From an uncultured Acidobacteriota bacterium (GTDB lineage: Bacteria > Acidobacteriota > Vicinamibacteria > Vicinamibacterales > CAVVIG01): 64,000 nt of DNA. Position 1 is the stretch's first letter; every line of letters starts with the position of its first letter. Position numbers and translations under genes: made by a program. Shown here piece after piece: positions 1 through 64,000 of the stretch. Below the pieces are notes generated by a model. The model saw only the letters and a list, made by a program, of their open reading frames with translations, was not told where the DNA came from and searched no databases. The DNA is taken from positions 78,239 through 142,238 of the forward strand of contig CAVUXJ010000007.1 in assembly GCA_963745495.1 (NCBI GenBank), read 5' to 3'.

Positions 1-76
1 TGCGCAATGTGTGATGACGGCCGCGGCGCCGCTCAGGAACAAGGCGGAGTCCACGATTGTCCCGCCCTTGGTGCTG

Positions 77-637
77 TCAGCGATTCTTCGTGAGCTCGAT
101 CGCGCGCTCACGGGTATAGGTGACCTCGACGGTGTCGCCGCGCTTCAGGCCGTCGATGAGACGGCGATCGGACACGACGCGCGTGACGCTGCGATTGTCC
201 GCGCCCTTATACGAGATCATCTTCTTCGCCACGTCCACGCTCTCGACGGTCACCGTCGCCTTGAGCTGCTGGATCACGTCGGCCTGAGCGCCCCGGGCTC
301 CCTTGTTGGCCGCTGCCGTGCTGTCTTCGACAACGGTCGTCTTCGCGTTCGGGCGGAGCGCGACGACCACCGACTCGGTGATGCGGACCGTGACGGCGTC
401 GCCCGATCGCAGCTCGTCGAAGATCTTCAGCTCGGGCCCCACGAACACACTGTAGAGCAGCCCCTCGGCCGTCCGCAGGTTCACCGAGCGCGTGAACGGA
501 TCGATGCGGTCGACGCGCCCGGTGACCACGGCGACATCCCGGACGTCCACTTTCGGCGCCGCCGGATCCTGGGCTGACACGCCCGCCGACGCGATCACCA
601 GCCAGACGACGAACATGTGCGAAACCATGATGCGCAC
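77..637 (-). CDS. secreted hypothetical protein with an internal two-fold repeat
   Basis: ORF track, 186 aa. Signal-like N-terminus (FVVWLVIASAGVSAQ). Two tandem ~75-aa repeats, each ending in a GD.V.V-type motif. No family recognised. Confidence 0.55.
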   Translation of the reverse strand: MRIMVSHMFVVWLVIASAGVSAQDPAAPKVDVRDVAVVTGRVDRIDPFTRSVNLRTAEGLLYSVFVGPELKIFDELRSGDAVTVRITESVVVALRPNAKTTVVEDSTAAANKGARGAQADVIQQLKATVTVESVDVAKKMISYKGADNRSVTRVVSDRRLIDGLKRGDTVEVTYTRERAIELTKNR

Positions 638-873
638 CTCACAATCATGATACGGACCTCGACGTTCAGAACGCGCGACCTATTGCGCGAACCACGCGGT
701 CAGGACACCAGGCGTCCATCGACCCACCGCCGACTGATTGGCATCGTGCCGGCCAGAGCGATGGTATCGGCGATGGGCTCGACACGATCAGCGTGATGCT
801 CATGATCGTCGCGGCCTTCAGCAGCAGTTTCAGCGTATTGGCCACGCCCGGGTGACGCCCCGGGTCGAGTCGA

Positions 874-1350
874 TCAGGCTCCGCCGATGCGGCGCGCGCC
901 GGGCGCGGCGGCGGGCACATCGGCGAGGTGCAGGGTCTGGGACGGAAGGGCAATCACTGCCCCGCTCCGCTCGACGATGCCCATGATGTCGAGCAGCATG
1001 TCCTGCTGCGTTTCCAGAAACGCCTCCCAATCGCGGACACACATGTACGGGGCAGACGGCCGTCGAGGACGACGAAGAGCTTCCGGGCCAGGTCGACAGC
1101 CTCCTGGTCGCGCAACCTGCTGTTGAGGTACTGCGGCGCCACTTCGTCGCGCCCATTGCGGGCGGCGGTCATGAATCCCAGCACCGTCCTGCGAGGAGTG
1201 TCACGGCCGAGCGCGTCTTTGGCCGGCACCGCCTGAGGCGCTTGTGTGGCGGCCGGCGCTCGTGGTCTGCTGCGCCCACGCCACCGGGCCCGGCGGAAGA
1301 GCGCCCAGCACCGCGCACACGAGCTGGAATCGGCGTTCACCTCTCGACAT
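874..1350 (-). pseudogene. MscS-family mechanosensitive channel, deletion remnant (N-terminus fused to C-terminal domain)
   Basis: Three minus-strand frames are needed. First a signal peptide (MSRGERRFQLVCAVLGAL). Then DTPRRTVLGFMTAARNG..APQYLN..DLARKLFVVLDGRLP, typical of the MscS-family N-terminal region. Then directly VRDWEAFLETQQDMLLDIMGIVERSGAVIALPSQTLHL, typical of the MscS C-terminal domain. The TM/pore core is missing. Confidence 0.5.
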
Positions 1351-1793
1351 CGGCCATCCGCACCAGGCCCGGGGTGCCCACTGCATCAAGCGCCGTCCTG
1401 TTCTTTCGTCAAACGCCTCCACAACACCACGACCGAGCGCGGGCCCACGTGAAGCGTTTCCGGCGGCTGATCCCGAACGCGGTCACCCTTGGCCTTGCCG
1501 TTTCCGACATTGCCCGCGGCGTCCAACGGCAGGTCGCGTGCCACAACCAGCGGACCAGGACAACACCGCGCGTTCCCGACTTGCTCAGTAATCCCGCGTG
1601 GCTCCGCGAACGATCGTGGAGCTCGACAGCGCGGAAGACACCGGAGGTCGGAGACGCTCCGAAATCTCGGATGGCGACGAGTGTTCGAGGGGGCCAATCG
1701 CGTGGATGCCGATGTCTCCACCAGCGGCGCGCGGTTTGCACAATCGGCCCAAGCCAACTTTTTCGATGGCTACTTTCTCGAAAGGACTGCGAC

Positions 1794-2354
1794 GTGAAGA
1801 AACACTTCGTACTTCCGCTGCTGGTGCTCCTGGCCGGCGCGGGCAACGCGCTCGCTCAAGACGTGCGGTACAACTTCGACAAGGGCGCCAACTTCGCGGG
1901 ATTCAAGACCTACAAGTGGGTCGCGCTCAAGGGGGCGACCCCGCTTTCCGATCTGACCGATCGGCAGGTGAAGGCTGCCGTCGATGCCGAGCTCGCCACC
2001 AAGGGGCTCGCCAAGTCCGAGTCGGACACCGCCGACCTGTACATCGGCTACCAAGCCGCCATCGGGCAGGAGAAGGAGTACACGTCGTTCGACACCGGGT
2101 GGGGCTACGGACCGGGATGGGGCGGAGGCGGATGGTACGGGGGCGGCGGGGGGATGGCGACCGGTCAGACGTCCACGATTTACATCGGGCAGCTGGCGCT
2201 CGACATGTACGCCTCGTCACCCAAGACACTCGTCTGGCGCGGCAACGCGAGCAAGACGCTCGATCCGAAGGCCAAACCGGACAAACAGGAGAAGAACCTG
2301 CAGAAAGCCGTCGCCAAGATGCTCAAGAATTACCCGCCGCAACCGAAGAAGTGA
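1794..2354 (+). CDS. DUF4136-like secreted protein/lipoprotein
   Basis: In frame within ORF 1242..2354, with a GTG start at VKKHFVLPLLVLLAGAGNALAQ (signal peptide). DVRYNFDKGANFAGFKTYKWV, ADLYIGYQ and LVWRG resemble DUF4136. Contains a Gly/Trp-rich insert, GWGYGPGWGGGGWYGGGGG. Confidence 0.7.
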   Translation: MKKHFVLPLLVLLAGAGNALAQDVRYNFDKGANFAGFKTYKWVALKGATPLSDLTDRQVKAAVDAELATKGLAKSESDTADLYIGYQAAIGQEKEYTSFDTGWGYGPGWGGGGWYGGGGGMATGQTSTIYIGQLALDMYASSPKTLVWRGNASKTLDPKAKPDKQEKNLQKAVAKMLKNYPPQPKK

Positions 2355-2750
2355 CCGTGCTCGCCTACAGGCGACGCCGACGTCCTGGCGGCGTTGTTTC
2401 GGCAACTGCCGATCGCCGAGCCGTTTCCGGCACGGGACGACGGCGCCACTACAACAGGCTCATCACGACCGCAGTTATCACGAAGTAGTTGCCGATTTAC
2501 GCAACGTGTCCTTGGACGGTCAAATCTCTCACCTGCGGTCCCGCCTGAAGCTCACGAATCGCTTCTTGAATAATCTCCGCCTCCGAATACGCGGGCTGCG
2601 TGGCACCGTCGGCGAGACGACCTCAGTGGGGTACGACGCCGACGACGTGATGACACCCTGACCGCGAGCGTGCCCTGAGGAGTGCGGCGCGCGCACGAAT
2701 GTGGTGCTCCGGCGAGGTGTGCCCACCGGGGCCCCGTTCCACGCTCTCGT

Positions 2751-2779
2751 TTGACAGGGGCATTCGGCGGCGCGATAAT
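2751..2779 (+). promoter_or_regulatory. sigma70-like promoter candidate upstream of the amidohydrolase gene
   Basis: TTGACA (2751-2756), a 17-nt spacer, then GATAAT (2774-2779), about 125 nt upstream of the ATG at 2905. Confidence 0.4.
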
Positions 2780-2904
2780 CCGCGCCGTTCGTGCCGGGCA
2801 GTCCCCGCTGTGCCGGCGGGAGGACGGGCCGCATAGGAGGCATTCCGTCAACCAGGCGCGCGAAAACCCCGTTAATCGTTCTTATCGCCTATGGAGGGCT
2901 CCCG

Positions 2905-4149
2905 ATGCGCCGAGTGACCATCTTCACCGTTGCAATGGCAAGCATTGCCGCTGTGCTTGCTGGACTATCTGTTCCAGCGACCGGCCAGGCGCCGGTCATC
3001 GCGTTCGAAGGAGCGCGCATCATCGTCGGCGACGGCAGCCCGGCGATCGAGAAGGGTACGATCGTCGTGAACGGCGCGACGATCCAGGCGGTTGGCGCCA
3101 ATGTTCAGGTGCCGGCAGGCGCCCAGCGCGTGAACCTCGCCGGCAAGACCGTGATGCCGATGATCCTCGACACGCATATCCATGCGCCCAAGACGCGCGA
3201 ACAAATGCACCGCGACCTGAAGCGTCGCGCCTACTGGGGCGTCGGCGCCGCGATGAGCATGGGCACAGACACGACCGACGACGTCTTCAAGGTCAGGGAC
3301 GAAACAAAGAACGTGCCCGGAACGGCCCGGCTTCTGACCGCCGGACGCGGGATCACCGGTGTGGAAAAGGGACGCGAGCAGGCCGCGTACTGGGTCGGCA
3401 GCGAGAAGGAAGCCCGCGACGCTGTGCAGCAAAACGCAGCCAAGCGGCCGGACATCATCAAGATCTGGGTCGATGACCGCGACGACACCGTCCCCAAGCT
3501 GACGCCCGCACTGTACGGGGCGATCATCGATGAAGCACACAAGCAGAAGGTCCGCGTGACCGCGCACATCTTCGACCTCGAGGACGGGAAAGGATTGCTC
3601 AAGGCCAACGTCGATGCGTTCGCGCACAGCGTGCGCGATCGCGACGTGGACGAGGAGTTCATGACGCTCGTCCGGGCGAAGCCGAATCTTGTCGTCAATC
3701 CGAACCTGCCCGCAATGGGCAAGAAGTGGGATACCTCCTGGCTACAGGGGAGAATCCCGGCCGAGGAGTACGCTGACGTGCAGAAGGGCGCCGTCGACAA
3801 TGCCAAGCAGGTGGACGCGTTCGGTATTCAGTCCCGCAACTTGAAGCGGCTAAACGACGCGAACGTCCGCATCGTGCTCGGCACTGACGGCAACACACCC
3901 TGGGCGCCACACCAGGAGATGGAGAGCATGGCGGCGTCCGGAATGACACCGATGCAGGTGATCACGGCTTCGACCGGCCGCGCGGCGGAGTTCTTGCGGT
4001 TTACCGACACCGGCACGCTGCAAGCGGGCAAGAGCGCCGATCTGCTTATCCTCGACGCCAATCCGCTGGACAACATCACCAACACGCGGCGGATCAATGC
4101 GGTTTATCATCGAGGTCAGATGGTGAGCCGAAGCGCGTATCCGAACTGA
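2905..4149 (+). CDS. amidohydrolase-family metal-dependent hydrolase (secreted)
   Basis: ORF 2791..4149 with the start taken at MRRVTIF (signal peptide ..PATGQAP). Motifs: HxH (ILDTHIH), GTDGN and GKSADLLILDANPLDNI. Confidence 0.85.
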   Translation: MRRVTIFTVAMASIAAVLAGLSVPATGQAPVIAFEGARIIVGDGSPAIEKGTIVVNGATIQAVGANVQVPAGAQRVNLAGKTVMPMILDTHIHAPKTREQMHRDLKRRAYWGVGAAMSMGTDTTDDVFKVRDETKNVPGTARLLTAGRGITGVEKGREQAAYWVGSEKEARDAVQQNAAKRPDIIKIWVDDRDDTVPKLTPALYGAIIDEAHKQKVRVTAHIFDLEDGKGLLKANVDAFAHSVRDRDVDEEFMTLVRAKPNLVVNPNLPAMGKKWDTSWLQGRIPAEEYADVQKGAVDNAKQVDAFGIQSRNLKRLNDANVRIVLGTDGNTPWAPHQEMESMAASGMTPMQVITASTGRAAEFLRFTDTGTLQAGKSADLLILDANPLDNITNTRRINAVYHRGQMVSRSAYPN

Positions 4150-4172
4150 CGGTTCCTACGGTCTGACGCAAA

Positions 4173-4207
4173 GGGCCGGAGTCGATCGCTCCGGCCCTTT
4201 TCTTTTC
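4173..4207 (+). terminator. rho-independent terminator
   Basis: GGGCCGGAG - 7-nt loop - CTCCGGCCC followed by TTTTCTTTTC, 24 nt after the stop codon at 4149. Confidence 0.75.
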
Positions 4208-4316
4208 TGATGTTCAGAAGTCCGGCCGCGCCGCTGTGGGAAGCGGCTCGATGTCGCGATCGAAGAAGTTGGCCGTGTCCTTTGCGCAGATGTTCACCGC
4301 TCGAGGAAGGAACGAC

Positions 4317-4958
4317 ATGGACCGTGCAGCCATGATCCGCAGCCTGCTCTTGGCTGTGGCCGCGTTGGGCGCCGCGCTTCCCGCGGCGGCACAGACACCG
4401 CGCATCGAGGTCTCGGGAGGCTATCAGTTTCTCAATGTCTCGGCAGATTTGGAAAGTATCGACACGGGCGACGTTCCGGTCCGGAATGTCGATCAGTCGT
4501 TGCCAGCCGGCTGGTACGTTGATTTTGCCGGGAATCTGAACCGCCACCTCGGTGTCGTATTCGCTACGGGCGGCAATTACAAGTCGATTACTGAATCGGC
4601 GGCCTTTGGTGGTTTTGCAGCAAGCGGCTCGGTCGACCTGAGGGTGCATGAGTTCATGGGTGGGGTGCGCTACAGCAGCCGCGCGAACCCGACGGTGGTT
4701 CCGTTCGGACAGTTCCTGGTTGGCGCGATCCATGGTTCGGCGAAGGTCACAGCGTCCGGCAGCGTCGTCGGCTCCCCGGGGTTTTCCTTCAGTAGCGAGG
4801 CGAGCGGCACGGACGTAGCGCTGCAGGCAGGCGGCGGAATGCAGCTGCGTCTCGCGGACAGGCTCGGCGTCCGTGTCGGCGCGGACTACATTCGGATTCT
4901 CGCTAGCGAGAGCGTGAGTGCGTTCCGGTTTGGCGCGGGCGTCGTGCTCGCCCGCTGA
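4317..4958 (+). CDS. outer-membrane beta-barrel protein
   Basis: ORF 4236..4958 with the start taken at MDRAAMIRSLLLAVAALGAALPAAAQ (signal peptide). Alternating beta-strand pattern with a C-terminal ..FRFGAGVVLAR. Confidence 0.7.
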   Translation: MDRAAMIRSLLLAVAALGAALPAAAQTPRIEVSGGYQFLNVSADLESIDTGDVPVRNVDQSLPAGWYVDFAGNLNRHLGVVFATGGNYKSITESAAFGGFAASGSVDLRVHEFMGGVRYSSRANPTVVPFGQFLVGAIHGSAKVTASGSVVGSPGFSFSSEASGTDVALQAGGGMQLRLADRLGVRVGADYIRILASESVSAFRFGAGVVLAR

Positions 4959-5187
4959 TCCGGAAGGCCGCAGCCACAAGAAGGATGAAAGTCGGCCGCC
5001 AGGAAGGCCGTTTTGCGACGTGTTCGTGGCGAGTTCTCAGTCTTGCTGGAAATATCCCTGAAAGAACTCGCGTTTCCAAAGAGCATCGAGAGCGGTCTAG
5101 CGAACCGCTGCCTTTCGCCGAAATCTCGGATCCCAACGACAATTAGCGGCCCGCTTCTCGGTCTGACGTCGCCATCACAGTCGAGGT

Positions 5188-5904
5188 TCAATCGGTTGTC
5201 GGCGGACGCGTTGCGGCTGCGGAGCCACCCTTCAACTGTGTTCTGAGCACCGTGCGGTCCACTTCCCCGCCCCGCAGGTACACGCGTGAGATCCAACGCG
5301 TGTTGGCGATGCTGTCCAGCGGATTCGCGTCGAGCACAAGAAAGTCGGCGTTCTTGCCAGACGCCACCGTCCCAAGTTTGATCGAGCCCCGAGGAATTGG
5401 GCGGAGTCGCGTGTGGCCGTCGTAATGACTTCCCTCGGGGTCAGACCGGCCTTCACCATGCTCTCCATCTCGATGTGCGTGCTCCATCCGAGATAAGCCG
5501 GTGTAGGGCCGTGTTCAAGTGAAAAGCCTCCGCCCATGTCGGTCCCGAGCACGAACCGGACGCCCGCCGGCACGTTCGGATGCGCCTTGAACAGCGCGAT
5601 GAGCTCATCGTCTACCGCAGTGCCCCAGGTGAGCGTGCGCTTCGAGGATGCCGGGCATAACGCTCTTGCCCCTGAGATCGACCCGAGCGGCCTCTTCCGG
5701 GGCCGACACCTCACCACGGCGGCCGACAGAAGCGAACTTGCCATCCTGCACCACGAACGCGGAATCTTCGATGGGCGAGGCCTCGTCACCAGTAATTAGC
5801 CGCGCGCCCTCGAATAGCGTGGCGCTTCGCGCCCCCGCTGGCGGTTGGCTGTCTAGCGGAGCGGCACATGCTGCGACGAACTGCATGGGATCTGACAGGA
5901 TCAC
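5188..5904 (-). pseudogene. amidohydrolase paralogue, frame-broken and internally shortened
   Basis: Three overlapping minus-strand ORFs carry the N-terminus (ATLFEGARLITGD..VMPGILEAHAHLG), the middle (VLGTDMGG..HIEMESMVKAGLTPREVI) and the C-terminus (GKNADFLVLDANPLDSIANTR). Together they are far shorter than the intact paralogue at 2905-4149. Confidence 0.65.
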
Positions 5905-5967
5905 GATCGGTAAATCGCCGCATACGTCCTCCTGGGCGGGCTGACCACCGCAATTCCAAATGGTGGG

Positions 5968-6855
5968 TCAACGACGCGAACAAACGGTTATCGTATCCGC
6001 CATCGAATTGAGTTCCGCTGTTTCCAACCCGTCGAAGAAATCCGGCAGCGGCCACGCCCGAACGGGGCCGCGCGCCCCTCCGAGGAGGAACACTTCGCGC
6101 TCGAACACGGGACGGAACGCCTGCAGCATCTGCGCGGCGCCTGGCGGCGGATTCTTCAGCATCTCCGGCGTGACGCCGAACGCCGACCGGTGCGCCGTCA
6201 GCGCGAAGAACTTCTGTTCCAGATACGAAGACGCGTCAAATGACACCGCGATCATTTCCGGCACCGTCGCGAACACGTCAGGGTCGAGGCCGTCGGTGAT
6301 GCCTCTGCCCCGGCTGGCGTCCGCGAGCCCCTGGAGCACCTCGCGCAGCATGGTTGCGTAGAACAGGCGCTCGGGCGCTTCACTCCCCATCACGCTGCTG
6401 GAGAAGAACGCGGCTGTCGTGGCGCGTTGAATGGCAAGGTGATCGGGATGATAGTACCCGCCATGCGGTTCAAAGGTGACGATCACGTGCGGCTTCACGT
6501 CTGCGATGATCCCGCGGATGGCCGCTTCGACGTCGAGCATGTCCACGTTGGCGAGGGCGTGCGGGTCGTCGTGCCGCTGCCGCTCCTTGCGCGCCGAATC
6601 GTGGAATCGGAGCAGCACTGGCGCTTCGATGCCAAGCCGCTCGCACGACAGACGGAGCTCCTCGACCCGCAACGCGCCCAGGTCTTCGACCGGGCCAACC
6701 GACGGATGTGGTTTGCCGGCTTCGCCATCAGTGGCACAGACAAGCGTGACACGGACACCGCGTTTGCTCAGATGCGCGAGCACGCCGCCGTGAAAGATTT
6801 CGTCGTCAGGATGCGCCACCACCATCAAGAGTGACGCACGTCGGATCCGAGTCAT
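5968..6855 (-). CDS. PIG-L/LmbE-family N-acetylglucosaminyl deacetylase
   Basis: ORF track, 295 aa, with the VVAHPDDE motif near the N-terminus and HPDH later. GGAGG lies upstream of the ATG. Confidence 0.85.
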   Translation of the reverse strand: MTRIRRASLLMVVAHPDDEIFHGGVLAHLSKRGVRVTLVCATDGEAGKPHPSVGPVEDLGALRVEELRLSCERLGIEAPVLLRFHDSARKERQRHDDPHALANVDMLDVEAAIRGIIADVKPHVIVTFEPHGGYYHPDHLAIQRATTAAFFSSSVMGSEAPERLFYATMLREVLQGLADASRGRGITDGLDPDVFATVPEMIAVSFDASSYLEQKFFALTAHRSAFGVTPEMLKNPPPGAAQMLQAFRPVFEREVFLLGGARGPVRAWPLPDFFDGLETAELNSMADTITVCSRR

Positions 6856-6876
6856 GGCCTACCTCCAAGCAATTCG

Positions 6877-7047
6877 TCAGTAACCAACGGCTGTACACTT
6901 CCGCACGCACGTTTCCTCGGTGGAGCTCCGTACGCTATTCGATTCGCACGACCCTTGACTGTGACGGGATTGGCGAACAGGCCATTCTGGTTTCGCTGTT
7001 GCGTTACCCAGCCCCACGGTGATTACCACCAATAACAGTTGCTTCAT
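6877..7047 (-). CDS. small secreted Cys-containing peptide (56 aa; below the ORF-track cutoff)
   Basis: Hand translation: MKQLLLVVITVGLGNATA/KPEWPVRQSRHSQGSCESNSVRSSTEETCVRKCTAVGY. AAGGAGG lies 5 nt upstream of the ATG. The stretch is visibly AT-richer than its surroundings. Its stop is 21 nt before the PIG-L start on the same strand. Confidence 0.45.
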   Translation of the reverse strand: MKQLLLVVITVGLGNATAKPEWPVRQSRHSQGSCESNSVRSSTEETCVRKCTAVGY

Positions 7048-7061
7048 GGTGCCTCCTTATC

Positions 7062-7832
7062 TTGAAGAAACGTTCCCGTGTTGAACCAGGAACTCACTTT
7101 CCGCCCGAATTTGCGCTTGCTCAAGCGCAACGACATGCCACCGACGGTGTGGCGTGTTTTGGCGTGTGTCTGCGCAATCCCTGTCGTCTTCATGGGCGAC
7201 AACCCGACGTGCACCCCACGCCCAGCCCCGTACATGCCCCTGAGGGTCGGCTGGACTCCTGGAAGGAGATTGCCGCCTATCTCGGTCGGGGCATCCGTAC
7301 CGTGCAACGTTGGGAGCGTGAGGAGGGGCTGCCTGTTCATCGCCTGTTCCACGAAAGGCGCGGCAGCATCTCAGCCACTGCCGAACGATCGGTCAGCAAT
7401 CCGCGGTTCTCGCCGGATCGACGATGGCTTGCGTTCGATGCATCGCGTCCGGGCCAACCGGCCAGTGTGTGTGTTTCCCCGTTCCGAGAACAGCCGATTC
7501 CAGAGTCAGAGTGGGTGGCGGTGGATCGCTCCGCGAGTTATCCGTTCTGGTCCACGGACGGGCGGCTACTGTATTACACACCTACGGCCACGAATCCGTT
7601 GATTCGTAGCGCCGTTCGTGCGCGGCATTTCGCTTCTGAATCAGGACTGGTGGAAGGCGAACCGATTGCGGTGTACACGTCAATCGAAATGCTGATGCCC
7701 GCGTACCTTCCCGGTACCGTGCCAATCGCGACGTCCGATCAGACCATCCTCGTGCTCGGCGACTTCAGGGGCGACGTCTGGCTGATGGATCTGGGCCCGC
7801 ATTCATCCAGGCTACCGCCGCCGGCGCCATGA
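7062..7832 (+). pseudogene. HTH domain joined to a TolB-like beta-propeller C-terminal fragment (probable remnant)
   Basis: The first ~60 aa look non-coding. RLDSWKEIAAYLGRGIRTVQRWEREEGLPVHRL is an HTH motif common at the N-terminus of large acidobacterial sensor proteins. It then jumps to propeller-like repeats (FSPDRRWLAF, FWSTDGRLLYY). No convincing start codon. Confidence 0.35.
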
Positions 7833-7907
7833 ACCCGCTTTCGAAACCACTGCGACTCGGTGGGTTTGCCGTCCGGCCGCGTACAGCGAAATGGCCGGCA
7901 TCCGAAC

Positions 7908-8517
7908 TCAGAACCGGACGACGGCGCCGCCGGCGAACTCGATCTGCTGCAGCGAGCCTTGACAGAAGCCGAACGGGTCGCAGAAGTCGGCCGGCGTCTT
8001 CGTCGTTCAGCATGGTCGGCTTGTATCGGAAGTGGCCACGGACACCGATCGCCTTCCAGGGAAAGTATTTGACGCCGCCGCCGAGGCCGAGCGAGAACTT
8101 GGTCTCGGACTCGAGATCGTCCGCGCTGAAGAACGTTGCGCCGAGGCCGGCGAAACGCAAAGAGTCGCAGCCGCGCGTCCGCGCCGCCGAAATTGCGCAA
8201 CCACGTTGCCGTGCAGCTGTCGAACGGTCATCGTGAAGAGATCCGCGGTCCCGGCGTCGGTGCCGATCCGGAGCGCCGACGACTGCTGCGTCCACAGCAC
8301 CTCTGCGCCCCACTGCGGCGTGAACAAACGCGCCGCCTGAACGCCCCACGTAAACCCGTCTCGGATGTCGAGCTGAGTCAGTTCCGGCGCTCGACGGTCG
8401 AGGCCGACCGAGGGGGTGTAGGCGCCCAGGCCGGACACCTCCCACGATTGCGCCCACGCTGGCGCGGACAGCGCCAGCAGGACGATGGCACATGGCACAA
8501 GCGGTGAGGCGGTTCAT
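7908..8517 (-). CDS. outer-membrane beta-barrel protein (needs >=3 frame changes)
   Basis: Pieces: MNRLTA/VPCAIVLLALSAPAWAQSWEVSGLGAYTP..; FFSADDLESETKFSLGLGGGVKYFPWKAIGVRGHFRYKP; C-terminus ..LQQIEFAGGAVVRF. The ATG overlaps the upstream gene's stop as ATGA. Confidence 0.55.
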
Positions 8518-9612
8518 GGCCTGTCTCCGAGAATCACGATGTAACCTCGGAAGCCGGCGGGCGCGGCGCCGTAGCCGACCAGGATGCGGCCATCCGGCGA
8601 AATGCCGGTGATGACTCCGGTGTTGACCCAGCTCTCGAACGCGTCCGGCACGCCGTGGGCCCGCAGGTAGTCCTTCAAGTAAGAGGGAGAGCCGGTCGAT
8701 CCAGATGACGGCGTTGGAATCCTGCGATCCGCCGACGTTCTGTCCGCCACCAATCACCCGGCCGTCGTCGCTCGTCGCGTTGGCTTCGACGATGATCAGC
8801 GGACCGGGCGATGCACGCAGGCTCGGGGCGGGCAAGCACTGCGTGCCGTCCCGCGTCGTCCACACCCAGGCGCTTTGAAAGTTCGGATCGGTTGGTCTCG
8901 ATCGCTGACGGCGCTGCAGATCCGGCCAACCACGATCGTGCCGTCGTTGTTCGCGGCGTTCGCGGTTCCGACGAAGCCATCCGGACCTGGAAACAGTTCC
9001 TGCCGACCGTCCACCCACCGCGCGCCCTGGCGGAAGCCGGTCGCGTGCCTCCTGGTAGCCGACCACGACCTTGCCGTCTCCCGATACGCCCGTCGCGAGA
9101 CTGGCACGTCCCGCGACGGAACTGCCGAGATCGACCATGCCCGTCGATTCCTCCCACCGGAACGCATGCGTGAGGGTGCAACCGTTCCACGCGTAGACCG
9201 ACCACCACCCGTCCATCGCCGCTCGTGTCCATGCGCGTCACTCAGAGAGGCGTCACAGGGTGCCGCATTCGCGCTGAAACGAGCCGAGCAACTTCCATTC
9301 CGCCGCGCGCAGCCAGATCGCGGCCTGAGAATGCGCGCGAGTCGATCGCCCTTCCGACGATGGTGCGGCCATCCCGGCTCACGCTTGCGGCGACCATCGC
9401 CGCCAGTGGCGATCGACACCGGTCGTCGGCATCCAGTAGAATCCGCCGCCTCCGCCGAAGCCGCCGACCACCACGGCGCCGCTGGCGCTCACGCTGGCTG
9501 GCAACGCTCCAGATCGTTGCTCCAGCTCTATCAGCAAGGTCTTGTCGTTGGCGCGGGCCGTCAACGTCGGCGTCAGCAGCAGCACCGCCAGCAGCAATCT
9601 ATTCCCGCGCAT
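8514..9612 (-). CDS. HAF-repeat secreted protein (needs several frame changes)
   Basis: Signal peptide MRGNRLLLAVLLLTPTLTARA. Repeats of the type THAFRWEESTGMVDLGS..ATGVSGDGKVVVGY. C-terminus ..ITGISPDGRILVGYG.. Confidence 0.55.
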
Positions 9613-10057
9613 TGAGGAAACCTAGCGAAACTCAGCCACACAACGCTACGCCAAACTCGGTGAGCGCCGACGTAAGCTTCACGCGACAACGAGCGTCCAA
9701 GTCCGGGACACTCAAACCCGTACTCACTAAGGATGTCTCCCGCGGCGGATTACTCGCGAAGTGTCGCGAAGGGACAACCAATACTAGATCGAAGCGGGAC
9801 AAACCCCGTTCCCTTGCCGGGAACTTTCGCCCCATCTTTGTTGGTCTTGCGAATCACTCGGACTGCTCGGGACAATCGGTCGTTTGTTGATACAAGTCAC
9901 CACGCGTCCGTCCTGACCTGACTCGCCTCTCAGGCAGAGAGAAGTCTGGGTCACAGCTAACAATTTGCGCAACCTGACGGTAACTGGTTGACGGCACAGC
10001 CTCGTGCTCAATCACGATTCTTGCACGTACCCGCTCATCACCTTTCCGAACCTTCGT

Positions 10058-11456
10058 ATGGGAGTCGTCGCCGCCGCGTCAGTGTTGTACGCCCTGATGC
10101 CTCCCCTGCTCGCCACCGCACAAGAGGCCAACATGTCGACGACGGTGGCCTCCCTCGGCTCGGGCACCGCGACTTCTCTCATCAACCTCGACGCGATCAA
10201 GCCCAAGCCCGCTGCCGATCGCGGTCTGGCGCTGCCCTCCCTGACCCTGAGCAACGACGGCAGCGGCCCCCGCGTGAGGCACCTCGTCATGGAGCTGCCG
10301 GACCTCGACCTCGGCGAGGTCGCGGTCGCGTCCCGGCTCGGCGACCAGCCGCTCCCGGCCGTCTTCCACGCCGGCCCGCTGGCCGGCTCGGCGTTAGCGT
10401 CGCCCATGCGCGGACTGACGTTCACGACCGCGGGCACCGCGCCGTTGAGCCTGTCCTTCGGGCAGATGGGGACCGTGCTGGCCACGGGCACGCCCGCGCT
10501 CGCCGCGGCGGCCGTGAGCTTCACCCCGACCACCCGCCTCTCCGTGACGCCCCAGGTGCTGCTCCCCCTCGGCTCGCCCGATGCGCAGACGAGGGTCGGA
10601 ACGGCGATCCAGGCGAACGTCATCGGCAACCTGGCCCTTCTGACGGACGTGGGCGTGGCCGGGAGCGCCGCCACCGCCTGGGCGCCGCTGGCGTCCGCCC
10701 GTCTCGTCGGCCAGTGGCCCCGCGCCGGCATCGAGACAGGTGTGCTGCGCGGCGGGGCCGCGCCGCGCACCGAGACAGACACGGCGTTCGTGTCATCGCG
10801 CGACTACGAGACCGCGCAGGCACAGGTGCAGGCGCTGCCAGGCCTCACCCTTGCGGCGGCCGCGAACTCGTCGCGCCCCGCGGCCGACCCGGATGCCGAC
10901 GACACGACACGAGGCTCGCTCCGCATCGCCTACGACGGCCTCCCGACCGGGCGACTGGCCGCGGTTCAACAGCGGGAGACGACGGCCTCGCGGACGTCGG
11001 ACATCACCTCGCTCGAGTGGCGCCAGCGCGGCCCGGCCCGCATGGCCGTGCGCTACGTGCAGCAACGGGCATCCGACTCGGCGCTGGACGGGGCACGACG
11101 ATGCCTCGTCTCAGGTGGAAGTAGACCTTCCCACGCTCGCGCCCCGCTGCGCGGGTCGCCTGGACCTGCGCGCCACACTCACGGCAGGCTCCAGTTCGCT
11201 GGCAGGCCCTGGCTTGAACTCCCGGGTCAGCGGCCGGGTCGGCCTCATCGACGATGCGGCGCTCACGGGCGAAACGGAGCTTGGGATCACCGGTGGCGAC
11301 GGCCAAGTGCTGCGGGCCCTCCGGGTGACGACGGACATGCCGGTCGTCCCGGCGACGCGCCTCCAGCTGTCCTATACGTACCGCGGCGGCGCGCAATTCC
11401 TCTTCGGTCAGGCGTTCGAAGTGCGCCTCCAGCGGCGGCTCAACCCGGGCTGGTAG
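10058..11456 (+). CDS. secreted/outer-membrane hypothetical protein (one frame change near 11.1 kb)
   Basis: ORF 10004..11662 is protein-like for its first ~360 aa (signal peptide MGVVAAASVLYALMPPLLATAQ). It continues in ORF 10740..11456 (..LQLSYTYRGGAQFLFGQAFEVRLQRRL), a beta-barrel-like C-terminus. Confidence 0.5.
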
Positions 11457-11690
11457 CCATTGGACAGAAGGGTTCGACGCGCCCGGCCACGCGGTCGCCA
11501 CCGCGGGATGAGCCTGACCGTGCGCGACGAGCACGAACTCGCCGTTCAAGGGGATCGCCGCCGTCAGACCTGCGGCGGCGCGAGGTGGTCACCGTGTTCG
11601 TGATGACGCGCCTCCGCGGCGACCGGACGGACTCGATGCGCGAGTCGCTGCGCGCAGACTAGGGACGACGAGGCTGCCCCAGTTGCGGGC

Positions 11691-12542
11691 TCAGAACGGG
11701 AACCTCAGGTACATGCGCACGCCTGAGACGCGGCCGAACTGGTAGCCGGCGGCCAGCCACCGCAGCGGGATTTTCCAGATGCGCAGATGGGGCGCGGTCG
11801 AGAAGCTCAGTCCAGCTTCGAATTGCCCGCGAAGCACGATCGGTGGCTGGTCTTCTCTTTCCAGTTTCGGCCCGTCAAAGGTGCGGCCGATCACGTAGAT
11901 GCCTCCGCGCGCCTGCCCGCCGCGCACGGAGAAACCCAGAGGAACCTGCAGGTCGGCCCCTCCTTCAAAACTCGCGTATCGGGCGGTCGTACCGGCGAGT
12001 TCTGGCGTCTTCCGTCCGGAAATCATGCCGCCATAAGTGACGTGCAATGCCTTCTGGTCCGCGGTCGTGTGCGCGCGCAGGCCCGCCCCGTAGAGCACTT
12101 CGGCTGAAGAATCACTGCTCCTCCCGATTCCGACTTCGCCGAACGGCCGCACCAGCGTACGGGTGCCCACGGGAATCTCGACCTCGAGGCCAGGAATGAT
12201 TGCCGCGATGCCCAGCTTCTCGACGAAGCCGCCGATGTCCGTCACTCCCTTGATGCTCAGTGAACTCAGCGACACCGGGAAGGTGACCCGCAGTCCCCAC
12301 GGATGCTTGTCCAGGCTGCGCACATGGAAGGAAAACGGCAGGCGGTAGAGCTGGAAGCCGCGGGCCTCGACGTTCGTCGCGGACGCCGTCTCGTCGCGAT
12401 TGGCGAGGAGCAAGGGATCCAGGCCCTGGTCCTGCGCCGCGGCCGGCAATGCCGCGAAGAACAGGAGAAGCAGCGCGCCAGCGGCGCCTCGCCGCCAGAA
12501 TCGCCGGATCTCCGCCCGGTGGACGGCGGCGACGGGACTCAT
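11691..12542 (-). CDS. outer-membrane hypothetical protein
   Basis: In-frame ATG (MSPVAAV..) inside ORF 11691..13226. Signal peptide ..LLLLFFAALPAAAQ. Beta-strand-rich, with the C-terminal aromatic end ..MYLRFPF. The upstream 228 codons of the ORF look non-coding. Confidence 0.6.
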   Translation of the reverse strand: MSPVAAVHRAEIRRFWRRGAAGALLLLFFAALPAAAQDQGLDPLLLANRDETASATNVEARGFQLYRLPFSFHVRSLDKHPWGLRVTFPVSLSSLSIKGVTDIGGFVEKLGIAAIIPGLEVEIPVGTRTLVRPFGEVGIGRSSDSSAEVLYGAGLRAHTTADQKALHVTYGGMISGRKTPELAGTTARYASFEGGADLQVPLGFSVRGGQARGGIYVIGRTFDGPKLEREDQPPIVLRGQFEAGLSFSTAPHLRIWKIPLRWLAAGYQFGRVSGVRMYLRFPF

Positions 12543-13104
12543 GCACGGAGCAAGCCGGAGCAGCGATTGATCGACAACTACCGCGCGCTCGGGAACACCG
12601 ACGACCGGCGGTTCATCATGATGTGGTTCGATCGGTTCTCGCAGATACCTCAGTTTGAATCGAAGAAAGGCCGGCGCTGATCGACCGGCTTCGAAGCGCG
12701 GTGTACACGCTGAATGGCGAGCTCTGCCAGCGCGTCGCCCATCGCCAGTGATTCGCCGCTCCACTTCTCGGCGGCCAGCACATAGTCGATGAGCACGCTG
12801 CGGTGCAGAATGCGCTGCTGCTGGCGCCGAAGGGCGTCGACCTGGGTGAGCGTGCGGGCGCGTGAGGACCCGGTGTGACGTGGCCTGATCGGCCGCTGTT
12901 ATTTCGTGCGCGTGTACTGCTTGGCGTCGTGCGCCGTCCGCTCGGTCGGCCGCAGACACCGCAGGCACTTCCACGTCAGACCGTGGGTCCCTGCACGTCC
13001 GGCGTGCATCGCTGCACGGTGTTGTGGCCACGAACCGGCACCCTGCGTAGATCGTCGTCGCCGGCGTTGCCGTCATCGTCGTCACGCCTTCGTCCGCCTC
13101 AGCC

Positions 13105-13215
13105 CGCGCCCTGACCGCGTCGGTCGCCGGTTCGTTGGTGTGCGGACCAGCGCAGATTGCCGGGGATATAGCCCGCCTCAGTGTCAATCCGGTCCAGCGA
13201 GTACGCGGGTCCGGG
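13105..13215 (-). pseudogene. HNH endonuclease fragment
   Basis: Hand translation of the minus strand gives ..YSLDRIDTEAGYIPGNLRWSAHQ.., the (D/H)RID..GY.PGN.RW signature of phage/homing HNH nucleases. There is no start codon and it is truncated on both sides. Confidence 0.3.
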
Positions 13216-13248
13216 TCTCGGCCCAACGGTCGACTCCCGCCGTCGCGT

Positions 13249-13463
13249 CTAGTCGTCGCTCAGCTTGACTGTCGGCTTGCCTGAGCTGTCAAGCACGACC
13301 ACGTTTCGTGCGCGCAGGCGCCCCGCCACACCCAGCGTCCGGGTAACTCCACCCGCTGACCCGCGCTGAGCGTTCCCTCTATTTCAGAGTTTGCGAAAAA
13401 GACAATGTCGCCGTTGTTAGCGCGAATCTGACCAAAGCCCTTGGAATCCTTCCACAGAACCAC
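13249..13463 (-). CDS. cold-shock-domain protein (probable frame change near 13335)
   Basis: GTG start preceded by AAGGGAAG. (M)VLWKDSKGFGQIRANNGDIVFFANSEIEGTLSAGQRVE matches the CSD pattern. The natural-looking continuation, VTRTLGVAGRLRARNVVVLD..*, is in the +1 frame. Confidence 0.5.
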
Positions 13464-13993
13464 CGTGCCTGCTTCCCTTGATGTCAAGACACCCCTCGTT
13501 CCACATCGTGATCGAACGGATCTTTGCCATCGGAACCGTCCACTAGACAGACAAACCTCATGGTCGCCAACCATAGCGCACTCAGTGCGACCAGGTCGTT
13601 GCGCCAGAGCAACTTGAGCCTGCCTCGCTCGTGTGTCGACATGGGGTTGGTGGTAGGGTGGGGTTCTGGGGAGGAGGGGGTACGACGCGGTTTGATCCGC
13701 CGCCCGAGCAACCCGCCCATCCCGTGTCTGTCCCTCTATGCCAGGATGCGGTGTAATCTCGACAGCTTCTACGAAATACAATGGCGTCCCCGGCCTCGGC
13801 ACCTCTCCTGGCCGGGGCGCATCAATCTCGACAGTTTCCACCTGTTTGTAGAGCCGTATCCCAGGCGGCGCTCCCTCGGGTCGGGTCGGCTCTCCCTCAG
13901 GTGACGAGCTCGACCTTGTCGTCCCAGGGTTCCTGGGTAGCTTCGGGGGCCTCCCAATCAACCTACCCACGTGCAACATTCCTGTGCGGCGCG

Positions 13994-14461
13994 CTAAGTC
14001 AGGTCGTCCGGCTTGATGTGGTAGTCGTACGACACATGGACGACCGTCGGCGCGAGCGGTCTGCCGTCCTTGCTCGAATGCTCGTGGCGGTGCTTGAACC
14101 GCTCAGGTCGGTATGCGCTCAGGAGCGCGAGCAAGCAGATGTCTGAGTAGCGTTGTCGGTAGCCCACGATCTCGCCGTGGTGGTAGATGGGCTCGGCGAC
14201 ACCCTCGTCGGCGCGGCGGCGGCATTCAGCTTCGAGGACATCGGCCGCGGTCTGCCGCGCCTCATCGAAGTCACGGGCGAACCGCTCGTCATGCTCGATC
14301 CAGTCGTAGATGGTGCGCCGGCCGACACCGCTGGTGAGACACGCCGCTGTCACCGTGCCGACCTCAGCAAAGGCTGTCAGGAATGCGGTCTGCCCGGCCA
14401 CCCTGCGCTCAAGTGCCTGAGCAGCCAGCGACTTCCGCGCACGGGAGAGGTTGCGGGTCAT
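13994..14461 (-). CDS. phage terminase-small-subunit-like HTH protein
   Basis: ORF track, 155 aa. FLTAFAEVGTVTAACLTSGVGRRTIYDWIEHDERFARDFDEARQTAADVLEAECRRRA..YSDICLLALLSAYRPERF matches the common TerS-like/HTH pattern of prophages. Confidence 0.6.
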   Translation of the reverse strand: MTRNLSRARKSLAAQALERRVAGQTAFLTAFAEVGTVTAACLTSGVGRRTIYDWIEHDERFARDFDEARQTAADVLEAECRRRADEGVAEPIYHHGEIVGYRQRYSDICLLALLSAYRPERFKHRHEHSSKDGRPLAPTVVHVSYDYHIKPDDLT

Positions 14462-14511
14462 CGCAGTTCACCTCGGCTGCTTCGAAAAACTGGACTTCTT
14501 CGCGGTCCACC

Positions 14512-15018
14512 CTATCTTACGCTCGCCCTCGAGGAGGACCGAGTGTCTTGCGGCGGATTCGCAAGGGTCGGAAAGGTTTTTGCGCACTTTTCCCCCTTTT
14601 TCCAGATGTGCGGGGTGCGCGGCGAATTGGCCAGGTCGAGCGAGATGAAGTGGAGCGCCGCGATCCACTCGTCTGCTGACCGCGGTTCCTGGATACGCAG
14701 GTTCGTCCTGACCACCGTGTCGAGTGCCGGTCCAATCCGGCCGAGAGTGACGAGCTTAACTGCCTTGGTGATACCAACCGCATTGGCAGCCCCACGGCTC
14801 GGCAAGGCTCGAAAAATGTCCCAGAGAAATCTCAGCGCGTGTTCTTGCCGAGCCGTCGGGGCGGCGGCCTCTCGAAGCGAGAAGGCCCCGAGTTCGTGGA
14901 CGAATGGGGCCGCCTCTGCCAGCAAATCATCCATGCACAGCTCCCCGCCACTGCCTGCTCCTTGGCACTGCCTGACAACCCTTTCACCCTTGCTCTGACC
15001 GCCTGCCAAGGTCGCCAA
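14512..15018 (-). CDS. hypothetical protein
   Basis: ORF track, 168 aa with protein-like composition. The start is possibly at the internal MDDLLAEAAPF. The segment GITKAVKLVTLGRIGPALDTVVRTNL resembles a conserved helix pair of uncharacterised island proteins; the family is not securely recognised. Confidence 0.4.
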   Translation of the reverse strand: MATLAGGQSKGERVVRQCQGAGSGGELCMDDLLAEAAPFVHELGAFSLREAAAPTARQEHALRFLWDIFRALPSRGAANAVGITKAVKLVTLGRIGPALDTVVRTNLRIQEPRSADEWIAALHFISLDLANSPRTPHIWKKGEKCAKTFPTLANPPQDTRSSSRASVR

Positions 15019-15291
15019 ACCCCGCTGCGATCGGTCGGCGTAGGATGACGACTACGCGAACGCCGTCGTCGGCGTGGTGCGTCTTCTCGCGGCAGGCAGG
15101 ACCGACGCGCAGGCCGCAGAAGTCACGCGCGTGTATCTCTCGATTGACGAAGACGAACCACGGGTGGCTTTGGCCGAAATCTGGCTTGCCGATGGACTCT
15201 GACGGGTGTCCCCGACCGTGATTGATCTTCTGACCTTGTTTCCACGGGAAGGAGGACGAGTGGGAAGGACGAACGAGGCGGGAGCTAGCGC

Positions 15292-16044
15292 GTGCTAGGA
15301 TTCGCGGCTATGGATTGGCAGACGGCGGTAAGGGTGATGACGGGAATCGGTGCGGCAGCGAAGACCGCCAAGCCCGCTGTTGAAATGTCGATGGAACTCG
15401 TCGGCAGGGTGCTGACTCCGTCAGCCGACACTCTCGGGCAAGGTCTGGCGGCGCCGCTCCAAGAGTGGAAGCGGAAGCGTCAACAGCGGGCAGAAGGGAT
15501 TCTTGCAGACGCTGCGAAGAAGCTCGTGGAGAAGGGAATCGAGCCGACTCCAGTGCCACCTGCACTGCTGATTCCGATCCTCGAACATTCGTCGCTAGTC
15601 GAGGAAGAAGAGCTTCAGCGGAAGTGGGCGACGCTCCTAGCGAATGCTGGAGTCGCAGACAACAAGGTGCTTCCCGCGTTCGCCGAGATCTTGCGGCAAC
15701 TAACGCCGGTCCACGCGAAGATCATCGACTACATGCGCGGGGTCCCGGGCGAGGTCCTTGAGAAAAGAGTCCGCAGTCACGGAGAGGTCCATCGGAATAC
15801 CCTGGTAGGTTGGCTTAATCTCGGCGCCAACGCTATCGATGTTCTGTTCTCTGATCTTGAGAGGCTTCAAATCGTGGAGGTCGTCATCGAACAGCCCCTC
15901 CGGATAGGCGATTCACTGGGCCATCTAGCCACGAAAGTTCAACAGATCGCTTGGTCCATCGATTTCAAGGACCGGTTCAGGTTCTCGCCCTTGGGCCGTG
16001 AATTTGTCGGGGCTTGCTATGAGGTCAAAGGGCAAGATCGCTAG
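15292..16044 (+). CDS. Abi-alpha (DUF4393) abortive-infection-family protein
   Basis: ORF track, 250 aa. LLIPILEHSSLVEEEELQRKWATLLANA and LPAFAEILRQLTPVHAKIIDYM are the hallmark helices of Abi_alpha/DUF4393. GC is visibly lower than in neighbouring sequence. Confidence 0.65.
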   Translation: MLGFAAMDWQTAVRVMTGIGAAAKTAKPAVEMSMELVGRVLTPSADTLGQGLAAPLQEWKRKRQQRAEGILADAAKKLVEKGIEPTPVPPALLIPILEHSSLVEEEELQRKWATLLANAGVADNKVLPAFAEILRQLTPVHAKIIDYMRGVPGEVLEKRVRSHGEVHRNTLVGWLNLGANAIDVLFSDLERLQIVEVVIEQPLRIGDSLGHLATKVQQIAWSIDFKDRFRFSPLGREFVGACYEVKGQDR

Positions 16045-16072
16045 ATGTTTCTTGCTTATCCGGTTGTTTCAG

Positions 16073-16507
16073 TTAACCACCACATGTTGCGATCAACCCA
16101 CCGCGGCCAGGTCGTGAGCGCCCCGAATGGAACGATAGGGTGTGGGCGCGCGCCCGGTACCGAGGCCGAGCAACGTTTGGAACGCGGCCGTAGCTCGCGG
16201 AGAATGGTCTCCGCATCGTCCCGGTGATGCCCAACTCGGCGACGGTGCGGGCCGCGCCGAGTCGCACACTCGGGGGAACGCTCGGCTGCAGCAGCGCCGC
16301 CAGCGTGTCCACCGCCTGCGCCGCGAGCGGCTGGAGCCGGTTCATGGCCGCTTCGAACATGGCGCGTCGCGCGGAGTCCAGCTCCTGCTTGAACACCTCG
16401 TCCTCGGCCATCCACCGGCGAAGGGTCCTCTCGCTGACATGGCACCGTTGCGCCGCAGCTCCGATAGTGTTCTCGGACAGCAACGCGACGAGCGCCCGTT
16501 CCCGCAC
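16073..16507 (-). CDS. phage-type HTH protein (TerS-like N-terminal domain)
   Basis: ORF track, 144 aa. LLSENTIGAAAQRCHVSERTLRRWMAEDEVFKQELDSARRAMFEAAMNRLQPLAAQAVDTLAALL..VRLGAARTVAELG. The C-terminal third looks out of frame. Confidence 0.5.
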   Translation of the reverse strand: MRERALVALLSENTIGAAAQRCHVSERTLRRWMAEDEVFKQELDSARRAMFEAAMNRLQPLAAQAVDTLAALLQPSVPPSVRLGAARTVAELGITGTMRRPFSASYGRVPNVARPRYRARAHTLSFHSGRSRPGRGGLIATCGG

Positions 16508-16569
16508 GGCCGCAGACTTCGCCCCATGTCCGCCGGCTTCTGCCGCTCCTGGCGAAGCTAGGGGATACG

Positions 16570-16986
16570 GTGAGCGTCACTGACGGCACGGGTCGGGAGG
16601 CTAGAGGGACCATCGCGGCGCTGTCGTCTTCGTCCCTCGAACTGTCTGTGGCGGGGAACCGACGTAGCTTCCTGGAAAGCGAGACGAGAACGATACGGCA
16701 GCGTCGGTCCGATCCCCTCAAGAACGGCGCTCTATGGGGCTTGGGCATTGGCGTTGGATACGCTTTGCTGGTTATTGTCAGCATGGAGATGGGCTCGGAG
16801 GGTGGCGCTGTGGTGGGCACATTTGTGATGGGGGGTATTGGCACCGCAGCGGGGATCGGTGTGGACGCGATTGTCCGCAGCAATGAGGTGATCTACTCCA
16901 GGCCGGCACGTACCTCTACGAGACTGACGCTATCGCCGCTTCTGGTCCGCGACCGCAAGGGTGCGCTCTTGTCGCTCGGATTCTGA
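16570..16986 (+). CDS. hypothetical membrane protein (Gly-rich TM pair)
   Basis: ORF track, 138 aa with a GTG start. GALWGLGIGVGYALLVIV and GTFVMGGIGTAAGIGV are glycine-zipper-like helices. No signal peptide is present, so it is possibly N-terminally truncated. Confidence 0.45.
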   Translation: MSVTDGTGREARGTIAALSSSSLELSVAGNRRSFLESETRTIRQRRSDPLKNGALWGLGIGVGYALLVIVSMEMGSEGGAVVGTFVMGGIGTAAGIGVDAIVRSNEVIYSRPARTSTRLTLSPLLVRDRKGALLSLGF

Positions 16987-17683
16987 TCGCGAATCGTCTA
17001 ACTCCATGCCACCAGTGGAGCCGACGCGCGCCCGCTGTCCCGCGCGATGATGGCGTCGACGCCGGCGCGCGGCTCAGTTTGAACGTAGGCATAGCGAGTA
17101 ACGCGTCATGCCGCAGACTCCTCCTGCACTCGAATCCGCTCAGCTCTTATGCACCTAACCCGTTCCCCGCAGGAGCCAGATTTCTTCGTCCTATGTTCTT
17201 CGAGACTCGCGATCCCTGTCGGCGACCTCGCCCGCGTGACCGCGAGCGGCGACGACGGACATCCGGCGCCCCCGGAGGTGGTGGTCGTCCAGCACCACGC
17301 GATGCGCGTGGTCGCGCTGACGGTGCTGCACGCGGGTCCGCGTGAGGTTGTCCAGTAGCCCGCCCTCGGACCCCGAGGCCCCCAAAGAGACCCCAAACAG
17401 ACTTGAGCGGACGGCGGCAGCCTGTGTGGCCCGTGGGGCGGGTATGACGATACCGGGGGGCGAGCGAATGTTCCGACCGTGCTCGAAAACGAACCACCCG
17501 GCCAGCGTTCTCCCAAGGTCGCGTATGTGAAATTCGTTTTTTCGAGCCGTGACCCTGTAACCAGACCACGCCGATTGCTTTAAATGGGATACGTCAAAGC
17601 GGTTGGAGTCCTACGACGATGCTTCAGCACGTTCGACTGGACTTCGTTCGGACGCCGGGACTCAAGTACGCGTGGGAGAAACC

Positions 17684-18004
17684 ATGAAATCAGCGTGCTC
17701 GCTCGTCGTCGTCGTTTCGCTCGTGGCCTCGTCTGTTCCGCTGGTAGCGCAGAAGCAGACGCTGGCCCCTTCTGCGACAGCCTCGGTCGTTGTCACGCCC
17801 GATCCAATTGCGCGTGCCATTGTGCATAGAGGGAGTCAGTTAGCGCGTGAAAGTGGCGCCGAACGACGGCAAGCCCATGCGAGCGTGACCCAAGGGCCAC
17901 CCGCGTCCAGCAAGAAAGACTCGCGACAAAGGAACATTCTCGCGGGCATAGCCTATGGTGCCATCCCTGTCGGGGCTGCCAAGTGGGTTCTGGGTGCTCA
18001 ATGA
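17684..18004 (+). CDS. small secreted protein
   Basis: Internal ATG of ORF 17603..18004, preceded by GGGAGA. Signal peptide MKSACSLVVVVSLVASSVPLVAQ. Confidence 0.5.
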   Translation: MKSACSLVVVVSLVASSVPLVAQKQTLAPSATASVVVTPDPIARAIVHRGSQLARESGAERRQAHASVTQGPPASSKKDSRQRNILAGIAYGAIPVGAAKWVLGAQ

Positions 18005-18123
18005 GCCAAGGTACCGATGCTTCCAAGCCCATCCACGAAAGCTGTGCACCCTCGATCCTGGGCTACGCCGCCATCGCTGGCGCCATCGGCGGGACCATCG
18101 GTGCCCTTGTCGCGGAGGATTAA
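18001..18123 (+). CDS. 40-aa glycine-zipper peptide, translationally coupled (ATGA overlap)
   Basis: Hand translation: MSQGTDASKPIHESCAPSILGYAAIAGAIGGTIGALVAED. The ATG overlaps the TGA of the preceding gene. Confidence 0.3.
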   Translation: MSQGTDASKPIHESCAPSILGYAAIAGAIGGTIGALVAED

Positions 18124-18571
18124 GGGCGGCACAGACCATCACCTACGCCTTCATCGGCAAGTACATAGAGGACGAAAACCGCACCCGACCGCCGTGCAGC
18201 TGCTGCGCAACAATCCGGGGCGCCGTCCGCTCTAATGGCTACCCGACCTATGAGCAGATGGTCGACTGGCTCACGGTCGGGCAGTTCAGTCTGCGACGAC
18301 CCAGCCCTCGACCTTGCGGTCTGGTCGGAGTGTGCCTATCCTGATCCGCTGCGGCTGAACGCGGGCGTCAGACGGAGGGAGGATAGCATGGCCTGCCACA
18401 TGTTCCCGGTCGCTCACGGCCGCCTGATTCGAGGAGCGTTGGCAAGAGGTCGCAAGTCCCTCGTTGATGATCGAGGAATCTTCCTTTCCGGCGCGAGAGT
18501 CGCACACCCCACTCGTTACACGCTGACGCGAACGTTGCGGTGGACGCCAGTCGACCTGCGGAGGTTGACGC

Positions 18572-19276
18572 TTGGACTTGCACCTATTTGTATTTGCTGC
18601 AGCGTGCGGTGGAGACCGAACAACGACGCCGAGCGGTCAAAGTGCGACGCCGAACCCCGTCGCTCCCACGAGAACGACTTACACGCTATCCGGGATTGTT
18701 CGCGACACGAGTTCAGATCCTGCTCGCCCGCTTGCTGACAGGAACGTTGAGATCTGGATCGATCACGTCAACGGTTCTGGCCATGCGCGCGGCGCGACAA
18801 CCGATTCTCAGGGCCGCTACACTCTGGCCAGCGTACCAGCAGACAGTTTCGTCGTTGCCCACGCAGGCGCCTCAGGGTACGATCAGCCGTGCGCCGCGAC
18901 GCTGACGCTCCGCGGCGACGACATGATCAATCTCGATATCGTGAATATTGCAAGCGGTTCCAGCTCGAGCGTCAGACGTTCCACGGATGCAGTGTCGCCG
19001 ACGCTTTCAGGCATCGTCTTTGAGACGACGGTCGAAGGTCTGTTGCCCATCGCCGATGCAGACGTGTTCTTCTACTGGCAGATCAACGATCTGATCACCG
19101 CCACTACCAGGACCGATGCAACGGGCCACTATTGGCTGTGCCGCGTCCCGAGCGGGATCAATGAGATCGAGGTCTCCAAACCCGGATACGGACTCTCCGG
19201 GGTTACGAGAATGTGGCCCGTAAACACGACGAGCGCCGACGCTGTTCTTGACATCGAGCTACAGCGCACACGCTGA
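18572..19276 (+). CDS. carboxypeptidase-regulatory-like domain lipoprotein
   Basis: ORF track, 234 aa. Lipobox ..FVFAAAC. Two repeats of the type LSGIV.D..(S/T)..P(L/I)ADA.V......TD..G.Y.L..VP. The true N-terminus is probably ~12 codons upstream in another frame (..VDLRRLTL). Confidence 0.7.
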   Translation: MDLHLFVFAAACGGDRTTTPSGQSATPNPVAPTRTTYTLSGIVRDTSSDPARPLADRNVEIWIDHVNGSGHARGATTDSQGRYTLASVPADSFVVAHAGASGYDQPCAATLTLRGDDMINLDIVNIASGSSSSVRRSTDAVSPTLSGIVFETTVEGLLPIADADVFFYWQINDLITATTRTDATGHYWLCRVPSGINEIEVSKPGYGLSGVTRMWPVNTTSADAVLDIELQRTR

Positions 19277-19423
19277 CGTGTCCCGGTGCTCCGCCCACAC
19301 TGCCTTTGAGGCGCGGTCATTGACAGCTAGCCGGCCATCGCCGACATGGTGAACGCGAGACCCGAAGACGCGACGCGCAGGCCAGCTTGTTACGCGACGC
19401 TGCGCGGTGCTACTGTGATCGCT

Positions 19424-19648
19424 ATGACATTGAAGGCTCGAGTGAAGGCCGGCCGGCTGGTCGTTGACGAACCCACCGACCTGCCCGAAGGAACGGAAAT
19501 CGAGCTGCTGCCTCTCGATCCCGGAGATTGGCTCGACGAGGAAGATCGAGCCGCCCTCCATCAGGCTCTGAAAGATTCCGACGAAGACATCAAGGCCGGC
19601 CGTCTCGTTGACGCGGACGTGATCCTTCGCGAACTTCGATCGCGTTGA
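19424..19648 (+). CDS. type II antitoxin (partner of the ParE-like toxin)
   Basis: Internal ATG of ORF 19346..19648. MTLKARVKAGRLVVDEPTDLPEGTEIELLPLD.. plus ..DIKAGRLVDADVILRELR. Its stop overlaps the toxin start. Confidence 0.7.
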   Translation: MTLKARVKAGRLVVDEPTDLPEGTEIELLPLDPGDWLDEEDRAALHQALKDSDEDIKAGRLVDADVILRELRSR

Positions 19649-19944
19649 AGAATCGCCGCGTTCGCTTCACAGCCACTGCGCAGGAACACGTTCGGCGAGA
19701 GAAAGCCTGGTGGTTGGCCAATCGCGACCACCCGGACGTGTTCACCGAGGAACTCGAACAAGCGCTCCAGATCATCGCGGCGCTTCCAGGGGCCGGAAGC
19801 CTCTACGCTCAGTCTCCAGTTCCCGGCGTTCGCCGCGTCTACCTCAGGAGAGTCGCCGCCCATCTCTATTACACGTTCGATGACGCCCGAGTGATCGTTC
19901 GCGCTCTCTGGGGCGCGCGTCGCGAACGCGGCCCGCGGCTTTGA
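19645..19944 (+). CDS. ParE/RelE-family type II toxin
   Basis: ORF track, 99 aa. ..GVRRVYLRRVAAHLYYTFDDARVIVRALWGARR is a typical ParE C-terminus. There is a 4-nt overlap with the antitoxin. Confidence 0.8.
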   Translation: MKNRRVRFTATAQEHVRREKAWWLANRDHPDVFTEELEQALQIIAALPGAGSLYAQSPVPGVRRVYLRRVAAHLYYTFDDARVIVRALWGARRERGPRL

Positions 19945-20025
19945 CCGTCAACCGGATCGCCATGACGGACCCGCCGATCATTGTCCGGCCCGGTCGCCCT
20001 CGAGTAACCTTGGTCGCGTTCCCGG

Positions 20026-23000
20026 ATGTCCAACGACGACGATGACCTTCCTTTCGGGCTCTACGAGCGCCTTGTCACAGCCGGCCTGAAGGCGCGACTT
20101 CTCCGCTTCGATTCCGACACCGCCCGCATCGTCAAGAAGGAGCTCGACCCCGCCGAGGCGCATGCCACGCTGGCCCGGCACGTCGCGAACGTCGTGGCGC
20201 GTGCACTCGAACGCTCTCCCTCAAGAAGATCGGGCCGCCGCGCAGTCGGAGCTGACCAATCAGATCATCAGCTTGCTTGCCGCCAATCCAGCTGAGCCGG
20301 CGGCCCGACGATGACTTGGTCGAAATCCCGCCTGAAGAACTGCGGGCGATTCAGCCGATCGGCAGAATGCCGAACGACGATCGGGACGTCGTCGCGCCGC
20401 TGGTCGCGCTGTCCGCGTCAGACCTCCTGGTCAACGCACGCGGCGAGCCTGGCCTCGCCCACGCGCTGGCGCACGAGATCCCGTCCGCCGACTCCATCGA
20501 CCTGCTGTGCGCCTTCGTGCGATGGCATGGGTTGCGGCTGCTCGAAGATCAGCTCGAGGCACATTGCCGGGCGGGCAGGCGACTGCGCGTGATCACGACC
20601 GTGTTCACCGGATCCACCGAACGGAAAGCGCTCGATTGGCTGGTGGCGCGCGGCGCGCAGGTCAAGGTGTCGTACGACACGCAGTCCACGCGCCTCCACG
20701 CGAAGGCGTGGCTCTTCCGCCGCGCCACCGGCTACTCCACCGCCTACATCGGCTCGTCAAATCTGTCGAAGTCGGCGCTCGTGGACGGCGTGGAATGGAA
20801 CGTGCGCCTGTCGCAGGTGGGCTCGCCGGACATCCTCGAGAAGTTCGACGCCACGTTCGACACGTACTGGGAAAGCCCCGAATACGAGTCCTATGAACCG
20901 ACTCGGGATGCCGCTCGATTCGATCGCGCGGTGGCGCCGCAACAAGGCGACTCGCTCGAGGCGCCGCTTCTCTTCCTGGACGTCGAACCCTGGCCACATC
21001 AGCGCGAGATGCTCGAGAAGCTCGCCGTGGAGCGCGAACGGCATCACCGCTTCAAGAATCTTGTCGTCGCCGCCACCGGAACCGGCAAGACCATCGTCGC
21101 CGCGCTGGACTACAAGCGCCTGCGCGATCAGCACGGCGATCTGCGCCTGCTGTTTGTCGCGCATCGACAGGAAATCCTGAAGCAGAGCCTCGGCGCGTTC
21201 CGCCAGGTCCTGCGGTCGGGAGACTTCGGCGAGCTCTACGTGGACGGCCACCGGCCCGACGAGTGGCGGCACGTGTTTGCGTCCATTCAGTCGCTCGCAC
21301 AGGTCGATCTGGAGCAGCTCGATCCGGCCGCGTTCGACGTCGTGATTGTCGACGAGTTCCATCATGCGGCGGCGCCGACGTATCGACGGCTGCTCGAACA
21401 TCTCTTCGACGGCGACGAGGCCCACTCGCTTCGACAGCCGCCCAGAATCCTCCTGGGTCTGACCGCCACGCCGGAACGCACCGACGCCGAAGACATCCTT
21501 CACTACTTCGACAATCACATCGCGGTGGAAATGCGGCTCTGGGACGCGCTCGAGCGCGGGCTGCTCTGCCCGTTCCAGTATTTCGGGCTGCACGACAACA
21601 CCGACTTGTCGTCGGTCCGGTGGTCTCGCAAGGGCTACGACACGGCGGAGCTCGAGCGCCTGTACACCGGAGACGATGCGCGGGTGAGGCTGGTGCTGGA
21701 GCAGGTGCGGCAGAAGCACCGCGATGCGGGGACGATGCGCGCGCTCGGGTTCTGCGTGAGCATTGCGCACGCGGAGTTCATGGCGCGGCGGTTCACGGAG
21801 GCGGGGCTTCCGTCGGTGGCCGTGTCCGCGGACACCGACAGCGACACGCGAAAGGACGCTCTGGCGTCGCTGCGCGCGGGGCGGGTGCGGGCGCTCTTCG
21901 CGGTGGACCTGTTCAACGAGGGTGTCGATCTCCCGGAAGTCGACACGCTGCTCTTTCTGCGGCCGACGGAAAGCGCGCTCGTGTTTCTCCAGCAGCTCGG
22001 GCGCGGGCTGCGGCGCCACGAGAGAAAAGACTGCGTGACGGTGCTGGACTTCATCGGCCAGTCGCATCGGCAGTTCCGCTTCGACCTGCGCTATCGCGCC
22101 GTCACGGGGACCACGCGAACCGAAGTCGAGAAGCAGGTGCAACTCGGTTTTCCGTTCCTGCCTGCGGGCTGCTCGATGCAGTTGGATCGCGTCGCGACGC
22201 AGATCGTCCTCGACAATCTGAAGAGCGCCATCCCCTCGCGTCGTCCTGCGATGGTGAGGGAATTGAGGGCGCTCGCCGACGCCCGTTCGGCTTCCGGACG
22301 TCGCATCACGCTTGCCGAATTCCTTCAGGAGGCAGGGCTGGAATTGGAGGACGTCTACCGTTCCGGCAGTTGGTCGGGCCTGCAACGTGACGCGGGCCTG
22401 AAGGTGCCCGCTCCCGGGCCACATGAAACGCTGATCGGCGATCGCCTGGCCGGAATTCTCCACGTGGACGATCCGCTTCGGCTCGGTGCCTATGAACGCC
22501 TCGCGGCATCGGCATCCGTGAACGCACTGTCTGACGCCGATCGTCGCCTCATGACCGGCTTTCATTTCGCCGTGATCCCTTCGAAGATCGCACCCAAGAC
22601 ACTCGCCGAGTCGGTCGCGCTCCTTCACGCGCATCCGGCCATCGTCGAGGAACTGCGCGAGCTGCTTCCCTTGCTGGACGAGCGGTCGGAGCATCTCACC
22701 TATCCGCTCGACCTCGCCCAGCCTGCCGGATCGCCACTCCGCGTGCCCCTGTCCGTGCACGCGCGCCACACGGTGGACGATGTGCTCACGGCGTTCGGGA
22801 TACTGGATTTCAACAAGACCGCGTGGAAGCAGACCGGTACGATCCGAGACGAGCAGACGAACTCGGACCTGTTCTTTGTGACGCTCGAAAAGTCCGAACG
22901 CGAATATTCGCCGTCCACGCTCTACAAGGACTATGCGATTTCGCCGACGCTGTTCCATTGGGAGTCGCAGTCGACCACCACGCAGCAGTCGAAAACCGGG

Positions 23001-23213
23001 CAACGCTACATTCATCACCGGAACCGTGGCGGCAACATCCTGCTGTTCGTGCGTCCACGAAAGAAGCAGGACGGGCGCACGATGCCATACACGTTCCTCG
23101 GCGCCGCAGACTACGTCTCGCACAAGGGCGAGCGGCCAATCAGCTTTGTGTGGAAATTGCGGAGACCGATGCCCGCGGATTTCTTCCGGCAGGCGAAGGT
23201 GGCCAGCGGCTAA
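20026..23213 (+). CDS. HKD(PLD-like) nuclease - SF2 (DExH) helicase - DUF3427 fusion protein (two frame changes at 20.21-20.30 kb)
   Basis: N-terminal piece: ORF 20026..20295 (LPFGLYERLVTAGLKARL..), with a hand-read middle frame LPQEDRAAAQSELTNQIISLLAANPAEPAA. Main ORF 20277..23213: LHAKAWLF..GSSNLSKSAL (HxK..GSxN), AATGTGKT (Walker A), VDEFHH (motif II), LTATPER (motif III), QQLGRGLRR (motif VI). The C-terminal ~230 aa (..FFVTLEKSEREYSPSTLYKDYAISPTLFHWESQS..) are DUF3427-like. Confidence 0.85.
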
Positions 23214-23220
23214 TAGGCTC

Positions 23221-23491
<271 letters not shown>

Positions 23492-23880
23492 CTTACCGCA
23501 ACGACTTTCTGGAATGATTTCGCGAATATCGGAGCACGGGTAGCGACAGGGTAGCAATTTTCGGCGGTGCACAGCCGCCAATCAGGCACTTCCCTGTTCT
23601 GCCTACTGCCATCACGGATGACCTGCTACTCGGGCGTTCGCATCCGAAGGGAAACACGATGAGGATCCCCGACCCGCCGGATCGACGCGGCGGCGTTCCG
23701 ATTGTGCTTGTCTTCCCTACTGGTAGTCTGGAAGAACAGTCGCCGGGGAACTTGACGAACGCGACAACGGTGCTTCGCGCCCGCCCGCTCACCCAACAGG
23801 CAGCCGGGGGAACTCCGCCACCGTCACATGGCAGCGCAGCAATCAGGCGGCATAGCGGCTCGAACGGCAGTGGCCGGGCG

Positions 23881-24258
23881 TTAACCTCGACGACTCTCCC
23901 GCTGCAGCTCACGGAGCAGCCCTCGCGTGTTGCCGAGATGATTGTTAAAGATCCGACGGGCGACATCGAGCAACTCGCCGACGAGTGGGTCACGGAGCGT
24001 GTATCGCACCGACGATCCTTCCTTCTGCGCGGAGACGATGCCTTGGTTGCGGAGCACGGCCAACTGCTGCGAGACGATCGGCTGCTCGAGGGTCAATGCC
24101 TCCTGCAGTTCCTGCACCGTACGTCCCCCTCGCACGAGGATCTCCAGCATTCGGATCCTCGTGGGATGGGCCAAGGCTCGGAAAAACTGCACCTTGAATG
24201 TCTGAAGCTCACCGGCGATCATCGGTTCACCGGCCTTCCGACCTCGCTGTTGAGGCAT
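23881..24258 (-). CDS. ArsR/SmtB-family transcriptional regulator (no cysteines)
   Basis: ORF track, 125 aa. FFRALAHPTRIRMLEILVRGGRTVQELQEALTLEQPIVSQQLAVLRNQGIV is a winged HTH. It lies divergent from dabA. Confidence 0.85.
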   Translation of the reverse strand: MPQQRGRKAGEPMIAGELQTFKVQFFRALAHPTRIRMLEILVRGGRTVQELQEALTLEQPIVSQQLAVLRNQGIVSAQKEGSSVRYTLRDPLVGELLDVARRIFNNHLGNTRGLLRELQRESRRG

Positions 24259-24303
24259 CAGTAATCTATCATATTAGAATATCTCTATACCCTCAAGCCT
24301 TCG
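24259..24303. promoter_or_regulatory. divergent arsR/dabA control region with AT-rich palindromes
   Basis: The 45-nt intergenic region reads ..TAATCTATCATATTAGAATATCTCTATACC.. It contains ATATT-AG-AATAT (24271-24282) and nested TCTA/TAGA half-sites. It is strikingly AT-rich in a GC-rich context. Confidence 0.4.
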
Positions 24304-27300
24304 ATGATCAACGATGCCAGCCCACGCGACGCCAGCGCACCGGACCATCCACTGACCCGTGTGATCGATCAACTGGCGCACCTGCTGCCGGCACAGGGCC
24401 CCATCAGCATCTTCATTCACCACAACACCCTGCACGCATTCGAGCACTTCCCGTTCGAAGAGGCGGTCGAGCGCGCCGCCAAACGGCTGGAGCGTGAACC
24501 GTTCCTGGCTGAGTCGCGGTATCGCGATAAGCTCGCGGCGGGCCGCATTCTCGCCAGGGACGTCGAGTCATTGCTCGCCGAACAGCTTGGCACGAGCGGC
24601 GCGCGGGACGTGGCTGGCGTCGCATCCCGCTTCGATCTCTGGCGAGCCGTCGTCCTGCACGGCATTCCTGCCGTGACCGGCCCTGAGCTGTCGTGGATCC
24701 TGGAAGAGACGACGGCGTTGTCGCGATTCCGGACCGACCTGCCGGCAAACGCCCGATCCGCGTCGGCCGCTTTGAGCGAACTGGACGATCGCGTGGCTGA
24801 GGAGCGGCGAGCCGTGCACAGGCTCTGGAACGCCTGTGTCGAGGCGGTCGGCCGCACCCCCGAATCGCCGGTTGCCGTGGCGGCGACTCCGGTTCGCCAT
24901 CGCGACTGGCTCCTGGCGGTGCACGGTCTTGACACCGATGCCTGGATCCATCCACCGCTCATTCGATTCCTGGCGGGTTATCTCGATCAGGGCCTCGCGC
25001 ACTGGTCGATGCCCGAAAGGAACCGCGGCATCCATGGCTGCTTTCTGGAGATCTACAACACGTCGCTGGCGGCACAATGCGGCGAGTGGGCGCGAACGCT
25101 CCCGCGGCTCGTCTCCGAAGACCGCGCCGCCGGGCGGAGCGCGCTGAGCTCGATTGCGAACTCCCTAGCCCAGCTCGGTGTCGCCCCCGGTGAAAATGAC
25201 GAGTGTGCGGACTATTTGAGCGCCGAACTGCTGGCCCTCCGAGGATGGGCCGGCATCGTGCGTCAGATCGAAGAGCGGCCCGACCGCGTCCCGGCGCGGG
25301 ACCTCACCGTGACGTTGCGCGGATACCTCGCGGTCCGCCTGCTGTTCGAACGCGCGGCGCTCGACCACGCTGCGCGACAACTCTCCTTCGGCGGTCCGCC
25401 GTCGGACCTGCGCCCCTGGCTGGGGAATCAGCTCCGTCGCTCACCGGCGCCAACGGCGCTCGAGCGTGCCTGGCCGCTCTTTCATGTCGCGCAGCTCCGC
25501 GGCCTTGATGCATCGATTGTGGAACAGTGGACCACTCGTAACGTGGCGGAGCTCGAGTCCGAACTGCGCGAGCTCGATAGCGTGCGTCAACGCCGGATCC
25601 TGCACCAGGCGTTCGAACGAACGATTCGTTATCGCCTGTACGACGCGCTGAGCTGTCACTCGCCGCGAGAGCTTCCCGAACCGCCGGCGTTCCAGGCCAT
25701 GTTCTGCATCGACGAGCGGGAGGAATCATTTCGACGCCATCTGGAGGAAGTCGAGCCGGCCTGCGAGACGTTCAGCACGCCCGGATTCTTCAGCGTGGCC
25801 ATGTATCACCAGGGCGTGTCCGACGCACACCCGCGGCCGCTCTGTCCTGTGGCGATCCGTCCCGATCATTACGTGGCCGAAATGGAACCGGACAGCGATC
25901 GCTTCACGGGACGCTCGCGCCGTTTACAACGGCGCGCCGCTGGATTCCTCGGCTACAACGTGCATCTGGGCAGCCGGCTGCCCGTCCGCGGTGCGGTGCT
26001 GATGACCGCGTTCGGCTGGCTGGCGCTTGTGCCGCTGATCCTGCGCGTGGTCTTCCCGTGGCTCTCGTCCCGATGGAGCCGCGTACACGAGACGTCGATC
26101 ACTGCCGTGCGAACCCGTCTGCAGCTGAATCGCGAGGACGTGGCGCCGCCCATCGGAAGGCATTCAGGGTTCACGGTGCGGGAGATGGCGGATATCGTGC
26201 GGCGCGTTCTCGAGGATATCGGGATTCGCGATCGCCTCTCGCCTCTCGTGCTCGTCATCGGCCACGGATCGATCAGCCTCAACAACCCTCACGAGTCGGC
26301 CCACGACTGCGGCGCGTGCGGTGGCGGACGCGGCGGGCCGAACGCCCGGGCGTTCTCTCAGATGGCCAACGATCCGCGCGTGCGCGAGCTGCTGACCGCC
26401 GAGGGCCTGCCCATCCAGGCGACCACCTGGTTTGTCGGGGCGCAGCGCAATACCTGCGACAACGCGGTCACTTTCTTCGACGAGGATCTCATCCCCGCGG
26501 ATTGCCGGCCGCTGTTCGAGCGGGCCGTCGAGACGATTGAGACGGCAAGGCGGCGTGAGGCGCACGAACGCTGCCGCCGGTTCGACGCGGTCCCGCGCTG
26601 GTATCCGCCGTTGGCGGCGCTGGCTCACGTGCAGGGACGTGCCGCCGATTTGGCGCAGCCGCGGCCCGAGTACGGCCATGCCACAAATGCGTTCTGCATC
26701 ATCGGCCGGCGGGCCCGGACACGCGGGCTGTTCCTCGATCGGCGTGCGTTTCTGGCTCTCGTACGATCCTGCTCTGGACCACGACGGTGCGATCCTCGCG
26801 CGCCTCCTGGCGGCGGTGGTACCGGTCGTCGCCGGCATCAGCCTCGAGTACTACTTCAGCTACGTCGATCCGTCGGGGTACGGCTGCGGCACGAAGCTGC
26901 CGCACAACGTCACCTCGCTGCTCGGCGTGATGGACGGCGCTCAAAGCGACCTGCGGACCGGCCTTCCATGGCAGATGGTCGAGATCCACGAGCCCGCACG
27001 ACTGGCGATTGTCGTCGAAGGTCCTCGGGATCGTGTGTTGCGCATCGTGCAGAGCAACCCGGGCATCGAGCGGCTGGTGCGAAACCGCTGGATCTGGCTC
27101 GCCTGCCTCGATCCGGAGTCCGGCGTGTTGTCGGAGCTCCGGTCCACGGGCTTCGTCCCGCACCGACCCGAGCATGCGCTTAGGGTCGTCGAGGGCGATT
27201 CTGCCGCGTGGTATCAGGGGAAACGCGGATTCCTTCCCCCGGTGGCGATCATGCAGGGATCTTCAGCCACCCCGGTCGGACGCGTGGATCAGGCGGGGCC

Positions 27301-27310
27301 ATCGGCATGA
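24304..27310 (+). CDS. dabA: DabA (DUF2309/UPF0753) inorganic-carbon pump subunit; one frame change near 26.75 kb
   Basis: ORF 24304..27183 plus ORF 26432..27310. Motifs: LLPAQGPISIFIHHNTLHAFE, FCIDEREESFRRHLE (C-x-D) and IGHGSISLNNPHESAHDCGACGG (H..15..C). C-terminal part ..LEYYFSYVDPSGYGCGTKLPHNV.. Confidence 0.85.
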
Positions 27311-28674
27311 CGTTGAGCGTGCCGCTCACCTTGCTGGTGCTCGTCGGCGTCGGATCGCCCGCCGTCCTGCTCGTGCTGCTCGGCGGCACGTCGCTCGTCG
27401 ACCGGCGCCTGCCGGAGCGCTGGACGGGCACGCTCGCCGGCGGCTCGATGATGATCTCGTGCGCCGCTTTGTCGATGGCGCTCGTGGTGTACAGAACAAC
27501 GGGAACGGGCACGCAGCTCCTGACGTACGGCGCATGGTCTGCCTCCCACGAGGGCGGCATCGCGATCGAATTCCTGGTCGACCGACTCTCGCTGGGGTTC
27601 GCCGCGCTCTCGGCCGCGATCGCCGGCGTCGTGTCTGCGTTTTCCTTTCGATATCTGCACCGGGAATCCGGCTACAACCGTTACTTCGTCCTGCTGGCCA
27701 TGTTCGTGACCGGCATGCTGCTGGTCGCGCTGGCCGGCAACGTCGAGGTGCTCTTCATCGGATGGGAATTTGTCGGCCTCAGTTCGGCGCTGCTCGTTGC
27801 GTTTTTTCACGAGCGGCCCGCAGCAGTATCGAATGCGCTGCGCGTGTTCTCGGTCTACCGTATCAGCGACGCCGCCATGCTGTCGGCGGCGGTTCTGCTG
27901 CGCCACGTCGCCGGCACCGACAGCCTCTCGCTCCTGTTTGGCCGCGCCGACGCGGCGTCGACGATTCAGCTGACGGGAGCCGACGCGACGATCATCGCCG
28001 TCCTGCTCATCGTGGCCGTCGCCGGCAAGAGTGCGCTGCTGCCCTTCTCGAGCTGGCTGCCGCGCGCGATGGAGGGACCGACGCCGTCGAGCGCCGTTTA
28101 CTATGGATCGCTGTCGATTCATGCCGGCTGTTTTCTGTTGCTGCGGTCGGCGCCGCTGCTCGAACAGGCGCCGGTGGCGCGCTTCCTCGCCGCCGGTCTC
28201 GGCGCCGCTACCGCTGTGTTCGCGGGGATCACGACGCGCGTGCAGAGCGATGTGAAATCGTCGCTGGCGTATGCGTCCCTCACGCAAGTCGGCATCATCG
28301 TCGTCGAAATCGCGATCGGCTGGTACACGATCGCCTTCGTCCACCTGGCCGGACACGCCTGCTTTCGACTGCTGCAGTTCCTGACTGCCCCGAACGTTCT
28401 TCACGATCTGCACGGGATGGAAGACGCCATCGGCAACCGACCGTTTTCAGCCGGTGGCTACTTCGAGGCGGTGACATCGGAGCGCCTGCGCCGGGGTTTG
28501 TTCCTGATCGCGCTCGAACGCGGATTCCTCGACAGCATCCTGGACCGGGTCGTGGTCGAGCCCTTTACGCGACTCGCACGCCAACTGACACGCCTCGACG
28601 GCTGGCTGTGCGACGCCGTGCTGCCGACGCGGCGGCCCGTCGCGGTCGAGGGAGGCGAGGATCAAGATGAGTGA
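27307..28674 (+). CDS. dabB: DabB-like NuoL/NdhF/MrpA-family proton-conducting membrane subunit
   Basis: The ATG overlaps the dabA stop (ATGA). GWEFVGLSS and KSALLPFSSWLPRAMEGPTPSSAVYYGSLSIHAG are PF00361-type motifs. About 455 aa. Confidence 0.8.
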   Translation: MTLSVPLTLLVLVGVGSPAVLLVLLGGTSLVDRRLPERWTGTLAGGSMMISCAALSMALVVYRTTGTGTQLLTYGAWSASHEGGIAIEFLVDRLSLGFAALSAAIAGVVSAFSFRYLHRESGYNRYFVLLAMFVTGMLLVALAGNVEVLFIGWEFVGLSSALLVAFFHERPAAVSNALRVFSVYRISDAAMLSAAVLLRHVAGTDSLSLLFGRADAASTIQLTGADATIIAVLLIVAVAGKSALLPFSSWLPRAMEGPTPSSAVYYGSLSIHAGCFLLLRSAPLLEQAPVARFLAAGLGAATAVFAGITTRVQSDVKSSLAYASLTQVGIIVVEIAIGWYTIAFVHLAGHACFRLLQFLTAPNVLHDLHGMEDAIGNRPFSAGGYFEAVTSERLRRGLFLIALERGFLDSILDRVVVEPFTRLARQLTRLDGWLCDAVLPTRRPVAVEGGEDQDE

Positions 28675-30133
28675 CGCTCGCCTCTGGCTGGTCGCTCTGG
28701 CGGCCCTGCCCGCTCTCGTGATCGGCGCATCGTTTCTCCGTGTTGACGTAGAGCGCCTCCGGCGCCTCGCCGTCGTGTCCGCGGTGGCCATGTTGCTGGC
28801 GGCGCTCGTCATCGCTGTTTCGCCACCCCTGCGCGCCCTCTCGATCCGCAGTGCCGCGCTCAGCTGGGTTCCGGGCGGAGAGGCCATCCTTCGCATCGAC
28901 ACGCTCTCGGCCGTCCTCTTGCCGTTCGCGTCTGGTCTGTGGCTGCTCACCGTCGCGGTGACGCCGCGCGCCGCGCTCGATCGGGGCGGATTGCGCCGAA
29001 CCGCCCTGGCGACCCTCATCACGCTCGCATCCTTTCTTACCGAGAGCGCGGTCGTGCTGCTGCTCCTGTCGGTGGCTTCCGTCTGGACGTTTTTGTCCGC
29101 GCTGGCGGACCCGGCGCATCAGTATCAGCGCCGCGTCGTGGCGGCTTATCTGGGTTTCTCGACGTTGCTGTTTGGCCTTGGGGTCGTGCTGCTCATCGGT
29201 CCGGGCGTGCAGAACACGACGATCGAAACAGCCGGCATGTGGCTGATTGTGATCGCGGCGCTCGTGCGAAAAGGGATCGTCCCCTTCCACGCATGGGTGC
29301 CGGAGGTATTCGATCAAGGACGGCTGGGCCCGGCCATTCTGTTCAGCGCACCTCAGATAGGCGCGTATATGACTGTCGTGCTGATTGTGCCGCGCGCCTC
29401 TCCCGACATGTTGCGGATGATTGCCATCCTGGCGCTCGGGACCGCCGTCTACGGCGCAGCACTGGCGCTCGTCCAGACCAGTGCACGCCGGGCGTGCGGG
29501 TACCTGTTCATGAGCCAGTCCGCGCTCGTGATGGCGGGCCTCGACTGCACCAGCGCGAGCGCGCTGGCGGGCGGGCTGCTCGTCTGGCTGTCGGCCGGGT
29601 TGGCGTTTGCCGGACTCGCCCGCTGCGTCCTCGTCCTCGAGACGCGCCGCGGGCGGCTCGATCTGACCACGTATCACGGTGGGTATGAGCGCATGCCGCT
29701 GCTGGCGATCAGCTTCCTCGCCATGGGGCTGGCGTGCACCGGCTTCCCGGGCACGCTCGGGTTCGTAGGTCAGGAACTCCTGGTGGACGGCGCGGTCGAC
29801 GTTTTTCCTGTGATGGGGTTCGCCGTCGTTCTTGCGTCTGCGCTGACCGGCCTTGCCGTGCTTCGGATGTACTTTTCGCTCTTTTGCGGCCGCTCGGATC
29901 CGCTGGCCCATTCAGGGCTGCGGTTTGGGTTGACGCGCCGCGAAGCGTGGACGTTCGTGGCGCTCGTGATCGCGCTTGTCGGCTTCGGTGTCGCGCCTCG
30001 CCCGCTCGTCGATTCCCGGTTCGCGGCCAGCGACGAGATTCTGCGGCTGCGACGAGTGCGCATGCTGGGCGAGCAGAAGGCTATTTCAGGGGCACAGTTG
30101 AACACGGGCCTTCGGTCCCAATCCCAACCCTGA
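28667..30133 (+). CDS. second antiporter-like (NuoM/NuoN/MnhD-type, PF00361) membrane subunit
   Basis: ORF track, 488 aa, with an 8-nt overlap with dabB (ATGAGTGA). VRKGIVPFHAWVPEVFDQG, multi-TM throughout, and GFPGTLGFVGQELL near the C-terminus. Confidence 0.75.
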   Translation: MSDARLWLVALAALPALVIGASFLRVDVERLRRLAVVSAVAMLLAALVIAVSPPLRALSIRSAALSWVPGGEAILRIDTLSAVLLPFASGLWLLTVAVTPRAALDRGGLRRTALATLITLASFLTESAVVLLLLSVASVWTFLSALADPAHQYQRRVVAAYLGFSTLLFGLGVVLLIGPGVQNTTIETAGMWLIVIAALVRKGIVPFHAWVPEVFDQGRLGPAILFSAPQIGAYMTVVLIVPRASPDMLRMIAILALGTAVYGAALALVQTSARRACGYLFMSQSALVMAGLDCTSASALAGGLLVWLSAGLAFAGLARCVLVLETRRGRLDLTTYHGGYERMPLLAISFLAMGLACTGFPGTLGFVGQELLVDGAVDVFPVMGFAVVLASALTGLAVLRMYFSLFCGRSDPLAHSGLRFGLTRREAWTFVALVIALVGFGVAPRPLVDSRFAASDEILRLRRVRMLGEQKAISGAQLNTGLRSQSQP

Positions 30134-30207
30134 TAATCCGCCACGCGGACTCTGATGCACCGATTCGCGCGGACCACCTCGATGATTCATCGTCGCGACA
30201 AGACGAT

Positions 30208-30503
<296 letters not shown>

Positions 30504-30573
30504 ACAGGCGATTACTAGATTGGATAGTCGAGTTATCTCCGGTATCGCGTGATTGTATCAATCAATGACCTGA

Positions 30574-31347
30574 TTACCAAATTACTCGATAACGAGATTC
30601 TCGGTTCCGCAACGTGAGCTCTTCGACGGCCGCCAGCGCCTCGTGCGCGGTCAGATCCGGCTGGACCGGTGTCACCGACACGAATCCGTCGAGGACGGCC
30701 TGGTAGTCCGACCGATCGTGCGGGTGCCACTCGTTCTGCCCCTCTTCAATCCAGAAATACGCCTGGCCCTTGGGGTCGTGGCGCTCGCCGACCGACGTGA
30801 CATGGTTGCGCCTGGCCAGGACCGTGACGCGGAAGCCCTTGCGGCCGCCCTTTCGGCACGTTGACGTTGAGAAAGGTCCGCGACGGGAGCGGACGCTGAA
30901 GCAGCGCCTCCGCCAGCGTGGCCGCGCTCTGCGCGGCATGCCGGAAATCATACGCGCCGCGCGTGGCCATCAGCGAAACGGCGAGGCCCGGCACTCCCAG
31001 CAGCGCCCCCTCGAGCGCCCCAGCCACGGTTCCCGAATACGTCACGTCGTCGCCAAGGTTCCATCCCTTGTTGATCCCCGAGACGACGAGATCGGGGAGG
31101 CGCTTGAAGACCTGGGTGATCGCGATGTTCACGCAATCGGTCGGCGTGCCGTCGACGCCGTATACGCCGATCGCCGATCTTCTCGAGCCTCAGCGGACGC
31201 CGCAGCGTGAGCGCGTGCCCGATCGCGCTCGCTTCCTCGACGGGCGCCACGATGGTGACGTCGCCGATCGCGACGGAGGGCGTCGGCGAGCGCCGTGATG
31301 CCCTCGGAGCGATAGCCATCGTCATTGGTGACAAGGATCAACGGCAT
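30574..31347 (-). CDS. surE: 5'/3'-nucleotidase SurE (needs 3 frame changes)
   Basis: MPLILVTNDDGYRSEGITALADAL / ..VAPVEEASAIGHALTLRRPLR.. / ..VSGINKGWNLGDDVTYSGTVAGALEGALLG.. / ..YFWIEEG..DYQAVLDGFVSVTPV.., spread over four overlapping ORFs. Confidence 0.8.
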
Positions 31348-31355
31348 TTCATTAG

Positions 31356-31403
31356 AGCTTACCAGCTTTCAGCTGTCAGCTATCAGCTCTCAGCGCTAGC
31401 TGC
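31356..31403. repeat. CAGCT-word low-complexity spacer
   Basis: AGCTTACCAGCTTTCAGCTGTCAGCTATCAGCTCTCAGCGCTAGCTGC. It is followed at 31445-31474 by ATGACC words (ATGACCAGATGACCCAATGACTCGATGACC). Confidence 0.6.
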
Positions 31404-31507
31404 AACTCGAGCCTCGGTTCGCAGCTCTCACGTGTCGGATTGAAATGACCAGATGACCCAATGACTCGATGACCGTATTCCCGATCCGGCGGGACTCAAC
31501 GACTGAT

Positions 31508-32962
31508 TCACGATTCGGCTGCGCGGCTACGGCCGGCAAGGAAGCCGGACACTGACGTACCGAACCGATCGCGCGATTCGGAAGGCACGACGACGAAGAG
31601 CAGCGCGGTCGCGACGAGGGCGAGAGCGGCGCCGAAGCCAAATGCGGCGGCGGGACCAGCGGTGCTCCAGATGACGCCGAACACGACGCTCGCGGTGAGG
31701 GCCCCGAGACCCTGCACGGCCGTGTACACCCCGAACGCAAAACCGCGGCGCGTCGGAGGCGCGAGGTCGGCGACGAGCGCCTTCTCGGTGCCTTCGGCAA
31801 ACCCGAAGTAGAAACCGTAAAGAAGGAACCACGCCAGGAGCGCGGTCAGCGAGTTGCTGAGCGCGAACCCCACGTACACGGCGGCGTAGACAAGCCAGCC
31901 CGCTGGCGATGACGGCACGGCGCCCTATCCGGTCAGACCAGCTGCCGCCGATGATCGACACGGTCGCCTTCACGACGTGCAGCGCCGACCACATCAGCGG
32001 CACGTACTGGACGCCGCCGGCGACGTCGGTGAGCTTCAGCAGCAGAAAAGCGTCGGTGGAATTCCCCAGCATGAACAGCGTGAGGACGACCATGAAGCGC
32101 TTGAGTTGCCGCGGGAGCGGTTCGGCGGCCTCGCGGCCTGCCACGCCAGGGACGGTCCGGCTGCCGCCTTCGCCGCTGTGCGGCCTCGCCATGCCAGGAA
32201 CGCTGGCCGGGCCCGGGGTCCGGCTAAAGCCGGACACTACGTGTCCAGGTTCATCCGCGCGAGGTTCATGCTTGTTGGAGCCGGACACTGCGGACCTGCC
32301 AGGTTCGTGATGGTCGGCGCCAGGGACGTATCGCCTTCTTCACGGACGAAGAAGATCAGGAGAACGGCGATCGCACCCGGGACGATCGTCAGCGCGAACA
32401 GGGTGCGGTATTCACCGGGATAGAACAGGAGGAAGAGTGACGCGACCGCGGGACCGACGACGGCGCCCGCATGATCCATCGCGCGATGAAACCCGTAGAC
32501 CTTGCCCCGCGTCGACGGCGTGGCCCACGTCGCGAGCATCGCGTCCCGCGGCGCACCGCGAATGCCCTTACCGATGCGATCGACCAGACGCACGGTGAAC
32601 ACGTGCGTCCAGCTCTGGGCCAACGCGATCAGCGGACGGACGGCCGAGGACAAAGCATAGCCGGCGATGACGATCGGCCGCTTCGCTCGCGAGCGGTCCG
32701 CGAGGCGGCCGGACAGGATCTTCAGGACGCTGTTCGCCGCCTCGGCGGCTCCTTCGACGATGCCGAGCGAGACGGCGCCGGCGCCGAGCACCTGAATCAG
32801 GAAGAACGGCAGAAGCGGGTAGATAGCCTCGCTCGCCGCATCGGTGGCGAGGCTCACCCATCCGAGAAACCAGACAGGACGCGGAAGGCCGAATCGTTCA
32901 CCGGCGCGAGTACGGGGCGATGGGACCGTTGGGGACGACGGTGACGAAGATGCTGTCGGCAC
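31508..32962 (-). CDS. MFS transporter (needs 2 frame changes)
   Basis: Three overlapping ORFs. ..VSLATDAASEAIYPLLPFFL.., GRLADRSRAKRPIV (motif-A-like) and 12-TM-like hydrophobicity. Confidence 0.75.
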
Positions 32963-33656
32963 GACCTCTCATTGTGTCCCGGTAGACAACGAAACCGCGA
33001 TAGCTGCCCGCCGGCACGAAGCGATCAGCGTCGAAGCTGACCGCCGGCCCGGCGCTGAACCAGCGCGCGCCCTCGAACTCGATCCACACGCCATCATTGG
33101 CAGTCATGCGGGGGACATCGTTGCCGACCGGACGCTGTGTCGGCGCGGCGCGAACACCCATCGTGCCGGCCACGTCGCCAGTTCGCGGACGTGTCGACGT
33201 CCGCTCGTACCAACGACGACGGCTTCCGGGCGCCTGACTCGCACCTGGCTGCGACCTGACTGACAGCTCTCCGTCCCTCTGAATCGGGAACGACGGCGGG
33301 CGCGATCCCACCGTCCCCGCGAGCTCGCCCTCCCGGCGCCGCTCGTAGGGCCGCATGAGGTTCCGGCCGATCGGCACGAAGACGATGCTGTAGGGCTCGA
33401 GGGTCGTGTCCGCGTAGAGCGGGACACCGTTGTAGACGCACGGTCCGCGCCATGACTTTTCCGTCGAAGAACACGTTCGGGCCGGTCGGGTAGTACAAGC
33501 TGCCGGCATGAAAGACGGTTCGCCGCGAATCTGCCAGTCGGCGTTCGCCGCGGTCACCTCGGGAGAGGGCGTTGGAAGTGAATAGACTTGAGCTCTTCCT
33601 ATATTCGGCATCAGCAGAGCCATACATAGGAACGCGCCAGGGACAATCGATCGCAT
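32898..33656 (-). CDS. secreted hypothetical protein (probable internal double frame change)
   Basis: ORF track, 252 aa, signal peptide MRSIVPGAFLCMALLMPNIGRAQ. The segment FHAGSLYYPTGPNVFFDGKVMAR is readable only in a neighbouring frame. Confidence 0.45.
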   Translation of the reverse strand: MRSIVPGAFLCMALLMPNIGRAQVYSLPTPSPEVTAANADWQIRGEPSFMPAACTTRPARTCSSTEKSWRGPCVYNGVPLYADTTLEPYSIVFVPIGRNLMRPYERRREGELAGTVGSRPPSFPIQRDGELSVRSQPGASQAPGSRRRWYERTSTRPRTGDVAGTMGVRAAPTQRPVGNDVPRMTANDGVWIEFEGARWFSAGPAVSFDADRFVPAGSYRGFVVYRDTMRGRADSIFVTVVPNGPIAPYSRR

Positions 33657-33701
33657 GACAGGCCTCCGGCTGGGGAGGTCTCAACAGGCGTGCCAATGCA
33701 G

Positions 33702-33763
33702 GAGGGTTCGAGAGGTTCGAGAGGTTCGAACGGTTCGTAGAAGTTCTGAAAGGTTCGAGGTTG
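33702..33763. repeat. GAGGTTC-word tandem spacer
   Basis: GAGGGTTCGAGAGGTTCGAGAGGTTCGAACGGTTCGTAGAAGTTCTGAAAGGTTCGAGGTT. Confidence 0.6.
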
Positions 33764-33865
33764 CGATAAGGAGCTGCTCCTCGCCGCGAGCCGTACAATG
33801 AAATCTCATGTCGACGTTGGCCGACCTGCTTTCGCGCGGCAACTCGCGAAGGCGAGCTCTACCGG

Positions 33866-34931
33866 GTGCTCGATGATGGGCGCCTGCAGTGCTATGCCTG
33901 CGGCCATTGCTGTCCGTTGCCCGAAGGTGCGATCGGCGTGTGCAAGGTGCGCTTCAACGAGGGCGGATCCCTCCGCGTCCCCTGGGGCTACGTCGGCGGC
34001 GTGCAGTGCGACCCGATCGAAAAGAAGCCGTTCTTCCACGCGCATCCGGGCGCGCTCGCCTACAGCTTCGGCATGCTCGGCTGCGATCTGCATTGCGGCT
34101 ACTGCCAGAACTGGGTGACGTCGCAGGCGCTGCGAGATCCCGCCGCCGTGGCGCCGCCGCTGGCAACGCGCCCGGAAGATCTCGTTCGCGACGCGCTGCG
34201 GCTCGGCGCCCGCGTCCTGGTGAGCACCTACAACGAACCGCTGATCACGAGCGAATGGGCGGTCGCCATCTTCAAAGAGGCGAAGGCGGCCGGCCTTCTG
34301 ACCGGATACGTCTCGAACGGCAACGGCACACCCGAAGTGCTCGAGTACATCCGCCCGTGGGTCGACCTGTACAAGGTCGACCTCAAGAGCTTCGACGATC
34401 GACACTATCGTCAGCTCGGCGGAAGACTGCAGCCGATCCTCGACACGATCCGTCGTCTTCATGCGATGGGCTTCTGGGTCGAGATCGTCACGCTGTTGAT
34501 TCCCGGGTTCAACGATTCACGAGACGAGATCGCGCGGCTGACGGAATTCGTGGCGGGCGTCTCGCCCGACATTCCCTGGCACGTCACCGCCTTCCACGGC
34601 GACTACAAGATGACGGATCCGGGGAACACGACGGCCGACATGCTGCTCGGCGCCGCCGCGATCGGACGGAGCGCCGGACTGCGATACGTGTACGCTGGCA
34701 ACCTGCCGGGCGCGGTCGGGGATCTGGAGAGACACGCGATGCGCGTCCTGCGGCGAGACGGTCATCGCGCGCTACGGGTACTTCATCCGCGACTACCGCC
34801 TCACGGCCGACGGCTGCTGCCCCTCTTGCGCGAAGCCGATTCCCGGCCGATGGGGGCCGCGATTCGACGGACAAATCACGTCGCGGCCCTTCCTGCCCGG
34901 ATCCCGCTCACGGCTGTCCGTCGTGTCATAA
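33866..34931 (+). CDS. amrS: AmmeMemoRadiSam-system radical SAM enzyme (one frame change near 34.73 kb; true start possibly ATG 33809 in another frame)
   Basis: LQCYACGHCC; CDLHCGYCQNW (CxxxCxxC); STYNEPLITSEW; YVSNGNGTPE. The C-terminal Zn-ribbon TRCASCGETVIARYGYFIRDYRLTADGCCPSCAKPIPGRW was read by hand in the frame that ends at TAA 34929-34931. Confidence 0.8.
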
Positions 34932-34940
34932 TTGCGGCAG

Positions 34941-35961
34941 ATGCCCCTGCTCGACACCTTCAAGCGCCCGCTGCGAAACCTCCGGCTGTCGGTGACGGAT
35001 CGCTGCAACCTGCGGTGCGAATACTGCATGCCGGAGAGCGACTACGTCTGGCTGCCGCGCGAGGACGTGCTGCACTTCGAAGAAATCGAGAAAGTCGTCG
35101 ACGTCTTCCTGGCGCTCGGCGTCGATCGTCTGCGGCTCACCGGCGGCGAGCCGCTGCTCCGCCGCGACCTCGCGTCGCTCGTTCGCATGCTCTCGGCCAA
35201 GCCCGGGCTGGCGGATCTCGCGATGACGAGCAACGGTATCCTGCTCGCGGACCACATCGATGCCCTCGCGGCCGCCGGTCTCGGCCGCGTCACCGTCAGC
35301 CTCGATACGCTCAGGCCCGACAGGTTCGCCGCGCTCACCCGCGTGGACGATCTTGCCGCGCGTGAAGGAAGGCATCGAGGCCGCGCACCGTGTCTTCGGA
35401 CGCCTCAAGCTCGATACGGTCGTCATCAAGGGCGTCAACGGCGACGAGCTGATCGATCTGATCGAGTACGGGAAGGGCGTGAACGCGGAAGTGCGATTCA
35501 TCGAGTACATGGACGTCGGCGGCGCGACGCGCTGGTCACCCGCCCGCGTCGTCTCACGCAGGGAGATGCTCGATCAGCTTGCGGCCCATTACGGACCGAT
35601 TCAGCCGGTGGTGGAGGATTCGTCGGCGCCGGCCGATCGGTTCACGCTGCCGGATGGCACGGTGTTCGGCATCATCTCGTCCACGACCGATCCGTTCTGC
35701 CGAAGCTGCGACCGCAGCCGGCTGACCGCGGACGGCGTGTGGTACCTATGCCTGTATGCCGCGCGGGGCATCGACCTGAGGGCCGCCGTACGGCGGGGCG
35801 CCAGCGTCGAGGAGTTGAAGGAACTGATTTCTGCCGGCTGGCGAGGGCGCGACGATCGCGGCGCCGAAGCCCGTCTCGCCCTGGATGACCGGCGTGGGTT
35901 CGTGCCTCTCAACTCTCTTCGCCAGGATCCGCACCTCGAGATGCATACGCGCGGAGGCTAG
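34941..35961 (+). CDS. moaA: GTP 3',8-cyclase MoaA (one frame change near 35.35 kb)
   Basis: [28 protein letters not shown], and C-terminal [14 protein letters not shown]...HLEMHTRGG. Spread over ORFs 34932..35888 and 35260..35961. Confidence 0.85.
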
Positions 35962-36399
35962 CGCGCCGGCGGCGCTTCGAGGCGCCCGAAAAACAGCAGA
36001 GCCACCGCCTCCCTCAGGCCTTTGACGCTGCAGGGTTTCTCGAGAAACGATTCGTCCTGCCAGAGCGTGACCTTCTCCATGAACAGCCGATCGCTGTGCC
36101 CCGTCAGGTACAACACCTTGAGCCTCGGCTCATCCTGACGAAGCCGCCGTGCCAGCTCGTCCCCGGCCATTCCCGGCATCATCAGATCCGTCACCACGAC
36201 GTCGAAGACCTCCTCCTTGCTGCGCGAGCGCGAGGGCCTCGATGCCGTCGGCGGCGGTCAGGGTGACATGCCCCGCATCGCGAAGCACCCGTTCGACGAA
36301 CCTGCGGATCGGCTCCTCGTCGTCCACGATGAGTATTCGCAAGGGCCGCCGGGGCGCCGCTTTCCGACGCGACGCGTATCCCTTGATCGACGCGAACAC
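35958..36399 (-). CDS. single-domain response regulator (one frame change near 36.2 kb)
   Basis: LRILIVDDEEPIRRFVERVLRDAGH.. / ..VVTDLMMPGMAGDELARRL..LKVLYLTGH..FLEKP. Confidence 0.7.
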
Positions 36400-36470
36400 C
36401 GATCCCTTCAGGGGTGTGCTTCCACCCCTTTGTCCTTCTCGTCGAGCTTGCTCTTCGCCACGGACAGAGC

Positions 36471-36944
36471 CTACTCCTTCGTGCTCGGCTGATCTCCGGT
36501 GAGGGGCCTCGACAGCGCCTCTCGAACCTTGGCCGTCAGCCCCGATACGTGAAACGGCTTGCCCAGGAAGCTGACGTGCGGGTTGGCCGCGTCGAAGGGC
36601 GACGTTGAAGCTGCGTACCCCGAAATGAACAACACCCGCAGTTCAGGCCGGATGGCCACGAGGCGCTGCGCCAGCGCGGGACCGTTCATTTCAGGCATGA
36701 CAATGTCGGTCAGCAGCAGGTCGATTCGGCCGGCGTGCTGCTCGAACAACTCAGTCGCCTGCCCGGGTGTCGCCGCCTCGAGGACATGATAACCCTGACG
36801 CCGGAGCACCGTCGTGATGACAAGGCGGACGGAATCTTCGTCCTCCACGAGCAGAATGGTTTCGTGGCCGCCCGAGTTCACCACACCTGTCCGCTCAGTG
36901 TGCGCGATCGACCGGCGGTGTGCCATTTGTGTGCTCTTTCGCAC
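36471..36944 (-). CDS. response-regulator receiver protein
   Basis: ORF track, 157 aa. ILLVEDEDSVR..IDLLLTDIVMPEMNG..RVLFISGY..FLGKPF. The N-terminal ~25 aa look like the tail of a kinase, so this is possibly a remnant of a hybrid kinase. Confidence 0.75.
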   Translation of the reverse strand: MRKSTQMAHRRSIAHTERTGVVNSGGHETILLVEDEDSVRLVITTVLRRQGYHVLEAATPGQATELFEQHAGRIDLLLTDIVMPEMNGPALAQRLVAIRPELRVLFISGYAASTSPFDAANPHVSFLGKPFHVSGLTAKVREALSRPLTGDQPSTKE

Positions 36945-37136
36945 ATCGGCTCAGCGGACGCCACAGTGGCGGTGAACCTTTCCTGTTCGACGTCGGCGGA
37001 TCTGTCACTGACCCGCCGGAACGGCGGTTCATGCGCGATTACTCGCGATTCCCACATGCCAGCTGCCGCAACGCCCGTTGAGCTGGGCCTTGGCCGCGCG
37101 TGGACGGTACGGGACTTGAAAGTCGCATCGAGCCAC

Positions 37137-37592
37137 ATGCCCGCCGCCGGCAACATCCTCATCGTCGAAGACGATCTTGACACCCGCGAGCTGGTCATGA
37201 ACATCCTCGCGACCGAAGGCTTCCATGTGGTGGCCGCGGAAGACGGGCTCGAGGCGCTGCATCTGCTTCGCACGGTGCAGCACCGCGCCCCCGATGTTCC
37301 CTGCCTGGTCCTTCTGGATCTGTCGATGCCGCGCCTGAGCGGCCATGAATTCCGGCGTGCGCAGCTCGGGGATCCCAACGTCGCGGGCGTTCCGGTCGCG
37401 GTCATGTCCGGCGCGACCGACGCCGAGGCGCGTGCGCTTCGACTCGGCGCCGTGGCCACTCTCACGAAACCACTGGATTTCGATACGCTGGTGCGGGTCG
37501 TGCGGCGCTATTGCGTCCCTGGCCGGACAAGAGGCGCAGTGACGTGGGATCCGGGTCCGGGAACCGGCGGGTCGTCGAGGCCCGGGCTCTAG
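37137..37592 (+). CDS. single-domain response regulator
   Basis: Internal ATG of ORF 36735..37592. NILIVEDDLDTRELV..LVLLDLSMPRLSG..VAVMSG..TKPLD. Confidence 0.75.
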   Translation: MPAAGNILIVEDDLDTRELVMNILATEGFHVVAAEDGLEALHLLRTVQHRAPDVPCLVLLDLSMPRLSGHEFRRAQLGDPNVAGVPVAVMSGATDAEARALRLGAVATLTKPLDFDTLVRVVRRYCVPGRTRGAVTWDPGPGTGGSSRPGL

Positions 37593-37822
37593 AAACGAGG
37601 GCCCAAGGCCTGGCGGACGGCGTTGGCGAGCACGGCTCCCAAGGCCGCAGCGGCAAGCACGAGCGCGCCGGCGGGTTGATCCACGACGACAAACACCACG
37701 ACGCCGCCGAGCACGGCGCCGATCATGACTGTCGACAAGGCGTCCGTTATCTTGCTGAACCGCCCACGCGGACACCGGTGGTGCTCGGTCAGCGCGCCCA
37801 TGCATCTGGGACAGGTGGCCAT
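37589..37822 (-). CDS. small zinc-ribbon membrane protein
   Basis: ORF track, 77 aa. MATCPRCMGALTEHHRCPRG followed by two hydrophobic helices. Confidence 0.45.
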   Translation of the reverse strand: MATCPRCMGALTEHHRCPRGRFSKITDALSTVMIGAVLGGVVVFVVVDQPAGALVLAAAALGAVLANAVRQALGPRF

Positions 37823-37880
37823 AAGAGTTCAAGGACTCTGATGTCTCGGATCGCGGCGATGGTAGCACAGTCGCAGAGCC

Positions 37881-37970
37881 ACGACGTTCGACGTTCTCCG
37901 TTCGACGTTCTGCGTGCGACGGTCACGTCGCGTGCGACGGTCTACGTTCGGCGGTTCGCACGGGTTCGCC
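37881..37970. repeat. GTTCGACG-word low-complexity spacer
   Basis: ACGACGTTCGACGTTCTCCGTTCGACGTTCTGCGTGCGACGGTCACGTCGCGTGCGACGGTCTACGTTCGGCGGTTCGCACGGGTTCGCC. It overlaps the last codons of the antiporter ORF. Confidence 0.6.
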
Positions 37971-39278
37971 CAGACCGGCCCACGGCGGCCGGCGCGGCGA
38001 GCTCGATCCACGGATGCTTCCGCAGCAGCAGGTGAAGAATCGGCGTCGTCATGAACGTCGTGACGAGCGCCATGATCACCAGCATCGTAAACAGCGTCGG
38101 CGAAATCACCCCGAGATCGAGACCGATGTTGAGCACGATCAACTCGACGAGCCCGCGAGTGTTCATCAGGATGCCGAGCGCCGCGGAATCGCGCCACCGG
38201 AGTCCCGCCAGGCGCGACGCGATCACGGTCCCGCCGAATTTGCCGATGCAGGCCACGACGACGATCAATCCGCACAGCAGCCAGCTCCGCGACCCGCTCA
38301 CCAGACCGATCTGCGTGCGCATGCCGGTGAACGCGAAGAACGCGGGAAGGAACAGGATGGCCACGACGTCGTCCAGGCGATGGTTGATCTCCCTGGCGAT
38401 CCGGGTGCCATGCGGAATGATGGCGCCGAAGATGAACGCGCCGAAGAATCCGTGGATGCCGATGTACTCGGTCGTCATCGCCGACACCAGCATCGCCACG
38501 AGGACGATGCTCAGCTCCGTGCGCGTGAGATCGGCCGCACGATCGAGACGTGGGAGCAGTCTCCGGACTTGCGGCGCCACGACTCCGAGCACCACGGCCA
38601 CGAACAGGATCGTCAGGAGGACGATGCGGATGGCATCCTGCGCCCGCTCGTGCGCAATGCCGACCACCAGCGCCAGCAGACACCATGCCGTCACGTCGTC
38701 CACGGCGGCGCACGTGAGCGCGACGACGCCCATGCGGCTCCGGCTGATCTTCCGGTCCGTGAGAATCCTCGCGAGAACCGGAAACGCGGTGACCGAGAGC
38801 GACACGCCGAGGAACAGCGCGAACACGGTGAAGGGCACGTCGGTCGTCGACAGCACCGGATACAGCCCGAGGGCAAGGGTCACCCCGAGCAGGAAGGGCA
38901 CGATGATGCTGGCGTGAGAGATCGCCAACGTCACGTGTCCGTGCTTCCGGATGATGCCGAGGTCGAGCTCCAGCCCGACGAGGAACATGTAAAGGATCAC
39001 GCCGAACTGCGCGTAAACGGTCAGGAACGGGGCGATCGCCGCCGGCAGGAGCAGGGCATGCAGGTCCGGTGCGATCCTGCCGAGCAGTGAGGGCCCGAGG
39101 AGGATGCCACCCACGACCTCGCCGATCACGGCGGGCTGCCCGATGTAACTGAAGAGCGCCCCGACTACGCGCGCGTCACCACGATCAGGGCGAGCGCGAG
39201 CAGCGCGTGGAATACGGTATCGACAGACTGCCCGGCAGCCAGGCCGAGGGGCTGGCCAGTGCCGGCCGGAGCCTGCAT
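37942..39278 (-). CDS. CPA2-family cation:proton antiporter (one frame change near 39.17 kb)
   Basis: GQPAVIGEVVGGILLGPSLLG, FLVGLELD and FPVLARILTD. The N-terminus MQAPAGTGQPLGLAAGQSVDTVFHALLALALIVVTRA was read by hand in the adjacent frame. Confidence 0.8.
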
Positions 39279-39556
39279 CCTCTCTCCGATCGATCGGATG
39301 AGGAAGAACGCGACGCACGGCCGCACACACCGTGGCGGCATAGAAGAGGAAGACCCTGGTGCGCCCGCCTTGCAAGAGCGGTGTTTCGTCGATGTCGGGA
39401 ATCATCAGGCAGGCATCTCGCCCCGGCTGACGGTATTACAGATAGCGGCCTCTCCTCAACCTTTGGCAGTGGTATGCTACGACGTATCGTTTCATTGAGA
39501 ACCGCAAGCAGACGAGTCGCCCGCCTTCAAACCCTTCGGATGTCAGTGAGGATTTC

Positions 39557-42268
39557 ATGAAGCGACGTTTGCGTGTTTTCCTCGTAGGCGGCTTCTTCCT
39601 CCTCGCCATCGTCCTGCCCGCGTCGATCACGTTCTATACGGACTGGCTGTGGTTCGGGGAGATGGGCTACCAGGACGTGTTCGCCAGAACGCTGGCCGCG
39701 CAGGGCACGCTCGGCGCCGCGGCCATGGCGGTGGCCTTCGGTGTCCTGTTCGTCAACCTCCGGATCGCCATGCGGACGGTCTCCCCGCGCCAGATGGTCG
39801 TCCACACGCGCGAAGGACCTCTCGCGATCGCCATCGATCGACGCCGCATGCAGCCTCTCGGGACGGCCGTCGTGGTGGGGCTGGCCGTGCTCTTCGGCCT
39901 GTTTGGATCGGGCCAGTGGCAGGAGTGGCTGCTGTTCCGATACGCCCAGCCCTTCGGCGACGTGGACCCGATTCTCGGCCAGCGACGTGAGCTTCTATGT
40001 CTTCCGGATGCCGTTCCTGGAGCGGCTCAGCGGATATCTGTTCGCGCTGGTCCTGCTCGCGGGCGTCGTCGCCGGCGCGGTCTATGTTCTTGCAGGGGCG
40101 ATCGGCTTCGATCTGAACCGCGGGCCACGGATTGCAGCTCAGGCGAGGCGGCATCTGGCGGCGCTCGCCGCCGCGCTCCTGCTGGTGATGGCGTTCGACG
40201 CATATCTCGACGTGCCCCGGCTGCTCACCGCACCGGGCGGCATCGTCTACGGCGTCGCGAACGTCGATGCGGCCGTCCGAATTCCGGCGCTGCGGGCACT
40301 GATGGTCGTCGCGCTCGCCGGCGCGGCGCTGGCGCTGTACCAGATGACGATCAGCTCGTGGTGGCCGCTCATCGCGGCCGCCGGCCTGTACGTCGCGACG
40401 ATAGCGGCCGGGGTCGGCAGGCGCGGCGGCGATGCAGCGGTTCATCATCGCGCCGAACGAGCAGGTCCGCGAGACACCGTTCATCGAGCACAACATCAAG
40501 GCCACGCGCAAGGCGTTCGCGCTGGAGAACGTCGAGGAGCGGGAGTTGTCGGGCGATGCGCTGCTCACGCGCGCCGATATCGACGCGAACGAGGCCACGC
40601 TCGGCAACGTGCCGCTGTGGGATCACCAGCCGCTGCTGCAAACGTTGGCGCAGATTCAGGAGATCCGCACCTACTACGACTTCGTCTCGGTCCACAACGA
40701 CCGGTACAGGATCGACGGCCGCTATCGGCAGATCATGCTCTCGGCGCGCGAGCTCGACTCCGACACCCTGCCGAACCGCAACTGGATCAACGAACACTGA
40801 CGTTCACGCACGGGTACGGCATCGCGCTGGGACCGGTGAACCAGGTCACGCAAGAGGGCCTGCCGGTGCTGTTCGTCAAGGACATCCCGCCGCAGTCGTC
40901 GGTCGACCTCAAGGTCGAGGAGCCGAGCATCTACTACGGACAGCGTTCGAACGAGTACGTGTTCGTCAAGACGAAGGCTCGGGAGTTCCACTATCCGAAG
41001 GGCGAGGACAACGTCTACGCCACCTACGAGGGCACGCGGCGGCGTGCCGGTCTCGAATTTCTTCAGGCGCCTGCTCTTCAGCATTCGATTCCGGTCGTTG
41101 AAGGTGCTGTTGAGCGAGGACATCACGAACGAGAGCCGGGTGATGTTCCATCGACGGATGTCGCAGCGGATCGCGTTGATTGCGCCGTTCCTGAAGTACG
41201 ACCCGGATCCGTACCTCGTCGATCTCGAGCGGCCGTTTGTTGTGGATGCAGGACGCGTACACGACCACCGGCCGCTATCCGTACTCGACTCCGGCGGTCA
41301 GCGGCATCAATTACATCCGCAACTCCGTGAAGGCGACCGTCGATGCGTATCACGGGACCGTCGCGTTCTACCTGGTCGACCCGACGGATCCGATTGCGCT
41401 GACGCTTGCAGCGCATCTTCCCCACCCTGTTCCGGCCGCTCACCGAGATGCCGGAGGACATGCGCACGCGTCTGCGGTATCCGGAGGGGATCTTCGGGCT
41501 GCAGGCAGGCGATGTATGCGACGTACCACATGACGAATCCGGCGGTCTTCTACAACAAGGAAGACCTGTGGGAAGTTCCGAACACGGGCACCGAGTCTCA
41601 GTCGCAGCTCATGCAGCCGTACTACGCGATGATGCGGCTGCCGGGCGAACAGGCGCCAGAGTTCATCCAGATGCTGCCCTTCACGCCGGCCCGGAAGGAC
41701 AACCTCGCGTCCTGGATGGTCGCCCGCAGCGACGGCGAACATTACGGGCGTCTGCGCGTGTTCCAGTTTCCCAAGCAGAAGGTCGTCTTCGGTCCACGGC
41801 AGATCGTGGCGCGGATCAACCAGGACCAGGCGATCTCTCCGCAGATCACGCTTTGGAATCAGCAGGGCTCCGAGGTGCTGCAGGGCACGCTTGCTCGTCA
41901 TTCCCATCCAGGAATCGCTGATCTACGTGCGCCCGCTCTATCTGCGCTCGGCCGGCGGGCGCATCCCGGAGCTGAAACGCGTGATCGTCGCGCACCAGAA
42001 TCAGATCGTGATGGAAGAAACGCTCGATCAGGCGCTGAATCGCCTGTTCCCGCCGGGGGGACGACCGGCGGAGCCGCCTCCCGATTCGATCGAGGTCCGG
42101 AAGATCGACTCCGGCGCCACCCCCCCTGTCGTGGACAGTTCTCTGGCGGTCCAGGCCCGCGACCTCTATCACCGGGCCACCGTGGCCCAGCGGGAGGGCA
42201 ACTGGACGCTGTACGGAGAGGAACTGCGAAAGCTCGGTGACGTGCTCAATCAGATGGCAAAGCCATAG
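39557..42268 (+). CDS. UPF0182-family large membrane protein (needs >=8 frame changes)
   Basis: Colinear pieces across all three frames: [19 protein letters not shown].. / [13 protein letters not shown].. / [23 protein letters not shown].. / [15 protein letters not shown].. / ..[19 protein letters not shown].. / [19 protein letters not shown].. Confidence 0.8.
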
Positions 42269-42284
42269 GTTCAAGGAGGACTGC

Positions 42285-42680
42285 ATGAAACCAACGATCG
42301 TGGCGGTGGGCATGGCCCTGGCGGTCATCGCCGTCGCGGCTGTCTGCGCGGCGCAGCAGCCCGCTTTCAAGCGGACGGAGATTCAACGGATCGACCTGTC
42401 GACGCCGGGACGCGAGGTCGTCATGGTGGTCGCCGACATTCCGTCGGCCGCGACCTCCGGGCGCCACACGCACCCGGGCGAGGAGGTCGCGTACGTCCTC
42501 GAGGGCGCAATCGTCCTTGACGTGGCAGGTAAGCCCCCCGAGACACTCAAGACGGGCCAGGGCTTTGTCATCCCGGCGGGCGTGCCACATAGCGCGACGA
42601 ACAAGGCGCCCGCGCCGGCGCGAGTGCTCGCGAACTACATCATCGAGAAGGGAAAGCCCATCGCAACGCCTGCGCCCTGA
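42285..42680 (+). CDS. cupin-domain protein (secreted)
   Basis: Internal ATG preceded by AAGGAGGA. Signal peptide, then GRHTHPGEEVAYVLEG...IPAGVPHSATN. Confidence 0.8.
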   Translation: MKPTIVAVGMALAVIAVAAVCAAQQPAFKRTEIQRIDLSTPGREVVMVVADIPSAATSGRHTHPGEEVAYVLEGAIVLDVAGKPPETLKTGQGFVIPAGVPHSATNKAPAPARVLANYIIEKGKPIATPAP

Positions 42681-42894
42681 CGTCCGTCTCACCGCGGCCG
42701 CCATGGGCCATTTCGGCTCGCAGCCGTCAGGCCGCACAGCAATCTCTTCAAGCATTCGTCGTTTATTCGCTCTATGCAAAAGACGCTTGGGGACCGAAAA
42801 CCCTGTGTGGTAGAGTTTTGTCGCTCCCTGGACGCAGTTCTGTTACGTCCTAATCCCCCTGATCGACTGTAGTAGGCGCGTTTCTAAAGAAACT

Positions 42895-43812
42895 ATGCTC
42901 TCACGGCGCTACACCGTGGTGATCGCTGACCGCTCGACCGGCGTCGTGCGCCGGCTGACTGTCGGGCTCCGGGCGACGATCTTGTGCGTCACCGGCGTGC
43001 TGGCGTTGCCGGTGCTCATCGGTTTGGGCGCCAAGTGGAGCGCGGAGGCCGAAATCAGCCAGCTTCGCGCGACCTCGTCCGCACTGCGGGTGGAAAACGG
43101 CAACTACCGCGAGACGACCGGCGAGCTGACGACCCAGATTCAGTCCCTCGAGTCTGTCATCGACGACCTCGGCGCGCGCGCGGCGCTCGATCCGGCCCAG
43201 GCCCGCGCCATGCAGCGACTGCCGGCGGTCATGAAGGCCCGCGCGCTGGGTGGGGAAATGCAGACGAGCGCCGCGATCTCGAACATCTTGTCCTCCTCTT
43301 TCGCGTCGCCGGAAGACACCTTCGGCGTGCTCAAGAGTCTCCTGCAGGGCCTCGAAAACAGGCTCAGCTCCGTACGTCGCAACGTCGAACGCCAGGAAGC
43401 GCTGGCCGCGGCCACACCGTCGATCTGGCCGACGTTCGGATGGCTCACGGGAACCTTTGGCGGCCGGCCCGATCCGTTCACCGGCGAGCCGGCGTTCCAT
43501 CAGGGCCTCGATATCTCGACCGAGAAAGGCCGCGAGGTGTACGCCACGGCGAACGGGACGGTTGAATCCGCGCAGTACACCGGCGACTACGGCAACTTCA
43601 TCGTCGTGCGTCACGACTTCGGGCTGGCCACACGCTACGGCCACTTGAGCCGTTTCAGCGTGAAGCCGGGCGCATCGGTGCAGCGCGGCGATGTCATTGG
43701 ATATGTGGGATCGACGGGCCGCTCGACTGGCGCCCACCTGCACTACGAGATTCTCGCGAACGGCAAGCTGATTAATCCCCTTCGGCTCCTCACGCAACCC
43801 TCCAAACGCTAG
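42895..43812 (+). CDS. M23-family metallopeptidase
   Basis: ORF track, 305 aa with an N-terminal TM and coiled coil. FHQGLDI and GSTGRSTGAHLHYEI. Confidence 0.85.
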   Translation: MLSRRYTVVIADRSTGVVRRLTVGLRATILCVTGVLALPVLIGLGAKWSAEAEISQLRATSSALRVENGNYRETTGELTTQIQSLESVIDDLGARAALDPAQARAMQRLPAVMKARALGGEMQTSAAISNILSSSFASPEDTFGVLKSLLQGLENRLSSVRRNVERQEALAAATPSIWPTFGWLTGTFGGRPDPFTGEPAFHQGLDISTEKGREVYATANGTVESAQYTGDYGNFIVVRHDFGLATRYGHLSRFSVKPGASVQRGDVIGYVGSTGRSTGAHLHYEILANGKLINPLRLLTQPSKR

Positions 43813-43859
43813 CCGAAGCGGCCGGTCCGGCTGCCGCCCTCGCGCGCGAAGCGCGCTTC

Positions 43860-44075
43860 GGCGACTGCTTCAACTTTGTGGCCCTCTGCGTGCGGTCACA
43901 TGAGTGGAAGGAGTTGGAGATCGTCGTGCTGCGGCCCGAACTGGCCATCCTGCGGCGCCAGACCTTCCGCCCTGCGTAGCAGTCCTTGACCGGCTCCTGC
44001 CAGCGGGCATCTGCCCCGCGCGCGCCGCGAGGGCGGCGGCGTTCGAGTTGCGGGATATTCCCCACCAAAGGGGGG
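43860..44075 (+). mobile_element. IS-transposase N-terminal fragment (remnant)
   Basis: Hand translation ..SHEWKELEIVVLRPELAILRRQTFRPA*, continuing one frame over as ..VAVLDRLLPAGICPARAARAAAFELRDIP. This is the (E)LEI(L)VLR..LA(V)LRRQ..RP...DR.LL pattern of IS3/IS481-type transposase N-termini. No catalytic domain follows. Confidence 0.35.
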
Positions 44076-44212
44076 ATTCCCCCGCTCGGCCGATGGCGGT
44101 CGGCTCTAGCGGGCCGGAATCGTTATCCCTGGCATGCTCGTCCGGCGGCATTCTTTTTGCCTTTCGCCCGGGTGGCTCCATTCCGTCTTCCGGATGCCGA
44201 CCGACTCTCATC

Positions 44213-45689
44213 ATGCCCACACCTTCGAACGCTCAGCCAAAGAAGAAGCTCGCTCTCGTCGTCCTCGCTCTGACGATCATCTCGACGACCCGCGCTGCCG
44301 CTGCGCAGGAGAGCATTCAGCCCGAGAACTGGGACGCGGGGTTGAAACTGGCGGAGGCGACGGACCTGAACCCCGACCCGCGAATCGTTGAGATCAACCT
44401 GGAAGCGCGCGTCGCGCCGGTCACGATCCTGCCAGGCAAGCCGCTCGACGCGTGGACGTACAACGGCGGCGTCCCCGGTCCCTTGATACGCATGACGGTG
44501 GGTGATCGCCTGATCGTGCATTTTTCGAACAACCTGCCGCAACCGACCACCGTGCACTGGCACGGCGTCCGCGTGCCGAATCGGATGGACGGCGTGCCAG
44601 GGCATTCGCAGCCAGACGTGAAGCCCGGTGAGTCCTTCACGTACGACTTCGTCGTGCCTGACGCCGGCCTGTTCTGGTATCACCCGCACGTCATGTCGGC
44701 GGCGCAGGTCGGGTTCGGCTTGTACGGCGCGCTGCTCGTGGAGGATCCGGCGGATCACGTCGGGACGTCCGATCAGCTCGTGCTGGTGCTGAGCGACATC
44801 GAAATCCGCGATGACGGGACGCTCGAGTCGCCGGATACCGGAGCCTCGACGGGGATGGCGTTCGGTCGGGAAGGCAACCACGTGCTCGTGAACGGCCGCA
44901 AAGAGGGCCGCCTGGTTGCGCGCCCTGGCGCGCCTCAGCGCTGGCGCATCGTGAACGCCGCGAAGAGCCGCTACTTTCAGCTCGATCTCGATGGTCAGCC
45001 GTTCAGGGTGATCGGGGTCGACGGAGGTCTGCTCGAGCACCCGATTGAACAACGAGCTCCTCGTGCTCGCGCCGGGCGAGCGCGCCGACGTCATCGTCGC
45101 GCCGCAGGGTGCCGCCGGCGAACGTCTCGTGGTCTTTTCGCAGCTCTACAACCGCGGGTACGGCAGCGTGGAGTCGCGGATGCCCTTCGAAGAGCTGTTC
45201 TCGATCACGATGGCGGGGCTTCCGGCGTACACGGGCGATCCGCTGCCCGAAACGCGACGGGAGATCGAGCCGTTGAGCACGTCGGGCGCCACACCGGTCG
45301 CCGTTGCATTCACGCTCACGCAGCTGCGCGACGGCTCGTTCGAGTACCGGATCAACGGCGAGCCGTTCGCGAAGGACAAACCGATCCGCGCGGCGGTGGG
45401 CGAAACACAGGTCTGGACGGTCACCAATACGACCAAGTGGTCACATCCGTTCCACCTGCACGGCTTCTTCTTCCAAGCACTCGACGAAAGCGGCGCTCCC
45501 GTCCGGCCACTCGCCTGGAAGGACACGATGGACGTCCCTTTCGAGCAGACCGCCCGGTTCGTCGTGCGCTTCGACAACCGGCCTGGCAACTGGATGTATC
45601 ACTGCCACGTGCTCGACCACGCCGACGGCGGCCTGATGGGCCACGTGATCGTCGGATCCGGTGAGGCGATTCATCACCCAGCGCCGTAG
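44213..45689 (+). CDS. multicopper oxidase (one frame change near 45.05 kb)
   Basis: Start at MPTPSNAQPKKKLALVVLAL.. within ORF 43904..45664. Copper sites: TVHWHG, FWYHPH, SHPFHLHG and MYHCHVLDHADGGLMG (the last in ORF 45045..45689). Confidence 0.8.
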
Positions 45690-45698
45690 CCAGTCAGC

Positions 45699-45884
45699 CT
45701 GGCGCGCGATCAGCATCCGCATCTCAGCGTCCTCGTCTTTGAGCAGCTCACCCGACACGTCCATCGTCACGTTGTGAATCGTCCCCGTGAACCGAAACGG
45801 CGCGCGGTAGTCGTGGGTCACGGCTTCGCCGAAGTCGTAGCCGCAGCTCAGCCCCTCGATGCCGAAGATCAACGGCACCGTCAT
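45699..45884 (-). pseudogene. sulfatase C-terminal fragment (remnant)
   Basis: The first ~62 aa of ORF 45441..45884 (..GLSCGYDFGEAVTHDYRAPFRFTGTIHNVTMDVSGELL..) resemble only the extreme C-terminus of arylsulfatases. The rest of the ORF is antisense to the oxidase gene. Confidence 0.3.
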
Positions 45885-46004
45885 CTCGAACTCCCTGAGA
45901 TGCGGATGCTGATGGCGCGCCAGTAGCGAGAAAGCAGGAGTGGCCGCTGCTCCATGCGCAGGCGGGTCAGATCACCACTGCCCTCAGTGTGGCAGAGTAA
46001 CGAG

Positions 46005-47306
46005 ATGACGGTTCAGGCGGCAAAGCCCGCCGCAACGAGTCCCTTTCAGGAATTCTTTCGAACCGAGGCTGCGACCGGGGCGCTGCTCGTCTTGTGCGCT
46101 GCGATCGCGCTCATGATCGCCAACTCGCCGTGGGGCTCCGCCTACCATCGCGTGTGGGAGACGCCTATCGCGCTGGTCGCCGGAGGGCGGACCCTGTCGT
46201 TCACCCTGCATGGATGGATCAACGATGGGCTGATGGCGATGTTCTTTCTTCTCGTCGGACTGGAGATCAAACACCAGGCGGTGGCCGGTGAACTGGCAAC
46301 TCCGCGCCAGGCGGCGCTGCCGATCGCGGCAGCGGTCGGCGGCATGATTGTCCCCGCGGCCATCTACGTTCTCACGAACGGCGGAGGCCAGACGGCCCGC
46401 GGATGGGCGATTCCCATGGCCACGGACATCGCCTTCGCCCTCGGCGTGCTGGCGCTCGTCGCGCCTCGCGCGCCGAGCGGACTCAAGGTCTTTCTGGCGG
46501 CGCTTGCCATCGTGGACGATATGGGGGCCGTGCTGGTGATTGCGCTCTTCTATACGGGCGCCATCGCGTGGAGCGCATTGGGGATCGCCGGCCTCTTTCT
46601 TCTGGCGCTCATCGCCCTGAACGTGCTCGGCTTCACGCGCCTGGCGCCTTATCTGGTGCTCGGTCTTGGGCTCTGGCTGTTCGTCCACGCGTCGGGCGTG
46701 CACGCCACGATCGCCGGCGTGTTGGTCGCCTTGACGATTCCGACGAGGACGCCCATCAACGCGCCGCATTTCTCTGCGAAGGCTCATGACCTGCTCGACG
46801 ATTTCGACCGCACTGAGACGGGCGACTTCCTGGTCATGACGAGCCGGGGTCAGCAGGAAGCGATCTTCGGGCTGGCGCGCGCCAGCAGACAGGTGACGGC
46901 GCCGCTGCTTCGCCTGGAACATGCGCTTCACGGATTTTCGGCTTTCGTCGTCATGCCGCTCTTTGCGTTCTCGAACGCCGGGGTTGACCTCAGTGGGTCG
47001 TCCGCCTCCAGTGTGACGCTCGCCGTGGTTCTGGGACTTCTGGTGGGAAAACCTCTCGGGATTACGGCCGCCGCGCTCGCGGCTGTCAGATTGCGAGTCG
47101 CGGCATTGCCAGAGGGCGTCAGTTGGACGGCGCTCCACGGATGCGCCTGGCTGGCTGGCATTGGGTTCACGATGTCGTTGTTCATCGCAGCGCTGGCATT
47201 CGAAGACTCGCAGGCGCTCGACTCGGCCAAGATCGGGATTCTGGGCGGGTCGCTGCTGGCCGGCGTGGTGGGGGCGTTCGTCGTGCGAGCCGGCACGCGT
47301 TCCTGA
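46005..47306 (+). CDS. nhaA: Na+/H+ antiporter NhaA
   Basis: Internal ATG (MTVQAAK) of ORF 45954..47306. FFRTEAATGALLV..; INDGLMAMFFLLVGLEIK; PMATDIAFALGVLAL; AIVDDMGAVLVIALFY. Confidence 0.9.
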   Translation: MTVQAAKPAATSPFQEFFRTEAATGALLVLCAAIALMIANSPWGSAYHRVWETPIALVAGGRTLSFTLHGWINDGLMAMFFLLVGLEIKHQAVAGELATPRQAALPIAAAVGGMIVPAAIYVLTNGGGQTARGWAIPMATDIAFALGVLALVAPRAPSGLKVFLAALAIVDDMGAVLVIALFYTGAIAWSALGIAGLFLLALIALNVLGFTRLAPYLVLGLGLWLFVHASGVHATIAGVLVALTIPTRTPINAPHFSAKAHDLLDDFDRTETGDFLVMTSRGQQEAIFGLARASRQVTAPLLRLEHALHGFSAFVVMPLFAFSNAGVDLSGSSASSVTLAVVLGLLVGKPLGITAAALAAVRLRVAALPEGVSWTALHGCAWLAGIGFTMSLFIAALAFEDSQALDSAKIGILGGSLLAGVVGAFVVRAGTRS

Positions 47307-47351
47307 AGAGCAAGAGGCCGCCTCGAGGTTGGACGATGGCGGACCACAGGT

Positions 47352-48386
47352 TCAAAACACGATCGTCCATCCCGGATGGCGTGCCTGCTCCTTCGTGTAC
47401 GACACGCCATGCACCTTGAGTCCTCTCTCATCCACCAGCGTGATGACGCCGCCCTTGTTTGATAGAGCCAACGGCTGGCTGACGCGCACGACGCGAGTGG
47501 CACCCGCGCTCAGCACCTCCGAGAGGGGCAGTCGCTTCTTCTGCGTATCGAGCAGCGCCCATCCCGACAGGTTGACGTCGTGTGGGGCAGTGTTCAGCAG
47601 CGTGACAACCTCGACCTCCGGTGACTGTGTCGGATTGACGAGTGCTGCCACGATACGTATGAGACCATCCGGATCGTCGGAGGTGGGTGGACCCGGGGGC
47701 TGCGGTGGACCAGGGGGTGGGGGAGGCACCGGCCCGGTGACGGAATGTCCGGTCTTGTCGTCGGTGTGCCAACTTTGCGACTGGAACTTCAGGAAGATAG
47801 CGGTCCATTCCTGCTGGTCCGGGAAGTGCACCAGGACGCCGCCATCCTGAAACACTCCGTCATCGGCGGCAAACCGGGCGGCATTGCCCTGGTTCATGTG
47901 GATATCGTGAATGCCGTTGCCCGGCAGGAAACCGAAGTATTTGTCCTTCGTGCCCGGCTCCGGTCCCCAGCGCTCACCGAAGGCGTACACCAGGGCGTCC
48001 TCGTCGGCAACCGCGCGCTGCATCACGTGATCGAGCTTCTCGTTGAGGTCGTTGTCGAAGCCAGGGACACTGAAGGGCAGCGGCCGCATCTTCGCGCGGT
48101 CGAAGAGATTGCCTCTGATGAAGTCGAGTGCTCCTGAGCCAGGCTTTCGCTCGAGCGCGGTGAAGCCTTTCGGGAGCCGCTCGACAATCGGCGTGATCGG
48201 ATGCTGAAAGTGCTCAATGACCATGAATTCGACATCGGAGGGGGGCAGCTGCGACTTTACGTTGACCGCAATCCGGTAGTCGGTCGTGTCGTCAACGATG
48301 CGCACCTGGTAGTGAGGGCTCTGCCCCGCGCCTAACCGGACCTCGATTGCCTTCCCCTTCAACACACCGTAAGAGCGGAGCGCCAC
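47352..48386 (-). CDS. DUF2278 (YukJ-like) domain - polyproline linker - lamin-tail-domain (LTD) fusion protein
   Basis: GTG start preceded by GGGGAGGGG. (M)ALRSYGVLKGKAIEVRLGAGQSPHYQVRIVDDTTDYRIAVNVKS is YukJ-like. Linker GPVPPPPPGPPQPPGPP. C-terminus IVAALVNPTQSPEVEVVTLLNTAPHDVNLSGWALLD...LSNKGGVITLVDERGLKVHGVSY is LTD-like. Confidence 0.7.
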   Translation of the reverse strand: MALRSYGVLKGKAIEVRLGAGQSPHYQVRIVDDTTDYRIAVNVKSQLPPSDVEFMVIEHFQHPITPIVERLPKGFTALERKPGSGALDFIRGNLFDRAKMRPLPFSVPGFDNDLNEKLDHVMQRAVADEDALVYAFGERWGPEPGTKDKYFGFLPGNGIHDIHMNQGNAARFAADDGVFQDGGVLVHFPDQQEWTAIFLKFQSQSWHTDDKTGHSVTGPVPPPPPGPPQPPGPPTSDDPDGLIRIVAALVNPTQSPEVEVVTLLNTAPHDVNLSGWALLDTQKKRLPLSEVLSAGATRVVRVSQPLALSNKGGVITLVDERGLKVHGVSYTKEQARHPGWTIVF

Positions 48387-48749
48387 TAACCCCTCCCCGT
48401 GTTGGCGCCGGACGTCTGGGTGTCCTTGGCGGCCGGTGACAACGATCATCCAACGCTGCCTACGAACCACCGACATTACACGCAAGCTGACTATCGCTCA
48501 AGCCCAATCCTTGAAGAACCGGCAGGGTAAGTCATCAGAGTGACCAGCCGAGGGGTGTGGTCCGCAATAAGTCTGTCCCGCGTCATCCGGATCCGGTCAC
48601 ATTGCCGGGGCCGACCAGTACGCACGTCAGCCCGACCGTCCGACCAAGTGCCGGGCACCATCGCGTGCCGGGCCCAGAGGCCATGCGTGGCCGCAACCGC
48701 TGCCGTCTGCTACAATCGGGGGATATCCAAGGCCGCTTCCACGCAGTAG

Positions 48750-51695
<2,946 letters not shown>

Positions 51696-51704
51696 GGACG
51701 TGCT

Positions 51705-53330
<1,626 letters not shown>

Positions 53331-53430
53331 GTCTCAAGTCTGAAGTCTGAAGTCTCAAGACACACCTGGAATTGCAGGACTTCGAAGACTTGTCAGACTT
53401 ATCGAGACTTGAGACTTCAGAGTTGAGACT
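53331..53430. repeat. GAGACTT/AAGTCTC-word inverted repeat filling the whole guaB/tsaE convergent spacer
   Basis: GTCTCAAGTCTGAAGTCTGAAGTCTCAAGAC ... GAGACTTGAGACTTCAGAGTTGAGAC. The arms are complementary in several registers. Confidence 0.55.
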
Positions 53431-53868
53431 TTATTCGATGCGCAGCGTGCGGGTGCTGTCTTCACCGAGCTCGATGTGCACGGCGATTGCCTGGCCGAAC
53501 GGGCGCGGCAGGCGATCGGGCCACTCGATCGCCGTGACGCCCTCCTCCGTCAGCTCGTCCAGGCCGAGGTCGTCGACCTCGCTCGGCTGCAGCCGGTACA
53601 AGTCGACGTGATACAGCGTCAGGCGCCCGCCCCGATACTCTTGAACCAGCGTGAAGGTCGGGCTGCTGACCTCGCCGGGGTCGATGCCGAGGCCGGCGGC
53701 CAGCCCGCGGACGAACGCGGTCTTCCCGGCGCCAAGATCGCCGGAGAGCAGCACGACGGCGCCGGGCCGCAGCGCAGCCGCGAGCTCGCGGCCCGCTGCC
53801 ACCGTTTCTGCTTCGGAGTGGGTGATGATGTCCACGGTCACGGTCCGGCTGGCAGCTGTAGCCGGCAA
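53431..53868 (-). CDS. tsaE: tRNA t6A37 biosynthesis ATPase TsaE (YjeE)
   Basis: ORF track, 145 aa. LSGDLGAGKTAFVRGLA, SPTFTLVQEY and YHVDLYRL. Confidence 0.85.
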   Translation of the reverse strand: MPATAASRTVTVDIITHSEAETVAAGRELAAALRPGAVVLLSGDLGAGKTAFVRGLAAGLGIDPGEVSSPTFTLVQEYRGGRLTLYHVDLYRLQPSEVDDLGLDELTEEGVTAIEWPDRLPRPFGQAIAVHIELGEDSTRTLRIE

Positions 53869-53904
53869 CCTCGGGGTTAGACATGGAAACGTGACGTCTC
53901 ACAT

Positions 53905-54006
53905 CAGGCTGTCAGCCTGCTGAAGCCGGGCACTACGTACGACAAGGCGCTCAGCCGTCAGCTGCTCTCAGCTGAAAGCCGCTTGAAGCTGATGGCTGAT
54001 AGCTCC
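53905..54006. repeat. CAGC(T)-word low-complexity spacer
   Basis: CAGGCTGTCAGCCTGCTGAAGCC ... TCAGCCGTCAGCTGCTCTCAGCTGAAAGCCGCTTGAAGCTGATGGCTGATAGCTCC. Confidence 0.55.
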
Positions 54007-54028
54007 TACGCTGTACGTTAGCCGAACG

Positions 54029-55610
54029 TCAGCCGGACCCGTTGCGATCGACGGTTTTCCGGCGCGCGGTCAGCTCCATGATGGCGTCGCTCAGGTGGCC
54101 GACCAGGTCGCCGGCGGTCATCGACAGTTCGCCCTTGTCGGCTTCGGACAGGTCTCCCGCCATGCCATGCAGATAGACGGCGAGCTTGCAGGCGGCCTCC
54201 GCGTCGAGCAACTGAGCCAGCCACGCGGCGATCATGCCCGGTCAGGACATCACCCGTACCGCCCGTCGCCATTCCGGGGTTGCCCGTCGGATTGATGAAC
54301 ACCTTCTCGTCGGGCGTCGCGATGAGCGTCCGGTGCCCCTTGAGCACCACGTACGCGTGATGCGCGCCGGCGAAATTGCGGGCAATCTCGAGACGGCTGG
54401 CCTGCACTTCCTCCGTGGACATGCCGACGAGCCGCGCCATCTCGCCCGGATGCGGCGTGATGATCACGTCGCGCCCCTCACGCCCGGACAGCCGATCGGG
54501 ATCGCCGACAAAGGCATTCAAGCCGTCAGCGTCGATCACCAGCGGCATCGTCGCGCGGTCGACCAGCGCCCTGATGAAGGCGCGGGTCGACTCCACCTGA
54601 CCGAGTCCCGGCCCGATCGCGATCACGTCGCGGGCGAGATCGAGAAGCCGATCGACGGCGTCGAGGTCGAGCCCTCCCGCTGTCTCTTCAATCGGCACCG
54701 TCATGTATTCCGGCGCCATCGCGGCCACGATCGGCTGGCAGCTCGCCGGCGTCGCGACGGTCACGAGCCCCGCCCCCGAGCGCAGCGCGCCGAGGCCGGC
54801 GAGATGCGCCGCCCCGGTCTTGCCGCGCGATCCGGCCACCACGAGGACGTGGCCGTAGTCGCCCTTGTGGCTGTCGGCCGACCGCGGGTTCACCAACCCG
54901 CGCATCGCGCCGCGCGTGAGGAACTCGACCCGCGGACCGTCGAGGGACTCGATCACCCCGGACGGAATGCCGATGTCGGCGATGACGATGTCCCCGGCGC
55001 GCGTCTCCGCAGGGGGCAGGACGAGCGAGAGCTTCGGCGCTGCCAGCGCGACGGTCATCCCCGCCTCGATCGAATCACCGATCGGCTCCGGCGAATCGGC
55101 CGACAGACCAGACGGCAGGTCGATGGAGACAACCGGGATCCCAGATCCGTTCACGTCCGCGACGACCGTTTCCATGAGTCCCGACAACGGCGCGTTCAAG
55201 CCGGTGCCGAAGATGGCGTCCACGATGAGAGCGCAGTCGCCGATTTCAGAGAAGTGAAGCTCCCACGCCTGGCTGTCGGCGATCTCCACCACGGTGACGC
55301 CGAGCCGGCCGAGAATGTCGAGGTTCATCCGGGCGTCGCCGCGGACCTCGGCGACCTGACCGATCAGAAATACCAGGACGTCGACGTCGCGTTGCAGGAG
55401 CGTGCGCGCCACCACGAAGCCGTCGCCGCCGTTGTTGCCGCGCCCGCAGAGGATCGCCACCTGCCGTTCCAGCAGATCGCTGTGCATGGCCTCCATGGCC
55501 GCAACGACCTGCCGTCCGGCGTTCTCCATGAGCACGAGCGAGGGAATGCCGATCTCCTCGATCGTCCGGCGATCGGCCTCGCGCATTTGAGCGGCGGACA
55601 GGATGCGCAT
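54029..55610 (-). CDS. nnr: bifunctional NAD(P)H-hydrate repair enzyme Nnr (epimerase/dehydratase); one frame change near 54.24 kb
   Basis: ORF 54018..55610 has CGRGNNGGDGFV (epimerase), ..KGDYGHVLVVAGS.. and GGTGDVLTG (dehydratase). The C-terminus MIAAWLAQLLDAEAACKLAVYLHGMAGD.. is in ORF 54029..54235. Confidence 0.85.
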
Positions 55611-55617
55611 CGATAGA

Positions 55618-55677
55618 AGCTGTCAGCTCAGTCAGCTCTCAGCCAGTTACAGCTCAGCAGTGATAGCTGAAGCCAGC
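55618..55677. repeat. CAGCT-word low-complexity spacer
   Basis: AGCTGTCAGCTCAGTCAGCTCTCAGCCAGTTACAGCTCAGCAGTGATAGCTGAAGCCAGC. Confidence 0.6.
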
Positions 55678-55760
55678 GAACGGCATCGCACAGGCATCGT
55701 TGGCTATGCGCAACGGCACACGTGCAAGCCGGATCTGTCGACAGCGTCGACGTGAAGCTA

Positions 55761-55872
55761 CGTCTCAAGTCTCAGTCGCACATCTCAGCTCACGCGTGAC
55801 TGTTCGAGTTCGAGATTTGAGACATCTCGTTTCACGTCTCAGCTTGGGCCTGACTTTCTGGGTCTCGAGACT

Positions 55873-55895
<23 letters not shown>
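55761..55895. repeat. GAGACTT/TCTCAG-word low-complexity spacer
   Basis: CGTCTCAAGTCTCAGTCGCACATCTCAGCTCACG..GAGATTTGAGACATCTCG..GTCTCGAGACTTCAGACTTGAGACTTGAGACTTT. It runs into the last codons of the gcvP ORF. Confidence 0.6.
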
Positions 55896-58776
<2,881 letters not shown>

Positions 58777-58782
58777 CGATAT

Positions 58783-58817
58783 ATTGCAGATTCAGATTGC
58801 AGATTGCAGATTCAGAG
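58783..58817. repeat. GCAGATT-word tandem spacer between gcvP and gcvH
   Basis: ATTGCAGATTCAGATTGCAGATTGCAGATTCAGAG. Confidence 0.6.
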
Positions 58818-58821
58818 TGGA

Positions 58822-59197
58822 TCACTTGACGAGCTCGGCGTACTTCGTCGCATCGAGCAGCGTGCCGGTTTCGCCTGGATCGGCGAGCTTGAGGACGATC
58901 ATCCAGCTTGCGTGCGGATCCGAGTTGACCAATTCGGGCTTGTCCTTCAGCGCCGCATTGACCTCGACCACCTCCCCCGAGACGGGCGCGTAGAGCTCCG
59001 ATACCGCCTTGACCGACTCGATGGTGCCGAACGACTCCCCAGCCTTCAATCGTTCCCCCACGTTCGGGCAGATCCATGTAAACGACGTCGCCGAGCTGCT
59101 GTTGGGCGTAGTCGGTGATGCCGACCTTGCCTCGATCGCCGGCGAGCTCGATCCACTCGTGATCTTTGGTGTACTTGAATGCCGCCGGATAGGTCAT
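58822..59197 (-). CDS. gcvH: glycine cleavage system H protein (one frame change near 59.06 kb)
   Basis: FKYTKDHEWIELAGDRGKVGITDYAQQQLGDVVY.. / ..GESFGTIESVKAVSELYAPVSGEVVEVN (lipoyl-lysine motif). Confidence 0.8.
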
Positions 59198-59311
59198 CGC
59201 ACACTCCCAGGGCCGGTCCGATCGCCTCGGCGTCGGCTCCGGCGGTCCGCCGACAGCTTCACGAAAGACGGGAAGCTCCGCGTCTTCACGAAAGGAACGC
59301 AGGAACCGGCC

Positions 59312-60427
59312 CTACTTCTGACGCTTATAGAACGGCATCGGGACGACCCTCGCGCGAGCTCGCCGTCCCCTGATGTCGACATCGAACTCGGCGCCTGGTA
59401 CCGCATGGTCCACCGGCACGTACGCCATGCCGATCGCTTTCTTCAAGAACGGCGTCTGGGTGCCGCTGGTCACCGCACCGGCCTTGACGCCGTTCAGATA
59501 CACGTCGTGGCCCTGGCGCGCAATGCCCGGCTCGGCCATCTCGAAGCCGACGATCTTGCGGCGCACCCCCTCGGCCTTCTGTTGTCGCAAGACGTCGGCG
59601 CCGAGGAAGTCGCCTTTGTTCCAGCCGACAATCCACCCCAGATCCGCTTCGAGCACCGTTGTCGTGGTGTCGATGTCGTTCCCGTACAACCGCATCGCGG
59701 CCTCGAGCCTCAAGGTGTCTCTGGCGCCGAGACCGCACGCGGCGAGCCCCACCGATTGCCCTGCCTGGATCAGCGCCTGCCAGACACGATCGGCTGATTG
59801 TGGCGGCACGAAGATCTCGAAGCCATCCTCGCCGGTGTAGCCCGTTCGCGAGACCATGGCACGCACGCTCGCCACTTCCCCGTTGGCGAACCAGTAATAC
59901 TTCATCGACCCGAGCTCCACCCCGGTGAGCGGCTGCAGCACATCCAGCGCCCGCGGCCCTTGCACGGCAAGGAGCGCATATCGCGAGCTGGCGTCCACGG
60001 CGACCACATTGCCAGCGGCCGCAATCTGTTCGGAGATGTACTTGTAGTCTTCCGCGATATGCGACGCGTTGACGACGAGCAGGAAATGACTGGGGGCGAG
60101 GCGATAGACGAGCAGATCATCGACGAAGGTCCCTCGCGCGGTCATCAGCCCGGAATATTGCGCCTGGCCGACCTGCAGCTTGGACGCGTCGTTACACGAA
60201 ATGCGCTGCACGGCCGCCAGCGCGCCCGTGCCGGCGATCTCGATCTCGCCCATGTGGCTGACGTCGAACAGCCCCGCGCGCTCGCGGACAGCCAGATGCT
60301 CGGCGGCGATGCCGGTGTACTCAACGGGCATGTCCCACCCGCCAAACGGGACCATTCTGGCGCCCGAAGCGCGATGGAGAGCGTTGAGCGGCGTCTTCTT
60401 GAGAGGAGTGGCGGCAGCCTGTTCCAT
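59312..60427 (-). CDS. gcvT: aminomethyltransferase GcvT
   Basis: ORF track, 371 aa, uninterrupted. TPLNALHRASGARMVPFGGWDMPVEY, LFDVSHMGE and SRTGYTGEDGFEI. Confidence 0.9.
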   Translation of the reverse strand: MEQAAATPLKKTPLNALHRASGARMVPFGGWDMPVEYTGIAAEHLAVRERAGLFDVSHMGEIEIAGTGALAAVQRISCNDASKLQVGQAQYSGLMTARGTFVDDLLVYRLAPSHFLLVVNASHIAEDYKYISEQIAAAGNVVAVDASSRYALLAVQGPRALDVLQPLTGVELGSMKYYWFANGEVASVRAMVSRTGYTGEDGFEIFVPPQSADRVWQALIQAGQSVGLAACGLGARDTLRLEAAMRLYGNDIDTTTTVLEADLGWIVGWNKGDFLGADVLRQQKAEGVRRKIVGFEMAEPGIARQGHDVYLNGVKAGAVTSGTQTPFLKKAIGMAYVPVDHAVPGAEFDVDIRGRRARARVVPMPFYKRQK

Positions 60428-60571
60428 GGGAGAGCAGTGACGCGAAGCGTGTTCGACCGGAACAGGTAACGGTACTATGCGCGTCGAGCGCGGTCAAGAA
60501 AGGCGCTTGCCATGTCAAAGCCGCTCATCGTGCGGCCGCGGCGAGGGAAGCATCCGCCGCGGCCAATTGGG

Positions 60572-60884
60572 CTACCGGCGATGCCGGACGATGCGCGCGA
60601 CCCCCGCACCGGCGTAAACGGCCGTGCAGGTGAGGGCCGCGGCCACGAGCAGGACGATCGGCCAGAGTGTGCCGGGACCTATCCAGAACAGCGTGACCGT
60701 CATTCCAGCCAGCGCGCCGGTGGCCATGGCCGCCGCTCGAAACCACGGCGTGTCCGACCGACCACATACGCCAATCGCCGTCACAAAGAGAATGGCCATC
60801 GTGGTGACCACGCCCCGGCCTGAGTTCAGCCACCAGCCGCCGGCCAGCTGCGGCAGCCATCGCGGTAAGGAGCCCGATGGTCAA
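60572..60884 (-). CDS. small hypothetical membrane protein (probable frame change near 60.81 kb)
   Basis: MTIGLLTAMAAAAGRRLVAELRPGRG (ORF 60525..60884) continues as ..TTMAILFVTAIGV..ATGALAGMTVTLFWIGPGTLWPIVLLVAAALTCTAVYAG.. (ORF 60572..60811). Confidence 0.35.
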
Positions 60885-60937
60885 ACGGGACAGCCCCCGC
60901 TCGGGTGATGCGTGTGTTCATCAGAAGCCACCCTCGC

Positions 60938-62113
60938 TCAATAAGGAGTCTGGTGGTACGGCGCCCGCCCACCCGTCGCGAAGCAGAAGAAGGCGTACAT
61001 GTTGCAGGAGTTACACTGCCACGAGCTCCACCACAGCCACCACGAGCTGGCACCGCAGCCGTTCTTTCGGTAGCAGCGATCGTGGACATCGCAGCACGGC
61101 CGAAACACCGTGCGATCGAGCCAGTGAAGGCCGTCACAGCCCGGATCGTTCGCCAGGACGGTGGGCATCACCAGCCCGAGGACTTTTTCTGTCCAGCCGT
61201 TCTGCCGCCGCCGTGCCACGAAACCCTGCGTGGCAACGAGCGTATGGAAGTAGTGAAACGCGAAGCTCTGGACGTTGGCCCATGCCAGATCGGGGGTAAA
61301 CGGCCACCCGCCGATCGGCTTCAGCCGGTCTGCGTCCAGATAGCCCTCGGTCAGGCCAGGGAAGGACCAGGCCAGCACCCGTTCTTCGACGTACCAGCGG
61401 CTGGACCCCACCTCGGCGTTGTCCTTTCTGAGCCGGCTGATGAACGAGTTCCCGCGCGTCGGTGCGCCGGTCATCACATGCCGGCGGGTTGCGGCTCTGC
61501 TGGCGGTCGCGGACAGCCCGTTGGCCCACTCCGTGTGGAGTTCGCTGATGTCCCGATCGAGGTCGCGCAGACGGGCACCACGAGGCCGCAGCAGCCCTTC
61601 CTGCCATTCAAGCTGTGAGGCACCGGTCGCCTGATCCTTCCACAAGCTGTACGCCTGCCGGCTCGCCCAGTCGAGCGTCGGGCGCGAGCTCGTCCGCCTG
61701 GTCGGTCGAATCTGCACGATATCCGTCGATCGGAATTCCAGCACGTCGTTCATCGCATCAACACGGTGGACCTTGAACGTGGCCAGATCGTTGCCCACCA
61801 GGTCCGTGAGGCGGGTCTTGAGGTCGGCGTCGGCCGTCCGCTCGGAGATCGCGACGACGTCGGGGAACCGCACCGTGACTCGAGTCGCCTGACTCTCGAG
61901 CCACTCGTACGTCGCCCCCCGATCGCGTGGCTCCTGTGCCACGCCTGCCTCCGTGGAGGCGACGGTGCGAGGCAGCGTCTGCGGATCGGCCGCCCGGCTG
62001 CTCTGCGCCGCCGGATGCCGCATTGATCCCACCGACACGATGATGAACGCGCTGCCAAGAGGAATGGCGAGCAGGATGATCCGGCGGACACGCGGTGTGA
62101 CGAGGAGTGCCAT
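60938..62113 (-). CDS. membrane-anchored protein with a C-terminal Cys-rich phospholipase-A2-like domain
   Basis: ORF track, 391 aa, uninterrupted. N-terminal TM RRIILLAIPLGSAFIIVSVG. C-terminus ..DPGCDGLHWLDRTVFRPCCDVHDRCYRKNGCGASSWWLWWSSWQCNSCNMYAFFCF.. has 8 Cys and CCxxHDxCY. Confidence 0.6.
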   Translation of the reverse strand: MALLVTPRVRRIILLAIPLGSAFIIVSVGSMRHPAAQSSRAADPQTLPRTVASTEAGVAQEPRDRGATYEWLESQATRVTVRFPDVVAISERTADADLKTRLTDLVGNDLATFKVHRVDAMNDVLEFRSTDIVQIRPTRRTSSRPTLDWASRQAYSLWKDQATGASQLEWQEGLLRPRGARLRDLDRDISELHTEWANGLSATASRAATRRHVMTGAPTRGNSFISRLRKDNAEVGSSRWYVEERVLAWSFPGLTEGYLDADRLKPIGGWPFTPDLAWANVQSFAFHYFHTLVATQGFVARRRQNGWTEKVLGLVMPTVLANDPGCDGLHWLDRTVFRPCCDVHDRCYRKNGCGASSWWLWWSSWQCNSCNMYAFFCFATGGRAPYHQTPY

Positions 62114-62250
62114 GAGGCTCCCTTTGGACCTGACGGTCCCGCGACGCCCCTATGGACATCGCACCAGAGCACACGCGCAACCTCGCAGACACCTGTTCTG
62201 CCCCGTCTCGTCCGCCGTGTTTTGCCGGAGACGCCCGGCCGATCATTCAA

Positions 62251-62470
62251 TCGTTCGTCTTCTCTCGTTCGCCGTTCACGTTCGCCGTTCGACGTGCTGC
62301 GTTCGACGTTCGTTCGTTCGGCGTTCGGCGTTCGGCGTTCGACGTGCTGCGTTCGACGTTCGACGTGTCCCACTCGCCCGTTCAGCGTGCGACGTGCGCC
62401 GTGCCGTGCGGTGCTCGACGTGAGGCGCTCGCCGTGCCGTGCGGCGTTCACCGTCCGTTCCTCGCTCGTC
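62251..62470. repeat. GTTCGACG/GTTCGGCG-word low-complexity spacer with a 27-nt exact direct repeat
   Basis: CGTTCGACGTGCTGCGTTCGACGTTCG occurs at 62286-62312 and again at 62336-62362. It is surrounded by GTTCGCC/GTTCGGC/GTGCCGTGCGG words. Confidence 0.65.
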
Positions 62471-62547
62471 GTTCTGCGCTCTGGTTCTCAGCAGCACTTA
62501 CATCGACACGTCGAACGTCCGCCATCGCCAGAGCGCTCCGTAAGGAC

Positions 62548-63965
62548 TTACACCTCCACTGTTTCAGGACACACCGCCGGCGTCGCCACCGTGGCTTCGT
62601 CGCCTCCATCCTCGATGCGGGCCGTGGCCTCCGCGGCCGCCTCGACCGGGTCCTTCAGATACGCCACGAGGGTGTGATAGCTGATGCCGAGGAACCGCGA
62701 CGCCTGGCGCTTGTTGCCCTGACATCGCTCCACCACGAGGCGCGCATACCGCCGGCCCCACGCCCGCATCGTTTCGCGCCGTTCGAGCGACGGGACGATG
62801 ACCGTCGCATAACCGCCACGAATGCTCGGCGGCAAGTCCTCGAGAAAGACCATGTCGGATTCCGTGAGGGCGACGGCACGTTCCACCACCCGCTCGAGCT
62901 CGCGGACGTTTCCCGGCCAGTTGTACTCGACGAGCGCCGCTTCGGCGGCCGCCGACAGCCGGAGCGGCCGCCTGGCACGGTGCCGCTCGAGAAAGGAGGC
63001 CGCCAGCGCGAGGATGTCGGCGCGCCGCTCGCGAAGCGTCGGCACTCGCAGGTCGACGCCGGCCAGACGGTAATAGAGGTCGGGCCTGAAGACGCGACGC
63101 TCGACCAGCCCGGCCAGGCTCCGATTGGTCGCCGCGATGATACGGATATCGACGCGATGCGATCCGTGACCGCCGACCCGCTCCACGGCAAGATCCTGAA
63201 TGGCCCGCAGCAGCTTCGCCTGTGCGGACGAGGACAGGTCGGAGACCTCGTCGAGAAACAGCGTGCCTCCGTCAGCGTGCTCGAACTTTCCGCGCCGGCC
63301 GCGAACTCCGGTCGCCGTCCGCTCCTCGATGCCGAACAGCTCCGCCTCGAGCAGCGTGTCCACGAGCGCGGCGCAATTGACAGCCACGAACGGGCCGTTC
63401 CGCCGCCGGCTTGATTCGTGAATCTGCCGCGCCACCAGCTCTTTGCCGACGCCGCTCTCTCCTTCCAGGAGGATCGTGAAGTCGGTTCCGGCGACGCGAT
63501 CGATCTGCCCTCGCAGCGCCTGCATGGCGGGTGTCGATCCGATCAGCGCGGCGGCGGGGCGTTTCGGCCTTGGCTGCCGGGCACCAGCCCGGCCCGCGCC
63601 AATTGAAGCCGGCTGCGATCGATCTCCAGGACGAACGCGCCGATATGCGCGGCGATGCCCAGCAGTTGACAATCCCATTCGCCGAGCGGCGAGCCCGGCT
63701 CGAGTGCCGCTTCGAGCACGCCGCCAGCATCGCCACCTGGAACGTCGAGCGCAATGGACTCGATCGCGTCGAGCCTCTCACCGCGACCGTTCCACCGGCC
63801 GGCATTCTCCCGCAGGCGCACCGACCGCACGGGCACCAGACGGCGCAACGTTTCCTCGAATGCTCCCCGCAGCAAGAAGCTGTCGGAGCGGTCCGCCATC
63901 GCACGCGAAAGAGCTGCCAGCAGATCGCGCGAGCCCGAGCCTGCGATCGCGCCGCCGCACAACAC
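62548..63965 (-). CDS. NtrC-family AAA+ enhancer-binding-protein-like regulator with an N-terminal sensory domain and C-terminal Fis-type HTH (one frame change near 63.56 kb)
   Basis: ORF 62548..63678 has LLEGESGVGKE (Walker A), GGTLFLDEV (Walker B), RIIAATN, NWPGNVRELE, and the HTH GNKRQASRFLGISYHTLVAYL. The N-terminal ~130 aa are in ORF 63543..63965. Confidence 0.8.
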
Positions 63966-64000
63966 GCCCCCGTGCGGTCTGCTTCAGAATCACTCGCGGT

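Follow-up and report, generated by a model that had tools for sequence, protein, structure and literature searches.

SauUSI of Staphylococcus aureus (USA300) is an ATP-dependent Type IV, modification-dependent restriction enzyme that degrades foreign DNA with methylated cytosines; its biochemistry was published in 2011 (PMC3141236), its structure in 2021 (PMC7913695, PDB 7CLG) and single-molecule work on it in 2025 (bioRxiv 10.1101/2025.10.16.682607). One polypeptide of 953 aa joins a PLD/HKD nuclease with one HxK motif, an SF2 DExH translocase, a helical coupler and an SRA-fold target-recognition domain (TRD; Pfam DUF3427), and a companion methyltransferase is absent. The substitution H119A makes the enzyme nuclease-dead (PMC7913695).

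Parts of this machinery recur in other systems. For instance, the DUF3427-PD-(D/E)XK fusions McaZI, BwiMMI, EfaL9I and YenY4I detect 5mC/5hmC DNA with the same DUF3427 sensor (PMC6765204); such fusions restrict T4gt (5hmC), show little activity in vitro and are frequent in defence islands (PMC6765204). By contrast with SauUSI, they have no helicase motor, carry a PD-(D/E)XK instead of a PLD nuclease and are ATP-independent. NgoAVII and CglI pair a PLD nuclease (R-protein) with an SF2 ATPase (N/H-protein), as does the product of the gene described here, but they are built from two subunits, contain a B3-like DNA-binding domain, have a cognate methyltransferase and cut unmodified sites (PMC7913695), and both their domain arrangement and their cleavage mode are other than those of the SauUSI type (PMC7913695). 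Mokosh (MkoB/MkoC), DISARM DrmC and the PLD-helicase anti-phage protein are further defence proteins that include a PLD nuclease, a helicase or both, as the first-pass annotation had noted for Mokosh and DrmC.

The window analysed here is a 64,000-nt stretch of a contig from an uncultured acidobacterium of the order Vicinamibacterales. It contains a gene that very probably encodes a Type IV restriction enzyme, dependent on ATP, of the SauUSI family, the two interruptions of its frame being single-base insertion errors of the assembly and the gene itself most likely intact.

20026 to 23213, + strand: predicted SauUSI-family Type IV restriction enzyme gene, whole; about 1061 aa if two extra bases are disregarded; three frames.
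20210 to 20214, + strand: frame break 1, one surplus base at about 20212 (column 187 of alignment A1; frame change in tblastn).
20300 to 20309, + strand: frame break 2, a surplus base in or beside the C-run 20304-20306 (column 281 of alignment A1; frame change in tblastn).

The ORF listing and tblastn, with two intact homologs of 1061 aa, define a single gene between the ATG at 20026 and the TAA at 23211-23213, in which the frame of 20026 covers residues 1-61, that of 20027 residues 62-94 and that of 20028 residues 95-1061. When the DNA was aligned with three intact homologs, exactly two single surplus bases were found in the window copy; the first-pass annotation had put the breaks at about 20215 and 20300, and the alignment now places them at about 20212 and 20304-20306. 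On the 978-aa ORF that begins at 20277, which provides the ORF residue numbers used below, Pfam identifies PLDc_2 (89-198), ResIII (237-401, E 6e-33), Helicase_C (486-580, E 2e-11) and DUF3427 (824-972, E 1e-24), in agreement with the order of nuclease, DExH helicase and DUF3427 that had been read from the sequence.

The best match among PDB sequences is 7CLG (SauUSI; E 1.9e-86), in two stretches that cover the nuclease, the ATPase, the first part of the coupler and the TRD, with 32% identity over 604 aligned residues; 32% is also the value for the nuclease, the motor and the aligned coupler part. The PADLOC profile mREase_IV PDLC03659 aligns from model position 14 to 937 out of 945 (E 5.7e-268), a second mREase_IV model reaches 4e-84 and the remaining defence models are all worse than 1e-34. 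The earlier proposal of a single-gene defence enzyme is supported, and PADLOC recognises the gene end to end as mREase_IV. It had also been stated that no mechanistic description of this architecture was known; however, PLD nuclease, SF2 ATPase and DUF3427 in one protein are exactly the composition of SauUSI, which is well studied, and the protein is an ordinary member of an already described defence family. Identity to the nearest enzyme of known activity is only 32%, and the function of the acidobacterial protein is a prediction by homology. Proteins of this type, labelled "DUF3427 domain-containing protein", are found in Actinomycetota, Acidobacteriota and Cyanobacteria, and such DUF3427 proteins occur in at least 593 species of the genome collection, where they carry the generic names of DEAD/DEAH helicase or DUF3427 protein. 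Membership of Mokosh, DISARM or the PLD-helicase group was rejected, the PADLOC matches being only local (MkoB, E 5e-4; DrmC, E 4e-3; PLD_Helicase, E 2e-3) and the score against the PLD-helicase anti-phage protein model NF042964 being 26 bits versus a cut-off of 1100.

The nuclease and the motor were delimited as follows, and all the motifs quoted in the first-pass annotation were located in them.

20421 to 20921, + strand: PLD/HKD-family nuclease domain (phmmer to 7CLG, Pfam PLDc_2, Foldseek of a homolog model).
20694 to 20717, + strand: HxK motif LHAKAWLF, paired by phmmer with His119/Lys121 of SauUSI.
20751 to 20780, + strand: nuclease motif GSSNLSKSAL.
20985 to 22016, + strand: SF2 DExH helicase-like ATPase, a predicted dsDNA translocase (Pfam ResIII and Helicase_C; every motif aligns to SauUSI).
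21069 to 21092, + strand: helicase motif I, AATGTGKT.
21348 to 21365, + strand: helicase motif II, VDEFHH (DEFH).
21459 to 21479, + strand: helicase motif III, LTATPER.
21990 to 22016, + strand: helicase motif VI, QQLGRGLRR.

With the nuclease part of the model of a 91%-identical homolog, Foldseek finds SauUSI as the best match, followed by Zucchini, NucT, Nuc and BfiI; the nuclease of the NgoAVII R-protein is also among the matches of this model. Downstream of the motor, the gene continues with the coupler and the TRD.

22017 to 22736, + strand: putative helical coupler that separates the motor from the TRD, assigned by position and partial alignment.
22737 to 23210, + strand: C-terminal TRD (Pfam DUF3427, predicted SRA fold; Pfam, AF2, Foldseek).
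22896 to 22973, + strand: conserved S-x-x-T-x-Y-x-D...W segment of the TRD.

In the coupler, the phmmer alignment to 7CLG ends at ORF residue 685 (SauUSI residue 646), within the first coupler subdomain, and the mREase_IV profile spans the region completely. The TRD was modelled by AF2 with a pLDDT of 87.9 and a pTM of 0.86, and a Foldseek search with this model returns SauUSI first (E 8e-7, probability 1.00, TMq 0.60) and after it only SRA domains that bind 5mC/5hmC (AbaSI, SUVH6, SUVH5, ScoMcrA and MspJI). The idea that DUF3427 acts as a nucleic-acid sensor is supported. Six of the seven family-invariant residues of the K-S-P-T-Y-D-W segment are the same in SauUSI, and the SauUSI loop that has been assigned to the flipped base falls within this segment (PMC7913695).

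Among the parts that could be compared, the architecture of the protein departs from that of SauUSI solely at the N-terminus.

20026 to 20400, + strand: N-terminal extension of about 100-125 aa, with a GLYE motif, two long helices and a conserved loop P.LS..DLL.NA that leads into the nuclease; both frame breaks lie in it.

SauUSI has no counterpart of the approximately 100-aa conserved helical extension that precedes the nuclease (its residue 30 pairs with residue 49 of the 978-aa ORF in the phmmer alignment to 7CLG), and the mREase_IV PDLC03659 profile also begins past it, with model position 14 at ORF residue 38. The extension is kept across 75 species (alignment A4), and in the AF2 model of the N-terminal 300 aa of a homolog that is 91% identical (pLDDT 91) it contains helices at residues 44-61 and 65-84. 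Consequently, the breaks are not in a linker before the HKD domain, as had been supposed, but inside a conserved and confidently folded helical domain. Other differences from SauUSI are the strongly diverged sequence of the TRD, the acidobacterial host and the location of the gene in a small tRNA-Pro cassette together with a pair of genes resembling a toxin-antitoxin (TA) system.

15292 to 16044: Abi_alpha (Pfam scan of the main upstream ORFs).
19346 to 19648, + strand: putative antitoxin, likely true start ATG at 19424; 93% conserved in the cassette of another genus.
19645 to 19944, + strand: ParE/RelE-like toxin candidate, below the Pfam ParE_toxin cut-off; an 88% identical copy in the cassette of another genus.
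23221 to 23491, no strand: direct-repeat copy 1, 270 nt, with a tRNA-Pro 3' fragment at 23443-23491.
30208 to 30475: direct-repeat partner, 92-95% identical to copy 1, overlapping an intact tRNA-Pro at 30427-30503 (- strand).

A ParDE pair had been reported directly upstream of the gene. Two ORFs of about 100 aa that overlap by 4 nt, a TA-like layout, are indeed present, but the match of the second to ParE is weak (score 19.7 bits, cut-off 23; E 1.3e-3; profile positions 1-87 of 89) and the antitoxin candidate has no family match among the Pfam, PADLOC and NCBIfam profiles; the toxin candidate, for its part, has no match among PDB sequences. An obligate partnership of the pair with the enzyme was rejected, since the pair turns up, among 99 loci, only in the cassette of genome G006. 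In this genome, which belongs to another genus, the same 3.9-kb cassette (putative TA pair plus enzyme gene) lies at tRNA-Pro with 91% nucleotide identity, and its copy of the enzyme gene has an intact frame of 1061 aa. As the first-pass annotation had noted, the gene abuts a tRNA-derived repeat, the stop codon ending at 23213 and the repeat, which holds the 3' half of tRNA-Pro(CGG), starting at 23221. A "tRNA-Tyr" called by ARAGORN at 25869-25962 was discarded because it is unsupported by Rfam.

Since gene calling by GC3 was not discriminating at the local G+C of the upstream island, the main upstream ORFs were scanned with Pfam. The mobile and defence-like character ascribed to the neighbourhood is supported by Abi_alpha, a small-terminase-like gene, the TA-like pair and the tRNA-Pro repeat. 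The neighbourhoods of homologs vary and are rich in defence and mobile-element genes, such as TIR_2, a second paralog, HNH_2, DUF4411/ImmA and an excisionase-like HTH. The gene is present in 9 of 41 relatives and lacking in a genome of the same genus; it is accessory, not the conserved core gene whose presence in all relatives would have spoken against a role in defence. In this same-genus genome, a search for the empty site gave tRNA-sized matches only, and the flank was not found. No methyltransferase domain was detected by Pfam in the neighbouring ORFs that were scanned, and no C5-methyltransferase (PF00145) in the assembly, although with an assembly only 74.5% complete this absence is no proof (the control was positive in 9 of 14 genomes).

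The interrupted frame could be taken to indicate a recently inactivated pseudogene, in which the extra bases would be real mutations and only fragments of 89, 50 and 978 aa could be made. The assembled frame is interrupted twice inside 95 nt, the loss of defence genes is common, and when metagenome contigs were scanned for the exact pattern spanning break 1, with or without the extra base, there was no match and thus no same-strain copy. However, conserved genes of the same assembly contain 23 frame changes in 30.8 kb, all 23 of the +1 type, which affect 15 of 29 genes and amount to 0.75 per kb, a density of defects that would be intolerable for a living cell; at this rate, 2.4 events are expected in a 3.2-kb gene anyway. 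As the two breaks match the type and frequency found assembly-wide, they are uninformative on the state of the gene. Against decay, the remaining 967 codons are free of stops and share 95% identity with the intact protein of G006 (dN/dS 0.11), and the best 80 homologs from other species are all single open frames. Because +1 breaks occur genome-wide and dN/dS is about 0.1 (0.09-0.11 in the rest of the gene), we regard the breaks at 20212 and 20304-20306 as assembly artefacts, almost certainly so in view of the genome-wide pattern, and inactivation as improbable. Even less probable, to a degree that leaves it barely credible, is that the gene encodes a housekeeping helicase-nuclease of DNA repair or recombination, like RadD or XPB, instead of a defence enzyme. 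The helicase core does resemble those of RadD (PDB 6JDE, E 9e-19; NCBIfam RadD, 100.9 bits) and XPB, but the RadD match is confined to this core and far under the 720-bit cut-off, so that membership of that family was rejected, and RadD itself lacks both PLD nuclease and SRA domain. Such a role is also at odds with the patchy occurrence among relatives, with the location in a mobile cassette beside a tRNA gene and with homology, over the full length, to an enzyme of demonstrated restriction activity.

A different question is whether a SauUSI-like machine might read another mark, such as a cytosine modified in another way, a hypermodified base of phages or a modified DNA backbone, or the same kind of mark in another sequence context, in which case its biological targets would differ. 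Identity between the TRD and its SauUSI counterpart is only 18-21% in the structural alignment, and by sequence the two match weakly (24 bits), which leaves room for another modified base or context than in SauUSI; additionally, an Arg at ORF position 926, invariant in the subfamily, is Gln in SauUSI. The preferences of SRA domains have diverged elsewhere, as in AbaSI (5hmC/glucosyl-5hmC) and in ScoMcrA, where the domain is paired with a sulfur-binding one, and the restriction of T4gt by the DUF3427-PD-(D/E)XK fusions, with their low activity in vitro, points the same way (PMC6765204). By contrast, the K/S/T/Y/D/W residues near the putative flipped-base loop are common to SauUSI, the significant fold matches are all readers of cytosine-5 modifications, and the assembly is without a C5-methyltransferase, as expected for the host of a 5mC-directed enzyme. 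On this evidence we consider a different mark or context unlikely, if less so than inactivation, and an enzyme directed against C5-modified cytosine remains the preferred reading.

A mechanism may be proposed for such an enzyme, in which dimerisation, the need for ATP, the modified base and the sequence around it, and what the N-terminal domain does are all inferred. By homology with SauUSI, two copies of the protein would pair via their PLD nuclease domains and build a single active site from the one HxK motif that each brings. The SRA-fold domain would recognise incoming DNA by flipping out a modified cytosine, most likely 5-methyl- or 5-hydroxymethylcytosine, and this recognition would activate the SF2 motor, whose ATP-driven translocation along dsDNA would carry the nuclease with it. 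The modified DNA would be cut and then shredded over repeated cycles, while host DNA would be spared because it would be without that modification. The N-terminal domain could, for example, auto-inhibit the enzyme, offer another surface for dimer or oligomer formation, or dock a partner. We suggest, very tentatively, that this helical domain, with its GLYE motif and two-helix hairpin, may set apart a large "N-extended" branch of the SauUSI family in Acidobacteriota, Actinomycetota, Cyanobacteria and Myxococcota, in which it would be a functional module and, together with the diverged recognition domain, might make activation follow another logic, or direct the enzyme to another modification, than in SauUSI.

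In this assembly +1 insertion errors are systematic, at about 0.75 per coding kb, so a broken frame should be taken neither for a pseudogene nor for recoding. More generally, "DUF3427 helicase" labels in soil bacteria conceal ordinary SauUSI-type Type IV restriction enzymes, which standard defence finders already call. A large branch of the SauUSI family may be marked by the N-terminal extension, and one biochemical study could characterise it. For acidobacteria of this Vicinamibacterales type, a barrier to Dcm- or otherwise C5-methylated DNA is to be expected in transformation and conjugation.

The ORF list contains a 978-aa open frame at 20277-23213 on the forward strand and, upstream of it on the same strand, two short frames (20026-20295 and 20162-20314). 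When two intact 1061-aa homologs (P0001 and P0004) were used as tblastn queries, both mapped over three frames of this stretch. Nucleotide alignment with three intact homologs revealed exactly two single surplus bases, close to the frame breaks that the first-pass annotation had placed at about 20215 and 20300:

Residues 1-61, forward strand: frame of 20026 (tblastn)
Residues 62-94, forward strand: next frame (tblastn)
Residues 95-1061, forward strand: third frame (tblastn)
About 20212, forward strand: first extra base (nucleotide alignment, three intact homologs)
In or beside the C-run 20304-20306, forward strand: second extra base (nucleotide alignment, three intact homologs)

Judged from these alignments, 20026-23213 reads as a single gene with two +1 frame changes. 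Pfam matched PLDc_2, ResIII, Helicase_C and DUF3427 in it, in agreement with the domain picture drawn initially, and every motif quoted at that stage was found in the gene.

Such frame changes could derive from decay of the gene or from errors in the assembly. To distinguish between them, ten 20-kb pieces were taken from G006, a relative of a different genus in the same family as the source organism; 99 long ORFs in these were compared by tblastn with the whole assembly of the window's genome (G000), and the 29 with an ortholog at ≥55% identity were kept. Fifteen of these 29 conserved ORFs are split by frame changes in G000, with 23 changes in 30.8 kb aligned (0.75 per kb), all 23 of the +1 type (one extra base). 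In the following examples, the subject coordinates abut and the query coordinates are contiguous:

G000, C10:80302-81804: frame change
G000, C3:73237-74331: frame change
G000, C7:112080-113151: frame change

As it is impossible for half of the conserved genes to be broken in a living genome, and as 23 changes out of 23 in one direction are not expected from random mutation, the G000 assembly has systematic single-base insertion errors. At that rate, about 2.4 errors are expected in a 3.2-kb gene, and two are seen here, both +1. No stop interrupts the remaining 967 codons; they share 95% identity with the G006 protein, which is intact, at a dN/dS of 0.11 (0.09 and 0.11 against two further homologs). 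In other species, each of the best 80 homologs is one open frame of about 1020-1100 aa. Given the assembly-wide +1 pattern, the stop-free codons, the low dN/dS and the unbroken homologs, the gene is very probably intact in the organism. An exact-pattern scan of metagenome contigs found no same-strain copy. Frame breaks anywhere in G000 should be treated as artefacts until reads show otherwise; the Arg/Pro/Gly-rich degeneration near the 3′ end of the DUF2309 (DabA-like) ORF (24304-27183) looks like another +1 assembly error.

In a PDB sequence search, the top match by far was 7CLG (E 1.9e-86), named ATP-dependent restriction endonuclease SauUSI in the Foldseek description line. The match comprises two stretches that take in nuclease, ATPase, the beginning of the coupler and the C-terminal domain (32% identity, 604 aligned residues). 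The HxK in LHAKAWLF aligns with the active-site residues His119 and Lys121 of SauUSI, whose H119A mutant is nuclease-dead (PMC7913695), and the alignment also includes helicase motifs I, II (DEFH), III and VI. PADLOC, proposed earlier as a check, matched its ‘Type IV methyl-directed restriction enzyme’ model PDLC03659 end-to-end (positions 14-937 of 945, E 5.7e-268). The first-pass annotation guessed rightly both the defence role and DUF3427 as the sensor, but its statement that the architecture had no mechanistic description was wrong, because the SauUSI literature already describes it. In 2011, SauUSI was reported as an ATP-requiring Type IV enzyme that cleaves 5mC/5hmC DNA, with DUF3427 as its presumed specificity domain and more than 150 homologs of the same organisation (PMC3141236). 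Its 2021 structure consists of a PLD-held dimer, an SF2 translocase, a helical coupler and an SRA-fold target-recognition domain (TRD); methylated DNA activates the ATPase, and DNA translocation was shown (PMC7913695). Loop translocation and cleavage were resolved at the single-molecule level in a 2025 preprint (bioRxiv 10.1101/2025.10.16.682607). Membership in Mokosh, DISARM or PLD-helicase systems was rejected, as the PADLOC models of each match only marginally, and so was RadD (NCBIfam score of 101 bits, where the cut-off is 720).

Since the DUF3427 end is the weakest part by sequence (24 bits to SauUSI), window 22674-23210 was folded using 78 aligned homologs from different species (pLDDT 87.9, pTM 0.86). 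The first Foldseek match of this model in the PDB was the SauUSI TRD (E 8e-7, probability 1.00, TMq 0.60), and the next were all 5mC- or 5hmC-reading SRA domains (AbaSI, SUVH6, SUVH5, ScoMcrA, MspJI and KRYPTONITE). In nuclease fusions of other kinds, too, DUF3427 is regarded as a sensor of modification (PMC6765204). Around SauUSI 848-854, the loop proposed to touch the flipped base (PMC7913695), seven residues are invariant across the 78 aligned sequences, and six of them (K, S, T, Y, D and W) are the same in SauUSI.

By contrast with SauUSI, the subfamily studied here has roughly 100 more N-terminal residues, as SauUSI residue 30 aligns to residue 49 of the 978-aa ORF, which in the full protein is roughly residue 132. 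Across 75 species this extension, over which no Pfam family was found, is conserved; the Gly of its GLYE motif is invariant, and a LARH motif is conserved too. In the model of a 91%-identical homolog, two long helices (44-61 and 65-84, pLDDT 91) are followed by a conserved loop and then the PLD domain. Both assembly errors lie inside this conserved, confidently folded helical domain, and not in a linker as originally described.

The gene abuts the tRNA-derived repeat, as noted from the start, its stop codon ending at 23213 and the repeat beginning at 23221. The features of the region are:

19346-19648 and 19645-19944, upstream of the gene: pair with toxin-antitoxin layout (ORF layout)
L016 (on G006:C2) 9408-13327: G006 copy of the cassette
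23221-23491 and 30208-30475: direct repeat, 270 nt, 92-95% identity
15292-16044, forward strand: Abi_alpha (abortive infection) gene, E 1.2e-22
13994-14467, reverse strand: Sf6-type small-terminase-like gene, E 1.5e-6

The upstream pair, previously called ParDE, has a toxin-antitoxin layout, and its ParE assignment is sub-threshold in Pfam. Pair and enzyme (19328-23213, 3.9 kb) recur in G006 at 91% nucleotide identity, and the homology stops exactly at the enzyme's stop codon. The G006 cassette has a 3′ fragment of tRNA-Pro (G006:C2:1194268-1194319) on one side and an intact tRNA-Pro (1199980-1200063) on the other, with a core flank equal to window 30623-35767 beyond it; therefore, the small cassette that carries the enzyme occupies an integration site at tRNA-Pro. 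Neither the copy in the window nor that in G006 showed an integrase. The pair is confined to this cassette and was discarded as a family-wide partner.

Copy 2 of the repeat overlaps the 3′ half of tRNA-Pro(CGG) (30427-30503), and the repeat, composed of this half and 220 nt of downstream flank, is unusually long. It encloses a ~6.7-kb ArsR and DUF2309/DAB-type cassette with no integrase. Within the DabA-like ORF, ARAGORN called a 94-nt ‘tRNA-Tyr’ (25869-25962, reverse strand), where Rfam gave no tRNA even at E 0.1; this is probably a false positive. With the Abi_alpha and small-terminase-like genes, the region upstream of the enzyme is a mosaic of defence and phage-derived remnants. In G006, two more tRNA-Pro-like fragments 4 kb apart (G006:C2:3277045-3277107 and 3281009-3281121) suggest a second site with a similar small cassette.

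The gene is accessory and not part of the core genome, with matches in 9 out of 41 genomes from its order and none in the same-genus genome. The family is very widespread: there are more than 8000 proteins among the matches listed, and within the genome collection 593 species or more encode it, spread over Acidobacteriota, Actinomycetota, Cyanobacteria, Myxococcota and Gemmatimonadota. It also occurs in a few plasmid or phage-labelled entries, annotated ‘DEAD/DEAH box helicase’ or ‘DUF3427 domain-containing protein’. The neighbourhoods of close homologs vary, and defence and mobile genes are abundant in them (e.g., a TIR_2 protein, DUF4411/ImmA, an excisionase-type HTH, and a second PLD-helicase-DUF3427 paralog with HNH_2). 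In a Vicinamibacterales MAG (L002; 1-452, 474-1406), a more distant 1030-aa paralog of this type adjoins an HNH_2 gene; the orthologous enzyme is 10 kb away, and the same island contains DUF4411/ImmA-like and excisionase-type genes.

No PF00145 C5-cytosine methyltransferase was found in the assembly, an absence that fits the host of a 5mC-directed enzyme but has to be read with the assembly's 74.5% completeness in mind. The gene is real and very probably encodes a true defence enzyme, a member of the known SauUSI family (Type IV restriction enzymes). By homology, modified cytosine would be recognised SRA-style, translocation would then be driven by ATP and, finally, the PLD dimer would cleave.
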